From NCBI GenBank assembly GCA_963724605.1, contig CAVRVM010000006.1:15454-79453 (forward strand): DNA of 64,000 bases. Direction: 5' to 3'. The DNA comes from an uncultured beta proteobacterium (GTDB lineage: Bacteria; Pseudomonadota; Gammaproteobacteria; Burkholderiales; Burkholderiaceae_F). Below, piece after piece: positions 1 through 64,000 of this stretch (its first letter is position 1; every line of letters starts with the position of its first letter). A program made the position numbers and the translations under genes. The notes under the pieces were generated by a model. That model did no database searches, was not told the DNA's origin, and worked only from the letters and a program-made list of their open reading frames with translations.

Positions 1-32
1 CCTGCAGGCGGCCCTTTTCTTGCTCGGAAGCA

Positions 33-632
33 TTGCACGAACCTGCAGTCTTCTGGCGTGGCGCGCCTGACGCGCCGTCCTCGTCGCGGCCGGCGCCGGT
101 CGCCAGCGCCCAGGACGCTGCGGCCGGCGCCGACGAAAGCCGCCGTGTGCGTCGCCTGCCATGGCCCGGACGGGCAACTCGACGCAGGGCCAGTATCCGA
201 TCCTCGCCGGCCAGACCTCGCGCTACATGTACCTGCAGCTGCAAGCGACTTCCAGGAAGGCCGGCGCAGCGACCCGCAGATGACGCCGATGGCGAAGGAC
301 CTGACGCGCGACGACATGCGCGACCTGGCCGCTACTTTGCCGCGCAGAAGCCGGCGGCGCAGACCTTCAAGCCCGATCCGGCGGAAGGCGGCGCTCGGGC
401 AAGGCCAAGGCCGACGAGACGCTGTGCACGATGTGCCACCTCGGCGGCTTCGCCGGGCAGAACGAAATCCCGCGCGTCGCCGGCCAGCACTACGACTACA
501 TCGTCAAGCAGCTGAAGGACTTCAAGGCGCGACAAGCGCACCAACGACGCCGGCAACATGGCCAGTGTCGCCAAACCCTGAGCGACGAGGACATCGAGAA
601 CCTCGCGCCACTACCTCGCCGGGCTGTACTGA
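33..632 (+). pseudogene. di-haem cytochrome c (c4-like), frame broken several times
   Basis: There are two CxxCH haem motifs: 'AAVCVACHGPDG' (frame of ORF 58..849) and 'LCTMCHLGGFAGQNEIPRVAGQHYDYIVKQLKDFK' (frame of ORF 431..925). The linking 'DDMRDLAAYFAAQKP' lies in a third frame (ORF 33..515). The stop is TGA at 630-632. The 5' end is uncertain. Confidence 0.6.
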
Positions 633-640
633 TCCGGGCA

Positions 641-925
641 ATGCGGGCGTTTATTGTCGGCACGATCCGCGTCACCGACCCCGCGGCGTGGCAGAAGTAT
701 GTCGAGCGGGTCGGCGCAACCTTTGCGCCGCACGGCGGGCACGTGCTGCTCAGAGGCGCCAAGGTCCGTGGACTTGCCGGCGAGTCGCATGGGGAGCGGG
801 TGGTCGTCGCCGAGTTTGCAGATCTGGATGCCCTGCAGCGCTGGCATGACTCGCCGGACTACCAGTCACTGATTGCCCTGCGCGACGCGGGCGCCGAAGT
901 CGTACTCACGGCCTACCAAACCTAG
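641..925 (+). CDS. DUF1330 domain protein
   Basis: An ATG at 641 inside ORF 431..925 begins 'MRAFIVGTIRVTDPAAWQKYVERVGATFAPHGG...VVAEFADLDALQRWHDSPDYQSL'. This is the typical ~95 aa DUF1330 pattern. Confidence 0.7.
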   Translation: MRAFIVGTIRVTDPAAWQKYVERVGATFAPHGGHVLLRGAKVRGLAGESHGERVVVAEFADLDALQRWHDSPDYQSLIALRDAGAEVVLTAYQT

Positions 926-1007
926 ACCATCGTCGCGCAGGAATAGTCCCCGCGCTGAGATGTGCACGTCGTAGAGTCGTGCCACATCGACCACTGGATC
1001 ATGACTC

Positions 1008-1418
1008 ATGCTTGTTACCGTGACTCGCATCGCCATCCTCCCCGGGTTGGTTGTCGTGTTCGCGGCCGGGTGCAGCAGGAAGGAACAGCCGCCGACGCCG
1101 GCGCCCGCCGGCAAGACGCAGCCGCCGGCCGTCATTCCGGCGCCAGCGAAACTGCCCCCGTCGTTCTTCCGCGATCACTACGCAAAGCTCGAGGACTGCG
1201 TCTACGACTGGGGATACGCGCAGAAGTGCGTACCGGTGCCGCCGGATTCGGCGGCGCGCCAGGCGGGCGCAAATTTCTTCGGCCCGACTTATGCGCGGAT
1301 GTATCGCGAGGAGACACAGGTGCAGCTGCGCAGGGAGGCCATCAGTGGCGGATACGCACAGAATGTCGCCGAGGATGCCAGCGACAAGTCGATCGCCAAG
1401 TCTGAAGTGAAGCCCTGA
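1008..1418 (+). CDS. hypothetical lipoprotein
   Basis: ORF 1008..1418 has an N-terminal signal with lipobox 'VVVFAAGC' followed by a Pro/Ala-rich linker. I recognise no family. Confidence 0.5.
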   Translation: MLVTVTRIAILPGLVVVFAAGCSRKEQPPTPAPAGKTQPPAVIPAPAKLPPSFFRDHYAKLEDCVYDWGYAQKCVPVPPDSAARQAGANFFGPTYARMYREETQVQLRREAISGGYAQNVAEDASDKSIAKSEVKP

Positions 1419-1466
1419 GCTCTTCGATCGGGTACGGGCGGCGCCAGCGGTGACTTGCGCGCTCGC

Positions 1467-2485
1467 TCAGGGCACGCACCCCGCCGAAACGCCTGCGCGC
1501 CGGGCCAGCGCCACCGGCGTCGGTACTCTGTATCCGTACTTGGTCGCGGTCATCTCGGCGAGGATCGACACCGCGATCTCCGGCGGCGTGCGAGCGCCAT
1601 TCTTCAGCCCGACCGGCCCGTGCAGCCGCTCGAGCTGTTCGTCGCTGACACCGAACTCCTGCAGTCGCTCCTTGCGCTTGGCCTGGTTCTTCTGCGAGCC
1701 GATGGCGCCGACGTAGAACGCGTCGGACTTCAGGGCTTCCATCAGCGCGAGGTCGTCAAGCTTCGGATCGTGGGTCAACGCGACGATCGCCGTGTGCTTG
1801 TCGGGACGGAACTCGACACCGTGTCGTCGGGCATCGTGCGTACCAGCTGGGTGCCGGGCACGAGCCAACCATCGGCGTACTCCTCGCGCGGGATCGCAGA
1901 TCGTGACCGCGTAGTCGAGCGCCAGCGCCATCTGGGCGACGTAGTGCGTCAGTTGCCCGGCGCCGATCACCAGCAGCCGCCAGCGCGGGCCGAACGCCGT
2001 GATCAGACGAGCGTCGTTGCAGTCGAGCACATCGGTGCCGTCGCCCTCGGCGAGCGTCACGACGCCGGTGCCCAGGTCCAGTGTGCGCACCGTGTGCCGG
2101 CCGGCCGCGACGCGCTCCAGCAGCTGATCGATCTGAGCGCCGGAGCCCAGCGGTTCCAGCACCAGTTCGATCGTGCCGCCGCACGGCAGGCCGAACTTGA
2201 AGGCCTCGTCCGCGGTGACGCCGTATTTGACCCGCTGCGGTCGCGCTGCGCCGCAGCCGCCTGCGTTCGAACCCGGTCGACCAGATCGTCCTCGATGCAG
2301 CCGCCCGACACCGAACCGACGACCAGGCCGTCGTCGCGAATGATGACGAGCGACCCCACCGGCCGCGGGGCCGAGCCCCAGGTGCGCACGACGGTGCCCA
2401 TGACGGCCCGGTGGCCGCCTTTCAGCCATTCGTCTGCCTTCCTGAGGACCTGCAGGTCGACACTGTCCATGTGCATTTCCGGCAC
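1467..2485 (-). pseudogene. XdhC/CoxI-family molybdoenzyme maturation protein (frameshifted)
   Basis: The N-terminus 'DLQVLRKADEWLKGGHRAVMGTVVRTWGSAPRPVGSLVIIRDDGLVVGSVSGGCIEDDL' is in ORF 2057..2485. The rest, 'FGLPCGGTIELVLEPL...WRLLVIGAGQLTHYVAQMA...HDPKLDDLALMEALKSDAFYVGAIGS', is in ORF 1467..2429. At least two frame switches are needed. Confidence 0.75.
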
Positions 2486-2679
2486 GCGGCCGGATCCCTG
2501 CCTTGAGTTCCGCTCATTCTATTGCGCCGGGCCGGGCGCTGCTGCGTCGCGCCATCCCCCCGAAGGACGCGATGTCATGGACAGGAGGTTGCGCGCGGCT
2601 TTTCGCTGCTGCTAACTGTCCAAAGCTCGGCCGCACGCCCTCAGAAAGCCGATACAAGAATTCTTCGAAGGAGACATGG

Positions 2680-3147
2680 ATGCCTGTCCCGCTTTCACTG
2701 CGGGTCAACGGCAAGGCCGTTTCGGCCGACGTTGATCCCTCCACTTCCTCGTGACATTGCTGCGCGAGCAGCTGCGGCCTGACCGGTACGCACGTCGGCT
2801 GCGACACCGCGCAGTGCGGCGCCTGCACGGTTCACGTCGACGGCCGCGCAGTCAAGAGTTGCAACGTGCTGGCCGTCCAGATGGCCGGCGCCGAGGTCAC
2901 GACGATCGAGGGCATCACGCCGGCCGACGGCATGCACCCGATGCAGGCCGCGTTCAAGGCCTGCCACGGACTGCAGTGCGGCTTCTGCACGCCGGGCATG
3001 GTGATGAGCGCGATCGACCTGGTGCAGCACCACCCACACGCGACCGAGCGCGAGATCCGCGAAGGACTCGAAGGCAACCTGTGCCGCTGCACCGGTTACC
3101 ACAACATCGTCAAGGCCGTCGCGCAGGGCGCGGCGGCAATGAAGTAG
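2680..3147 (+). pseudogene. coxS: (2Fe-2S)-binding small subunit of a CoxSML/xanthine-dehydrogenase-family molybdoenzyme (frameshifted)
   Basis: An RBS 'aaggaga' precedes the ATG at 2680, which opens 'MPVPLSLRVNGKAV'. The C-terminal part '[17 protein letters not shown]...[16 protein letters not shown]' is in ORF 2866..3147. '[12 protein letters not shown]' is readable around 2795-2830. There are two closely spaced frame switches near 2750 and 2775. Confidence 0.85.
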
Positions 3148-3156
3148 GGGGCGACG

Positions 3157-5532
<2,376 letters not shown>

Positions 5533-5543
5533 GGAGAGCCACG

Positions 5544-6341
5544 ATGGAAACGATGCACTATCACCGCCCCGCCTCGGTGGCCGATGCGGTCAAGCTGGCC
5601 GGGCAGCACGGCGACGACAAGATCCTGGCCGGCGGCCAATCGACGTTGCCCTCGATGCGGCTCGGTCTGCTAGCGCCGACCGGCTGGATCGATCTGGCCG
5701 GCATCTCGGAATTGCAGGGTATCCGTGTCGACGGCAGCAACACCGTAGTCGTCGGTGCCATGACGACGCACGCCGCGGTCGCGGCTTCGAAGGATGTCCA
5801 GTCGCGCATTCCTGCACTGGCGAAACTCGCCGGCGGCATCGGCGACCGACAGGTGCGCAACCGCGGCACGATCGGCGGCTCGCTTGCGAACAACGACCCG
5901 GCGGCGTGCTATCCCGCCGCGGTGCTGGGGCTCGGAGCCACCGTGCTGACGGATCGCCGCAAGATCGCAGCCGACGATTTCTTCAAGGGACTCTACGAGA
6001 CTGCGCTGGCTGCGGGCGAAATCATCACTGCCGTTCAGTTCCCGGTGCCCGAAAAGGCGGCGTATGTGAAGTTCAAGCAGCCGGCCTCGCGCTTCGCGCT
6101 GGTCGGTGTGTTCGTCGCGAAGACTGCCGGGGGAGTGCGGGTCGCGGTGACCGGTGCCGGACCGTGCGTATTCCGTGTCAAGGCGCTCGAGGACAAACTC
6201 GCTGCCAAATTCGCGCCGGAGTCGTGCGACGGGGTGAGCGTGCCGGCGACGGGACTGAACACCGACCTGCATGCTTCAGCCGAGTACCGCGCGCACCTCA
6301 TCACGGTGATGGCAAAACGGGCGGTCGCGGCGGCGGGTTGA
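5544..6341 (+). CDS. coxM: FAD-binding medium subunit of the CoxSML-type enzyme
   Basis: An ATG at 5544 opens 'METMHYHRPASVADAVKL...ILAGGQSTLPSMRLGL...VRNRGTIGGSLANNDPAACYP'. It is intact and lies 11 nt after the coxL stop. Confidence 0.85.
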   Translation: METMHYHRPASVADAVKLAGQHGDDKILAGGQSTLPSMRLGLLAPTGWIDLAGISELQGIRVDGSNTVVVGAMTTHAAVAASKDVQSRIPALAKLAGGIGDRQVRNRGTIGGSLANNDPAACYPAAVLGLGATVLTDRRKIAADDFFKGLYETALAAGEIITAVQFPVPEKAAYVKFKQPASRFALVGVFVAKTAGGVRVAVTGAGPCVFRVKALEDKLAAKFAPESCDGVSVPATGLNTDLHASAEYRAHLITVMAKRAVAAAG

Positions 6342-6386
6342 ATCTGCCGGACTCCAGTTCGAAGACCAGCACGTTTGGAGGTTGCG

Positions 6387-6851
6387 ATGGCCAATGTCAC
6401 CACTCCACCGCCCGGGTACCACTCGGTGACGCCGTATCTGGCGATCCGCGACGCCGTGGCGGCAGTGGATTTCTACCGCCGTGCGTTCGGCGCCGAACTC
6501 GTCATGAAGCTCACGATGCCCGACGGCAGGTATGCGCACGCCGAGATCAAGATTGGCGATTCGCACGTCATGATGGCCGAGGAGAACCCGGACTGGGGCA
6601 ACCAGAGTCCCGCCTTGCTCGGCGGCTCGCCGGTGTCGTTCATGATCTACGTGCCCGACGCCGATGCGGCGTTTGCGCGCGCGTTGGCGGCCGGGTGCAC
6701 GCAGCTGCGGCCAGTGGAGGATCAGTTCTATGGAGACCGCACCGGCACGCTGAAGGACCCGTACGGCTACACATGGTCGCTCGGGACGCACATCGAGGAC
6801 GTCAGCGAGGCCGAAGGCCAGAAACGCATGGCGGCGATGTTCGCCAAGTAG
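6387..6851 (+). CDS. VOC/glyoxalase-family protein (PhnB-like)
   Basis: The sequence 'GYHSVTPYLAIRDAVAAVDFYRRAFGAE...AHAEIKIGDSHVMMAEE...FYGDRTGTLKDPYGYTWSLGTH' is the typical PhnB-like VOC pattern. Confidence 0.7.
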   Translation: MANVTTPPPGYHSVTPYLAIRDAVAAVDFYRRAFGAELVMKLTMPDGRYAHAEIKIGDSHVMMAEENPDWGNQSPALLGGSPVSFMIYVPDADAAFARALAAGCTQLRPVEDQFYGDRTGTLKDPYGYTWSLGTHIEDVSEAEGQKRMAAMFAK

Positions 6852-7086
6852 CCGGCATTGTGCTTCGTCCTCGACGCCCGGCGACCGCCTCGGTTGCCGC
6901 TTCGATTTGTGTTCAACTGTCACGCAATTGAGCCGGCTCTGCTGAGGCCCGCTGGGTTCACCCAACGGATCGCCGACGATCTGCGCCGCTGGGAGCTGAT
7001 CTGAAGGCGTCCCGCGCGAAGGTGTACTGATCGGCGAGCGACAATACGGGTACCAAGCAGGACCGCGCGCATTGCTCGGCGCAATC

Positions 7087-8758
7087 ATGAGTTCAACTCA
7101 CGAAGTTACCAACCAGTCGACTCCATTTGTCGGCCGGAATCTCTATACGGCCGACCCCGCGCTTCAGGAGGCCGTGGCGCGATTCGGCGCGGGCTGGGCC
7201 GAGGCCGATCTGCAATCGCTCGGTGATCGGCTGGGCAGCGCGGAAGTCGCGGATTGGGCGCGGCTCGCCAACAACTTTTCGCCGCAACTCAGGAACTTCG
7301 ACCGCAACGGCCGCCGCGTCGACGAGGTCGAGTTCCACCCCGCATGGCACGAGGTTATGCGGCTGATGATCGGCGCCGGAGTGCATGCCGATCCGTGGGC
7401 CGACCCCAAGCCGGGAGCACAGGTCGCGCGCGCCGCGAAATACTTGCTGTTTTCGCAGGTCGAAAACGGCGCGCAGTGTCCGGTCACGATGACCTATGCG
7501 GTCGTGCCGGTCATGCAGCGCTACGCGGCGGCCACGCCGGCGATCGCGCGCGACTGGTTGCCGCGCATCCTGTCACACGACTACGACCCGGCCTCACGGC
7601 CAATCGGCGAAAAGCGCGGTGCGCTGCTCGGCATGGGCATGACCGAAAAGCAGGGCGGCTCCGACGTGCGAACCAACACCACGTTCGCCGAATTTGACGG
7701 ACGGGGCGAATGGGGCGAGCGCTACCGCGTCACCGGCCACAAGTGGTTCTTTTCGGCGCCGCAGTGCGACGGCCATCTCGTTCTGGCGCAGACCGATCGT
7801 GATTCGCCGGCCGGCCTGTCGTGCTTCCTGCTGCCGCGCTGGCGCGCCGATGGCACACGCAACCACATCTTCGTGCAGCGGCTGAAGGACAAGGTCGGCA
7901 ACCGGTCGAACGCGTCGAGCGAAGTCGAGTTCGACGGCGCCGAGGCGTTCCTGGTGGGGGGAGGTCGGCCGCGGTGTGCCGACGATTCTCGAGATGGGCA
8001 CGCATACACGGCTGGATTGTGCGATCGGCTCGGCCGGCATCATGCGCGCGCTGCTGACGCACGCGCTGCATCACGCGCGCGAGCGAACGGCGTTCGGCCG
8101 CAGGCTCGCGGAGCAACCGCTGATGCGCAATGTGCTGGCGGACCTTGCCATCGAAGTGGAAGCGGCGACACTGCTCGTGCTGCGGCTGGCCCGGGCGTTC
8201 GACGGCCGTCATCATCGCGACGAACACGAGGCTCTGCTCGCGCGCGTGCTGACTCCGGCGGCGAAGTACTGGGTCTGCAAGCGCCTACCAGCCGCCGCCG
8301 CCGAGGCGATGGAGGTGATGGGAGGCAACGGCTATGTCGAGGAAGGGCCCTTTGCACGTTTCTATCGCGAAGCGCCGCTGAATTCGATCTGGGAAGGCTC
8401 GGGCAACGTCATGTGCCTCGATGTGCTGCGCGCGCTGGCGCGCGTACCCGCGGTGCGCGATGCACTGGCAGTCGAACTGCGGGCCGCGCGCGGAACGAGT
8501 CGTCACTACGACACCTTTGTCGAAACGCTGGTCGCCGACCTCGCGCGTCCGGACATCGACGAGGCGCAGGCGCGAGTGCTGACGGAGCGCATTGCGCTGG
8601 CGTTGCAGGCGGCCCTCCTGCTCAACGGCAGCCCGGCGGCCGTCGCCGACGCGTTCTGTGCATCGCGCCTTGTGCCCGGGAACTGGGGGCGGACGTTCGG
8701 CACGCTGCCCGCAGCCGTGGGGCCAGGGCCGTTGCTCGCGCGCGCACTGCCGTACTGA
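7087..8758 (+). pseudogene. aidB: AidB-like acyl-CoA dehydrogenase (one frameshift)
   Basis: It is collinear with E. coli AidB as I remember it: 'FHPAWHEVM', 'GMGMTEKQGGSDVRTNTT', 'YRVTGHKWFFSAPQCDGHLVLAQT', 'RLKDKVGNRSNASSEVEF' in ORF 7072..8823. It continues with 'AAEAMEVMGGNGYVEEGPFARFYREAPLNSIWEGSGNVMCLDVLR' in ORF 7976..8758. The frame switches near 7960. Confidence 0.8.
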
Positions 8759-8767
8759 AGAGAAAAC

Positions 8768-9137
8768 ATGTCCTTCGAGGTTGTGTTTCACCAGCGGCCC
8801 GCGCTACCTGCACGCGGTGGTGACGGGCGCGAACACGAAGGCCAACGTGACCGGCTACCTGAATGAGATCCTGCGGGAATGCACTACCCGCCGGGCCGCG
8901 CGCCTGCTGATCGAGGAGCGGCTGGAAGGCCCGCGCCTCGGGATGGTCGATGTGTTCGACATCGCGGCGGACGGCAGCGGCCGCATCGCTGGCATCTTCG
9001 AGGCAATCGCCTTTGTCGACGTCTACTCGATGGGAGGCACGATGAAGTTCGCGGAAACCGTCGCCGTCAACCGGGGCGCACCGGTCCGAATGTTCGGCTC
9101 GGTGGCCGAGGCGGAGCGGTGGCTGAGCAGCGTTTGA
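8768..9137 (+). pseudogene. hypothetical protein (start in a different frame from the body)
   Basis: The ATG at 8768 gives 'MSFEVVFHQ'. The body 'RYLHAVVTGANTKANVTGYLNEILRE...IAFVDVYSMGGTMKFAETVAVNRGAPVRMFGSVAEAERWL' is in ORF 8592..9137. I recognise no family. Confidence 0.35.
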
Positions 9138-9318
9138 TTCAGTCGCGCCGGCGAGTGAGCTTGCAGGCAATCAGTTTCAGTGGAATTTCCGTCAAAGCGA
9201 AATTCCGAGTCAAAGTTACCGAGAATCACCTATAGGCTCCCCACCAGCCTCAAGACGGCAGCCGGCCACAAACGGACATCCCCCGCGATTCCCTAAACTG
9301 CCTCAAAGCTGACGTTCG

Positions 9319-9513
9319 TTGCCGTCGACTGAGGGTCAGGAAGTGACTATCCGAAAACTGCTTGCGGACGACGCCGCGGCGTTTCAGGAACTGCGCCTTC
9401 GAGCGCTACTGGATAAGCCGGCGTCATTCACGTCGAGCCATGAGGAAGAGGTCGATCTGCGCCTCGAGCGGCTTGCTCTTGGGCATCGTGGACTCCTTCC
9501 TTCGTCACCGTAG
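9319..9513 (+). pseudogene. N-terminal remnant of a GNAT-family acetyltransferase
   Basis: 'VTIRKLLADDAAAFQELRLRALLDKPASFTSSHEEE' looks like a GNAT N-terminus. The ORF stops after ~60 aa, and it lies in a visibly less GC-rich stretch. Confidence 0.35.
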
Positions 9514-9634
9514 GGCGTCCACGAAAGCGAGTCAACTCCAAATCATCCCTGCGCGCGCGACTTACCTTCACCGTAAAGACGCATTCGAACTGGAAAACCG
9601 GGCACGGCCTGGGCTCCGGGCCGATGAACGGTGG

Positions 9635-10189
9635 TCAGCGCTTCAGCGACACCGACAGCAGCAGCCGGGCACGCTCCCAGTCGCGCCGCACGGTGCGTTC
9701 GTTCAGTTCCAGCGCGTCGGCGATCTCCTGCTCGCTGAGGCCGGCGAAGTAGCGCATCTCGACGACCTGGCGCAGGCGCGGATCGACCTTGTCGAGTTCG
9801 TCCAGCGCATCATTGATGCGGATGATGTCCTCGTCCTGGTTGCCGATCGAGCCGGCAATCTCCGTATTCAGTGTCAGATTGGCATGGCCGCCGCCACGGC
9901 GCTCCGCATTGCGCTTGCGCGCGAAGTCGACGATGACGTTGCGCAACACCTGCGAGACATAGGCCATGAAGCGACCCCGGCAGTCGAGGTCGATGCGGCC
10001 AGCGCCCTGCAGACGCAAATAGGCTTCGTGCGCCAGCGACGTCGTGTCGAGCAGCGTAAGTGGACCGTTCTCGGCAAGACGGGCGCGCGCCATCCGATGG
10101 ATGTCCGAGTACAGCAGCTCGAACAGGCTGTCGAGTGCCTCGCGATCGTTCTCCGCGATGCGGTGTAGCAGGACGGTGACGTCGCCCAT
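9635..10189 (-). CDS. ECF-type RNA polymerase sigma factor (TIGR02999-like)
   Basis: The ORF is 9635..10222, with a likely start at 'MGDVTVLL'. The region 2-like part is 'LDSLFELLYSDIHRMARARL'. The region 4 part is 'LRQVVEMRYFAGLSEQEIADALELNERTVRRDWERARLLL'. Confidence 0.85.
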   Translation of the reverse strand: MGDVTVLLHRIAENDREALDSLFELLYSDIHRMARARLAENGPLTLLDTTSLAHEAYLRLQGAGRIDLDCRGRFMAYVSQVLRNVIVDFARKRNAERRGGGHANLTLNTEIAGSIGNQDEDIIRINDALDELDKVDPRLRQVVEMRYFAGLSEQEIADALELNERTVRRDWERARLLLSVSLKR

Positions 10190-10342
10190 CGTCGTCTTCC
10201 GGTAATCGACGGCAGGCCGCATTTTGAATGCAATAGCGCGGCCTGTGTGGCCATCTGGGCGGCAGGATTGGACGATCGATGGTTGAGTGACAAGCTAGTT
10301 GAAGACGCCGAGCCGGCGCGGTTGCTTATGAGGGACGATGAT

Positions 10343-13307
10343 TCACGGCGCCGGCCGTGCCGCGAGCGCACGATGCGAGGGGAGCGCGGACTTGGCCAGC
10401 ACACGCCGCGCCTCGGCCATCATCCAGCGGCCGCGTTTGACCTCACCATTGGCGATCCAGGCCTGACCGAACCAGTATTCGACTTCGGCCGCGTAGACCC
10501 CCCGCGGCTGGGTACCGCTCAGCCAGGCTCCGTAGGCCATGCGCAGCGGCTCAAGCGCTTCCTGCGCCCGGCCGTTGGCGAGCAAGGCGCGTCCATAGGC
10601 CAGGGCCGTGTTGGGGTCGTTAGCCACCAGCCTACGGGCGCTCTTCAAGCGCTCCTGCATGGTCGCCATCGCCTCGACATTGCGCCCCCAGTCCAACTCC
10701 GCCAGTGCCTTCTCCCGCAGCGGCCGCGCCTCGCAAGCCATCAGGGCCGAGCGCTTGGTTGCGCGGCAGCGTTCGATGATCGTCTGAGCCGTGCTCACCG
10801 CTTCCGCGTAGCGCCCGTTCTGCCGCTGCGCGAAGCTCAGGCACGACCAGAAGTCATATTGACCAGGGGTCAATCTTCCGATCTGGCTGAACTCGGTGTC
10901 AAAGCTGGCCACCATCGGCGCCGCGAACTGCTCCGCCTCTTCGGTGTCACCGCGTTGGGCGAGTAGACATACCCGGCTCATCGCAAGCCCCCGCGTCAGC
11001 CTTTCGCGCAGTGCGGCGTCGGTGATCGCCTGCGCGTTCTCGACCGCACTCTGGTAGTAGCGCTCGGCCGCATTCCAGTCGCGTCGGCCCATCGCCTCAT
11101 CAAGCGCGTCTTCCGCCCGGCGCATCAAGTGGGTCGACGGCGGCCGCTCGCGGGCAGCGGCGATGGCATAAATATCCTCCTCGATCCTGACCGTCGTGGG
11201 GTCGTCTACAGCGTTGAGGCAGGCCCCGAGTGCTTCCAGCTGCCGCTCCAGTTGCACGCTGTTTTCCCCATGCGCCGCCCGCACTGCCGCGACCGCTTCC
11301 CACAGCTTCGACAGCATCTCGGCGCTGCGCCCGGATTCGCACAGGGCCGTCATGTGGCCGGTGTTTACATCCTGGTACTCGACGCTGGAAGTGACGCCAT
11401 CCGGCCGGGCCCGCGCGTGCGCCAGCGACGTTTCGATCAGACGCTCCGCGTCCGCGCGCTCTCCGAAGATAAAGGTTCGCTCCGCATATGGGAGGACGAC
11501 TTTGAGTTGTTGGCGGCTGCCGTCGCCGAAGTACCGCCTTGCCGTTTCCATGGCCTCGTTCAGAGTGTCGAAGCGCCTTGCCGGAGGCGTGAACTCAGGT
11601 ACGCCGAAGTAGTTGCTCAAGTCGGTGCGGATCAACAAGGCATCGATCAGCAATTCGGCGCCAGCGGCGCCCTTGGTCCGCAGGATCTTGATGGCGCCAT
11701 CGAGGCTCGCCGAGGCGGCTGATGAGATGATCAGCTTGTCGTCGGCGGCACGTACGCGCGCGATCAGCAGTTGCATGTCGTCGGCGGCAAGCACCGGCGC
11801 CGCCTCGTCGACGGCGCGCTGGTACACGCGCTGCGCGGCGGCGGTTTCGCCGCGATTCCGATACGCATCGCCCACCGTCACTCGCAGCTGCAGTAGCTGC
11901 TCCGGCGAGCCTTTGAACTCGGCATCGATACGCTGTTCGATGGTCGAGAGCATCGCCAGGTCGGCCGCCTTGGTCTGCTGCGAGGCATTCGGATCGGCCT
12001 GCCGGATCAGCGAGAGCACGAAGGTGTTGAGCGCCGTGGCCCGCTGCGCCTGCAACCGCGCTTCATTGCCCTGCCACAGCGCGATGCCCAGTCCGAGGCC
12101 AAGCGCGACCACGATGGCGCTGGCGGCGGCCACCGGGAGTTTGTTGCGGGTGATGAACTTACGCAGCCGGTAGGCACGACTGTCGGGCTGCGCCTTGACC
12201 GGCTGGCCGGCCAGGTAACTGTCCAGATCGTCGGCCAGTGCGGCCGCACTCTGGTAGCGCTCTGCGGGCTGGCGCTTCAGTGCCGTCAGCACGATGGCAT
12301 CCAGATCGCCCTTGAGCGCCTTGGCGCGCGCCTTGTCGGCAGTGGCCTCACTGGGCTTGCGCAGATCGCCGCGCAGGAGTTCAGCTTCCAGCGCACGCGG
12401 CTCGGAGGCCAGATACAACCGCGCGCCGCTCACCAGTTCGAACAGCATCACGCCCAGCGCATACACATCGGCGGTGACGGTGATTGGCAGTGCCAGCACC
12501 TGCTCCGGGGCAGCATAGGCAAGCGTCATCGGCCGGCCCGCCAGCCGCGTGAGTGCGGTCGCATCAGTGCTGGTGGCCTCGCCTTCGATGATCTTGGAGA
12601 TGCCGAAGTCAAGCAGCTTGGGCAAGCCGTCGGCCGTGACCAGCACGTTGGCGGGCTTCAGGTCCCGGTGGATGACAAGCTGGCCATGCGCATAGGCCAC
12701 CGCCCGCACCACCTGGATGAAGAGCCGCAGGATGCTGTCGAGGTTGCGCCCCTGGGCCATACGCATCGATCGGCACCCCGTCGACGTACTCGAGTGCCAG
12801 GTACGGCCGGCCTTCGGCACCGAGCCCGGCGTCGTAGAGGACTGCGATATGCGGGTGCTGCAGCCGCGCCAGGATGGTGCGCTCGCGCGCGATGCGTTCG
12901 GTCAATCCATGATCGACCCACTCGGCACGCGGCAGCTTGAGCGCCGCGGTGCGCTTCATCACGCCATCGGCGCGCTGTGCGACCCACACCGCCCCCATGC
13001 CGCCTTCGGCCAGCAGCCGCTCAAGCTGCCACGGACCGATCCGATCCCCCGCCTGCTCGCGCCGCATCGCCGCCAGCGCAGCAGCGGCGAGTTCAACCAC
13101 CGGCTGAAGCGTCTCGCTGGTGCCCTGAAGTCGTGTGGCGCCGGCATCGGCCAACAACTGCGCCAGCAGCGGCTTCAGGTCGCGTGACTCGGCTGGCAAA
13201 CTCGCCAGCCAGTCGGTGCGCGCCGGCTTCTCCAGCTCGAGCGCATCCGCCAGCAACCGGTTCAAACGGTGCCAGTCCTCAACCGTGAGTTCGCTTTGCG
13301 TCACCAT
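10343..13307 (-). pseudogene. Ser/Thr protein kinase with one TM segment and a long TPR-like C-terminal domain (one frameshift)
   Basis: ORF 12609..13307 ('LLAEGGMGAVWVAQ', 'ALKLPR') joins ORF 10343..12820 ('VIHRDLKPANVLV', 'LLDFGISK', 'AAPEQV'). The TM segment is 'LPVAAASAIVVALGLGLGIALW'. It is followed by ~550 aa of helical repeats. The frame switches near 12770-12820. Confidence 0.85.
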
Positions 13308-13445
13308 CGCACGCGCACACCTCCGTCTATCTCACAGTACGCATTACGAAGGGAAAAACGGACATCCTTCGAGCAGCCCACGCGTCAATTTACGTCTTGA
13401 CGAAGGTTTCGGCATCATGGATAAGGGTACGCGCGGGACCATACA

Positions 13446-16151
13446 ATGAGAACGCCCGGGGGAAGTTTGCTGCAACGCCGATACTGGCGTGACCACGGTG
13501 CGGAGAAGGCGCTTGTGGTTGTGGCATGGCTCTGCCTCGTGCCATTCAGCGCGCGAGCCCAGCAGGCGTCGGCGCCTCAGCCAGCTACGACGACCACAAT
13601 GGAACGTGTCGTCGTCACCGGCTCACACATTCGTCAGACCGACATCGAAGGAGCACCGCCGGTCCAGGTCATCACGCGTGATGAGATCGAGCGCAGCGGC
13701 GTGACCACGGTCGAGCAGCTGCTCGACCGAGTACCGGCCAACGTCAACGGCGTCACGACCGCGCAGACGATCGGCAGTCAGTCCCAGCCTGGCCTCGCCA
13801 CCGCGAATCTGCGCGCGTTGGGCGGCGGCTCGACGCTGGTGCTGCTGAACGGCCGGCGGCTTGCCAACTACGCGTTCAACGGCGAAACGGTCGATCTCAA
13901 CGCCATTCCGCTCGCGGCCATCGATCGGGTCGAAGTACTGAAAGACGGCGCCTCGGCCATCTACGGCACCGATGCAATTGCAGGGGTGATCAACTTCATC
14001 CTGCGCAAGGACTATTCCGGCGTCGATGTCAGCGTGTCATTCGACGCCACTCAGCACGGCGGCGGCAACAGCGGCCAGGCGAGCCTGACGCTTGGAACCG
14101 GCGATCCGGCGCGCGACGGCTACAACCTGTTCGGCGTCCTCAGCTACCAGAAGCAGCAGGCACTGCATGGCGACGACCGTGACAGCACACACACTGCCTA
14201 TCGTCCCGATCTTGGCGTCAGCGGCTTGAGCCCGATCACGTATCCGTCGAACATCATCGACCGGCCGGGGCGCCGGCTCCTGAACCCAACCGCCGCCACC
14301 GGCTGCGCGCCACCGACCAGCCTGCCGGCGAACCCGCCGCCATTCCTGACGCCGGCTTGCGGCTTCGACTACGCGCCGCTCGCTGACGTGCTGCCGGAGG
14401 TTGAGCGCACCAGCGCGCTGCTGCGCGGCACGCTGCGTCTCTCACCGACCGTCGATCTGTTCGCCGAGGGGCTGGTCGCCCGCAACCGCTTCGTGACCGA
14501 CATTTCACCGTACCCTCAGCCGGCGGTCCTGACTCCGTTCGGCAGCCCGATCTATCCGACGGCTGGGCCGTATTACCCGACCGACTTCGCCGCGGCCAAT
14601 GGTCTGTCTGGCGACCTGCTGTTCTCGTGGCGCGCAACCGAACTCGGCCCGCGGCACAACGAGACGACGACCGACACGCAGCGCTTCGTGCTCGGCATCG
14701 AGGGCCAGGCCGCGGGCTGGGACTACAACGCGGCAGCGGTCTACAGCGCCAACCAGCAGCAGGTTTCTTACAGCGGCAGCTACCTGTATCAGAGCAGGAT
14801 CATCCCGGCGCTGCGCAGCGGACTGATCAATCCCTGGGGACCCTCCGGTCCGGAGGGCCAGATGCTGCTGGCGTCGACCGTCTACACCGGCACGCCGCAA
14901 ACGGCCGACGGTTCGACATCGCTGATCAATGCCTTCGCCTCGCGCGAGATCATGACCTTGCCCGCCGGTCCGCTGGCGCTTGCAATCGGCGCCGAGGCGC
15001 GCTCCGAGCGGCTGTCCTACGACTGGGATCCGGCGGTGCTGACCGGCGATTCACCGGTTGGCGAGCAGCTGAAGGCCATCAGCGCCTCACGCACGGTGTA
15101 TGCGCTGTTTGCTGAACTCAGCGTGCCGATTCTGCCCAAGCTCGAAGCTCAGCTCGCGGTGCGCTACGACGACTACAGCGATTTCGGGGCCACCACCAAT
15201 CCCAAGGTGGCACTGCGCTGGCAGCCGCTGCCCAGCCTGCTCCTGCGCGGCTCCTGGGGCACCGGCTTTCGCGCTCCACCGCTGTACAGTCTGAGCGAAC
15301 CCAGCAGCGATGGCGGCGTGGCGGCAGGCATCGAGGATCCGGTCCGATGCCCGGTCACTGGCGCGCTGGATGATTGCCTCGCAATCGTGCCGTTCGTTTC
15401 CGGCGGCAACCCGAACCTGCAGCCCGAGACCTCAATGCAGTGGAATTTGGGCGTCGTCTGGGAGCCGCTGCGCGGACTTTCGCTGGGTATCGACTACTGG
15501 AACATCCAGCAGGACGGCGTGATCAGCCCGCTCGATCCCGGCAATTCGGCCAACTATGCGCGATATCCGGAGCGCGTGAAGCGCGGCCCGGTCGACCCGG
15601 CATATCCGGACCTGCCGGGACCGATCGTCGGCTTCGACGCGTCGCTGCTCAACCTGGGCACAACGCAGACCTCGGGCATCGACGTGACCCTGAAGTGGGC
15701 AGCGCCGAGTACGGCTGCCGGAAACTTCAGCGTCGCGCTGCTCGGCACCTACGTACTGCAGTTCGATACTCAGATCAACGGCACCGACGTCTCGCTGCTC
15801 GGCAATGCGACCGAAGGCACGCCGGTGCCGCGCTGGCGCAGCACGCTGACTCTCGACTGGGGTCGCAGCGCCTGGGGCGCCACGCTGGCGTGGCTCTACT
15901 CCAGTGGCTACAACGAACTGACCGACGCGGTGGTGCCTTCGGTCCGCAAGGTCGGCGCCGCGCAGAGCTGGGATCTGCAAGGGCGCTACACAGGATTTTC
16001 GGGCTGGCAACTGGCCACCGGCATCCGCAACCTGCTCGACGCGGATCCCCCGTTCACGCAGACAACCAGCTTCCAGTTCGGCTTCAACCCGCAGGTGGCG
16101 AGTCCGCTCGGACGGGTGTTCTATCTGACCGCGAGTTACTCGTTCAAGTAG
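13446..16151 (+). CDS. TonB-dependent outer-membrane receptor
   Basis: This is an intact 901 aa ORF. It has a signal peptide, a plug region 'ERVVVTGSHIRQTDIEGAPPVQVITRDEIERSG...DRVEVLKDGASAIYGTDAIAGVINFI', and a C-terminal beta-barrel ending 'RVFYLTASYSFK'. There is no STN/FecA-type N-terminal extension. Confidence 0.9.
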   Translation: MRTPGGSLLQRRYWRDHGAEKALVVVAWLCLVPFSARAQQASAPQPATTTTMERVVVTGSHIRQTDIEGAPPVQVITRDEIERSGVTTVEQLLDRVPANVNGVTTAQTIGSQSQPGLATANLRALGGGSTLVLLNGRRLANYAFNGETVDLNAIPLAAIDRVEVLKDGASAIYGTDAIAGVINFILRKDYSGVDVSVSFDATQHGGGNSGQASLTLGTGDPARDGYNLFGVLSYQKQQALHGDDRDSTHTAYRPDLGVSGLSPITYPSNIIDRPGRRLLNPTAATGCAPPTSLPANPPPFLTPACGFDYAPLADVLPEVERTSALLRGTLRLSPTVDLFAEGLVARNRFVTDISPYPQPAVLTPFGSPIYPTAGPYYPTDFAAANGLSGDLLFSWRATELGPRHNETTTDTQRFVLGIEGQAAGWDYNAAAVYSANQQQVSYSGSYLYQSRIIPALRSGLINPWGPSGPEGQMLLASTVYTGTPQTADGSTSLINAFASREIMTLPAGPLALAIGAEARSERLSYDWDPAVLTGDSPVGEQLKAISASRTVYALFAELSVPILPKLEAQLAVRYDDYSDFGATTNPKVALRWQPLPSLLLRGSWGTGFRAPPLYSLSEPSSDGGVAAGIEDPVRCPVTGALDDCLAIVPFVSGGNPNLQPETSMQWNLGVVWEPLRGLSLGIDYWNIQQDGVISPLDPGNSANYARYPERVKRGPVDPAYPDLPGPIVGFDASLLNLGTTQTSGIDVTLKWAAPSTAAGNFSVALLGTYVLQFDTQINGTDVSLLGNATEGTPVPRWRSTLTLDWGRSAWGATLAWLYSSGYNELTDAVVPSVRKVGAAQSWDLQGRYTGFSGWQLATGIRNLLDADPPFTQTTSFQFGFNPQVASPLGRVFYLTASYSFK

Positions 16152-16379
16152 GTCTCGAGTCGGTCCGGGCGTGGAAGCCGAAGCTCCCTCACCTCGCTCG
16201 TCCGTTCTCTCGCTTACCGTGCGGCAGCGATCGTCGTCGACTTGATGTGCGCTGCCAGTGTCGCTGCGCGGTCGCCGTCGGCCAGGCCGGCGACGGCGCT
16301 GAACAGCAGCAGCGTCGTACCGGCAGCAAACGTAGGCCGCCCTTCGGAGAACGGCCCGCTCGCTCGCCCGCCGTTGCGA

Positions 16380-17897
16380 TCAGAGCTTGCGGAGATAAGC
16401 AAGCAAGGCCGGGACTTCAGCGTCCGTGAACGGACGATCGTGCACGGACGGAACCACGCCCGGCTGCGTAGTCAGCAGCGGCGCAGCGGGGGCCTGAATC
16501 GCAACGCGCTTGAAGAACTGTTTGTAGTGCTCGATCACGTCTTCGAGTGTCGCCGCGGTGTTGTTGTGGAAGTACGGCGCGGTTCGGGCGATCCCGCGCA
16601 GGCTCGGGATGTCGAAATGCTGGATGTCGCCGGGACCGCCCGCAACCGGGTAACCGGTGAGAAGCATGCGGCCCGGGTCCGAGGTCGTGACTCGCGTGAC
16701 GCATGGCGGTTGGGGAGCCGCGCCGCCGCACGGCGCGCCGCTCGGCGCTACGCCGCTGTTAGTGATCTCGTAGGTCCGCACATTTTCCATCTGGCTTGCG
16801 CTGCACTGCTGAAACACGAAGCGCGGGGGATTCACCGTGTCGACCGGACGAGGACAGGTGGTGAGGATGTCGTGATAACGGACGATGGCGGTTGGCGTGC
16901 CCTGAACCCCCTGCAGGATCGGCGTGCTGCCGCTCGGATGGTCGCCGAGGTTGCCGTGGCACTGCCCGCAGGCCCGGTTGAACACTGCCTTGCCAGAGGT
17001 CTCGAGGGCGTCCAACGGGGGGTCGGGATCCGGCAGCGGGCTCGTGCCCGCGGCCATGGCGTCGGCCAGGAGCTTGACGCTCGGCGATGAGAACTGCGCG
17101 CTCTGGAAGGCCGCGAGATCGTCCACGAAGGTTGCTGGCGGCGCGGTCGTGGTCGACGCGTGCGCGATGAGTGCGCTGAGGGCTTGGTTCTGCAACGTGT
17201 CGATGCGGCCGTCAAGCTGGAAGCCACCGCTCTTGTTAGGCCCGCGCGCATACACCGGCGCGAGGTTATCCGGGCCAGTGATCTTGACGTCGAAGATCGA
17301 CGGCGTGGCGCGCCAGACGTCAGCGACGGTCTCGCTGGTTGGGAGCGCCGATGCGGGACACGGCACCGTTGCCCCGCAGTTGAGCAGCTTTACGTTCGCA
17401 GGCAGCGGAATGGTCACGCGCACCAGACCGTTTTGAGTCAGGTTTGTGAAGTCTTTCGCGGCCGCGCCGTTCACGCGGAAGTCATCGGCGTCGGTCGCAC
17501 GAAACAGCGGATCGTCAGTGCCCGTCCCGATCATCGACGCAAACCGCGCCTGCGCCGCCGCAGGGGTCAGTTGGAAGTTCTCGGATTGCATGTGGCAGTC
17601 GTTACACGATCGGCCATTGCCACCCAGGCCCGCGAGAGTCCGGTCATTGAAGTTTGCCTTGCCGCGACATACCGGCGTGTCGACCGGCGCGGCCGGGGCC
17701 GTGGTGCAGCCGTTGGCGTCGAGGACGACAGCGGGCGCGGCTGGAGGTGGTGCCGCGCCGTAGTCCGAACCCCCGCATGCGGAAACGATGATGGCGCTAA
17801 CGAGCACGAGCGCTCCGGCTAGCGCACTCGCGCGATCTCGGAGAAGAGATCCACCGTTCATGGCAGTTGCGGCAACAGAGTTGAGTACGTGGCTCAT
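16380..17897 (-). CDS. di-haem cytochrome c peroxidase/MauG-family lipoprotein
   Basis: It has two CxxCH motifs ('SCNDCHM', 'ACGQCHG') and the family signature 'DIPSLRGIARTAPYFHNNTAATLEDVIEHY'. The lipobox is 'IIVSAC'. An alternative start at 17861 is possible. Confidence 0.75.
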   Translation of the reverse strand: MSHVLNSVAATAMNGGSLLRDRASALAGALVLVSAIIVSACGGSDYGAAPPPAAPAVVLDANGCTTAPAAPVDTPVCRGKANFNDRTLAGLGGNGRSCNDCHMQSENFQLTPAAAQARFASMIGTGTDDPLFRATDADDFRVNGAAAKDFTNLTQNGLVRVTIPLPANVKLLNCGATVPCPASALPTSETVADVWRATPSIFDVKITGPDNLAPVYARGPNKSGGFQLDGRIDTLQNQALSALIAHASTTTAPPATFVDDLAAFQSAQFSSPSVKLLADAMAAGTSPLPDPDPPLDALETSGKAVFNRACGQCHGNLGDHPSGSTPILQGVQGTPTAIVRYHDILTTCPRPVDTVNPPRFVFQQCSASQMENVRTYEITNSGVAPSGAPCGGAAPQPPCVTRVTTSDPGRMLLTGYPVAGGPGDIQHFDIPSLRGIARTAPYFHNNTAATLEDVIEHYKQFFKRVAIQAPAAPLLTTQPGVVPSVHDRPFTDAEVPALLAYLRKL

Positions 17898-18391
17898 CGC
17901 GATGACCTTTCTCCTGAGTTGTCGCGGCTGGATGTCGCTGCAGCGCTGCTTTTCAAAGCCTTATTCACGTTCGCTCCCGAGTTCTCAATGCGTACAAAGG
18001 CGGCAGTGACCGCACAGGGACCCCTGCCAATCGAGTCAACTGACAGTTGCTGTCTCTTAGTGGAACAGACGCAACGCCACGACCAAACCGGACATTTGCG
18101 TCAATATTCGCGAGCAACCGATTCACGTCAGAAGAAGGGTGAAGAAGGACGGAAGCAAAGCAGTTGCGCACGACCTTCTAACGTCGGGGCTCGATATCCG
18201 ATCCTCCTCTTTATCGTCGGATGAAGAGCGCTCGGACTGTCACCGGCACAGATCGCATTCGCGCAGCCTGTGTCTGCCGAGGCCGGCTGCGCGGTATTCT
18301 TAACAGATCTCCTGGCTTGGTATCGCCGGTTCAACGCTGTTACTAATGCGGACCATCGGCGGCGGCATGCCCCGCCGGTGCGCGATGCGGC

Positions 18392-18879
18392 ATGAAAACG
18401 CTCTTTCTTATTCGCCACGCCAAGTCCAGTTGGGACGACACCGCATTGCCCGACAAAGAACGGCCATTGAACGATCGCGGCCTGCGCGACGCACCGAAGA
18501 TGGGTGAGCGACTGGCGAAACGCGACGTGAAGCCGGATTTGATCCTGTCGAGTCCCGCCGTGCGCGCACTTAGGACGGCAGAGATCATTGCCAAGAAGCT
18601 CGACTACCGGCGCAAGGAATCGTCGTGAATGAGCGGCTGTACGCAGTCGAGGCGGACGACCTGCTCGACGTGATACATCAGCTTGGCGACAAGCGTGAGG
18701 CGCGTGATGTTGTTTGGCCACAACCCGAGTTGACCGAGCTCGCGCATCGCATCTCGGGCGAGATAACCCACATGCCGACCTGTGCTGTCGCCGAGTTCAC
18801 ATTCGACGCGAAGTCGTGGTCAAGAATCGGCATGATCAAGCCCGCAGACGTACTGCTTGACTATCCGAAGAAGTCGTAG
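18392..18879 (+). pseudogene. SixA-like histidine phosphatase (frameshifted)
   Basis: '[16 protein letters not shown]...[42 protein letters not shown]' is in ORF 18392..18628. The continuation '[17 protein letters not shown]...ELTELAHRISGE...TCAVAEFTF' is in ORF 18625..18879. At least two frame switches are needed. Confidence 0.7.
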
Positions 18880-18999
18880 GGCAAGACGCCGTCTTGGCCA
18901 TTGTGACAAGGCTATGTGTAACAGCGCAGTGCGGCCAGTTGCTGCCGTTACCGTCACCCTCCAGAATTGCCCATAAGCCGACATGTTCAGGAGGATGCG

Positions 19000-19751
19000 T
19001 TGGTCAAGTCACTGTGCATATCGGAGAACGAAGGATGGGTCGATCTTCAATTCGAGGTGACAGGGTTAGATGACAGTCACCCGGAAGCGCTCGTGCTACG
19101 TGTTGAAGCCATGCACGCAGACAGACGGATCGGTTTTGAACTGGGCTTCCCCAAACAATGGGACCACACGCCCGATGGCGCTGCGGGCGACTTGGCTCCT
19201 ATCAGTCGACGCTGGCCATCGTCTCGAGGGATGGCGCAGGGGACTCATTTCTCGCGAGCCTATCAGCCTTGTACGAAAACACAGCGCCAGCGCCCCAGAT
19301 GCGGCACATCACTGAGGCTTACGCGACCTCCTTGGAAGGCAACCCAGAGATGGTCAAGAACAATCCCGCGCGGCTGAAGCTCTTCTTTGGATGGGAAGAG
19401 GGATCCGAGACACCTTACGGCGCGTTGTTTCTGAATCTGGATGTTCCGAACCGCGTACTGGAACTCAATGAGAAGGACCCTGAATACCGGGCGGCAATCT
19501 TGGCAGCGCTGGGCGCATACGGCCAGAAGCGGCCGAGCCACCTGCCGGGCAGAATGCCCGAAAGCAGACGGGCCGACCATGTCGCGGGGGCCGCTGGTAG
19601 CGCGCCCGCGCCGGCGAAACGTTCCGTCAGTTCGTCAGGAGGCGTGGCATGTCATTCCTATGGGACTGGCTTCAGCAGGCGCAGATCGGCGATGCGCAAG
19701 CGAGGATTTCTGCAGCTCGCTTTGATGCAAAGGCTGCACTCGATGAAATAA
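19000..19751 (+). pseudogene. hypothetical protein (frame switch near 19190; 3' end uncertain)
   Basis: An RBS 'aggagg' sits 5 nt before the TTG at 19000. 'LVKSLCISENEGWVDLQFEVTGLDDSHPEALVLRVEAMHADRRIGFELGF' (ORF 18967..19377) continues in ORF 19158..19751 as 'SFLASLSALYENTAP...LKLFFGWEEGSETPYGALFLNLDVPNRVLELNEKDPEYRAAILAALGAYG'. I recognise no family. Confidence 0.3.
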
Positions 19752-20001
19752 ACCGGCTGCAGCAGAGGTCGACCGCCTTTCGCTTCTATGCCAGGCGATG
19801 TTTGAGGAGATGGAGAAGTCAGCTGGGTTTTCTGAGGCTCGCCTGAAAGAGCGAATGCTTGAGATTGATCTTCGTGACGGAAAGCGCGACGGCAGGCTGG
19901 CCCCATCCGCTGGCAACAAGTGTCCCGACTGTGGTCACATCATCACCAAAGTTCGATCGAACTGCTTCTGGTGCGGGGCAAAGTTGACCGGGGTGACATA
20001 G
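19649..20001 (+). pseudogene. small zinc-ribbon protein (frameshifted)
   Basis: An RBS 'aggagg' precedes the ATG at 19649, which opens 'MSFLWDWLQQAQIGDAQARI...LDEINRLQQR'. It continues in ORF 19798..20001 with 'CPDCGHIITKVRSNCFWCGAKL' (CxxC...CxxC). Confidence 0.4.
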
Positions 20002-20162
20002 ACGGCAGGTCGGCTGGTTCAGCGTTCGGCCAGAATCGGACAGCCGCCATCGGTCGCTCTGAGATCTACCGGCTGACTTGCTTAGGTGCCGGCGAAGGCT
20101 GTCTTGACGTTGCCAGCGCCGCACCTGGCTAGCTCACGGGATGGGCTACCGGGACTCTGTTG

Positions 20163-20528
20163 CTAATCAGCCGACGCGTAGTGCACGTACGACTCGCGGA
20201 CCACGTCGTCCTTGTCGAAGAACAGCACCTCGATGACATGCGTGCCCGTGATGCCCTTGTAGTGGATCGCAATGCTGTCGACGCCGCGCAGCACGTCGAG
20301 CACGGTGAACTTGATGTGGTCGAACACCTCGAAGCCTTTCTTCACGTACGCGCGCAGCGCCGCCTTGCCCTGCACGGTGCCGCTGGGGTCATGGCTCAGC
20401 CGCGCAATCAGCGGGGAGTGGAAGATCACGTCGTTGGTGTAGAAGGCCAGCACGCGATCGAGGTCCTTCGACTCGAACGCGGCGACCCAACGCTTCACGT
20501 AGTCGGCCGTCTTCTCCATCGTCAGCAT
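20163..20528 (-). CDS. SnoaL/NTF2-like fold protein
   Basis: This is an intact 121 aa ORF. 'YVKRWVAAFESKDLDRVLAFYTNDVIFHSP' is a typical SnoaL-like N-terminus. Confidence 0.6.
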   Translation of the reverse strand: MLTMEKTADYVKRWVAAFESKDLDRVLAFYTNDVIFHSPLIARLSHDPSGTVQGKAALRAYVKKGFEVFDHIKFTVLDVLRGVDSIAIHYKGITGTHVIEVLFFDKDDVVRESYVHYASAD

Positions 20529-20803
20529 CGATGTCTCCTCTGGTGTGGGTTGCGGCGGCCGGATCTTGGCCGGGCGTCGGCCAGTGTGCCACGCGCCACC
20601 GTCACCGGCGGTACCCGGCCCAAGAGCAGACCCTGAGTGCGCCGCTCAAGAGCGGACGTTAGCTCGCGTTTTGCGAATTGCACCAAGGGCTTGGTGATCG
20701 CGAGTCGATCGAATCTGCATCGAAATGAGGTCGATTTGGGAGTGAAGGCGGCCGGCAACGCAGCGCGCGCTCGGCCTCCCCTTGCATGCCGCCAATCCGT
20801 GTG

Positions 20804-20829
20804 TATACTGAACTATATGGTTCAGTATA
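20804..20829. promoter_or_regulatory. perfect 10-bp inverted repeat (TATACTGAAC-N6-GTTCAGTATA) overlapping the arsR-family start codon; putative autoregulatory operator
   Basis: Read directly from the sequence: 20804-20813 is TATACTGAAC, the spacer is tatatg (containing the ATG at 20817), and 20820-20829 is GTTCAGTATA, the exact reverse complement. Confidence 0.5.
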
Positions 20830-21182
20830 GCCGGGCCCGCTTCGATGCCTCGTTCGCCGCGCTCTCGGACGCCACCCGACGCGGCGTTCTGGAGCAGCTC
20901 GGGCGTGCAGACGCTTCAATCACGGACCTTGCCGAGAAGTTCCACATGACCCTCACGGGCATGAAGAAGCATGTCGGCGTCTTGGAGCAGGCGGGGCTCG
21001 TCACCACGGAGAAGGTCGGGCGCGTGCGGACCTGCAAGCTCGGCCTGCGCCGACTGGAGGAAGAGGCGGCATGGATCGAGAGGTACCACCAGCTCTGGGC
21101 CGCACGCTTCGACGAGCTGGACAAAGTTGTCGAGGAATTGAAACGGAAGGAGAAGGTCGATGGACGCAAGAAGAGAGAGTGA
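20817..21182 (+). CDS. ArsR/SmtB-family transcriptional regulator
   Basis: 'FAALSDATRRGVLEQLGRADASITDLAEKFHMTLTGMKKHVGVLEQAGLVTTEKVGRVRTCKL' is a winged-HTH of ArsR type. Confidence 0.85.
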   Translation: MVQYSRARFDASFAALSDATRRGVLEQLGRADASITDLAEKFHMTLTGMKKHVGVLEQAGLVTTEKVGRVRTCKLGLRRLEEEAAWIERYHQLWAARFDELDKVVEELKRKEKVDGRKKRE

Positions 21183-21192
21183 GCCTGCCCCC

Positions 21193-21675
21193 ATGAAGAA
21201 CCGTACGACGGTGGAGCGGAAGTCCGAGCGTGAGCTCGTCGTCACGCGAACTTTCAACGGCCCGGCGCGCCTCGTGTTCGAGGCGTGGACCAAGCCCGAG
21301 CTGTTCAGGCAGTGGTGGGTGCCGAAGTCGATGGGAATGTCCCTGCTTTCCTGCGAAATGGATGTTCGTGTCGGGGGCAGGTACCGTTTGGAGTTCGCAC
21401 ACGGGGACTCACAGTCGGCGTTCTTCGGCACGTACAAGGAAGTAACACCGCACTCGCGCCTCGTCTGGACCAATGAGGAAAGTGACGAGGGTTCCGTCAC
21501 GACGGTGACCTTCGCGGAAAAAGGCGGCAAGACGTTGCTGGTCATGCACGAGCTTTATCCCTCGAAGGAAGCTCTCGACGCCGCCGGCACCGGGGCGGCG
21601 GATGCGATGGGAGAGACGTTCGAGCAACTGGACGAGCTTCTCGTCACCCTGGGCGCGAGCGTGGGACGGTCATGA
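21193..21675 (+). CDS. SRPBCC/AHSA1-domain protein
   Basis: 'ELVVTRTFNGPARLVFEAWTKPELFRQWWVPK...GGRYRLEF...FFGTYKEVTPHSRLVWT'. This is a common partner of ArsR-type regulators. Confidence 0.8.
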   Translation: MKNRTTVERKSERELVVTRTFNGPARLVFEAWTKPELFRQWWVPKSMGMSLLSCEMDVRVGGRYRLEFAHGDSQSAFFGTYKEVTPHSRLVWTNEESDEGSVTTVTFAEKGGKTLLVMHELYPSKEALDAAGTGAADAMGETFEQLDELLVTLGASVGRS

Positions 21676-22096
21676 AGTCGTCGATCTCGCGGTCGGCCGC
21701 CTGGCTCTTCACTACGCGGAAGAGAACCCCGACGAGGTCGTCGCCGCCCTCGACGACAAGACCGAGGCTGTGATCCGCGAAGGCCGACCGCTGAGCCCAA
21801 CCAGTTGGGAGCCTGTTTTCATGGTCGCTCTATGACCGAGGAGTAGGCTGCTGCCAATTACTTTGACGGAGCCCCTACGCGCTGATTGACGCGTTGGTTG
21901 CCAAGTTGTTGTTTTGCTTGCATCCAGCATTCCGTTAACTTTGACGGACTGCGGAGCTGACGCACTTTGAACCGAAGCGCGTCCTCCTCGCCAGGCACGA
22001 CCGGACTTGCAGCCGACGAAACCGCCGCTACCGCCCGTTTCGGTTTCCGTCGAAGTCGAAGGCCGGCGCAGGCTCGACGGCTCATACAATGCCGGC

Positions 22097-23704
22097 ATGA
22101 CGCACGCCGGAACCGAAACCACGGCAGCGACATCGCCGTGGTCACCGCTCGCCAACCCGGTATTCCGGCTGCTGTGGATCACATGGCTGACGTCGAACAT
22201 CTGCATGTGGATGAACGACGTTGCGTCGGCGTGGTTGATGACCACGCTGACCACGTCGCCGGTGATGGTTGCGCTGGTGCAGTCGGCCTCGACGTTGCCG
22301 GTTTTCCTGCTCGGGCTGCCGAGCGGAGCGCTGGCCGATATCCTGAACCGCCGCCACTGGTTCATGTTCACGCAGTTCTGGGTGGCGACCAACGCGGTGC
22401 TGCTGAGCATCGCGCTGTTCGCCGGATGGATCTCCGCGCCGCTGCTGCTGGCGCTGACATTCGGCAACGGCATCGGACTGGCGATGCGCTGGCCGGTTTA
22501 CGCAGCGATCATTCCGGAACTGGTGACGCGGCGCGAACTGCCCAATGCCGTCGCGCTTAACGGTATCGCGATGAACACCTCGCGCGTGATCGGCCCGGTG
22601 CTGGCCGGCGCGCTGATCGCCAGCATCGGCACCGGGTTTGTGTATCTGCTGAATGCGGTGTTGTCGCTCGCGGCTGGCTTCGTGATCATGCGCTGGCGGT
22701 CGGAGACCAAGCCGAGCGTGCTGCCGGGCGAGCGCTTCATCGGCGCGATGCGGGTCGGCTTTCAATACGTCGCGCAATCGCACGCGATGCGTTCGGTCCT
22801 GCTGCGCATCGCGATCTTCTTCCTGCAGTCGACTGCGGTGTTCGCGCTGCTGCCGCTGGTGGCGAAGCGCATGCCCGGCGGCGGCGCCTGGACCTATACG
22901 GTGCTGCTGGCCTCGCTTGGCATCGGCGCGGTCGCGACCGCGTTCTCGCTGCCGCGGCTGCGCGTGCTGATCTCGCGACGGCGCCTGCTGCGCGACGGCA
23001 CAGTGCTGCAAGGTCTGGCGATGGTCGGACTGGGTTTCGCGCCGAACGTGTGGGCCGCCGTGCCCGCGATGATGCTGGCAGGCGCGGCGTGGCTCGCGGT
23101 GGTGAACACGCTGACGGTGACCTCGCAGCTGTCGCTGCCCGACTGGGTGCGTGCGCGTGGCATGTCGATCTACATGATGACGATGATGGGCTCGGCATCG
23201 GCCAGTGCGGCGCTGTGGGGGCAGGTGGCCAGCATGATCGACGTACCGTGGACTTATCTGGCAGCGACGCTTACCGGCCTTACGGCCGGCTTCCTCGCCA
23301 GTCGCCTGTATGCCGATCCCGAGAACGAGGTCGACCTGACTCCAGCGCGATTGCTGCAGGAGCCGATGCCCGCGTTTCCGGTCGAACATCAGATGGGACC
23401 TGTGATGGTGACGGTCGACTACCAGGTCGATCCGGCGCGCGCCGAGGAATTCGCGGCGGTGATGCGCGAAAGCCGGGCCAACCGATTGCAGAAGGGCGCG
23501 CTGTCGTGGGGGCTGTTTCATGACACGAACCGGCCCGGTCATTACATCGAATACTTTCTCGACGAATCATGGGCCGACCACTTGCGGCGGTTCGACCGCT
23601 ACACGGCGGCCGATGCCGAACTGCGCGAGCGCCGTTACTCGTTTCACGTCGGTGAAGAAGCGCCCAAGGTGTCGCGTTATATCGCCGAGCCGCTCGGCCG
23701 ATAG
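22097..23704 (+). CDS. MFS transporter (MFS_3/EntS-like) with a soluble C-terminal extension
   Basis: The ORF is 22007..23704, with a likely start at 'MTHAG'. It contains '[26 protein letters not shown]', about 12 predicted hydrophobic segments, and a C-terminal ~110 aa soluble tail. Confidence 0.8.
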
Positions 23705-23715
23705 GACCGAGGAAG

Positions 23716-24979
23716 GTGCGCGTCGCCGTGCTCGGCAGCGGAGTGATCGGCACGACGATCGCGTATTACGCGGCGCAGGCCGGCCACGAGGTCACCGTCG
23801 TCGACCGGCAGCCGGGGCCGGCGCTGGAGACGAGCTTCGCCAATGCGGGCGAGGTCTCGCCCGGCTATTCGGCGCCGTGGGCCGGTCCCGGCATTCCGGT
23901 CAAGGCGATCAAGTGGATGCTGATGACGCACAGCCCGCTGGTGATCTGGCCGCTGCTCGATCCGGCAATGTGGCGCTTCGGCCTGCGCATGCTCGCCAAC
24001 TGCACCGAGCGCGCCTACCGGATCTGAACAAGAGCCGCATGGTGCCGATCGCCGAATACAGCCGCGATTGCCTGAAGGCGCTTGCGCACCGAGACCGGCA
24101 TTTCCTACGACGAACGCGCGCAGGGCACGCTGCAGTTCTTCCGCACGCAGAAGCAACTCGACGGCATCGGCAAGGACATCGAGATCCTGAAGGAGTACGG
24201 CGTCGCCGTTCGAGGTGCTCGATCGACCGGGCTTCTGCCGCGTCGAGCCGGCGCTTGCACATACGCAGCACAAGTTCGTCGGCGCGCTGCGCCTGCCCGG
24301 CGATGAAACTGGAGACTGCCTCCTGTTCACCAACCGGCTGTCCGAGCATGGCGCGGGCGATCGGCGCGAAATTCCGCTTCGGTACTCGCATCGAAGCTAT
24401 CTCGGTCGCGGCGGGCAAGCGTCGACGCGATCCGTCTTGCCGGCGAGTCGCTGAGCGCCAATGCCTATGTCTGCGCGCTCGGCAGCTATTCGACGACTAT
24501 GCTCGAAGCCGATCGGAATCGAGCTGCCGGTGTATCCGGTCAAGGGCTACTCGATCACGTTGCCGATCGTCGAAGCAGCGCACGCGCCCGAATCGACGAT
24601 CATGGACGAGACACACAAGGTCGCAGTGACGCGGCTCGGCGACCGTATCCGCGTCGGCGGCACGGCCGAACTGGCGGGCTACAGCTTGTCAGCTGCGCGA
24701 GGCACGCCGCGCGACGCTCGAGCATGTCGTCACGGATCTGTTCCCGCGCGGCGGGGACTGTCGCGCGCGCGAGCTACTGGTGCGGGCTGCGACCGATGAC
24801 GCCGGACGGTACGCCGATCGTCGGGCCGACGCGGTATCCGAACCTGTGGCTGGCGACGGGTCACGGCACCTCGGGCTGGACGATGGCCGCGGGCACCGGG
24901 CGAGTGTCGCCGACCTGCTCAGCGGCCGCACGCCCGACATCGACCTCATGGATTGACGGTCGCGCGGTACGAGCGATGA
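23716..24979 (+). pseudogene. dadA: D-amino acid dehydrogenase small subunit (heavily frameshifted)
   Basis: A GTG at 23716 follows 'gaggaagg' and opens '[68 protein letters not shown]'. Later pieces ('[14 protein letters not shown]', '[17 protein letters not shown]', '[24 protein letters not shown]') are spread over all three frames. The stop is at 24977-24979 after 'LTVARYER'. Confidence 0.8.
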
Positions 24980-25033
24980 GAGGTCGGTCGGCAATGCTGG
25001 CAACGGCGAACGTACATAGGCTAAGGTCCGATA

Positions 25034-25974
25034 ATGACGCTTCCCGTTTCGATCGACGCGACTGTCGAGTTGCTGGCGACGCGCAGAACTACATCGCGGA
25101 CCGCCAGCTCGCCACGGCGGTGTTCCTCGCGCTGAAGCTTGAACGGCCTCTCTTCGTCGAAGGCGAGCCGGGCACCGGCAAGACCGAGATCGCCAAGGTC
25201 CTGGCGGCGGCGCTCGAAACCGAGCTGATCCGTCTGCAGTGTTACGAGGGTCTTGATATCAATTCGGCGGCCTACGAGTGGAACGTCGCGCGCCAGCTCA
25301 TCGAGATCCGGCTGGCGGAAACTGCCGGCACGTCGCGGGAACGGATGGCGGCCGACCTGTACTCGGAGCGCTTCCTGATCGAGCGCGCGCTGCTGCGCGC
25401 GTTGCTTCCGCATCCGCGTCCGCCCGTGCTGCTGATCGACGAACTCGACCGCACCGACGAGCCGTTTGAAGCCTATCTGCTCGAAGTGCTGTCGGACTTT
25501 CAGATCACGATTCCCGAGTGGAAGACCGTCAAGCGCCGCCACGCCGCCGATCGTGATCATCACTTCCAACCGCACGCGTGAGATCCATGATGCCGTCAAG
25601 CGGCGCTGCCTCTACCACTGGGTCGGCTATCCATCGGCGGCGCGCGAACTCGAGATCCTGCGCCGCAAGGTTCCGGATGCAGGTGCGATGCTGTCGAGCC
25701 AGGTCGTCGGCTTCGTGCAGTCGCTGCGCGGTATCGAGCTGTACAAGTTGCCCGGCATCGCCGAAACGATCGAATGGACTCGGGCACTGCTTGCACTCGA
25801 TGCAGTCGCACTCGAGCCAGAAACCGTCGGCAACACCCTGGGCGTGCTGTTGAAATACCAGGACGACATCGCGAAGATGCAGGGCACGGAGGCCGCCCGC
25901 CTTGTCGAGCGGATCCGCGAGGAAGCGCGCGCCCTTTCGCCGGTCCGCCCTGGCGGCAGAGTTCTGGAGTCCGT
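25034..25974 (+). pseudogene. MoxR/CoxD-type AAA+ ATPase (frameshifted; 3' end approximate)
   Basis: The Walker A is '[18 protein letters not shown]' and the Walker B is '[14 protein letters not shown]' (ORF 24499..25581). It continues with '[39 protein letters not shown]' in ORF 25466..26074. Confidence 0.8.
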
Positions 25975-26663
25975 GTGTTCATCGGTCACTTCGCACTGGG
26001 GTTTGCCGCCAAGCGCGTCGCGCCGCGGACATCGCTCGGCACACTGTTCCTCGCGGCGCAGTTCATGGACCTGATGTGGCCGACGCTGCTGTTGCTCGGC
26101 CTGGAGCGGGTAAAGATCGATCCGTCCTTCAGTGGGGCGCCACTCGATGTTCGTCCACTACCCGATCTCGCATAGTCTGCTGGCTGTCATCGGCCTGGGG
26201 CGCCGTGCTGGGGGCAGCGTACTTCGGGGTTACTCGCGACAGGCGCGGGGCCTGGGTGGTGGGGCTGCTCGTCGTCAGTCACTGGCTGCTCGATTTCATC
26301 GTGCACCGGCCCGACTTGCCGCTGCTGATTGCCGGCGGCCCGCGGCTGGGGCTGGGTCTGTGGAACTCGGCCGGTCGCAGAACTGGTACTCGAGCTCGCG
26401 TTGTTCGCGGGGTGCTTTGCCATGTATCTGCGCACGCCCGCTGGGAAAGCGCGGGCTTCAAACCATGGGTATTGGCTGCGATGCTGCTCGCCATACAGGT
26501 CGCCAATGCGGTCGGCCCACCCCCGCCATCAGTCGAGGCCATCGCCTGGGTCGGGCAGGCGCAGTGGCTGCTCGTCGCCGCCGGCTACTGGGCGGAACGG
26601 CCCGCGCGCGGGCGGCACGAGCCGCATGCGGGTACGCCGATCGCCGGCAGTCCGTTGGGGTAG
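25975..26663 (+). pseudogene. integral membrane protein, possibly a YdjM-like metal-dependent hydrolase (frameshifted)
   Basis: A GTG at 25975 opens 'VFIGHFALGFAAKRV...FMDLMWPTLLLLG'. Then come 'VHYPISHSLLAVIG', 'LLVVSHWLLDFIVHRPDLPL' and 'VLAAMLLAIQVANAVG' in other frames. The family assignment is tentative. Confidence 0.4.
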
Positions 26664-26667
26664 GTCG

Positions 26668-27919
26668 ATGACGAGCGCCGGCGTGATTCCGCCACCGGGC
26701 AGTGTGCTGCCGGGGCGTCTGGCCGACAACGTGCTGCATTTCGCGCGCGTGCTGCGCGATGCCGGGCTGCCCGTCGGCACTGACCGCATTCTGCTTGCCT
26801 ACGACGCGCTGCGTGCCGGCGGCATCGCCTCGCGCGCTGACTTCTATGCCGTGCTGTCGGCGTGCTTCCTGAGTCGTGGCGAGCACCGCACCCTGTTCGA
26901 CCAGGCCTTCCACATCTTCTGGAAGGACCCTGATCTGCTCGGCAAGATCATGCAACTGCTGATGCCACAGATGAAGCAGAAGGCCGAGTCGTCCGTGCCA
27001 CAGGAGAACCGACGCCTGGCCGACGCGATGTTCAAGGGCACGGTGCCGCAGCCGCCGCAGCCGCATGACAGCCAGCGTATCGAGATCGATGCGGCACTCT
27101 CGTGGACTGACCGCGAACAACTCCGCAAAGCGGACTTCGATACGATGAGTGCGGCGGAATGGGCAGCGGCAAAGCGGCTGCTTGCACAGTTCGATCCCTT
27201 CTTCGCCAGGCTGCCGACGCGCCGCGAGGCGCCAGCGGTGCGCGGCCATCGGGTCGACCTGCGCGCGATGCTGCGCGCGTCGGCGCGCCACGGCGGGGAG
27301 ATCAGCGCAGTCACATACCGCCGGCGCCGCACCCGGCCGGAGCCGCTGGTGGCGATCGTCGATATCTCGGGTTCCATGAGCCGGTATTCGCGCATGTTCC
27401 TGCACTTCCTGCATGCGCTGACCAGCGGGCGCGAGGCGGCCAACCATCGCGTGCATTCGTTCCTGTTCGGCACGCGCCTGACGCACATCACACGCCAGCT
27501 TGCGGCGCGCGACCCCGACGTGGCGGTGAACGCCGTCGTGCAGGCCGTGGAGGACTGGTCGGGCGGGACCCGCATCACGCAGGCGCTGCATGAGTTCAAC
27601 CTGAAATGGGCGCGGCGCGTGCTGTATGGCAATCCGACCGTGCTGCTGGTGACCGACGGCCTCGAGCACGGCGACACCCAGCAACTCAGCGCGAGGCCGA
27701 GCGGCTCGCGAAGTCCTGTCGGCGCCTGGTGTGGCTCAATCCGTTGCTGCGTTACGAGGGCTTCGAGCCGCGCGCCGGTGGCGTGCGCGCGCTGCTGCCG
27801 CACGTCGATGCATTCCTGCCCGTGCACAATCTGGCTACCCTCGAAGAGCTGACGGCGCAGCTGACAGCCGACCCGGCGCGATCGGCCGCGCTGCCCAGGA
27901 GAAACGACAGTGGAACTGA
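26668..27919 (+). pseudogene. VWA-domain CoxE-like protein (one frameshift; stop position approximate)
   Basis: 'LADNVLHFARVLRDAGLPVGTDRILLA' and the VWA MIDAS region 'LVAIVDISGSMSRYSRMFLHFLHAL...GGTRITQAL' are in ORF 26329..27852. The tail 'RRLVWLNPLLRYEGFEPRAGGVRALLPHVDAFLPVHNL' is in ORF 27606..28985. Confidence 0.8.
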
Positions 27920-28455
27920 CCGGGGAACGCACGCTGCCAGTGAGCCGCGAGATCGCTTGGCATGCGCTGAACGATACGGAGGCGCTCGAAGGCGCGGTGC
28001 CGGGCTGCGAGAGCATCGTGGCCAGCGGCGAGAACGCCTTCGACGTCGCTGTCAACGCCGCGATCGGTCCGGTAAAGGCTCGCTTCAAGGGCAAGCTCGA
28101 ACTCGCCGACGTGCACGCGCCGGAGTCCTACACGATTCGCTTCGACCTGCAGGGCGGTGCGGCGGGTTTCTCGCGCGGCGACGCACGCGTGAAGCTCGAG
28201 GCGATCGATGCGAGCTCGACGCGGATGACCTATGTCGTCAATGCTTCGATCGGCGGCAAGATCGCGCAGATCGGCTCGCGCCTCGTCGATGCCGCATCCG
28301 CCACGATGGCCGACCGGTTCTTCACGACCTTCGCGGCGGATCTCGCAGCCAGGCATCCGCCGGCGGCCGGCGCGCCCGCGGTACCGCTGCCGCGGGCGCC
28401 CGCCTTTTTCGCGACCTTGTGGGTGTTTCTCAAACGTCTGTTCGGGAGTCGATGA
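27910..28455 (+). CDS. coxG: SRPBCC CoxG-family protein
   Basis: 'VSREIAWHALNDTEALEGAVPGCESI...GPVKARFKGKLELADVHAPESYTIRFDLQGGAAGFSRGDARVKLE' matches the carbon monoxide dehydrogenase subunit G family pattern. Confidence 0.85.
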   Translation: MELTGERTLPVSREIAWHALNDTEALEGAVPGCESIVASGENAFDVAVNAAIGPVKARFKGKLELADVHAPESYTIRFDLQGGAAGFSRGDARVKLEAIDASSTRMTYVVNASIGGKIAQIGSRLVDAASATMADRFFTTFAADLAARHPPAAGAPAVPLPRAPAFFATLWVFLKRLFGSR

Positions 28456-28985
28456 TGCGCCTGCCTCCTTGGAGCGAGAACCTTGCGCCGCGTAATCGTG
28501 AACTGGTGACGGCCATCGAGGCACGACGTGGTGGCAGTTTGCTCAACCTCGATCGCATGCTGCTGTGGTCGGAGCCCCTGGCGCGCGGCTGGAACGGGTA
28601 CCTGCGCACGATCCGCACCGAGCTGGCCCTATCACCTTTCCTGCGCGAACTGGCGATCTGCGTCGTGGCGCGCCTGACGGGAGCCCTGTACGAGTTCCAC
28701 CATCACGCTCCGGAACTGCGCAAGGCTGGCGCGAGTGATGCGCAGCTTGCGGCGCTCGATGATCCGGATGCGGCGGCGACCAGCCCACAGTACGACAATC
28801 TGCAGCGCGCGGTGATTCGCTTCGCAATCGCGAGCACGCGCGAGGTGAAGATCCCGGACGGTCTGTTCGACGAACTGAAGCGGCAACTGCCGCCGAACGA
28901 ACTCGTCGAACTCGTTGCGGCCACTGCCACCTACAACATGGTGGCGCGCTTCCTGGTCGCGCTCGACATAACCCCGGAAACCTAG
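28452..28985 (+). CDS. carboxymuconolactone decarboxylase (AhpD-like) family protein
   Basis: The ATG at 28452 overlaps the coxG stop. 'ELAICVVARLTGALYEFHHHAPELRKAG' is a typical CMD-family helix motif. Confidence 0.7.
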   Translation: MMRLPPWSENLAPRNRELVTAIEARRGGSLLNLDRMLLWSEPLARGWNGYLRTIRTELALSPFLRELAICVVARLTGALYEFHHHAPELRKAGASDAQLAALDDPDAAATSPQYDNLQRAVIRFAIASTREVKIPDGLFDELKRQLPPNELVELVAATATYNMVARFLVALDITPET

Positions 28986-29148
28986 TGGCCTGTAACAGTC
29001 GATTCGCGAGTGAAAGGCGGGCCCGAGCGAGCCGAGTGCGCGAAGCGAGCCGCGTCGAATAGTCGTCGCATATTCGCAAGGCGAGCGACAAAGCAATCGG
29101 CCGCTCCGGCCCGCAAGGCACTTGTGAATTGGCTGTCACAGGCCACTA
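28983..29148. repeat. 166-bp MITE/REP-like imperfect palindromic element
   Basis: The terminal inverted repeats are TAGTGGCCTGTAACAG (28983-28998) and CTGTCACAGGCCACTA (29133-29148), with 15/16 complementary positions. By eye, complementarity continues inward (about 10/14, then about 13/18). Confidence 0.45.
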
Positions 29149-29377
29149 GTGCATGACGGAAGGCAGCGGGCCGGAGATGTCCGGTGATGCCGCGTCCAGT
29201 CCTCGATAGGTCGTGCCAAAGCCCAGCGCCGGGAGTATCTTGATCGGCCTGCGACAGGACGACCGCGCACTGCGGGTGTCGCCGCCGAATCGCGGCAGGC
29301 ATCGATGGGGCCCATGCCATGCCGCGAGCAGATCGAGAAGGATAAGGGGCCTCGGTCACGATCAAGGGAGGCATCGC

Positions 29378-29671
29378 ATGGCAACCTACATTGTGCTGTC
29401 CAACTTTACGGATCAGGGCATCCGCGGCATTAAGGACACGACCAAGCGCGCCGACGCCGTTCGCGAGTTGGCGAAGAAGTTCGGCGTGACGGCCAAGGAG
29501 TTCTACTGGACCATGGGTGCCCACGATGTCGTCGTTATCTTCGATGCTCCGGACGACGCCGCAATGACCGCACTCGGTATGGCGATTGGCTCGGCGGGCA
29601 ACGTACGGACGCAGACGATGCGCGCGTTCTCTAAGGACGAGATCAACGGAATCCTCGGCAAGATCGCGTAG
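29378..29671 (+). CDS. GYD-domain protein
   Basis: 'MATYIVLSNFTDQGIRGIKDTTKRADAVRELAKKFGVTAKEFYWTMGAHDVVVIFDAPDDAAMTALGMAIGSAGNVRTQTMRAF' shows the GYD family pattern. Confidence 0.8.
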   Translation: MATYIVLSNFTDQGIRGIKDTTKRADAVRELAKKFGVTAKEFYWTMGAHDVVVIFDAPDDAAMTALGMAIGSAGNVRTQTMRAFSKDEINGILGKIA

Positions 29672-29753
29672 GCGTGGTGGCGCTGCGCCGTCGGAGCACG
29701 ACAGCCGAACGGCGCAGCGGTCCCATGGAGCGACCGCGCCGAGAGTCTGTCGA

Positions 29754-30101
29754 TCAGCCGCGTTCGCTGAGTGCAAGCTTGACCGCGTTGTCGTCCGACG
29801 ACTTCTCCTCGGCCGTTTGACGACGCTGCGCGTCCCAACGCTCTGCAGTCTTGAAGTCGACATAGTCCGTGAACTGCAGATTGATCCGAAGCGTATTCAT
29901 CGTCTGAACAAAACGTCGCAAGGCATCTGGGCCCTGGTTTGCGGCTTCGCAGGCGGCCCGGTCGGTCCAGTTCGGCGCCGGATCGCAGCGGTACTCGGCA
30001 TTTGCACTCGCGGTGAATGCGGCAGTGACGAGCAGCGCAGCGGAGATGCGGGTGGTTGTGGCGATCAGATCGGAAGAGATACGAGTGCGGGTGGTGCTCA
30101 T
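29754..30101 (-). CDS. small secreted hypothetical protein
   Basis: An internal ATG at 30101 opens 'MSTTRTRISSDLIATTTRISAALLVTAAFTASANA', a signal peptide. It is followed by a Cys-containing ~80 aa domain. Confidence 0.4.
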   Translation of the reverse strand: MSTTRTRISSDLIATTTRISAALLVTAAFTASANAEYRCDPAPNWTDRAACEAANQGPDALRRFVQTMNTLRINLQFTDYVDFKTAERWDAQRRQTAEEKSSDDNAVKLALSERG

Positions 30102-30525
30102 GGCATGACTCCTTGCGGGAAGAACACAGGTGGAAGCAGGCTGCTTTGCCTGCCGGGGCGAAAGACATCGACGCAAGATCGGCGGCGCCTGATGCAAACG
30201 ACGTGAGACCGGCGCAAGCCCGGAAACTTCTTTGCTCGAGAACGGTGCGCAATGGCGGTCATCGACGAGTCATCCGCGGTACAGGGCAAGCTCGATGCAC
30301 ACCCTGGAGGCATGCATCGCTTGAGTTGCACGGTAGGTCGGCGCCGCGATTGCAGCTACGGGCAATGCGGCATCGCCGGCGCGGATAATTCGACAAGCGC
30401 GCGGCTCGTCGCCCAGTAGGCTTGCATGGGTTGGTGTACGAACCGCTGCGGTCGCACGCTGCGAGCAGCGCGAGCCGCATCGAGGAATCGCTGCCGGCAA
30501 CGCCAGCCGGAAGGCAGGAAGGTGC

Positions 30526-32520
30526 CTACTGCAGGGCTTCTGCCACCAGCTCGGCAATGTCTCGCGCTGCGACGCGATCGTCTTTCTGTGCCAGCCCGTC
30601 GCCGAGCATCACCGCGCAGTACGGGCAGGCGGTCGCGACCGCCGCCGGCTGTCGCTCGAGGGCCTGCTCAACGCGCAGCACGTTGATGCGTGTACCGATA
30701 GTTTCCTCGAGCCACATGCGGCCGCCACCGGCGCCGCAGCACATCGCCTTGTCGCGCGCGAGAGCGAATTCGAGCGGTGCATCCGCCGAGATCGCCTGCA
30801 ACACACGGCGCGGCGCCTCGTATTCGCCGTTGTGCCGGCCGAGGTAACAGGGCTCGTGATAGATCACGCGCTGGTGCGGCCGCGTGAGCCGCAGTCGCCC
30901 ATCGCGGATCCAGGCATCGATCGCCTGCGTGTGGTGCACCACCTCGTAGTGGCCGCCAAATTCCGCCAGTTCATTCTTCAGTGCATTGAATGCGTGCGGG
31001 TCGCTGGTGACGATGCGCTTGACGCCCAGCGCGTTGAGCGTCTCAACCAGTGCGGTGGCCAGTTGCTGGAAAACCATTTCGTTGCCGAGCCGGCGCACGC
31101 ACTCGCCAGTGGAACCCTCTTGCGCTCCGAGGATGCCGAGCCGGATGCCGGCCGCCCGTGCCACACGCACGAACGCCTTCGCGATCTTCTGGCCGCGCGG
31201 ATCGAACGACGAGGCTGAGCCGACGTAGTACAGGTAGTCGAGCGCCGCGACCTCGTCCGGCGTCGTCACCGTCGGCAGGTCGAGCCCCTGGGCCCAGTCG
31301 CCGCGCGTGCCCGCATCGAGACCCCACGGATTGCCCTGCGACTCGTAGGCGGAAAAAACGCGGTTCAGCTCGTGCGGAAACTCACCTTCCATCATCACCT
31401 GCCGCTGGCGCAGGCGATAGAACTTCGGCAGATGCTCGAGGCCGATCGGGCAGGCGACCTCACAGTAGCCGCAGGTCGTGCAGGCCCACAACGTCTCTTC
31501 GCTGATCGCGCTGGTGACCAAAGCGGGAAGCCGGACGCGCGCACCGGCACGGATCGTCTCGCGCTCCTTGACCAGGTGATGCTTGATTTCGTCGTTGACC
31601 CACTTCAGCGACAGCGGCTTTCCCGTCAGGAACGTCGGGCACGAGTCCTTGCAGCGCCCGCACTCGGTACAAGTGAATGCGTCGAGCCCTTCCTTCCAGG
31701 TGAGATCAAGCGCGGTCTTCGCGCCGATCTGAAGCTGGTCCGGGTCGGCCGTATCGTCCATCAGCGGCGCGAGATCGACGCTCGGCACGCGATTGGCCGG
31801 GGCGTCGCGCCCGAAATAAACGACGGGCAACGCGGTGACGATATGGAAGTGTTCGCCAATCGGCAGGATGGCCAGGAAGGTGAACACCGTCGCCATCTGC
31901 ACCCAGTAAAACGCGTGATAGCCCACGTCGATCGCGCCCGGCGCGAGCCCCGACAGCGCCAGCGAAAGAGGCCCGCCGATCCACGCCCAGGCCTGTTCGT
32001 GCGCGATCGCGGGCACGGTGGCGCTGTACTTGGCGAAGCGGAACGCGTCGAAACCGAAGTCCGTGATCATGATCACGAGAATCAGCGTCAGCACCAGCAG
32101 TGCTTCGCGGTTCGGCTCGAGCCGGGCAGGGCGCAGCACGAAGCGTCGCCAATAGCCATAGCCGACCGCCATCAGCACCGCGAGTTCGATGAAGTCCTTG
32201 AAGGCGGTGTACGCGGCGCCGAACGTTCCGGGGATCACTGCCAGCGGGTCGTAGCCGATGAAGATGAGATGCAGCTTGCGGATGAGCAGAGCGAGGAAGC
32301 CGAAGAAGATCGCCGCGTGCATCAGACCGGGACGGAAATCGCCCGACAGCAGCTGGGACTGGCCGAAGCCGATACGCAGCAGTCGCGCAACCCGCCGGGC
32401 GGGATCATCAAGCCGCTTCTCGGGCGCCAGTGCAGCGACGATCGCCAGCTTGCGCCACGCCAGCCAGGCGAACGCAGCAAAGCCGACGAGCATCAGCAGC
32501 GTGATTCCCAGCGGACTCAT
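30526..32520 (-). CDS. membrane-anchored (Fe-S)-binding oxidoreductase, DsrMK/HdrD-like fusion
   Basis: This is an intact 664 aa ORF. It has ~6 N-terminal hydrophobic helices, two 4Fe-4S motifs ('CTECGRCKDSCP', 'CTTCGYCEVACP') and CCG-domain motifs ('HEPCYLGRHNG', 'AMCCGAGGG'). Confidence 0.85.
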   Translation of the reverse strand: MSPLGITLLMLVGFAAFAWLAWRKLAIVAALAPEKRLDDPARRVARLLRIGFGQSQLLSGDFRPGLMHAAIFFGFLALLIRKLHLIFIGYDPLAVIPGTFGAAYTAFKDFIELAVLMAVGYGYWRRFVLRPARLEPNREALLVLTLILVIMITDFGFDAFRFAKYSATVPAIAHEQAWAWIGGPLSLALSGLAPGAIDVGYHAFYWVQMATVFTFLAILPIGEHFHIVTALPVVYFGRDAPANRVPSVDLAPLMDDTADPDQLQIGAKTALDLTWKEGLDAFTCTECGRCKDSCPTFLTGKPLSLKWVNDEIKHHLVKERETIRAGARVRLPALVTSAISEETLWACTTCGYCEVACPIGLEHLPKFYRLRQRQVMMEGEFPHELNRVFSAYESQGNPWGLDAGTRGDWAQGLDLPTVTTPDEVAALDYLYYVGSASSFDPRGQKIAKAFVRVARAAGIRLGILGAQEGSTGECVRRLGNEMVFQQLATALVETLNALGVKRIVTSDPHAFNALKNELAEFGGHYEVVHHTQAIDAWIRDGRLRLTRPHQRVIYHEPCYLGRHNGEYEAPRRVLQAISADAPLEFALARDKAMCCGAGGGRMWLEETIGTRINVLRVEQALERQPAAVATACPYCAVMLGDGLAQKDDRVAARDIAELVAEALQ

Positions 32521-32653
32521 CGAGGTCGTGTCATGCCGTCATGGTCGAGCGACCCATTGTCCGAGCGCGTGCCGGTGACGGGCTGACATCGATCAACGGG
32601 GGCGTGGTCCCCTCGAAGGGCGGGAGGGCAGACTGCCGTCTCGGTTTCAGCGC

Positions 32654-33349
32654 TCAGCGCGCTGCCGGCGCCTCCGGGTACAGGGCCCAGCGGGCGCCGG
32701 AGCGGAGTTCTTCCACACAGACTCCAGGCTCACAGCCGACGAGCCGGAACTGATCCAATTCAGCGGGGAACCGCACTGCGGTCGGCGAAGGTCCGGCGTT
32801 CTGGCGATATCGCGCCAGAGCTTCTGCGTTGGCGGGACCGGTTTCCCATGAGGCGACACCAGCTTTCATCGTCATCGCCGCGACGCGGATGTCGACGACT
32901 GCTACCGGCCAATAGTCCCGACGTTCGACAGTTCCGACGATGAAGACGTAACGCGGACGCGAGGCGGTGCCTTCCTTGCCAAGCAGCAGACCGGAAACGT
33001 CATAGCCGTCTCGCTCCGGGACGAACGCGTCGACATCGGTGGCCGCAAAAATGATCTGGCCGGGCCGCGCGACGGCCGGCGAACGCAGCGCGGGAAGCTG
33101 CGACAGCGCGGCAGGATCGCCGCCGCCGGCACTGACAACATGCTGCCCGAGCCGGGCCTGCCAGGTGGCGACGACTGCACTGCCGGTCGCGGCGGGCAAC
33201 TCGCGGTCTGCAGAGCCCGCGGCAGGAGGTTTGCCCTGCATGGCGCAGCCGCCCAGCGCACCTCCGAGCAGCAACACCGCTGCAAATGCCGCTGCGCGAT
33301 GGGCAGAGAACGTTTGCGCCGATGGCCGAGGGAGCAGTTGTCGGAGCAT
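32654..33349 (-). CDS. hypothetical lipoprotein
   Basis: The ATG at 33349 opens 'MLRQLL...AAVLLLGGALGGCAMQ', which contains a lipobox. The longer frame opened by an upstream in-frame TTG (33364) directly abuts the ankyrin gene stop at 33365-33367. Confidence 0.5.
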   Translation of the reverse strand: MLRQLLPRPSAQTFSAHRAAAFAAVLLLGGALGGCAMQGKPPAAGSADRELPAATGSAVVATWQARLGQHVVSAGGGDPAALSQLPALRSPAVARPGQIIFAATDVDAFVPERDGYDVSGLLLGKEGTASRPRYVFIVGTVERRDYWPVAVVDIRVAAMTMKAGVASWETGPANAEALARYRQNAGPSPTAVRFPAELDQFRLVGCEPGVCVEELRSGARWALYPEAPAAR

Positions 33350-33364
33350 GCGATACAACTCCAA

Positions 33365-35323
33365 TTACTCGGTCTTTCCCGCCGGGGTCTGACCCTCGGG
33401 GGGTGTCACCGCAGTGTCGCCCGGCGGCGCCGACGCGCGATAGGCCACAGCAGCATCGGCCGGCGCCTTGCCGGCGAGCGGTGGAGAGGAGGGCGCGCGC
33501 ACGTCCAACGACATCTGTTCCGCCGTGCTGGCGTGCCCCTGGCTGCCGGCCTCGTCGCGCGGAGTCGCGCCGGAATTGTTGCGGGCATTCGCGTCGGCGC
33601 CGCGCGCCATCAGCATGGACACGACCTCCTTGTTGCCCCGGCGCGCCGCCAGATGCAGCGCTGTATTGCCGCCGTCGTCAACAATCAGCGGATTCGCGCC
33701 CTCCCGAAGCAGCCGATTGGTCAGCACGACGTTGCCGCGCATTGCGGCAACGTGGAGGGCTGTCGTTCCGAACATATCGCGTGAGTTCGGATTGACCCCG
33801 GCCTGGAGCAGCACGATGGCGACATCCATCCTGCCGCTCGCGACGGCCAGCATCAACGGCGTCACGCCATACTGTGCGGCACGATCAGGATTCGCGCCGC
33901 GATCGAGGAGTTCGCGGACGACCGTCACGCTACCGGCCCGCGTGGCGGCATGCAGTGGTGTCTCACCGTCCACATCGGCGCGGTCAATCTCGCTGCGTGT
34001 CGCGGCCAGCACCTGCACCCGTTCCGCGTCGCCATCACGCGCGGCCCACCACAGCGGCGTGCGGCCGAGCGCATCGGGGCCGGGCGCCGCTGCGCTGCCG
34101 GCGACGTCCCGCGTGCCTGTCGCGCCCGGCGACGGCCCGGCAGCAGCCACCTTCACTTTGTCGTCGCTCGCCGGCTTCGCGCTCGCCGTACCCTTCGGGA
34201 AGCAAGTGTCGGCGATGGTCACCGGATGCGTCGGATTGCTCTCGTGGCCGTAATTGCTGCCGTAGTAGGTGGCGAGTTCCTGTTCGATCGCCACGAACTG
34301 CTCACGTCCGCGGGGCTGTCCGTGTGGATCGCGATACCACTCCATGGCCAATGGGCATCGTTCCCGGACCAGCGTACGGATACGGCCACCGGTATAGCCC
34401 ACATACTTGTTGGGGTTGAGCACCTCGTTCCAGTGGGGCGTGATGAAGGCAACGAAGAAGTCGGAGTCGGGCTCAATGCGTACGCGCCAGTACGGACCGT
34501 CCCGCATCAGCATTGACGGCAGTTCGCGCGATCCGATCCGCACCGACTCGGTCAGGTTGCGATAGAACATCAGGCCGGCATAGTCGGCTGCCAGGTCGCC
34601 GTTGGAATGGATGCCTGTGGTCCACATGCCGAGCACTCCGTCCTCGGACGTCAGCGGATTGCGCGACGTCGACGCGATGGCCGACTTGATGGCTTCGTTC
34701 TCCGGCAGGCCGCGCTTGATCCGGACCTCGTACTTGCTGTGGTAGATCCGGCCGATGTTGATGAAGTGAATGATCTTGTCGGTGCCGACGACAACCCCGC
34801 CGGCGCTCACGCTGCCCGCGCGGAAGAACGTCCGCACGACCTTGGTCAGGTCGATCACGAGGAGAGGATCGTCATAGATCGACACCGTTGGCCGATACAT
34901 CGTGACTAAACCCGGGTACTGGGACTGCACGGAATCCGACGCCAGGGTGGCATCGAGCAACTCATTGGCAGGGATCGCCGCGAAGATGTACTGCCACACC
35001 TTGCCGGCGATGAAGTCCGCCGATTGAAGCTCGTCGATCTGCGAACGGGACTCTCCGCCTTCAATGGCCTGCGCGATCGCGGCGTTGGTGTCGGCCACTG
35101 CGCCGACGATGGAGTCGTACACGATCTTCGTGAAATATGGGCCGAGATCGGCGAAGTCGCGTCCCGCCGGCAAGGTGTACTGCTCGGATTCGTGCGCGAT
35201 CGCGGGCGACGCCGCGATCAGCAGCAGGCAGATGCCGAGCGTTGCGACCGTCCAGCGGCTGCACTGGCGCAGCGCCGGGCGCATCACTGAAGCGAATCCA
35301 TTGTCGGGCGGCGAGAGCTGCAT
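33365..35323 (-). CDS. secreted protein: unrecognised ~380 aa N-terminal domain plus 5-6 ankyrin repeats
   Basis: This is an intact 652 aa ORF. The signal peptide is 'TLGICLLLIAASPAIAHE' (possible start at 35284). The ankyrin repeats are 'GRTPLWWAARDGD', 'GETPLHAATRAGS', 'GVTPLMLAVASGR', 'GTTALHVAAMRGN' and 'GNTALHLAARRGN'. Confidence 0.8.
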   Translation of the reverse strand: MQLSPPDNGFASVMRPALRQCSRWTVATLGICLLLIAASPAIAHESEQYTLPAGRDFADLGPYFTKIVYDSIVGAVADTNAAIAQAIEGGESRSQIDELQSADFIAGKVWQYIFAAIPANELLDATLASDSVQSQYPGLVTMYRPTVSIYDDPLLVIDLTKVVRTFFRAGSVSAGGVVVGTDKIIHFINIGRIYHSKYEVRIKRGLPENEAIKSAIASTSRNPLTSEDGVLGMWTTGIHSNGDLAADYAGLMFYRNLTESVRIGSRELPSMLMRDGPYWRVRIEPDSDFFVAFITPHWNEVLNPNKYVGYTGGRIRTLVRERCPLAMEWYRDPHGQPRGREQFVAIEQELATYYGSNYGHESNPTHPVTIADTCFPKGTASAKPASDDKVKVAAAGPSPGATGTRDVAGSAAAPGPDALGRTPLWWAARDGDAERVQVLAATRSEIDRADVDGETPLHAATRAGSVTVVRELLDRGANPDRAAQYGVTPLMLAVASGRMDVAIVLLQAGVNPNSRDMFGTTALHVAAMRGNVVLTNRLLREGANPLIVDDGGNTALHLAARRGNKEVVSMLMARGADANARNNSGATPRDEAGSQGHASTAEQMSLDVRAPSSPPLAGKAPADAAVAYRASAPPGDTAVTPPEGQTPAGKTE

Positions 35324-35441
35324 GGTGACGATGTAAGCCGATTCGCTCTTGCGGGTTCACGCACATCGCGCGACTGACCCGAGCAAGTCAAGTGCCCGCG
35401 CGAATCGTGATTCTACCGATCGGCGCGATGTTCAGTGCATT

Positions 35442-36693
35442 TCAGGCCTTTGTCGCCCGCTTCGCCCAGGCTTTCCAGCGGCGGTGCACCCACCACCATT
35501 GTTCGGGCCGGCGCACGATCATGCGTTCCAGCGCGCGGTTGTAGGCGCGGGAATTGAGGCGGATGGCTTCGTTGGTATCGGCATGCTCGACGGGCATGAT
35601 AGGAGCTTCGAAGCGCAGCACATGCTGGCCGTCGGGCTCCCGCCAGCTGGAAGCCGGTACCACCGGCGCTCCGGTGGCCAGTGCGATCACGGCCAGGCTG
35701 CGGAAGGTGCCGGCGGGATGGCCGAAGAACTCGACCAGCACGCCGTCCTTGCGGTTGGCATGCTGGTCGAAGGGGAAGACGACGAGGTCGCCGGCGCCCA
35801 GCCGGTCGAGGATGGCGTCGAGGCCGCCACGTTTCGGGCAGCACTCCGAAGCCCGCCTTGCGGAAGCGGCGCGTCACCAGGCGATCGAGCCATTCGGGCC
35901 GGATCGGGCGTCGCACGAAGTGGAAGCGGCCCTGCGCTTGCGGGAAACTGCGCCAGTCCGGCGGCGGTTGCCACTTCAAAGTTGCCGAAGTGGCCGGTCA
36001 GGATCAGCACGCCCTTGCCTTGCGCATGCGCCGCGAGCAGCGCGTCGAGGTTCTCCACCCGCACCATCGCCGATGCGCCGCGCCTGGCACAGCCACGGAA
36101 ACCATAAGAACTCCCACAACAGGCGGCCGAGGTGACCGTAATGTGCCTGCGCCAGTCGTTCGATCTCGGCGGCGTCGACCGCCTCGCCATAGACGCGCCG
36201 CAGGTTGTCGAGCACCACCTCGCGGCGGAACGGCAGCAGACGATAGAGCAACCGCGCGGCGCGCGACGGCGCGGCGCGGTCGGCCTGCGCCAATGCGACG
36301 GCGATGGCCGTCGACCGGTCGTGCGTCAGCGACAGGTTGATCGTGCGCAGGCGGTTGCGGCCCAGCGCGATCTGCGCGGCTTCGCTGAGTTCGACCGTCG
36401 GTGCGCCGTAGCCGTCGCGCGCGACCGAAAAGTCGATGGGCCCGACGGCGCCGAGAGCCGCTTCGCGCGGGAAGAGCTTCGTACAGGCTTCCTTGGCGGC
36501 GAAGCGGGCGGCCAGGCTGGCGGCGCGGCCGGGACCGTCGCCTGCGTCGTGCAACTCCTGTGCGAGAAGAGTTTGCGCAGCTCTCCCGACGGCGTTTCGG
36601 CGAGCAGCCGTTCGATGCGCGCGATCTCACCGTGTCGACCCCGCAGCGCGTCGTGCCATCGCGGCTGCCGGCGGCTCCGGCAGGGTGGTTCAC
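35442..36693 (-). pseudogene. AcpS-type 4'-phosphopantetheinyl transferase joined in frame to an LpxL/HtrB-family (lipid A-type) acyltransferase (frameshifted elsewhere)
   Basis: The PPTase part is 'GVDTVEIARIERLL', readable around 36640, then 'LAARFAAKEACTKLF...INLSLTHDRSTAIAVALAQ'. ORF 35976..36554 then runs straight into 'LLYRLLPFRREVVLDNLRRVYG'. The acyltransferase motifs are 'VLILTGHFGNFE' and the C-terminal 'RRPEQWWWVHRRWK' (ORF 35442..35741). Confidence 0.75.
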
Positions 36694-37970
36694 GTGCGCG
36701 GCAGCGCGCAGCAGGCAGGCGGCATTGGTGCCGCCGAAGCCCCGCGAGAGCAGCAACGCCACGTCACTGCGCGGGGCGCGGTGTCCGCGCGAAGCATTCA
36801 GCGGGCCGCACGCGGGTCGATGTCGGCCAGTGGCGCGATGCCCGGCACCGATGCTGGCGCGCAGCGCGGCGATCGCCAGCGACGGCTTCGATCAGCCCGG
36901 CTGCGGCCAGCAGGTGACCAAAGGCCCATTTGAAGCCGGTGACCGGCGGCATGTCGGCGCCGAACACGCGCGCCAGCGCGCGCGCTTCCGACACGTCGGA
37001 GTTCGGCGTGCCGTTGCCATGCGCGACGATCATGCCCACGTCGGCGCGGCGCGATGCGCGGCCAGCAGCGCGGCTTCGATCGCGCGCACCAGACCGTCGC
37101 CGTCGTCGCGCACCGGCAGCAGGCCAAGACCGTCGCTGCCGCTGCCCGCGCCCAGCACTTCGCCGAGCACCGCGGCGCCGCGCTCGCGCGCGGCCGATTC
37201 GGTTTCCAGCACCAGGGCCGCCGCGCCTTCGCCCATCGCGCTGCCGTCATGGCGCGCGTCGAAAGGGCGCAGCGCTTCGCGCGACGAGCAGCCCCATGCT
37301 GTTGGTAGTAGAGCAGCGTCTGCGGCTCGATCGGCGCTTCGTGCGCGGCCACGACGGCGCGCGATGCATTCTCCGGCGCGCAGCGCATCGGCCGCCTCGG
37401 CCAGCGCCAGCAATCCGCTGATGCTGTGGTTGGTGATGCAGGCGTTCGGGCCCTTGAGCCCGTGGCGGATGCCGATATGGCCGAGCACGTTGTTGGGCAG
37501 CGACCGCAGCAGCCACATCGGGTTGACCGTGGCCGACAGTTCCTGGCCGAAGATCTTGAGGTCGCCTTGCCGGCTGCGATAAGCGGGAGGTAGTCGTACT
37601 GGTTGCCGAAGGTGCCGCCGCCCGATCCAACGAAGACGCCGGTCTGTCGGCAAAGCGTGTGGCTGCTTCCTCGTCGAGCGTGTCGCGCCATTGCGTCAAG
37701 CCGCTGCCTCGATGGCGCGGTCGGCCGCATACAGGCCGAACACGTCGGTGCGGCGGATGAACTTCAGCAGCTTGCGGTCGCCGGTCAGCGCGCCGGCGTT
37801 GTAGTCGGCAACCTCGGCGGCGATCTTGACTGGCCAGGCCGCGGCGTCCCACTGCGTGATCGGGCCGATGGCCGAACGGCCGTGCGACGATGGCGTGCAG
37901 GATGTCGTCGGGCGAGCGACCGGCGCCGCAGATCGCGCCGCCGCCGGTGATGACGATGCGCGTGCGCCAT
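36690..37970 (-). pseudogene. beta-ketoacyl synthase-like protein with Ser at the catalytic Cys position (frameshifted)
   Basis: 'RIVITGGGAICGAG' is readable after the ATG at 37970. 'GLKGPNACITNHSISGLLALAEA' (ORF 37030..37653) aligns by hand to GPxxxxxTACxSG, with Ser (codon 37423-37425) at the Cys position. The His motifs 'VAHGNGTPNSD' and 'FKWAFGHLLAAAG' are retained (ORF 36764..37039). Confidence 0.75.
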
Positions 37971-37975
37971 GATCG

Positions 37976-39301
37976 TCAGGATCCGCGACCGACGAGCGCG
38001 TCGGCGTCGGCGGGGTGACGGAATGCCAGACAACTGTTGGAGCCGCCGAAGCCGAGCGAATTCGACAGCGCCACGCGCATGCGGCGCTCGCGCGGTGCGT
38101 CGCGCACGACGTCGATGTCGCAGTCGGGATCGAGTTCGCGCAGATTGGCGTTGACCGGCAGCGTGCCGTGGTGGATCGCCAGGGCGCACACCGCGGCTTC
38201 GACCGCGCCGGCGGCTGCGATCAGATGGCCCATCACGCTCTTCGTCGAACTGACTGCCACCTTGCGCCAGTCTTCGCCGAACACCGCCTTGACCGCAGCG
38301 CATTCGCTGCGGTCGTTCATCGGCGTCGACGTGCCATGCGCGTTCAGGTAGTCGACGTCGGCCAGCGCGGCGCCGGCATCGGCGATGGCCTGGCGCATGG
38401 CCTGGATCGGCCCGTCGCCGGAGGGGTGCGAATCGGTGATGCGATAGCTCGACAGCGAGTTGCCGTCGCCAGCCAGTTCCGCGTAGATGCGCGCGCCGCG
38501 GCGCCGTGCCGCCTCCCACTCCTCGAGCACCAGGAAGCCCGCGCCCTCGCCGAGCACGAAGCCGTTGCGGGTGGCGTCGAACGGGCGGCTCGCGCGCTCC
38601 GGCGTGTCGTTGTCCGGCGACACCGCGTTGAGCAGGCAGAAGCCGGCCAGGCCGACCGGGTTGATCATCGAATCGAAGCCGCCTGCGAGCACGCGATCGG
38701 CCACGCCGCGGCGGATCAGCTTCAGCGCCGTGCCGACCGCCTGGCCGCCGGAGGCGCAGGCGGTGTGCACCGAACTCGCGTAGCCGCGGATGCCGAACAC
38801 CCGCATCAGCAGCGCGACGCCCGCGCTCGACTGGCTGCGGCAGAAGACCAGCGGGTCGGCCGCCGAGCCCTGCGCTCGACAGCAGACGATCCGGGAGCTC
38901 GCCCGCCGGTGCCGCGTCGTGCTGCACCTGGGCGAGCTCATCGTAGGTCACGCCCATCATGCCGGTGCCGACCACGCAGCCCCAGCGCGTCGGCCGTGTC
39001 CGGTGTCGGGCGGATGCCGGCGTCGGCAAACGCCTGGCGCGGCCGCCACCAGCGCGAAGCGGTGCGACGCGGTTGGCGAACTTCAGCAGCTTGCGATCGC
39101 CGGCCGGCCTGTTCGACCGCAGCGGCTGCAGGCCCTTGACCTCGGCCGCGATGCGCACCGGAAAGCCGCTGGCATCGAAGCTCGCGATGCGGGCGGCTCC
39201 GCTGCGCGCCGGCCAGCAGGGCCGCCCAGGTTGCTGGCGACATCGTTGCCGACCGGCGTGACGAGTCCCAGCCCGGTGATCGCGACGCGAGGCCGTGTCA
39301 T
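37976..39301 (-). pseudogene. beta-ketoacyl-ACP synthase II-like (FabF family) with a complete Cys-His-His triad (frameshifted in the N-terminal third)
   Basis: 'MTRPRVAITGLGLVTPVGNDV' starts at 39301. ORF 37976..38941 carries 'VHTACASGGQAVG', 'YLNAHGTSTPMND', 'STKSVMGHLIAAAGAVEA' and 'SNSLGFGGSNSCLAF'. Confidence 0.85.
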
Positions 39302-40165
39302 GGCTGCACAGCACTCCAGCCGGCCGACTCGATGCGCGCAGTGGCGACCGCCTTGCCTTCGTTGCGCGCCCGAGCTTCATCCGCGCGCGTTGCGCGTCGG
39401 CATCGAGCAGCTCGACTTCGAGCTCCAGCGTGCGGTCCCGGGTGCGGTGAAGGAACGGATCTTCACGTGGCTGACTGTTCGGCGCCAGCGAGCGGCGGCT
39501 GCAGCCGCAGGCATCGGCCTCGCGGCGCCAGCTGCACCGGCGAGTGCCAGCAAGCGCATCCATCAGCAGCGTGCCGGGAAATACCGGCCGGCGCGGAAAG
39601 TGATCGTCGAAGTAGGGCGCGCCCGACTGGAGCGGAACCTGCAGCATCGCGCCGAAAGCGCTTGCCCGGCGCGTGTTCCTGGATCGTGCGAGCTGCGGCG
39701 CGGGACGCCGGTGAAACGCCCGGGCGCGGCACCGGCCGTGCAGCAGCGTGTCGAAGTCGGCTCGTACCGCCTCCGGCGCATCGAATTCTTCCATCGGCAG
39801 CATCGGCCCGACGCAGTCGACCAGTTCGAGCGCACAGCGGCCGTCGATCGAAGGCCGGCCGCTGTAGGCCACCGCCTCGGGATCGCAACGCTCGATGTCG
39901 GCTTCGAGCGTGAGCGCTGCACCCGGGTGCGGCGGCGTGGTGATAGCGCGCTTTCGGCGGCCAGCCCGGCGACCGGTCGCCAGGCAAAGTCCAACTGGGC
40001 CATCGCCGACCAGGCGGCGAGCTGGCCCACGGCCTCGGCCATCAGCGAGGCGGGAAAGCGGGTCGACGGCGGCGGCACGGTGTAGATGACCCTCGACGCG
40101 GCCGCCGGGCGGCGCGTGATGCGGTCGACGAATGAGAAGGCGCGAAAGCGCTCGCTCATGGTCAC
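39298..40165 (-). pseudogene. FabZ/FabA-family (hotdog) 3-hydroxyacyl-ACP dehydratase, ~289 aa, probably double hotdog (frameshifted)
   Basis: The N-terminus 'FRAFSFVDRI' is in ORF 39563..40165. The C-terminal hotdog with the His motif 'APYFDDHFPRRPVFPGTLLMDA' is in the 37785..39872 frame. Its stop TGA overlaps the KS start (ccATGAca at 39298-39301). Confidence 0.7.
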
Positions 40166-40182
40166 CCGCCCGGCGGCGTGGG

Positions 40183-40629
40183 TCAGAGGCTCTGGCCGTT
40201 CAGGCCGTGGGCTGCGCCGCGCGCTGCGCGCGGATCAACGACCTTGCAGAAGGTCTCGGGCGTGAACAGGCGCGGAACATCCGCGGCCTTCAACGGCGTC
40301 TTGATGCGCTCGGCCGGAACTTCGCTGAGAAATTCGCGCAGCCGAGCGAGGCCGGCCTCGGTAACAATGCCTTTGCTCTCGAACTCGGCTTCCGGCAAGC
40401 GGTCCGCGCGCATCCTCGACGATCTTGCCGCGCGGGATCTTCACGCCGAAGCCGCGCTCGAGGCGGAACACCAGGTCGAGGAAGTCGATCGACTCGGCGT
40501 CCAGCCCTTCGATCAGCGAAACCTTGGGCTTGACGTCATCGACGTCGCAACCGAGCGCGTCGGCGATGATCTGGGCCACCTTCGGAAATACGGCATCGAT
40601 ATCTGCTGGCTGATTGCCTGTTCTGCCAT
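40183..40629 (-). pseudogene. acyl carrier protein with a ~70 aa C-terminal extension (frameshifted)
   Basis: An RBS 'gggagag' precedes the ATG at 40629, which opens 'MAEQAISQQI'. The carrier core is 'VAQIIADALGCDVDDVKPKVSLIEGLDAESIDFLDLVFRLERGFGVKIP' (ORF 40235..40579). The extension is 'LPEAEFESKGIVTEAGLARLREFLSEVPAERIKTPLKAADVPRLFTPETFCKVV' (ORF 40183..40413). Confidence 0.7.
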
Positions 40630-40639
40630 TATCTCTCCC

Positions 40640-41411
40640 TCACTCCATCTTGAAGCCGCCGTCGACGTGCAGCACCTCGCCGGTGATGTAGTCGGCAAAG
40701 CGCGAAGCGAGGAACCAGACGGCATGGGCCACGTCCTCGGGCCTGCCCATAGCGGCGCAGCAGGATGCGTGCCTTGACTCGTCGCCGGCCAGATCGCGCA
40801 CCTGCTGCGACATTTCGGTTTCGATCACGCCGGGGGCCACGCAGTTTACCGTGATCTTGCGCGAGGCCAGCTCTACCGCCATGGCGCGGGTGAATGCGTT
40901 GATCGCGCCCTTGCTGGCGGCGTAGTTCGACTGGCCGCGGCCGCCCTTTTCGGCCGCCACCGAGCTGAGGTTGACGATGCGGCCGGAGCGCTTGGAGATC
41001 ATGTGCGGCACGACCGCGCGCGTCACGTTGAACACGCCGCCGATGTTCGTGTCGAGCACGGTGCGGATGTCCGTGTCCTCAGCAGCGCCAGCAGGTTGTC
41101 GCGCACGACGCCGGCGTTGTTGACCAGTACATCGATGCGATTGCGGCTGCTCGATAACAGCGTCGACCGCCGCCGCGACGGCGGCTGCATCGGCAATGTC
41201 GACCTGCATTGCCTCGGCTTTGCCACCGCGTCTTTGCAACCGCCTCGACCACCTCACGCGCGGCCTCGGCGTTACCGCGATAGAAGAAGACGACGTCGAC
41301 GCCGTCGCCGGCGAAGCGCTCGACGATCGCACGGCCGATGCCGCGGCTGCCGCCGGTGACCAGCGCCACCTTGCCTGCCAGTCCGGAATCAATACTGTGT
41401 GTGTCGGTCAT
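40640..41411 (-). pseudogene. fabG: 3-oxoacyl-ACP reductase (frameshifted)
   Basis: 'LAGKVALVTGGSRGIGRAIVERFAGDG' starts at 41411. 'VLVNNAGV' and 'IVNLSSVAAEKGGRGQSNYAASKGAINAFTRAMAVELASRKITVNCVAPGVIETEM...ITGEVLHVDGG' are in ORF 40640..41392. Confidence 0.85.
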
Positions 41412-42206
41412 GAGGTCAGCCCGAGATCGCGAAGCCGCCGTCGACGAACAGCGTGTGGCCGTTGATCATCGCGGCCTCCGGCAGGCACAGCAGGTAGACG
41501 GCGCCGGCGACGTCCTCGGGCGTCAGCACCGGCCCAGCCGGCGTACGCGCCTTGAAGTTGGCGACCAGTTCTTCGCGGTTCGGAAAGTAGGCAGAGCGCG
41601 TCGGTCTCGACGACGCCCGCGCTCACCGCATTGACGCGAATGCCGCGCGGGTCCGAGCTCCTGCGCCAGTGAGCGCACCAGCGATTCGAGTGCCGCCTTC
41701 GAGGCACCGATGAACGCGTAGTTGGGCATCGCGCGCAGCGATCCCAGGCTCGACATCGCGATGATGCGGCCGCCGTCCTTCATCAGCGGCGCGCGCGCTG
41801 CGCCAGCAGATTCAGCGCGAAGGCGTTGGTCTCCATGCACCAGCGCCAGTGTTTCAGCGTCATGTCGAGCGCCGGCTTCAGCACGCCGCTGGCGGCATTG
41901 CTGACGACGATGTCGAGGTGGATCGAAGTGCTTGCGTCAGCTCGGTGAACATCTCGTCGACGCTGTCCGGCAGGCCGACGCTGGCCTTGAGCGCGAGGGC
42001 ACGGCGGCCGAGCGCACGAAATTCCTCGCACAGCGCTTCAGCCTCTTCGTGGCTGTTGTAGTAGTTGACGACGACGTCGCAGCCCGCATGCGCCAGCTTG
42101 CGCACGATCGCGCGTCCGATGCCGCGCGCGGCGCCGGTGACGAGCGCCATCTTGCCGGCCAGTGGCAGCGCGGCGGTGCCGGGCGAATCCTTGGAGGCTG
42201 TGTGCA
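41408..42206 (-). pseudogene. SDR-family enoyl-ACP reductase, FabL-like (frameshifted)
   Basis: 'KMALVTGAARGIGRAIVRKLAHAGCDVVVNYYNSHEEAEAL', 'VVSNAASGVLKPALDMTLKHWRWCMETNAFAL', 'IIAMSSLGSLRAMPNYAFIGASKAALESLVRSLAQELGP' and 'IRVNAVSAGVVETDAL' are collinear with B. subtilis FabL as I remember it. The stop overlaps the fabG start (tcATGA at 41408-41413). Confidence 0.7.
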
Positions 42207-42437
42207 TCGGGAGCGGGGCGGAAGCCGGAGAGGGTGGGACAGGTCTGTGCAGGGTCAGTTCGGCGCGGCGCAATTGTATTGCGTTGACACCGCGGCGTCG
42301 GGACGCTCCAATCGGCGACCAATGCGATTGGAGGACGACGACTACGGGCTCAGTGGTCGCACGAGGCCTCGCATCGCAGCGCCAGCGGGCGCACGATGCG
42401 GCCCGAGGGTTTCCGATGCGGGCATGCCAAGGCAGTG

Positions 42438-43404
42438 ATGAACCGATCCGAGTTGCAGATTCCGGCAGGACGGCGAGACGTCGCGGGAACGAGCGGCGTT
42501 GCTGCTCGCCTTCGCGCTGATCCTCGTCTGGGGCATCAATTTCAGCGTGCAGAAGGCAGTGTTCGCGGCGGTGACGCCCGGCGGGTTCCTGTTTGTCCGC
42601 TACTTGATCATGCCGGTCTGCGCGGTGGCGTTGCTGTGGCAGCGCTTCGGCACGGACTGGCCGCGCTTGCCGCGCGGCGAGTGGCTGGCGCTGCTGCGGC
42701 TCGGACTGCTGGGCCACCTGATGCACGTCGGGCTCGTGACCTTCGGCATCGACTGGTCGACCGCGTTCTCGAGCTCGCTGATCCTGGCCTGCGGGCCGGT
42801 ATTCACGCTGCTGTTGCTGCGCGGGCTCGGTGTCGAGCGACTGACGCACGCGCAGATCGCCGGCGTCGGGGTCGCCTGCGTCGGTGTGCTGATATTCCTG
42901 TCCGACAAGCTGCTCGGCGCGCAATGGCGGCGCGAGCGGCGGTGATCTGGTGCTGCTGGTCGCGGCATTCTTCTTCTCCGCGTATACCGTGGCGGCGAAA
43001 CCCCTGATCGAGCGCCACGGCGGCGTCTGGTGATGGCCTATGCGACGCTGCTCGGTTCCGTGCCGGTGCTGGTCCTCAGCCTGCCCGCCGGCCTGCGCGT
43101 CGACTGGGCGAGCGTGCCGCTCGCGATCTGGGCCGGATTGTTCTGGGCGGTCGTGCTGTCGGCTTTCGTTGGCTGGATCGTCTGGGGCTGGGTCAATGCG
43201 GTGCGCGGCGTCGCGCGCACCGCGCCGCTGATGTACCTGATGCCGCCGGTGGCAGGGCTGGTCGCGTGGTGGGTGACCGGCGAAGGCTACGGTGCGATCA
43301 AACTGCTGGGCGCTGCGGTCACGCTGATCGGCGTGGCGGTCGCGCAGTTCGCACGGCGTGGCGATCCGGCGCGCAGCGTCGAAAGCGTGGGCGTCGTCGA
43401 CTGA
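42438..43404 (+). pseudogene. EamA/DMT-family transporter (frameshifted)
   Basis: 'LLLAFALILVWGINFSVQKAVF...' (ORF 42499..42945), 'LVLLVAAFFFSAYTVAAKPLIERHGG', and ORF 43030..43404 ('LFWAVVLSAFVGWIVWGWVNAVRGVARTAPLMYLMPPVAGLVAW') together make two EamA repeats. Confidence 0.75.
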
Positions 43405-43421
43405 CTCCCGCGCGGAGTCTC

Positions 43422-44387
43422 CTAGGATCCGGCTGAAACTCCGTTTTCCTTCACGACCTTGCTCCAGCGCTCGACTTCCTTCTGCATGAAGGCCTTGAAC
43501 TCGGCAGGGCCCTGGCCGGTGATGGTCATGCCCTGCGCGGCGAGGCGCTCTGCGACTGCCGGATCCTTCAAGGCCTTCTGCAATTCGGCGTTCATGCGGT
43601 CGACGATGGCTGCCGGGGTCTTGGCGGGTGCAATCACGCCCCAGTAAGCGAGCGCCTCGAAGTTCTTGATGCCGCTTTCGGCCAGCGTCGGCGTGTCCGG
43701 CAGGCTCGCATTTCGCTTCGCGCCGGTCACCGCCATCGGTCGGACCGTGCCCGCCTTCACGTGCGGCATCACCAGAAACACGGTGCCGATGCCCAACGGA
43801 GTGTGTCCGGCGACCACGTCATTCATCAGAGGGCCGCCGCCCCGGTAGGGGATGTGCGTCCAGGACCAGCCGTCCTGCTTGCCGGCCTGGATCATCGCGA
43901 GGTGCCCGAGGCTGCCGGTGCCGATCGAGCCGATCGTGATGCCCTTGATGCTGCGCGCATCGGCGTTGACGTCGGCGAACTTCATGTACTTCGACTTGCT
44001 GGAGGCGACCAGCGCCATCGGCGAAGTGCCGATCAGCGTCACGTGCTCCAGGCCCTTGATTGTGTCGTACGAGATGTTGGGGATCAGGCTCGCGTTGGTG
44101 CCGTGCGTATCGAACACAACGCCGAAGGTGTAGCCGTCAGGCGCGGCCTTGGCGACCGCCGCGGTACCGATCGAGCCCGAGGCACCGCCGATATTCTCGA
44201 CGATCACGCTCTGCCCAAGTTGCTTCGTCAACTGCTGTGCCAGCACGCGCGCGACCTGGTCGACCGAACCGCCGGGCGGAAAGACGGCGATCAGCCGGAT
44301 CGCCTTGTCGGGCCAGGTCTGGGCGCCGGCGACGCCGGAGATGAAGGCCAGGGCCATCGCGGCCAGGGCGCGAGAAAGCGGAAGCAT
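43422..44387 (-). CDS. Bug-family (TctC-like) tripartite tricarboxylate transporter substrate-binding protein
   Basis: The ATG at 44387 opens 'MLPLSRALAAMALAFISGVAGAQTWPDKAIRLIAVFPPGGSVDQVARVLAQ...PYRGGGPLMNDVVAGH...'. This is the classic Bug signature. Confidence 0.9.
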   Translation of the reverse strand: MLPLSRALAAMALAFISGVAGAQTWPDKAIRLIAVFPPGGSVDQVARVLAQQLTKQLGQSVIVENIGGASGSIGTAAVAKAAPDGYTFGVVFDTHGTNASLIPNISYDTIKGLEHVTLIGTSPMALVASSKSKYMKFADVNADARSIKGITIGSIGTGSLGHLAMIQAGKQDGWSWTHIPYRGGGPLMNDVVAGHTPLGIGTVFLVMPHVKAGTVRPMAVTGAKRNASLPDTPTLAESGIKNFEALAYWGVIAPAKTPAAIVDRMNAELQKALKDPAVAERLAAQGMTITGQGPAEFKAFMQKEVERWSKVVKENGVSAGS

Positions 44388-44665
44388 CGTCGTCTTATAT
44401 GGACGCCTCCCGTGTGGCAAGCGAATTGTTGAAGTTCTGGCTCTGGCGAGAACGATTGCGGTCTTATATCCGGCCTGTGGTCGCGGCCGGATATGCCGGG
44501 CTGCTGGCCCTGATGGGTATTCGCAGGGCCGGAGCTCATCTCCCACGGCGAGCTTGGTTTGAAGCCTGGCTCCGGGAATCATTCAGCTTGACCGACCCGC
44601 GGACCGCCCGCGTTTGCCATCACTTCATCGATTCGAGTTACGCACTCTTTGCGGCATCCACTCCT

Positions 44666-45741
44666 TCAGTTGGGTTGATCTACGTGGCTACCGCATTGGC
44701 GTGCCACACCCGGCCTGGCGCTAGCCAGTCCCGCCTGATACTCACGGCCGTGCGCCACCAGCGCCCAGGCCGTGCGTGCCATCTTGTTGGCGAGCGCCGC
44801 CACCACCACGTTCAGCGGTCGCCTCGCCAGCATCTGCTCCAGCCACTGCACTCTTGATCTTGGCGTGCCAGATCACCGAGCGCGCCCCGTGCATCAGCAG
44901 CGTGCGGATGTAGGGGTCGCCGCGCTTGCTCAGTTTGCCGATGCTTACCTTGCCGCCCGGTGCCACTGTGCGCGCGGCACCAACCCCAGGCTGGCCGCGA
45001 ACTCGCGGGCACTGCGGTCAGCCCTGTGCATTCTCGCCCAGCACCGCCGCCAACGCCGTCGCGCCCAGCAGGACCGATCCCGGGAATCTGCCGCACCCGC
45101 CGCGCGCTCTCCAGTTGCCTCTCTAGCGCCTGCAGTCTGCGCCTCGATGCCGTCAATGCGCTGGCTCGATCCAGCTCAGCATCTCCAGTTGCCCGTCCAT
45201 CAACGCACGCATCGGCGCCGGCACCGCCGCGTCGATCTGCGCTCGGCTCGCCTGCAACCCCTTCAATCCCGCCCGCCGCCCCCCGGGCAGCAGCACCCCG
45301 AACTCGTAGAGCAGCCCGCGCAAACCGTTCACCGTCTGCCGTCCTCACGCTTCACCCACTGCGCGCGCACCCGGTGCAGCGCCAGCACCGCTTGCTGCTC
45401 CTCGCTCTTCACGGGCACCCACCTCATACCCCGGTTGATGTGCCGTTGACCAGATCGCCCGCGCATCGGCCGCGTCGTTCTTGTTGCTCCGAACGTACGC
45501 CCGCACGGCCGCGCGGCCACCAGCCTCACCTCGTGGCCCAGACCCGCGAGCGTGCGCGCCCAAGAGTGACGCGCTGCCGCACGCCTCGAGCACGACCCGC
45601 CCGGGTGCGCGTTGCGCAAAAAACGCCGCCAGCTGCGTGCGCTTCAGCCGTCCGCTGCCCGATCTCGCCCGTCTCACCCTCGACCCAGTACACCTGCATC
45701 ACACTCTTTGCGACATCCAAGCCATACGTCGTAGCATTCAT
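44666..45741 (-). mobile_element. IS110-family transposase gene, degraded (many frame switches and internal stops)
   Basis: The N-terminus 'MNATTYGLDVAKSVMQVYWV...VVLEACGSA' starts at 45741. The middle 'VPVKSEEQQAVLALHRVRAQWVK' is in ORF 45329..45619. The C-terminus is 'GGKVSIGKLSKRGDPYIRTLLMHGARSVIWHAK' (ORF 44742..44966) and 'LNVVVAALANKMARTAWALVAHGREY' (ORF 44666..44851). The element ends are not identified. Confidence 0.8.
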
Positions 45742-46248
45742 CCTGGGGCCTCCGTCCTCATGGGTAGTTAACGCACTTCCCACTTTGGCACTTCGATGCC
45801 GTCGGATCGAGAGGCCCCAACTTCCCCGCCTATCTCGCTCAACACCCTCGGCGGGGGGAGGCGTCCATACCATCTCCTGTCGTATGCGCCTTTGTTGCGC
45901 ACCGGGCCGCGAGCTTAGCGACCCGCTGCCCGCGCGTCACGCGTCGGGGGTCAGCCGCTGCGGACGCGACTGGCCATCAGGTCGTTCATACTCTTCACAA
46001 CGGCTTGGGTTTTGGCTCATGGCGTCGCTGCCCGCGCTTCATGAGTTGTCGGCCGCCCACGGAGCAGGGTTCGGAGTAATAATGAAGTCGGCTGCTCCCC
46101 GCGCCTTGTGAGCGTGACCTTCCACCCGCGCCCGCAGACGGAAGGGTGCTGCAGCCGTGTGGAAGGCTCACGGCCAAGTTTGGGTAATGCCGATGCACGA
46201 ACTCATAAGGACGGTCGCAAACCGTACCCACCACAAAGGAGGAGACAC

Positions 46249-47479
46249 ATGAAGCGAACCCTGTCCTACCTGCTCGCGGCCATGCTGTGGTACCGCGGCC
46301 TCTGTCGCCGTGGCCCAGGAAACGATCAAGATCGGCGCGCCACAGCCGATGACCGGCCCCGATGCTCCGTTCGGTGACAAGTTCAAGAAGGCCTACACCA
46401 TGGCCGTCGACGAAATCAACGCGAAGGGCGGCGTCAACGGCCGCAAGCTCGAAGTCATCATCGAAGACCACCAGGCCAAGAACCCGATGGCCGCCACGGT
46501 GGCAGAAAAGCTGATCACGCAATACAAGGTACTGGTCCTGACCGGTGGGCGCGCGTCCGGCCAGTCCATCGAGATCGCCTCGGTCGCCCAGCGACTGAAG
46601 ACACCCTATGTCGTCGATCATCCCTCGGCCGACGCCATCACCGCCAAGGGGTTCGACTTCGTGTTCCGCCAGAATCCGACCGGCTCGATTTACCCCGAGG
46701 CCTTTTTCAAGTTCATCTCGGAAGTGCCGGGCGCGATGCCGAAATCGGTGGCGGTGGTCTATGACAACAGCCTCTTCGGTAAGACCATCGGCAACGCCAA
46801 CATGGCCTTCATGAAGTCGAAGAACGTGCCGATCGTCAATGACGAGGCCTACCCGGTGAACACGCTGGATTTCAGGCCGATCATGACCAAGGTCAAGGCG
46901 AGTAATCCCGACATGGTGCTGCTGATCGCGGTAGCGACGACCGACGCGGTCCTCATGACGCGCCACGCGAAGGAGATCGGCATCAATGCGCGGGCCTTCG
47001 TCGGCTTCGGCGGCGGCTTCGGCGTGGAGGACTTCGCCAAACAGCTTGGCCCTCTGGCCGAGAATGTGTTTTCGTCGGCAGCCTGGGCCGGCAACCCGAA
47101 CGACCCAGCGACCAAGGCGTTCTACAAGAACTTCGAGGCCATGTACAAGATCCAGCCGCATGAGCACGAAGTTGAAGGCTATGCCGTTATCTATGTGATC
47201 GCCGACGCCATACAGCGCACCAAGCTCACCGGCAACCTGGAGGCCGACCGCGAGGCCCTGCGCCAGTCGCTGCTGAAGACCGACATGCAAACGGTTTTCG
47301 GCAAGACCAAGTTCGGCAACTGGACCGGCCCGCTGGGCGACGCCTACACGAACCAGAACATCTATTCGCGCGACCACTCGGTCATGGCCCAGTGGCGCGG
47401 CGGCGCGCTGCTCGACGTCTATCCGAAGGCGGGTGCCGTGACCAACTACATCTTCCCGGATCCGGCCAGCCGGCCCTGA
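46249..47479 (+). pseudogene. LIV-type (branched-chain/hydrophobic amino acid) ABC transporter substrate-binding protein (frameshift inside the signal peptide)
   Basis: An RBS 'aaggaggag' precedes the ATG at 46249, which opens 'MKRTLSYLLAAML'. The mature part 'QETIKIGAPQPMTGPDAPFGDKFKKAYTMAVDEINAKGGVNGRKLEVIIEDHQAK' is in ORF 46310..47479. Confidence 0.8.
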
Positions 47480-47511
47480 TTCCCCGCTGAAGCACTACTG
47501 ATCTGACCTAT

Positions 47512-47535
47512 CCGCGCCGCCCTCGGGCGGCGCGG
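47512..47535 (+). other. GC-rich stem-loop between the binding-protein and permease genes
   Basis: CCGCGCCGCCC-TC-GGGCGGCGCGG has perfect 11-bp arms (effectively a 10-bp stem with a 4-nt loop). No U-tract follows. It is possibly an intercistronic stabiliser or attenuator. Confidence 0.35.
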
Positions 47536-47557
47536 CCGGGCGGTTGCGGATCCTGCG

Positions 47558-48424
47558 ATGGAAACACTGCTGCAAAGCGTGGTCAGCGGCGTGCTGATGG
47601 GCTCGCTCTACGCGATGATCGCGGTGGGGCTGACGATCGTGTTCGGTGTCATGCGCATCATCAACATGGCACACGGCGAGATGGTGATGCTCGGCATGTT
47701 CGGCGCCTTCTGGTCGTATGCGCTGGGCGGAATCGACCCGTTCCTGTCGCTGCTGATCTGGATGCCAGCGATGTTCGCCTTCGGCATGTTCGTGCAGCGC
47801 TTCCTGCTCAGGAAGATCATCGCCGGCGGCGAACTCAACACGCTGCTTTACACCGCCGGGCTGTCGTTGCTGATCGCCAACCTGGCGCTGCTCTTCTGGA
47901 CCGGCGACTACCGCAATATCAATCTCTCCTATAGCTCGCCTCCGATGCGGCCGTTCGGGATCTCAGTGTCGGTGCCGCTCGCAATTGCGTTCGTGCTCGC
48001 GATCATCATCACCACGGCACTCTATTTCTTCCTGTCGCGCACCGACACCGGTCGCGCCATTCGCGCTACCGCACAGAACCCTGACTCGGCTGCGCTGATG
48101 GGCGTCAATGTGGCACGCATTGACATGATCACCTTCGGCCTTGGCACCGCGCTGGCCGGGGCCGCTGGTGTACTGCTGGCCCCGTCGCTGTACCTCTATC
48201 CGACCGTCGGCGAGATTCTCGTCGTCAAGTGCTTCGTTGTTGTCGTCCTCGGCGGACTGGGCTCGATTCCTGGCGCGATCGCCGGCGGCGTCCTGCTCGG
48301 CCTGGTCGAGTCGCTTGGCGCCGTCTATGTCTCGGTGGCCTACAAGGACACGATCGGCTTCGTGCTCTTCCTGCTGGTGCTGCTGTTTCGGCCATCGGGC
48401 CTGTTCGGTGCGGGGAGGTCGTGA
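47558..48424 (+). CDS. ABC transporter permease, LivH-like
   Basis: This is an intact 288 aa ORF with 'MAHGEMVMLGMFGAF' and a hydrophobic multi-pass profile. Confidence 0.85.
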   Translation: METLLQSVVSGVLMGSLYAMIAVGLTIVFGVMRIINMAHGEMVMLGMFGAFWSYALGGIDPFLSLLIWMPAMFAFGMFVQRFLLRKIIAGGELNTLLYTAGLSLLIANLALLFWTGDYRNINLSYSSPPMRPFGISVSVPLAIAFVLAIIITTALYFFLSRTDTGRAIRATAQNPDSAALMGVNVARIDMITFGLGTALAGAAGVLLAPSLYLYPTVGEILVVKCFVVVVLGGLGSIPGAIAGGVLLGLVESLGAVYVSVAYKDTIGFVLFLLVLLFRPSGLFGAGRS

Positions 48425-49380
48425 GCAAGAACCGCATCATCGGGGTCGTCGTCGCGCTGGCGGTGCTCGCGGCACCACTCACGACGGCCAATCCGTTCTT
48501 CCAGCACCTGCTGATCATGGTCCTGTTCTCGACCCTGCTCGGCGTCGCGTGGAATCTGCTCGGCGGCTATTCCGGCCAGGTCTCGTTCGGTCACTCGGCC
48601 TTTCTCGGCGTCGGCGCGTACGCCACCATGCTGCTGCATCTCAAACTCGGCTGGTCTCCCTGGCTGGGCATGGTGATCGGTGGGTTCCTGGCCAGTCTCA
48701 TGGCCGTTCCGATCGGACTGATCTGCTTCCGCCTGCGCGGCCCGTATTTCTCGCTCGCAACTCTTGCCGTGGCCGAGATCGTGCGCCTGGTCGCGCTCAA
48801 CTGGGAAAGCCTCACGGCCGGCCCACAGGGTCTGCTGATCACACACCTGCCCGAGTTGCATCTCTTCGGCCGAGCCATCGACTGGGAAACCAAGATTCCC
48901 TTTTATTACGTCATTGCCGTGCTGACCCTGCTGGGGATGGGCGTGACCTTCTTCGTCTCACAGTCGCGGCTCGGCGCCTATCTGCTTGCGGTGCGTGAGG
49001 ACATCGACAGCGCCGAGGCGGCCGGTATCGACACCGTGCGCACACGGGTGGTGGCCCTGGCTCTGTCCGCGGCCCTGGTCGGACTGGCGGGCGGCTTCTA
49101 TGGCCTGTACTTCCGCTACATCGACCCTGATGCGGTGTTCTCTGTGGCCCTGTCGGTCGAGATGGTGTTCATCGCCGTGGTCGGCGGCATCGCCACCACC
49201 GGCGGGCCGATCGTTGGCGCGATCTTCCTGGTGACGATTTCCGAGATCTTCCGCGAGCGTTTTCAGTCCGGCCACCTGATCTTCTATGGCCTGTTCATGA
49301 TGTTGACCATCCGTTATCTACCCGAGGGCATCTGGGGCAGGCTGCGCCTCGTGCTGCGGCTCTCGACGCAGCGCTCGTAG
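48421..49380 (+). CDS. ABC transporter permease, LivM-like
   Basis: The GTG at 48421 overlaps the upstream stop (GTGA). It contains 'NLLGGYSGQVSFGHSAFLGVGAYA' and 'LGAYLLAVREDIDSAEAAGIDT'. Confidence 0.85.
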   Translation: MSKNRIIGVVVALAVLAAPLTTANPFFQHLLIMVLFSTLLGVAWNLLGGYSGQVSFGHSAFLGVGAYATMLLHLKLGWSPWLGMVIGGFLASLMAVPIGLICFRLRGPYFSLATLAVAEIVRLVALNWESLTAGPQGLLITHLPELHLFGRAIDWETKIPFYYVIAVLTLLGMGVTFFVSQSRLGAYLLAVREDIDSAEAAGIDTVRTRVVALALSAALVGLAGGFYGLYFRYIDPDAVFSVALSVEMVFIAVVGGIATTGGPIVGAIFLVTISEIFRERFQSGHLIFYGLFMMLTIRYLPEGIWGRLRLVLRLSTQRS

Positions 49381-49386
49381 TCCGAC

Positions 49387-50106
49387 ATGGCACTCCTCGA
49401 AGTCAGCCACCTCACCAAGGATTTCGGCGGCCTGCGGGCCGTGTCCGACCTTGCCTTTGTACTGAACCAGGGAGAAATCCTCGGCCTGATCGGCCCAAAC
49501 GGCGCGGGCAAGACGACGGTCTTCAACCTGATGTCGGGTTTCCTCGACCCGACATCGGGTTCGGTCCGGCTTGACGGCGAAGAGCTGGTGGGCCTCCGGC
49601 CGAACGCCATCGTTAAACGCTGTGTGGCGCGCACGTTCCAGATTGTCAAGCCCTTCCGCAAGCTGACCGTGCTGGAAAACGTCGTACTCGCCGCATTCCT
49701 GCATGAACCGAAACGACTCGCGGCGACGACCGAGGCACGGCGCATCCTCGGCATGCTCGACCTGACCGAGAAGGCCGACAGCTACGCCGCCGACCTGACG
49801 CTGGGCCAGCAGAAGCGATTGGAAATTGCGCGCTGCCTTGCCACGCGACCCAAGGTGCTGTTTCTCGACGAACCGATGGGTGGACTCAATCCCACCGAGG
49901 TCGAGGCCGCCTGCGACCTGGTGCTGAAGCTGCGCGCCAACGGCATCACGGTGATCCTGGTCGAGCATCAGATGCGCGCCATCATGAAGATCTCCGACCG
50001 CGTGCTCGTGCTCCATCACGGCGTCAAGATTGCCGATGCGACACCCGAGGCCATCGTTCGTGATCCGGCGGTGATCAAGGCGTATCTCGGCGAAGAGGCC
50101 GCCTGA
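49387..50106 (+). CDS. ABC transporter ATP-binding protein, LivG-like
   Basis: The Walker A is 'GPNGAGKTT', the signature-like motif is 'LTLGQQKRLEIAR', and the Walker B is 'VLFLDEPMGG'. Confidence 0.85.
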   Translation: MALLEVSHLTKDFGGLRAVSDLAFVLNQGEILGLIGPNGAGKTTVFNLMSGFLDPTSGSVRLDGEELVGLRPNAIVKRCVARTFQIVKPFRKLTVLENVVLAAFLHEPKRLAATTEARRILGMLDLTEKADSYAADLTLGQQKRLEIARCLATRPKVLFLDEPMGGLNPTEVEAACDLVLKLRANGITVILVEHQMRAIMKISDRVLVLHHGVKIADATPEAIVRDPAVIKAYLGEEAA

Positions 50107-50807
50107 TGCTGAGCGTGAGGAACTTGCAGGTGGCCTACGGCTCCGTCCAGGCGCTGTGGGATGTCTCCTTCGACGTACCCGAAGGCGAGATCGTCGCCAT
50201 CATCGGCGCCAACGGCGCCGGTAAGAGCACGACGCTGAAGACGCTCGCCGGTCTGCTCAAGCCCATCGGTGGCACCATCTCGCTCGACGGCGCGCGGCTC
50301 GACCAGGCCACTTCGATGGACATCGTGCGCCATAGAATCGTGCTGGTACCGGAGGGCCGACGGCTGTTCCCGGACATGTCGGTGCTCGATAACCTGTTGA
50401 TGGGTGCCTACTCGACCCCAAAGAACGGGCGCGAGGAACGGCTGGAGAAGGTGTTCGCCACTTTCCCGAGCGCCAAGGAACGCCAGCGACAACTCGCTGG
50501 CACGCTTTCCGGTGGGGAGCAGCAGATGGTTGCGATCGGCCGCGGCCTGATGGCCGACCCACGCATCCTGATGCTCGATGAGCCATCGCTGGGCCTCGCG
50601 CCGAGGATAGTCGAGGAGGTGTTCCGCGTCGTGCAGGAAATCAACGCCACCGGTGTCACGGTCCTGCTTGTCGAGCAGAACACGCAGCACACCCTGAAGA
50701 TCGCGCATCGCGGCTATGTCGTCGAAGCCGGTCGCACAGTGCTTTCCGGAACCGGCCAGGAGTTGCTCGGCAACGACGAGGTGCGGCGCGCCTATCTGGG
50801 CCTGTAG
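50106..50807 (+). CDS. ABC transporter ATP-binding protein, LivF-like
   Basis: The Walker A is 'GANGAGKST', the signature is 'LSGGEQQMVAIGR', and the Walker B is 'ILMLDEPSLG'. There is a 1-nt overlap with the upstream gene. Confidence 0.85.
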   Translation: MLSVRNLQVAYGSVQALWDVSFDVPEGEIVAIIGANGAGKSTTLKTLAGLLKPIGGTISLDGARLDQATSMDIVRHRIVLVPEGRRLFPDMSVLDNLLMGAYSTPKNGREERLEKVFATFPSAKERQRQLAGTLSGGEQQMVAIGRGLMADPRILMLDEPSLGLAPRIVEEVFRVVQEINATGVTVLLVEQNTQHTLKIAHRGYVVEAGRTVLSGTGQELLGNDEVRRAYLGL

Positions 50808-50888
50808 TCGACAGGATCAAAGGTCTCGCGGCAGTCGACACCTGTGAGAATCGGCACGTGGCGGCCATGTGGGTCGCCACGAGGGCCG

Positions 50889-52016
50889 TTAGAACACTGC
50901 GCCTCGTGCCTCGATCGGCCAGAGATCGATGACGATGTCGTTGCGTGAGACGACGATGACGTCATGCAGGTTGATCGTCGGATCGATGTGACCGGGAATC
51001 AGCAGCGGCTTGTCGCCGAGCGCAAGGTTGGGCCCGTCGTTGCCGGCGCGGATCAGCACCGTGTGCTCGTCGGACACGCCGCGTACCTGCCAGCCATCGA
51101 ACGCGGGCATCGCGGGGCCAGAGTCGGTCGAGAAGGCCTTGAGCCCGGCGTCGAGCGTCACCCGGTCCCCGCGTGCGCTCATCACCGAGGCGATGATGTA
51201 CAGCGCCGGCTCGAAGGCCGGTGCGATCGGATCGAACTCGTTCTTGCCGTAGTCGATGTCCATCAGCACATACGAGCCGGGCTGCACCTCGTTGTAGACG
51301 CCGCTTCCAGTCTCGTACGGGAACGTGCCCGTGCCGCCGCCGGTGACGATGTCGCACGACAGGCCTTCGGCGAGCAGACCGTCGCGGGCGGCTCCGGCCA
51401 GTCCCGCCGCTGAGGTGATCGCCTGCCGGCGATCGCGGACGCTGCGTCGATGCTGGGCCGAGCCGTAGTAAGCCTGCAATCCGCGCAACCGCAGGCTCTT
51501 GTGCAGTTTGATCTCGCGTGCCAGGTCGATGACGGCCGGTGTATCCGGCACGCCGGCGCGGCCGTGGCCGACATCGAGCTCGATGTAGACGTCGAGTTCG
51601 GCCGCCAGCGCCCGGCAGGCAGTCGCGATCTGCCGCACCTGCCGCACGTCATCGACGCAGACGCCGATTTTCGCCTTCGGATAGCGCACAGCGAGCGATG
51701 CGAGCGCCGTAACCTTCCGCTTGCCGATGATCTCGTTGGTGATCAGTACGTCGTCGATGCCGCCTCCGAGGAAGATCTCGGCCTCGGAAACCTTCTGGCA
51801 GCAGATTCCGACCGCGCCCGCCTCCATCTGTCGCCGTGCGATCTCGACGCACTTGTGGCTCTTGGCATGCGGCCGGACCCGCATGCCCCGCACGGTGGAG
51901 GAGCGCATCAGCCGTTCCAGATTGGCTTCGAAGCGATCCAGGTCGAGGATCAGGGCAGGGGTGTCGACTTCATGCAGCGCGTCACCTACGCGTGCAGGCG
52001 TCCAGCGGGGTTTCAT
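50889..52016 (-). CDS. DSD1-family PLP enzyme (D-serine dehydratase-like / D-threonine aldolase-like)
   Basis: The ATG at 52016 opens 'DTPALILDLDRFEANLERL...VRPHAKSHKCVEIARRQMEAGAVGICCQKVSEAE', an alanine-racemase-like N-terminal fold with a PLP lysine. The C-terminus contains 'LIPGHIDPTINLHD'. Confidence 0.7.
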   Translation of the reverse strand: MKPRWTPARVGDALHEVDTPALILDLDRFEANLERLMRSSTVRGMRVRPHAKSHKCVEIARRQMEAGAVGICCQKVSEAEIFLGGGIDDVLITNEIIGKRKVTALASLAVRYPKAKIGVCVDDVRQVRQIATACRALAAELDVYIELDVGHGRAGVPDTPAVIDLAREIKLHKSLRLRGLQAYYGSAQHRRSVRDRRQAITSAAGLAGAARDGLLAEGLSCDIVTGGGTGTFPYETGSGVYNEVQPGSYVLMDIDYGKNEFDPIAPAFEPALYIIASVMSARGDRVTLDAGLKAFSTDSGPAMPAFDGWQVRGVSDEHTVLIRAGNDGPNLALGDKPLLIPGHIDPTINLHDVIVVSRNDIVIDLWPIEARGAVF

Positions 52017-52122
52017 GAAGCCGACTATAGCGTTCAGGTCGCGCCGGACGGCCCCCGTAGAATCGCGCCTTCTGGTGAATCCGCAGCGTTGACGGCCGCG
52101 GGAATCGCGGAGTGCGATCGAG

Positions 52123-52686
<564 letters not shown>

Positions 52687-52845
52687 CGGAGGGACTGCAT
52701 CTCGGGCCGTAAGGCGAAAGCCCGCTTGACGGGCACCGCCGATCCCTGAAAGTGTGGCGGGTGCCGATACGACGGCGTAGCATGCCCGCTCGCCTGCGCG
52801 CAAGGCGCCGGCGCCTTCGTTTCCACCAATGCAAGGGAGGGGAAC

Positions 52846-53451
52846 ATGGCTTACCACCTCGAAGGCCGTTTGCTCGAAGTCTGCAACTGCCGTGTCTTGT
52901 GTCCGTGCTGGATCGGCGAAGACCCGGACTTCAAAACCTGCGACACGATCGTCGCCTGGCATTTCGACAAGGGCACTGTCGACGGCGTCGACGTAACCGG
53001 CTGCACGCTCGCCATGATCGCGCACGTGCCCGGGAACATCCTCCAGGGCAACTGGACGGCCGCGGTCTATCTTAACGACAAGGTTTCACCCCAACAGGAA
53101 CAGGCGCTGCTGGCCGTCTACACCGGCCAGAAAGGCGGGCCTGTCGCAGACCTCGCCAAACTCGTCGGCAAAGTGGTGTCCGTGCAGAAGGTGCCGATCA
53201 CGTTCACAGTAAGCGGCGGCAACGGCACGATCAAGGTCGGTGACGCTGGTTACGCGGAGCTAACGCCCTATAAGAGCGCGTCGGGCGCGACGACGACGCT
53301 CACCGACACGGTGTTCTCGACCGTCCCCGGTGCGCCGGTGTTTGTCGGCAAGGCAACGGAATATTGGACCAAGAACCACGCGGGCATGGGCAAGGACATC
53401 AACATCAAGGGCCACAACGCGCTGCAGAGCACGTTCGTCTTCGACGCATGA
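52846..53451 (+). CDS. DUF1326-domain protein
   Basis: The N-terminal 'MAYHLEGRLLEVCNCRVLCPCWIGEDPDFKTCD' is the Cys-rich signature typical of DUF1326. Confidence 0.75.
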   Translation: MAYHLEGRLLEVCNCRVLCPCWIGEDPDFKTCDTIVAWHFDKGTVDGVDVTGCTLAMIAHVPGNILQGNWTAAVYLNDKVSPQQEQALLAVYTGQKGGPVADLAKLVGKVVSVQKVPITFTVSGGNGTIKVGDAGYAELTPYKSASGATTTLTDTVFSTVPGAPVFVGKATEYWTKNHAGMGKDINIKGHNALQSTFVFDA

Positions 53452-53518
53452 TGTGATCGGCCGGCGCGGGCATGCGCCGGTGAGCCTCCCGGGTTACAAA
53501 GTGGCCATCGAAAAGGCA

Positions 53519-54325
53519 ATGCCCGCGCCTGTCGCCAGGCGCGTGACCGACCCGCGCGCCGTGCTGGGGTTGCTGCTGGCAACGCTCGCAGCGATGGCGT
53601 GGGCGGCGCTCTGGCTATGGAGCCTTAGTCCCTGGAGCCGCTACCTCGGTGAAGGTGGCTGGAGCGACGCCGGGGCGCTGGCTGCGCTGTGTCGTGCCAT
53701 TCCAAAGGGCGACATCATCGTGCCGGCCGGCCTGCATGCGATCGCCTGGGTGGTGATGATCGCCGCGATGATGCTGCCGACGACGCTGCCACTGTTGCTG
53801 ATGTTCCAGCGCATCACGCAGGCACGCAGCGATCGCGCACGGCTGGCCGCGCTGGTCGTGCTGGGGTTCTTCGCGGCCTGGTTCGGATTCGGCGTTGCTG
53901 CGCACATCGTCGACGCGACGCTGCGCTCGATCGCGGCCGACTCTGCGTGGTTCATCGACCATGGCTGGACGGTCGCCGCGGCGGTCCTGATCGGCGCTGG
54001 ACTCTTCCAGTTCAGCGCACTCAAGTATCGCTGCCTCGAGCAGTGCCACACGCCGTTCGCGTTCGTCGCTTCGCGCTGGCACGGACGTGCGCCGTCGCGC
54101 GAGGCACTTCGTATCGGATTCGATCACGGCGTATTCTGCGTCGGCTGCTGTTGGGCCTTGATGCTGCTGATGTTCGTGGTCGGCATGGGCAACCTGGGAT
54201 GGATGCTGGTGCTGGCCGGCATCATGGCGGCCGAAAAGAATCTCCCGTGGGGACGGCGGCTGCGAACCCCGCTCGGCATCGGGCTCGTCATCTGGGGTTG
54301 CATCATCGTCTACATGAACTCCTGA
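53519..54325 (+). CDS. DUF2182-family integral membrane protein (putative metal-binding)
   Basis: The ATG at 53519 lies within ORF 53330..54325. It contains 'WVVMIAAMMLPTTLPLLLMF', 'FSALKYRCLEQCHTPFAF' and 'FDHGVFCVGCCWALMLLMFVVG'. This family is a conserved partner of DUF1326. Confidence 0.75.
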   Translation: MPAPVARRVTDPRAVLGLLLATLAAMAWAALWLWSLSPWSRYLGEGGWSDAGALAALCRAIPKGDIIVPAGLHAIAWVVMIAAMMLPTTLPLLLMFQRITQARSDRARLAALVVLGFFAAWFGFGVAAHIVDATLRSIAADSAWFIDHGWTVAAAVLIGAGLFQFSALKYRCLEQCHTPFAFVASRWHGRAPSREALRIGFDHGVFCVGCCWALMLLMFVVGMGNLGWMLVLAGIMAAEKNLPWGRRLRTPLGIGLVIWGCIIVYMNS

Positions 54326-54596
54326 GAGCGCAACCGGACAGGACGCAACCGGTTGCTGTCTCGCTGGTTAGCCGTTGCCCGGTCAGGCTCGGACGTCTGC
54401 ATCGACAATCGCTGCTCCGACGTCGATCATCCAAGACCGCGCGCCGGCCTCAAGAATCAGCGCGAGCGGCGCGGCGGCGACGAGCACCAGAGCCGGCGCC
54501 GCAATGTGCTGCCGCGGACCACGGCGTCCGCACTCCAGTCTGCGGGGCGGGCTTCCGGTGGCGCGCCCGTTGGCAAGTATTAGAGCCCTTGCGTCG

Positions 54597-56600
54597 CTAC
54601 CTCTCCATCACGTTCATCTTCGGCCGCGGGATGTCGGGTTTCGGCGCCGAGGCATTACTGGCCTGGGTGGGGACATCCTGCTTCGAAGTGGCCGGTACTT
54701 GTGCCGGCGCCTGCCCTGCGGGCGGCGGTGTGTGCGGCGTGTGTGTGGGCACGGCCGCTACTGGGTTCGCTGGTGCTCCCGGCGTATGCGGAGTGCGCGC
54801 GGGCGCTGCCGCGCGCGGGACTGGCGCAGCCGCCACCGGTGACGCTGGCGCGGGCGGCGTATGCGGAGTGTGCGCAGGGGGAGCGGCGCGCGGAACCGGC
54901 GCGACCGCTACCGGTGACGCTGGCGCGGGCTGCGCCACGACGCCGCGCGGAGCGATGGGCGCGCTGCCGACGGCCGGTTGGCGAATGGTCGGCGGCGCGG
55001 CCGGCGGCACGCGCGCCGGCTCGGCCGGATTGGGCGTCTGCAGCTGCTGGTACGGCGGGAGGAGCTCCGGCTGCACGCGCGGCTTGGATCGCGGCGCTTC
55101 AACCTCGCGGCGCGGAGCTGGGGCCGGCGCCACGACGCCCGGTTCCGGACCGCGGATCGGCGCTGGCTGACTTATCGTTCCATCGGCGCCCGGTATCGGC
55201 TGCGGCTCAGTCGTAGTGAACTTCGGTGAGGTCTGGGCGACACCCTGCGCACCGCGAACGTGCGGCGGCGCGACGCGGCCCGCGGGAACGCCGCCGCGCA
55301 CATCGTCAGTCACCGGACCGGTCCGGACAGGACGGGGCGGCGGGGCCACAGGCTGCAGATCGGCGACCGGCGCCGTCCGCGCTGGAAGGCGTACTTTCGC
55401 GACAGGCTCGTGGAAGCGCTGCTGCGGCACCCAAGTGGACCCCGGCCGCTGCGTGACATCGTGCGGGACGCCGGCCGGCGGACGCTGGATGACTGTCTGG
55501 TTGATGACCGTGACATACGTGTTGTTGGCGCGATAGTAGGGACGGTACGGGTGCCAGGGAGCCAGCGGATACCAGCCCACCGCCGGACCGCCGACGCCGA
55601 CCGATACCGACGCTCCTCCGGTTCCTATGAACCCGACCAACGCCGGAGCCCAGACCGGCCGCGCGACGTAGCGACCTGGCCACCAGCACCAGCGGCCACC
55701 GACCGTCACCCAGCGGCCATAGTGAAACGGTGCATAGCCCCAAGGTGAAGCGTCGACCCACGTCCAGCCCCACGGTGCGACCCAACGCCAGCGCCCATCG
55801 CGATACGGCGCCCAGCCAACAGGCACCGCGCGCGGGACCCAGACGGTGCCGTACGCACCATCGGCCATCCAGTCGCCGTAGGCGTCGAGTTCCTCGTAGC
55901 CTGTCATGTAGGGCGAGACGTATCGCTCGGACGGCAGCTGCTGATAGCGCTCGTCGCGCGCGAACGCCCACGCATCCAGCTCGGTCGACACGGCAGTGGC
56001 GAAGTTCATGTTCGACTGAGTCATGATCAGCGCCTTGCCGCGGCTGACGGATACGGTGTTGCCGCCATAGCGCACGTTGCCATGACCCTCGAACACGCTG
56101 ATGTTGAGCGGCGAGCCGTCGATTGCGTCGATGCGGTAACGTCCCGGTGCTGCCAGGTCGACCTGCACGCCGGCGATCAGCACCGAAACCGACTCGCCCT
56201 GCTGCGCCGCTGCGAGGCGAACGTTCAGGGCTCCCCGTTCGAGATCGAAGGCCTTGACCGCGAAGTCGAGCTGGCTGAATCCGCCGCTGCTGCCTGCACC
56301 GAGCCGGAACGCGTGCGGGCCGACCCGGACTTCCGCGCGGCCGTTGTCGGTCGCCAGACCCACGCCGGCAGTGATGACGTCATTCAGTTCCGCACGGTCC
56401 CACGAGCCGCTGGTGTTCTCTTCGCCGCGCCAGATGCGTACATCACCCTCTACCGCCGCCAGGCGGCCGGCGATCAGCGGCGGCGTATCCGTGGCAGGAA
56501 CGGCGGCGCCCGCGCTCGTCGGATTGACGGTGGCGGCACAGCCACCGATCAAAAGGGCGGCTAGCAGGCCGATCCAGCGTTGCATTGCGTTCTCCTGCAT
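54597..56600 (-). CDS. lipoprotein with a FecR-like N-terminal region, a Trp/Tyr/Gly-rich middle and a Pro-rich repetitive C-terminus (DUF6600-like)
   Basis: This is an intact 667 aa ORF. The lipobox is 'LLIGGCA'. The middle contains 'YGDWMADGAYGTVWVP...WGWTWVDASPWGYAPFHYGRWV'. The C-terminus has 25-aa repeats 'PAPASPVAxAPVPRAAxPAxTPHTP'. The family name is tentative. Confidence 0.6.
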   Translation of the reverse strand: MQENAMQRWIGLLAALLIGGCAATVNPTSAGAAVPATDTPPLIAGRLAAVEGDVRIWRGEENTSGSWDRAELNDVITAGVGLATDNGRAEVRVGPHAFRLGAGSSGGFSQLDFAVKAFDLERGALNVRLAAAQQGESVSVLIAGVQVDLAAPGRYRIDAIDGSPLNISVFEGHGNVRYGGNTVSVSRGKALIMTQSNMNFATAVSTELDAWAFARDERYQQLPSERYVSPYMTGYEELDAYGDWMADGAYGTVWVPRAVPVGWAPYRDGRWRWVAPWGWTWVDASPWGYAPFHYGRWVTVGGRWCWWPGRYVARPVWAPALVGFIGTGGASVSVGVGGPAVGWYPLAPWHPYRPYYRANNTYVTVINQTVIQRPPAGVPHDVTQRPGSTWVPQQRFHEPVAKVRLPARTAPVADLQPVAPPPRPVRTGPVTDDVRGGVPAGRVAPPHVRGAQGVAQTSPKFTTTEPQPIPGADGTISQPAPIRGPEPGVVAPAPAPRREVEAPRSKPRVQPELLPPYQQLQTPNPAEPARVPPAAPPTIRQPAVGSAPIAPRGVVAQPAPASPVAVAPVPRAAPPAHTPHTPPAPASPVAAAPVPRAAAPARTPHTPGAPANPVAAVPTHTPHTPPPAGQAPAQVPATSKQDVPTQASNASAPKPDIPRPKMNVMER
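54721..54930. repeat. imperfect 75-bp tandem repeat inside the Pro-rich coding region
   Basis: The units 54781-54855 and 54856-54930 align without gaps, with 11 mismatches in 75 positions by my count. A partial, more diverged copy lies at 54721-54780. Confidence 0.7.
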
Positions 56601-56772
56601 ACGCTCCGAAAGGAAGCGTCTGGTCGTCTAACGCTCCAAGATGCGGCGTGTTGACGCCATTCCTGAGGGAACAATGTGAGAATTCGTTACAAACGGGTTT
56701 GCTTGCCGCAGCGCCGCAGACGGCGATAATCCGCTCCCTTCCTTCGCCGACCGTCGGCACGACAGGCCCTGC

Positions 56773-59063
56773 ATGCGCTTCCGCTTCCCCATTGTGATCA
56801 TCGACGAGGACTTTCGTTCCGAGAACGCGAGCGGCCTCGGCATCCGGGCCCTGGCCAAGGCGATCGAGGCCGAAGGCGTTGAGGCGCTCGGCGTCACCAG
56901 CTTTGGCGACGTGGCGAGCTTCGCGCAGCAGCAGAGCCGAGCCTCGGGCTTCATCCTGTCGGTAGATGACGAGGAGCTCGCGGAAGGCAACGGCGACCAG
57001 GAGACGGTCGCCAAGCTCTGGCGTTCGTGCGCGAGATCCGCCGCCGCAACGCGGACATCCCGATCTTCCTGTACGGCGAAACGCGCACGACACAGCACCT
57101 TCCAAACGAGGTCCTGCGTGAGCTGCACGGCTTCATCCACATGTTCGAGGACACGCCGGAGTTCGTCGCGCGCTACATCGTTCGTGAGTCGCGCGCCTAC
57201 CTCGACACGCTGGCGCCGCCATTCTTCCGCGCGCTGGTCCACTACGCGCAGGACGGCTCGTACTCGTGGCACTGCCCGGGCCACTCGGGCGGCGTGGCTT
57301 TCCTGAAAAGTCCGGTCGGGCAGATGTTCCACCAGTTCTTCGGCGAGAACATGCTGCGCGCTGACGTCTGCAATTCGGTCGACGAACTCGGCCAGCTGCT
57401 CGACCACACGGGGCCGGTCGCGGCTAGCGAGCGCAACGCCGCACGCATCTTCGGTGCCGACCATCTGTTCTTCGTCACCAACGGCACGTCGACCTCGAAC
57501 AAGATCGTCTGGCACTACGTTGTGGCGCCGGGCGACGTGGTGATCGTCGACCGCAACTGCCACAAGTCGATCCTGCATGCGATCACGATGACGGGCGCGA
57601 TTCCCGTGTTCCTGACGCCGACACGCAATCACTACGGAATCATCGGCCCGATCCCGCTGGAAGAGTTCCAGTGGGAGTCGATCGCGAAGAAGATCGAGCG
57701 CCACCCGCTGATCAAGAGCGCCAGTGCAGCCCGACGCGCGGGGGACGCGGCGGCGCGCGACAAGCCACGCGTGCTCACACTGACGCAGAGCACCTACGAC
57801 GGCATCCTCTACAACGTCGAGACGATCAAGACGTTGCTCGATGGCCGCATCGACACGCTGCACTTCGACGAAGCCTGGCTGCCGCACGCCGCGTTCCATG
57901 CCTACTACCGCGACATGCACGCTATTGGCGGGCAGTCCGAACGGCCGCGCAACCGCGCTTCGATGATCTTCTCGACGCAGTCGACGCACAAGATGCTGGC
58001 CGGCCTGTCGCAGGCATCGCAGATCTTGATCGAAGATGCGCAGACCGAAAGACTGGACCGCTTCATGTTCAATGAAGCGTTTCTGATGCACACATCGACT
58101 TCGCCGCAGTACGCCATCATCGCTTCGTGCGATGTCGCGGCCGCCATGATGGAGCCGCCCGGCGGCACCGCACTGGTGGAGGAATCGATCTCCGAAGCGC
58201 TCGAATTCCGCCGCGCGATGCGCAAGGTCGACGCCGAGTTCGGGCCGGATGAGAGCGGCGGCTGGTGGTTCAAGGTCTGGGGGCCCGATCACCTTGCGGC
58301 CGAAGGCATCGGCACGCGCGAGGACTGGATGCTGAAGCCGGGTGACGCCTGGCACGGCTTCGAGCAGATCGCACCCGGATTCAACATGCTGGACCCGATC
58401 AAGGCGACCGTGATCACGCCGGGCCTGAATCTCGATGGTTCCTTCGCCGACCCTGGCATCCCGGCGGCGATAGTCACCAAGTACCTGGCCGAGCACGGCA
58501 TCATCGTCGAGAAGACGGGACTGTATTCGTTCTTCATCATGTTCACGATCGGCATCACCAAGGGCCGCTGGAACACGATGGTCACGGAGCTGCAGCAGTT
58601 CAAGGACGACTACGACAACAACGAGCCGTTGTGGCGCGTGATGCCGGAGTTCATCCGCCAGTTCCCGCAGTACGAGAAGATGGGGCTGGGTGAACTTTGC
58701 ACGGCCGTGCATACGATCTATCGCGACAGCGACATCGCGCGACTGACCACCGAGATGTACCTGTCCGAGATGGAACCGGTCATGAAGCCGGCCGACGCGT
58801 ATGCACAGATGGCGCACAGCGCGGTCGACCGGGTGCCGATCGACGAACTCGAAGGCCGCATCACGTCGGTGCTGCTGACGCCGTATCCGCCCGGCATTCC
58901 GCTTCTCATTCCGGGCGAGCGCGTCAATCGCACGATCGTGCGCTACCTGCAGTTCGCGCGTGAACTGAATCAACGCTTCCCGGGGTTTGGTACCGACATC
59001 CACGGGCTGGTGAAGCACGAAGTCAGCGGCCGCAACGAGTATTTCCTCGATTGCGTGCGCTAG
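56773..59063 (+). pseudogene. Orn/Lys/Arg decarboxylase, large fold-type I PLP enzyme (one frameshift near 57020)
   Basis: The wing domain 'MRFRFPIVIIDEDFRSENASGLGIRALAKAIE' is in ORF 56773..57306. ORF 57027..59063 carries 'YSWHCPGHSGGVAFLKSP', 'LFFVTNGTSTSNKIV', 'DRNCHKSILHA' and 'STQSTHKMLAGLSQAS' (PLP Lys). Confidence 0.85.
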
Positions 59064-59108
59064 CGCAATTCGTAGCGGCAGGACTCGCTGTCACGACGGG
59101 AATCATCA

Positions 59109-59528
59109 ATGACCGCAACGCTTTCCGGGCTGGCCGCACTGGCGATGACGGGATTTTTCATCGCCTTCGGTGTCCTCATGCTTTTCATGGCGCTGATCCA
59201 GCCGATCTGGTGCATGGTCGACTGCGTCGTCGACGACAAGCGCGGCACGGCCAGCAAGGTGATCTGGATGATCGTGCTGATCGCCTTGTACGGAATCTCC
59301 AACTGGTTCTATGGGGCGTTCTCGGCTTCTGGCCGGGCGCTCCGCCGCCTGACGCGCCTGGCGTGGGTCTTCGCGTTCATCCTGCTGATCGCGTTTGCCG
59401 CACTGTTCTTCACACATGCGGAGTTCAGGCGCGGCATCGAGCAGGAGTGGAAGCATCGACGTGAGTTCACGGTGATGGCTGTCGGGCCCGTCACAGCTCT
59501 TGACAAGGAGCATCGTCGTGGCGTCTGA
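59109..59528 (+). CDS. hypothetical membrane protein
   Basis: It is 139 aa with three hydrophobic segments ('[23 protein letters not shown]', '[19 protein letters not shown]', '[18 protein letters not shown]'). Confidence 0.45.
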
Positions 59529-60555
59529 CGCAGTGATCGACCTGCGCTCTGACACCGTGACGCGGCCGACCGACGCGATGCGCGCGGTGATGGCCGCGGC
59601 ACCCGTCGGCGATGACCAGTACGGCGAGGACCCGACCACCAATCGGCTTCAGGAGCGCGTGGCGGAACTGCTGGGCAAGGAAGCGGCGTTATGGCTGCCG
59701 AGCGGGACGATGGCCAACCAGGTGGCGCTGCGCGTGCTGACCCGGCCCGGCGATGACGTCATCGTCAGCCGCGAATGCCACGCGGTGTGGCACGAGACCG
59801 GAGGCTCGGCGGCAAATGCCGGCGTCCAGTTCACCGATATCGGCCGGCGCGGCACGTTCACCGTCGATGAGTTTCTCGCGGCGTGCAAGCCGCGCGGACA
59901 TGCGATCTATCCGCCGACGACGCTGCTGGAGATCGAGAACACCCATAACCGCTCCGGCGGCATCGTGTTTCCGCAGCGCGATGCGGTCGCACTGTGCGCG
60001 GCCGCGCGCGAGCGCTCGGTCGCGACCTTTCTCGACGGCGCGCGCCTGTGGAACGTTTCAGCGGCGAGCAAGCTGGCACTCGCGGAGCTGGCAGCGCCGT
60101 TCGACCTGGTCGCGGTGGCGCTGTCCAAGGGCCTCGGAGCGCCCGGAGGTTCCCTGCTGGCCGGGTCGCGTGAGTTGATCGAGCGTGCCACGCGGTATCG
60201 CCGCATGTTTGGTGGCGCGATGCGACAGACCGGGATCTACGCGGCCGCGGGGCTCTTTGCGATCGAGCACCACCGTGCGCGGCTCGCCGAGGATCATGCG
60301 AATGCACGCCTGATGGCCGAGCGTCTTGCCGATCACGCTCGTGTCGACATCGACTTGGCCACCGTTCAGACGAACATCATCGTGTTCCGGCTGAAGGAGG
60401 GCGCTCCGGATGCCGCAACGGTGGTCGAAAGCGCACGCAAACGCGGTGTCCTGCTCTTCCCGTTTGGAGCGCGTACGCTGCGCGCAGTGACCCATCTCGA
60501 CGTCAGCACCGGGCAATGCGAGCGGGCGGCGGCGATCCTCTGCGACATCATCTGA
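59518..60555 (+). CDS. ltaE: low-specificity L-threonine aldolase
   Basis: An RBS 'aaggag' sits 7 nt before the GTG at 59518. It contains '[62 protein letters not shown]' and '[17 protein letters not shown]'. Confidence 0.85.
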
Positions 60556-60587
60556 ACTTTGCGCTTGCTACGAGAAGGAGCACCCCC

Positions 60588-61532
60588 ATGACGAAGAAGA
60601 TCATCACCGTCTTCGGCGCTACTGGCGCGCAGGGCGGCGGCCTGGCACGGGCCATCCTGGCCGATGCGAAGAGCGAGTATTCCGTGCGTGCGGTCACGCG
60701 CAAGCCCGACTCCGATTCCGCCAGGGCGCTGGCCGCCGCCGGCGCCGAGGTCGCCGTGGCGGACCTCGACGATGCGGCGAGCGTGCTGCGCGCAATGAGC
60801 GGTGCGCACGGTATTTTCTGCGTGACCAACTACTGGGAGCACCTCTCGCCCGAGAAGGAGCTGGCGCAGGCCGCCACGCTCGCCGACGCCGCTGCCAAGT
60901 CTGGCGCGAAGCACGTTATCTGGTCGACCCTGGAAGACACCCGTGCCTTCTTTCCTCCGGGCAGCGGACGCATGCCGGTGCTGATGGGCAAGTACAACGT
61001 GCCGCACTTCGACGCCAAGGGCGAGGCAAACAAGTTCTTTACAGCGCGCGCGCCGACGACCCTGCTGAACACGTCGTTCTACTGGGACAACCTGATCCAT
61101 TTCGGCATGGGCCCGAAGAAGGGTCCGGACGGCGTGCTTGCATTCACGATGCCGATGGGCGACAAGAAACTTCCCGGCATCGCGGTCGAGGACATCGGCA
61201 AGTGCGCCTACGGGATCTTCAAGGGAGGCGCCGCGAATGTCGGCAAGACATTCGGCATCGCTGGCGAGCACCTGACCGGGGCACAGATGGCGGCGGCGCT
61301 GTCGAAAGCACTCGGGCAGACGGTGCGCTACAACGCGGTGACGCCCGAGCAGTATCGAAGCTTCGGGTTTCCGGGCGCCGACGATCTGGGCAACATGTTC
61401 CAGTTCAAGGCCGAGTTCGAAGACTATTACTGCGGCGCACGCCCGCTCGACGTTTCTCGCAAGCTGAATCCGGAACTGCAGGACTTTGCGACCTTCTTGG
61501 CGCGCAACAAGGACCGCATTCCGCTTGGTTGA
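60588..61532 (+). CDS. NmrA-family NAD(P)-binding protein
   Basis: It contains 'KKIITVFGATGAQGGGLARAIL', 'GIFCVTNYWEH' and 'VPHFDAKGEANKFF'. The ORF is intact. Confidence 0.85.
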   Translation: MTKKIITVFGATGAQGGGLARAILADAKSEYSVRAVTRKPDSDSARALAAAGAEVAVADLDDAASVLRAMSGAHGIFCVTNYWEHLSPEKELAQAATLADAAAKSGAKHVIWSTLEDTRAFFPPGSGRMPVLMGKYNVPHFDAKGEANKFFTARAPTTLLNTSFYWDNLIHFGMGPKKGPDGVLAFTMPMGDKKLPGIAVEDIGKCAYGIFKGGAANVGKTFGIAGEHLTGAQMAAALSKALGQTVRYNAVTPEQYRSFGFPGADDLGNMFQFKAEFEDYYCGARPLDVSRKLNPELQDFATFLARNKDRIPLG

Positions 61533-61617
61533 GGCGGTGCGGGGCTGCGATTCGGCGGCAGCCGGCTCAGAGCGTCGAGTTTCTCGTTGTGACAGATTGG
61601 GAATCGCGTGTGGCGGG

Positions 61618-62298
61618 CTATTTCCTGTCGCAGGCGAGTTTCAGGAAGTACTGTGCATAGCCGTCACTGGGTCCCACGGTCTGCCAGGAATAGGGCGGCG
61701 GAAAGTTCTCGGAGCCAACAACGGCGCCCTTACCGAGATGCCCTGCATATGCGCTGGCCGCAAGCATTCGCCGCCGCGAGCCTTTGCAGTCGTATTCCCA
61801 CAAGTACCTTGCAGAAAAGGTCCGCTTGCCGTCGATGACCGTCGCGGCCTTGTTGTCAATCATCTCCCACATCTTCGCCAAGTCGCCGGACCTGCGAATC
61901 GTGGAGCGAGCGACGTAGAAGTCGGACTCGCCTTTGAGCGTGCTCCCCATCGGCTCCCACTCCGCAGCCGCAACCGCGGCCGCAACGTCCACCGGAGGTC
62001 CCTGTCGCGGCGGAGCCGACTGCGGTGAACCGCCCTGATAGGCGGGCGCCGGGGCTTGGCTGGTTGGCGCGTTCAGCCGCGACGACTCCTCCTGCTGTCG
62101 GCGAGCGTTCTCGTTCATCAGTTGTTGCTGCCGCTGCTGCTCCTGGCGTTGCTGCTCCTGCTGCCGCCAATATTCACGTTGCTGGCGCTCGTATTCCATC
62201 TGTGATGGCGTCTGCGCCCTGATGCCCTGTGGCGCAATAGCCAGAACCGGGAACAGCATCGTGGCCGCTACGAAGGTCAATCGCGGATTGGCACTCAT
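61618..62298 (-). CDS. secreted protein with a Gln/Arg-rich segment and a surface-adhesin-E-like C-terminal domain
   Basis: It has a signal peptide, then 'EYERQQREYWRQQEQQRQEQQRQQQLMNENARRQQEE'. The C-terminus is 'FYVARSTIRRSGDLAKMWEMID...ARYLWEYDCKGSRRRML...FLKLAC'. The family call is tentative. Confidence 0.5.
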   Translation of the reverse strand: MSANPRLTFVAATMLFPVLAIAPQGIRAQTPSQMEYERQQREYWRQQEQQRQEQQRQQQLMNENARRQQEESSRLNAPTSQAPAPAYQGGSPQSAPPRQGPPVDVAAAVAAAEWEPMGSTLKGESDFYVARSTIRRSGDLAKMWEMIDNKAATVIDGKRTFSARYLWEYDCKGSRRRMLAASAYAGHLGKGAVVGSENFPPPYSWQTVGPSDGYAQYFLKLACDRK

Positions 62299-62507
62299 CC
62301 ACTCCCTTCAAGGGCTTCATGGCGTCGGATGGAGTCTCGCTGCAGAGCCACACTAAGTGGTGATCGTTACTGCCACGTTACTGCTCACTGTGGCTGCCCC
62401 ATGTCGGCGCTTGTACATGGCAAGCACATCGTGGTCCGAGGGCCAACCGCGGTGTCCGCGATTCTCGCGCGCCACGGCGGCGCGCCCGCGACCGCATGCG
62501 TACTTGC

Positions 62508-63287
62508 TCAGTTGCCCTTGAATTGCGGCTTCCGCTTCTCCTTGAAGGCGCGAATGCCCTCTTGGTAGTCCTCGCTGTCGTAGACGACCCGGCGCAGTCC
62601 CTGGACGCGTTCGAACCCCTGCGGCGACATGGGGCGAGCCCCGGCGAGGATCCGCAACTGTTCCTTCATCACGGCGATCGAAAGGGGCGACAACGCCGCG
62701 ATGTCTTGGGCCAGGTCGTAGGTGAATGCTTCCAGCGCGTCAGCGGGCACGACATGATTGATGATCCCGAGGCGCTCCGCGCGCTCAGCACTTAAAGGCC
62801 TTGCGGTGAAGGCCAGCTCCTTGACGATCCGGAGACTCGCCGCATTAAGGAACGTCATCATGCCGCTCACGTTGTAGGGCACGCCGAGCTTGGCCGGGGT
62901 CACGGCGAACGTGGTGGTCGGCGCGGCGACGATCAGGTCGCAGGCGAACGCGGTTTCGCAGGCCCCGCCCCACACGGTCCCCTCGATCATCGCGATCACC
63001 GGCCCTGGAAAGTTTTCGATCTGGCGAATCAGGTTACGCAGCGGATCGTCCCAGCCAAGGGGGTCGCGCCGGGCCTCCGGCAATTCTTCGACGTTATGCC
63101 CGGCTGACCACACCCCGGATCCGGGGAGCGCGCGCAGGATGACTACGCGCACGTTGCGGGCCTTGAAGTCCTCGAGCGCCGCGATGACGCCATCTACCAA
63201 GTGCTCGCTCAGCGCGTTGCGCTTCTTCGGATGATTGAGGGTGATCGTTCCGACGAACCCTTCGACCTGGCTGAGAATCGCTGGCAT
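62508..63287 (-). CDS. enoyl-CoA hydratase/crotonase-fold protein (methylmalonyl-CoA decarboxylase-like)
   Basis: An RBS 'gaggag' precedes the ATG at 63287. It contains 'VGTITLNHPKKRNALS', 'VVILRALPGSGVWSAGHNVEEL', 'VIAMIEGTVWGGACETAFACDLIVA' and 'DYQEGIRAFKEKRKPQFKG'. Confidence 0.8.
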   Translation of the reverse strand: MPAILSQVEGFVGTITLNHPKKRNALSEHLVDGVIAALEDFKARNVRVVILRALPGSGVWSAGHNVEELPEARRDPLGWDDPLRNLIRQIENFPGPVIAMIEGTVWGGACETAFACDLIVAAPTTTFAVTPAKLGVPYNVSGMMTFLNAASLRIVKELAFTARPLSAERAERLGIINHVVPADALEAFTYDLAQDIAALSPLSIAVMKEQLRILAGARPMSPQGFERVQGLRRVVYDSEDYQEGIRAFKEKRKPQFKGN

Positions 63288-63421
63288 GTTGATCTCCTCG
63301 CAACGGAACCAACTATAGGCGGACGGCGCCGCGGGGCCGCGCAACCTACGTGCTCGACGCCGCGGTCGGCGCGGCAGGCCCTCGCCGGACTTGGTATCCT
63401 TCGCATTCGCTGATGTAGGCC

Positions 63422-63640
63422 GAAGCGGGAGAGTGCATCCGGTGCTGGATGCCGCCGAAGGCGCAATCTCACCCGGAATCGCTCAGGTTCAAGAACCGCT
63501 TCGTCACCGGCGACTCTGGAGAGACCGCGGCTGCAAGGCGTGCGGCGCCGAAGGGGCAGGGGCGCAAGCCCACGAACTCTCAGGCAAAAGGACAGAGGGG
63601 TGCAGCCCGATTGCGGTCGGCCTGCGCCCTTTTTTCTTTG
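63422..63640 (+). ncRNA. tandem glycine riboswitch with a putative terminator-type expression platform
   Basis: Aptamer 1 is 63422-63502: P1 is GAAGCGG/CCGCTTC, the cores are 'GGGAGAG' and 'CCGAAGGCGCAA', and it ends with 'CTCAGG'. Aptamer 2 is 63514-63597: P1 is CTCTG/CAGAG, with 'GGAGAGA', 'GCCGAAGGGGCA' and 'CTCAGGCAAAAGGAC'. It is followed by GGCCTGCGCCC plus a T-run (63619-63640). It lies directly upstream of gcvT. Confidence 0.85.
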
Positions 63641-63659
63641 GAACCTATCTCGGAGTCCC

Positions 63660-64000
63660 ATGGGCAAGCGAACTCCCCTGTATGACACGCACGTCGCCTC
63701 TGGCGCGAAGATCGTCGACTTCGGCGGCTGGGACATGCCGGTCGCCTACGGTTCGCAGATCGAGGAGCACCATGCAGTGCGCCGCAACGCCGGCATGTTC
63801 GATGTCTCGCACATGTGTCCGGTGGACGTCGAAGGCGAAAATGCGCGCGCATTCCTGAGGCAACTCGTCGCGAACAACGTCGACAAGCTGGCGCAATCCG
63901 GCAAGGCGCTCTATGCCTGCATGCTGAACCACGCCGGTGGCGTCATCGACGACCTGATCATCTACTTCCTGCGAGACGACTGGTTCCGCGTCGTCGTCAA
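63660..64000 (+). CDS. gcvT: glycine cleavage system aminomethyltransferase (T protein), 5' part; runs off the window
   Basis: My own translation from the ATG at 63660 gives '[59 protein letters not shown]...'. It is not in the ORF track because the frame is still open at the window end. Confidence 0.9.

Follow-up and report, generated by a model that had tools for sequence, protein, structure and literature searches.

A candidate private type II FAS operon ending in an AcpS/LpxL-family fusion in uncultured Burkholderiales

The rhizobial cluster for the very-long-chain acyl group of lipid A has the gene order acpXL-fabZXL-fabF2XL-fabF1XL-adhA2XL-lpxXL (PMC11901934), and its copy in S. meliloti (L088) served here as the main comparison. 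Aryl-polyene (APE) clusters, represented by apeA-R of E. coli CFT073 (L086), also have a ketosynthase (KS) and KS-like pair together with an LPLAT-type transferase (PMC8253772). In specialised FAS clusters, pairs of a KS and an inactive KS form heterodimers that decarboxylate malonyl-ACP; the amxFabF2/amxFabFmut pair of the anammox ladderane cluster is such a KS/CLF-like heterodimer and favours its own ACP (bioRxiv 10.64898/2026.05.19.726425).

The operon described here occupies positions 35442-42207 of the window (the 64,000-nt stretch of contig CAVRVM010000006.1 that was analysed), with its genes head-to-tail on the minus strand. We read it as a private ('orthogonal') type II FAS operon whose last gene would both activate the carrier and unload it, with lipid A as the likeliest acceptor, and we give this reading a probability of roughly 0.55. 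No description of the operon was found in the literature or among curated families, and it is so far uncharacterised. The preliminary description placed the start correctly at 35442 and the end at 42206, one base short of the true end. Its eight functions were all found in the noted order on the minus strand, using Pfam and a frameshift-aware reconstruction, but they are encoded by seven genes and not eight, since the PPTase and the acyltransferase form one 413-aa fusion. The gene order is as follows, with the two domains of the fusion given last.

41416..42207, minus strand: SDR1, FabL-type enoyl-ACP reductase (ER), ~262 aa, ~5 frame changes
40640..41411, minus strand: SDR2, FabG-type 3-ketoacyl-ACP reductase (KR), ~254 aa, ~5 frame changes
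40200..40629, minus strand: specialised acyl carrier protein (ACP), ~142 aa, ~3 frame changes
39298..40159, minus strand: tandem-hotdog 3-hydroxyacyl-ACP dehydratase, ~280 aa, ~10 inferred frame changes
37976..39301, minus strand: KS1, FabF-like ketosynthase with Cys-His-His-Lys, 439 aa, ~8 frame changes
36690..37970, minus strand: KS2, KS-like partner with Ser-His-His-Lys, 424 aa, ~13 frame changes
35442..36693, minus strand: AcpS-type PPTase / LpxL/PatA-fold acyltransferase fusion, 413 aa, 3-6 frame changes
~36289-36660, minus strand: AcpS-type PPTase domain, N-terminal part of the fusion
~35479-36276, minus strand: LpxL/PatA-fold acyltransferase domain, C-terminal part of the fusion, with HFGNFE and PEQWWWVHRRWK

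Two of the three gene overlaps that had been proposed, ATGA at 39298-39301 and GTGA at 36690-36693, are retained and correspond to 4-nt overlaps in L001, one of the intact seven-gene relatives and the reference for the reconstruction. The third, ATGA at 41408-41411, is merely the start of SDR2; the TGA stop of SDR1 lies 4 nt upstream, so that these genes do not overlap. The sizes first given for the ACP (149 aa) and the dehydratase (~289 aa) are revised to the values listed. In the raw ORF fragments Pfam already recognises adh_short_C2 (twice), PP-binding, FabA and ketoacyl-synt N and C (twice), as well as ACPS and Lip_A_acyltrans for the last gene. After reconstruction guided by the intact relative, the seven proteins cover nearly the entire Pfam profiles, except for the dehydratase, where the match is restricted to the C-terminal FabA-like half. 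The motifs first read from the sequence were likewise recovered (TACASG, HGTST and GH in KS1, NHSISG and both His in KS2, HFGNFE and PEQWWWVHRRWK in the transferase). The operon encodes neither a malonyl transacylase nor a thioesterase.

A gene-neighbourhood search retrieved the identical seven-gene order from 65 complete related loci and from 18 more that are truncated at contig ends, and because of this recurrence the gene set and its order far exceed chance. The flanks vary while the order stays fixed, and the catalytic residues of all seven proteins are kept across 64-85 relatives. Every one of the 65 complete loci comes from uncultured Burkholderiales-type MAGs. The best 80 genome matches are all MAGs, nearly all labelled as Burkholderiales/Betaproteobacteria-type, which agrees with the Burkholderiales-like host proposed earlier. 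The operon is common in uncultured Burkholderiales of soil and sludge.

Two further genes, possible but uncertain accessories, follow immediately downstream of the operon in the window; L001-L006, L008, L009 and L013 have the same arrangement. In L023 and L049 the pair (32631..35323) is upstream and divergent. Ank is its sole family match.

33365-35323, minus strand: secreted 652-aa protein with a ~400-aa N-terminal domain and ankyrin repeats
~32631-33274, minus strand: ~214-aa protein with a lipoprotein-like N-terminus

SDR1 is 88% identical to the intact L001 protein in the frameshift-aware alignment and passes the NCBIfam FabL equivalog model with 347 bits (cut-off 328); its Tyr-x6-Lys motif is kept in 63-64 of 64 relatives. 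SDR2 matches Pfam adh_short and KR, shares 44% identity with E. coli FabG and has a YxxxK motif that is invariant in the alignment of relatives. For the L001 SDR2, the FabG equivalog gives 271 bits, and the FabG subfamily model is passed with 247 bits (cut-off 222). The ACP matches PP-binding and consists of a core with the Ser in LDAESID, kept in relatives, followed by a C-terminal extension of ~70 aa that is strongly conserved among relatives and is predicted by AF2 to form extra helices, for which there is no PDB match. In pairwise comparison the ACP comes closest to S. meliloti AcpXL (45% identity over the core, 54 bits versus 38.5 for AcpP), and in the PDB to the specialised ACP of R. palustris (2kw2/3lmo). 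The dehydratase has FabA/ApeI-like matches in Pfam. Its C-terminal half bears DHFPRRPVFPG...D and scores 52 bits against FabZXL, 42 against E. coli FabZ and 28 against ApeI, a MAEAVGQ motif with Glu is conserved in the N-terminal half, and the catalytic His with Asp/Glu is kept in relatives.

KS1 is 91% identical to its L001 counterpart and has thousands of relatives at 84-94% identity, with a Cys-His-His triad that is invariant in the family; the frame changes in this gene are confined to its first third. In the PDB, KS1 matches T. thermophilus FabF best (364 bits), and the reference scores fall from 278 bits for E. coli FabF through 234 for FabF1XL and 176 for ApeR to 134 for ApeO. KS2 matches the Pfam ketoacyl-synt N and C families. 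Its nucleophile is changed from Cys to Ser in 70 of 76 relatives, both His are present in all 76, and the Lys is present in the four KS2 sequences sampled. In the KS tree, KS2 forms a separate clade, apart from FabF2XL and ApeC. With a score of 39 bits and a different triad, KS2 is no orthologue of FabF2XL.

All intact relatives encode the fusion in one ORF, and in the window the ORF at 35976-36554 shows the PPTase and the acyltransferase in one continuous frame. Its Pfam matches are ACPS and Lip_A_acyltrans, its transferase belongs to PF03279, and the motifs GxD, KEAxxK and HFGN[FW]E are kept in 79-85 of 85 sequences. The AF2 model contains two domains, with TM values of 0.83 for AcpS, 0.77-0.79 for PatA and 0.63 for LpxM, and the PPT domains of yeast FAS are among the structures that the N-terminal domain matches. 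Foldseek ranks PatA (E 5e-13) above LpxM (E 9e-11) for the transferase domain, and by sequence the two are tied. Pairwise scores are 93 bits for a Jannaschia family member, 74 for Paracoccus LpxL, 70 for LpxP and 67 for LpxXL, so that the transferase shows no particular affinity to LpxXL; ApeD gave no match. NCBIfam family models all remain far under their cut-offs (best 117 bits versus 248). No N-terminal hydrophobic segment of the type seen in LpxL, LpxP and LpxXL is present in the fusion. The AcpS-acyltransferase two-domain architecture occurs in few 50%-identity clusters.

As first proposed, the operon thus has the full domain set of a self-contained system for elongation, including a dedicated carrier, a carrier-activating domain and an LpxL-family transferase. 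In the pathway that we envisage, the AcpS-type domain of the fusion would turn the extended ACP into its holo form and the housekeeping FabD would load malonyl groups. KS1 and KS2 may pair as a heterodimer like that of a KS and a chain-length factor, responsible for priming and elongation; the Ser-His-His-Lys set of KS2 would allow decarboxylation and not condensation, and the pair may in this way be self-priming. The KR, the dehydratase (with a single active site in its tandem hotdog) and the ER would fully reduce the chain in each round to give a saturated acyl-ACP, its length probably being set by the KS1-KS2 pocket. Since a thioesterase is absent, the LpxL/PatA-fold domain would unload the ACP directly, esterifying the chain to a membrane lipid on the cytoplasmic side. 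Lipid A would be the likeliest acceptor, the chain being added as a secondary acyl chain in the manner of LpxXL with acyl-AcpXL.

Evidence on the acceptor also comes from the neighbouring genes. An LpxO-like gene lies directly downstream, at 50-200 nt and co-directional, in 26 of 56 sister-clade loci, and this adjacency of a lipid A hydroxylase-like protein favours lipid A. The protein scores 438-448 bits on the NCBIfam LpxO model, just missing the cut-off of 500, versus 115 bits on OlsC. The 26 loci are interrelated and may represent a single evolutionary event, and LpxO is found beside the operon in none of the 18 loci of the window's own clade. Attachment to lipid A is supported by the sister-clade neighbour and weakened by the own-clade loci and by a PatA fold match at least as good as that of LpxM. 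The same biosynthetic machinery could instead serve another envelope lipid, whether a lysophospholipid, an amino lipid such as an ornithine lipid, or a glycolipid; the transferase would then work peripherally at the membrane, as PatA and ApeD do. We consider this less likely, although it accords with the lack of a transmembrane-like segment in the fusion, with the structural ranking of PatA above LpxM and with their equal sequence matches. Ornithine lipids, too, are substrates of LpxO-family hydroxylases (OlsC). Sister-clade neighbours further include two lipoprotein alpha/beta-hydrolase-like genes, a faint Condensation/PapA-like protein and an ICMT/PEMT-type membrane methyltransferase, which suggest a more elaborate lipid product. 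Against such an acceptor, the hydroxylase fits LpxO far better than OlsC, the transferase finds LpxP, LpxL, LpxXL and Paracoccus LpxL in pairwise comparison and ApeD not at all, and the affinities of the ACP and the dehydratase point to the lipid A VLCFA system.

The window copy carries ~50 frame changes in 6.8 kb according to the frameshift-aware alignment, part of the count for the dehydratase possibly being alignment noise. Real decay of the cluster in the source organism, or its very recent inactivation, would fit their uneven spread, with a density ~6 times that in most flanking genes and none in the adjacent 1.96-kb ankyrin gene or in the TctC gene, and the indels are not concentrated in homopolymers. 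Either is improbable. Neutral loss with 50 indels would add hundreds of substitutions and many stops, while the ~2,200 restored codons contain no in-frame stop and the restored proteins are 82-91% identical to L001 (dehydratase 67%), as are intact orthologues. Divergence lies mostly at third codon positions with nonsynonymous/synonymous ratios of 0.29-0.60, matching the intact orthologues L004 and L006. Unrelated genes nearby are broken as well (hyp223 with 4, VWA with 2 and EamA with 3 frame changes). Indels of the same kind separate L001 and L002, two assemblies of one population (32 of 1-2 nt, several inside genes called shorter in L002). Judged by the absence of stops and by this substitution pattern, the frame changes are most likely assembly errors, and the source organism therefore probably has a working operon.

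A reduced APE, xanthomonadin or other type II PKS pigment cluster with a lipid-attached polyene product is very improbable: the 'ApeI-like' Pfam label of the dehydratase, the KS pair and LPLAT-type transferase shared with APE clusters and the 248 bits of SDR2 on the flexirubin FlxB model, under its cut-off, speak for it, but a FabL-type ER above the equivalog cut-off is part of every complete locus, KS1 lies nearer FabF and FabF1XL than ApeR and ApeO, and the transferase has no match to ApeD and the dehydratase only a weak one to ApeI. An adenylating starter enzyme, a thioesterase, a glycosyltransferase, a LolA-like protein or MMPL is neither found in the window nor conserved in the related loci. 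The preliminary judgement that this is not an APE cluster stands.

By its predicted proteins, the operon is like the rhizobial AcpXL-LpxXL system in logic and, for the ACP and the dehydratase, partly in sequence. The parallel drawn in the preliminary description holds for the ACP, closest to AcpXL, and for the catalytic dehydratase half, closest to FabZXL, and does not extend in sequence to the transferase and KS2. Both systems have a dedicated ACP with a C-terminal extension, a dedicated FabZ-type dehydratase and an active KS with a KS-like partner that lacks the Cys. In both, an LpxL-family transferase gene comes last and a thioesterase is absent, so that the chain would leave the carrier by transfer only. 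Unlike the rhizobial system, the operon supplies a KR and an ER itself and has no Zn alcohol dehydrogenase; its PPTase is fused to the transferase, its dehydratase is a fused tandem hotdog, and its ACP extension of ~70 aa is unrelated to that of AcpXL. The KS precedes the KS-like gene, whereas the rhizobial order is reversed; KS2 keeps His-His-Lys where FabF2XL has Glu-Ser-His-Gly, and the N-terminal hydrophobic helix of LpxXL is missing. The hosts are Burkholderiales and Alphaproteobacteria, respectively.

The anammox ladderane cluster, likewise specialised for a lipid, also has two FabF homologues side by side, of which one lacks the catalytic Cys. This homologue has lost the entire triad, whereas KS2 retains both His and the Lys, and the radical SAM enzymes and the product of the ladderane cluster set it apart from the operon. 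APE clusters share the FAS-like type II machinery with KS and chain-length factor, KR and hotdog dehydratases, dedicated ACPs and an LPLAT-type acyltransferase for lipid attachment. In contrast to them, the operon carries an enoyl reductase and has no aryl-starter ligase, thioesterase, glycosyltransferase, methyltransferase or LolA/MMPL export genes, and its KS1, ACP, dehydratase and transferase all resemble Ape proteins less than they do those of the FAS, XL or LpxL type.

With LpxL, LpxM, LpxP and PatA the transferase shares PF03279, the HX4(D/E) catalytic motif and the overall fold; the donor is acyl-ACP for the LpxL type and acyl-CoA for PatA, a glycolipid acyltransferase. Where LpxL, LpxM and LpxP have a membrane helix, its N-terminus carries the AcpS domain. 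Fungal type I FAS likewise has an AcpS-type PPTase built into the synthase that is being activated, but there the PPT domain lies within a 2.6-MDa megasynthase, whereas in the operon, which encodes a dissociated system, its only fusion partner is the off-loading acyltransferase.

The mechanical ORF listing contains only fragments on the minus strand between 35.3 and 43.1 kb of the window, and these already carry two SDR, a PP-binding, a FabA-like, two ketosynthase, an ACPS and a Lip_A_acyltrans domain. In a homology search the longest fragment (a ketosynthase piece at 37976–38941) retrieves thousands of proteins of 437–445 amino acids with 84–94% identity, and two of these matches come from long contigs in which the locus is intact. 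Using a frameshift-aware dynamic programme, we aligned the seven proteins of L001, the intact relative that serves as reference, to the window. All seven are recovered at 42207–35442 with 82–91% identity (67% for the dehydratase), and each reconstruction aligns with almost the full length of its Pfam model, the dehydratase in its C-terminal half only. Every function named in the preliminary description, both SDRs and both ketosynthases included, is present by Pfam domain and by reconstruction. The count of eight functions stands; the count of eight genes becomes seven, as the PPTase and the acyltransferase form one protein, whose continuous frame is also seen in window ORF 35976–36554. The ATGA at 41408–41411 had been taken for a gene overlap and there is none at that position, and the lengths proposed for the ACP and the dehydratase were slightly too long.

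Features of the window (operon proteins in gene order, with their length in L001 and the number of frame changes in the window copy)
35442–42207, minus strand: the seven-gene operon
SDR1: 260 aa; 5 frame changes
SDR2: 254 aa; 5 frame changes
ACP: 142 aa; 3 frame changes
FabA/ApeI-like dehydratase: 280 aa; 10 frame changes
KS1, ketosynthase: 439 aa; 8 frame changes
KS2, KS-like protein: 424 aa; 13 frame changes
Fusion, ACPS and Lip_A_acyltrans in a single protein: 413 aa; 6 frame changes
32631–35323, minus strand: ankyrin-repeat protein and its ∼214-aa companion
25975–27916 and 42395–43404: frame-broken genes unrelated to the operon (hyp223, VWA/CoxE, EamA)
43404–43425: TctC abuts EamA, about 4.5 kb being missing relative to L001:1469–6036
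22200–22284, plus strand: 85-nt tRNA-Ile(GAT) called by ARAGORN inside the full-length MFS_3 ORF 21971–23704, probably a false positive
63416–63508, plus strand: glycine riboswitch aptamer (RF00504, 63 bits against a gathering score of 32)

The fusion protein was scanned against 185,579 species genomes, in which it has at least 487 relatives. The best 80 all come from metagenome-assembled genomes, which are labelled Burkholderiaceae, Rubrivivax, Casimicrobiaceae or other Burkholderiales apart from one bin labelled Verrucomicrobiia. The gene-neighbourhood search proposed earlier bears out a fixed arrangement in Burkholderiales-type genomes: the seven genes occur in identical order in 65 of 85 loci, 18 more are cut by contig ends yet consistent, and the remaining two have broken KS hits. 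What flanks them varies from lineage to lineage, so that the seven behave as a self-contained module. A search of 1.84 billion cluster representatives places the two-domain fusion in a handful of 50%-identity clusters; beyond these come LpxL-like proteins of ∼290 amino acids that stand alone (35–49% identity). More distant fusion relatives (P0380, P0374 and P0370) lie on short contigs or in unrelated context and add nothing new. A tblastn search of 72,556 plasmid records with the fusion found stand-alone LpxL-type genes and no two-domain relative. Relatives of the 142-aa ACP exceed 6,000, and the best 120 are all 140–153 aa long (all but three 140–144) and 84–99% identical. With metagenomic relatives numbering ∼8,000 for the KS, ∼3,150 for the fusion and ∼6,000 for the ACP, the carriers are abundant in soil and activated sludge. 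Among curated NCBIfam models only FabL claims an operon protein, and our literature search found no description of the operon, of the fusion or of AcpXL in Burkholderiales. The operon is real, strongly conserved and apparently undescribed. Two contigs of the same MAG (L024 and L041 of CAWGEB01, bin MFD02134.bin.3.237) each carry a complete copy, preceded by ICMT and followed by LpxO; the bin contains either a genuine duplication or a mixture of two strains.

The G+C content of the window is ∼65% and rises to 71% at 36–40 kb. The operon exceeds its flanks by 1.3–4.3 percentage points in the window and in five related loci (L001, L004, L006, L054 and L083). As this is the same in every lineage checked, the raised G+C is a property of the operon and not a sign of recent transfer into the window genome. 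A scan of 35000–42700 gave no promoters or terminators above shuffled expectation, and an Rfam search over the window gave no match near the operon.

The proteins were compared with the E. coli CFT073 aryl-polyene (APE) cluster, with E. coli housekeeping genes and with the S. meliloti acpXL–lpxXL (XL) cluster, the last of which was obtained through a search of the plasmid collection. The C-terminal domain of the fusion matches PF03279 with 133 bits over profile positions 37–294 of 295, and all 85 relatives carry its HX4E catalytic motif as HFGN[FW]E. It belongs to the LpxL/LpxM/PatA family and is left without a subfamily, because the L001 protein reaches the cut-off of no specific NCBIfam LpxL, LpxM, LpxP or PatA model. 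Its reference scores are 93 bits for a Jannaschia LPLAT, 74 for Paracoccus LpxL, 70 for LpxP, 67 for LpxXL and 61 for LpxL, with no hit to LpxM or ApeD. The N-terminal domain is predicted to be an AcpS-type phosphopantetheinyl transferase: it matches PF01648 with 37.6 bits, the L001 protein passes the TIGR00556 domain cut-off (47.2 versus 45.35), and the Mg/CoA-binding motifs GxD and KEAxxK are kept in 79–84 of 85 relatives. The AlphaFold2 model (pLDDT 79) has two domains, of which the first resembles V. cholerae AcpS (TM 0.83) and the second PatA (TM 0.77–0.79, E = 5e-13) and LpxM (TM 0.63, E = 9e-11). The N-terminal hydrophobic segment found in LpxL, LpxP, LpxXL and ApeD is absent from the fusion.

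SDR1 is, judged by sequence, a FabL-type enoyl-ACP reductase, scoring 347 bits (corrected window protein) and 346 bits (L001) against the FabL equivalog NF005975, the cut-off of which is 328; its Tyr-x6-Lys is kept among relatives. SDR2 is FabG-like with YxxxK present. The ACP serine lies within an invariant LDAESID and is followed by a strongly conserved extension of ∼70 residues, modelled by AlphaFold (pLDDT 76) as four helices added to the ACP core. PDB fold matches are confined to this core and are headed, with a weak E-value, by a specialised R. palustris ACP of the AcpXL type, which is also the best PDB match by sequence. Among the references S. meliloti AcpXL is the top pairwise match, with 45% identity and 54 bits; AcpP reaches 38.5 bits and ApeF 38. 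This places the ACP with the AcpXL type by small margins and with a C-terminal extension that is not homologous. The dehydratase is a tandem hotdog protein scoring 52 bits with FabZXL, 42 with FabZ and 28 with ApeI. In FabZ dimers the partner subunit supplies the Glu; here the C-terminal half carries the FabZ-type histidine motif DHFPxxPVFPG and the N-terminal half a conserved MAEAVGQ that includes Glu, which suggests one complete active site per polypeptide.

KS1 has a Cys-His-His-Lys set and is most FabF-like, with 42% identity and 278 bits to FabF, 234 bits to FabF1XL, 176 to ApeR, 134 to ApeO and no hit to ApeC. The adjoining KS2 carries Ser instead of the nucleophilic Cys in 70 of 76 relatives, both His residues in all 76 and the Lys in all four sampled sequences; its scores are 129 bits with ApeR, 124 with FabF, 111 with FabF1XL and 39 with FabF2XL. 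Unlike classical CLFs it keeps His-His-Lys, and with these it retains the residues used in malonyl decarboxylation.

A complete pathway can be proposed on this basis. Holo-ACP would be made by the AcpS domain of the fusion, and malonyl groups would come from housekeeping FabD, because the operon encodes no transacylase. Priming and elongation would fall to a KS1–KS2 heterodimer in which KS2 decarboxylates malonyl-ACP and shapes the pocket; anammox FabF pairs (bioRxiv 10.64898/2026.05.19.726425) and KS/CLF pairs are precedents. The chain would be fully reduced by the private KR, dehydratase and ER, and the LpxL/PatA-fold domain would transfer it straight to a membrane lipid. That the operon has its own KR and ER and a bulky conserved ACP extension suggests a carrier shielded from the housekeeping FAS enzymes.

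The best available evidence for the destination of the chain comes, by association, from the clustered flanking ORFs of all loci. In the sister clade (fusion less than 75% identical to that of L001) the seven genes lie inside a longer co-directional cluster (L054:116–12226; also L017–L081). The upstream order begins with an ICMT/PEMT-type membrane methyltransferase, for which the Leptospira lipid A methyltransferase LmtA is a faint match (23 bits). Next come a lipoprotein that has a GHSQGG serine-hydrolase motif and falls in no Pfam family, a ∼440-aa protein faintly resembling Condensation/PapA (PapA_C), and a second hydrolase paralogue, again a GHSQGG lipoprotein outside the Pfam families. 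Beyond faint hints, the hydrolase-like and Condensation-like proteins have no significant family match in PDB or Pfam. Directly downstream lies an LpxO-like gene, matched end to end by the NCBIfam LpxO model with 438–448 bits against a cut-off of 500 (OlsC model ∼115). In 26 of 56 sister-clade loci it lies no more than 1.5 kb away and in the same orientation, usually at 50–200 nt; these 26 are phylogenetically related to one another. LpxO hydroxylates a secondary acyl chain of lipid A, which makes this adjacency a clue to lipid A. We give the complete mechanism with lipid A as acceptor a probability of roughly 55%.

We judge it clearly less probable that identical machinery serves another envelope lipid. 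Ornithine lipids are also substrates of LpxO-family enzymes; in the window's own clade all 18 loci lack an LpxO beside the operon, and the sister-clade accessory genes are absent from the 64-kb window. What these two readings leave over is shared by a dead operon and a pigment cluster.

Other neighbours were also noted. A secreted 620–650-aa protein with a ∼400-aa N-terminal domain that is assigned to no family and with C-terminal ankyrin repeats travels with a ∼214-aa protein with a lipoprotein-like N-terminus (also L001:13928–16534, and upstream in L023 and L049). The pair adjoins the operon in two arrangements, either following it in the same orientation or preceding it divergently, which hints at a functional link. 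TctC and EamA are separated in L001, in L002 and partly in L004 by genes for CBS, DsbH-thioredoxin, pyrophosphatase and HMG-CoA reductase.

That the operon was very recently inactivated in this organism, its frame changes being real, is highly improbable. Alignment to the L001 proteins reveals ∼50 such changes, all single-base insertions or deletions; they show no enrichment at homopolymers (mean longest run 2.42 versus 2.32 at random) and are therefore not classic homopolymer slips. The ∼2,200 restored codons contain no stop codon, and divergence from L001 lies mostly at third codon positions, with nonsynonymous/synonymous codon ratios of 0.29–0.60 (dehydratase 1.26), like those of the intact orthologues L004 and L006. 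Genes unrelated to the operon are broken as well (hyp223 4 changes, EamA 3, VWA-CoxE 2). L001 and L002, two assemblies of one population with 97.6% identity, differ by 32 indels of one or two bases, several of them inside genes called shorter in L002. Together these observations argue for assembly or sequencing errors rather than decay. The errors would be patchy, since broken genes alternate with clean ones (TctC, GYD, CMD and COXG without changes, ankyrin with 0–1), and the breaks are densest in the G+C-richest part; the resolution of reference-free GC3 phase tracking is too coarse for mapping them. A locus that seems 'dead' in a noisy assembly can thus be recovered and interpreted once it is aligned, with frameshifts allowed, to intact relatives.

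An APE or xanthomonadin cluster, already doubted in the preliminary description, is rejected on the strength of the FabL-type ER, of the KS1 and dehydratase scores, in which Ape proteins are not closest, and of the missing accessory genes: ApeH, J, K, L, M and N have no hit in the window, no starter ligase, thioesterase, glycosyltransferase or LolA/MMPL gene is among its large ORFs or the conserved flanks, and the remaining large ORFs are ordinary chromosomal genes. Housekeeping FAS is likewise rejected, as FabD, FabH and Acc genes are lacking, KS1 is only 42% identical to FabF and the ACP is atypical.

Lipid A acylation affects outer-membrane stiffness, antimicrobial-peptide resistance and innate immune recognition. 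To our knowledge, the alphaproteobacterial AcpXL–LpxXL system is the only well-studied private FAS that feeds a special chain to lipid A; a dedicated ACP with an LpxL-type transferase thus has a well-known precedent in concept, and the architecture found here is unusual. The PPTase fused to an off-loading acyltransferase and the large conserved ACP extension, a probable barrier between the pathway and housekeeping FAS, are of interest for enzymology and engineering. The fullest version of our proposal is tentative and stands somewhat short of even odds: uncultured soil and sludge Burkholderiales would possess a fully orthogonal, self-activating FAS, with the PPTase–transferase fusion and a unique 70-aa ACP extension, that delivers a dedicated chain to lipid A, a betaproteobacterial counterpart of the VLCFA system built from different parts, to which the sister clade adds LpxO, the membrane methyltransferase and the lipoprotein hydrolases.

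The rhizobial parallel drawn earlier survives in the shared logic and in part of the ancestry, namely the ACP and the dehydratase (AcpXL 54 bits, FabZXL 52 bits), and fails for AdhA2XL, KS2 and the transferase. No AdhA2XL-like Zn-dependent alcohol dehydrogenase was found in the window by tblastn or among the conserved neighbours. Both systems contain a KS and a KS-like protein, and orthology to the FabF1XL/FabF2XL pair was not found: KS1 is nearer to FabF than to FabF1XL, and KS2, which scores 39 bits with FabF2XL, has S-H-H-K where that protein has E-S-H-G. LpxXL is membrane-anchored, whereas the operon transferase lacks an anchor and has no specific likeness to LpxXL (67 bits). The rhizobial product is a C26–C30 (ω-1)-hydroxy acyl chain on lipid A, and 'very long' could be said of the present chain by analogy only. 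Relative to the XL system of Alphaproteobacteria, the operon of Burkholderiales adds a KR, an ER and the PPTase fusion, and if our reading is true it would be a second, differently built solution for a special lipid A chain.
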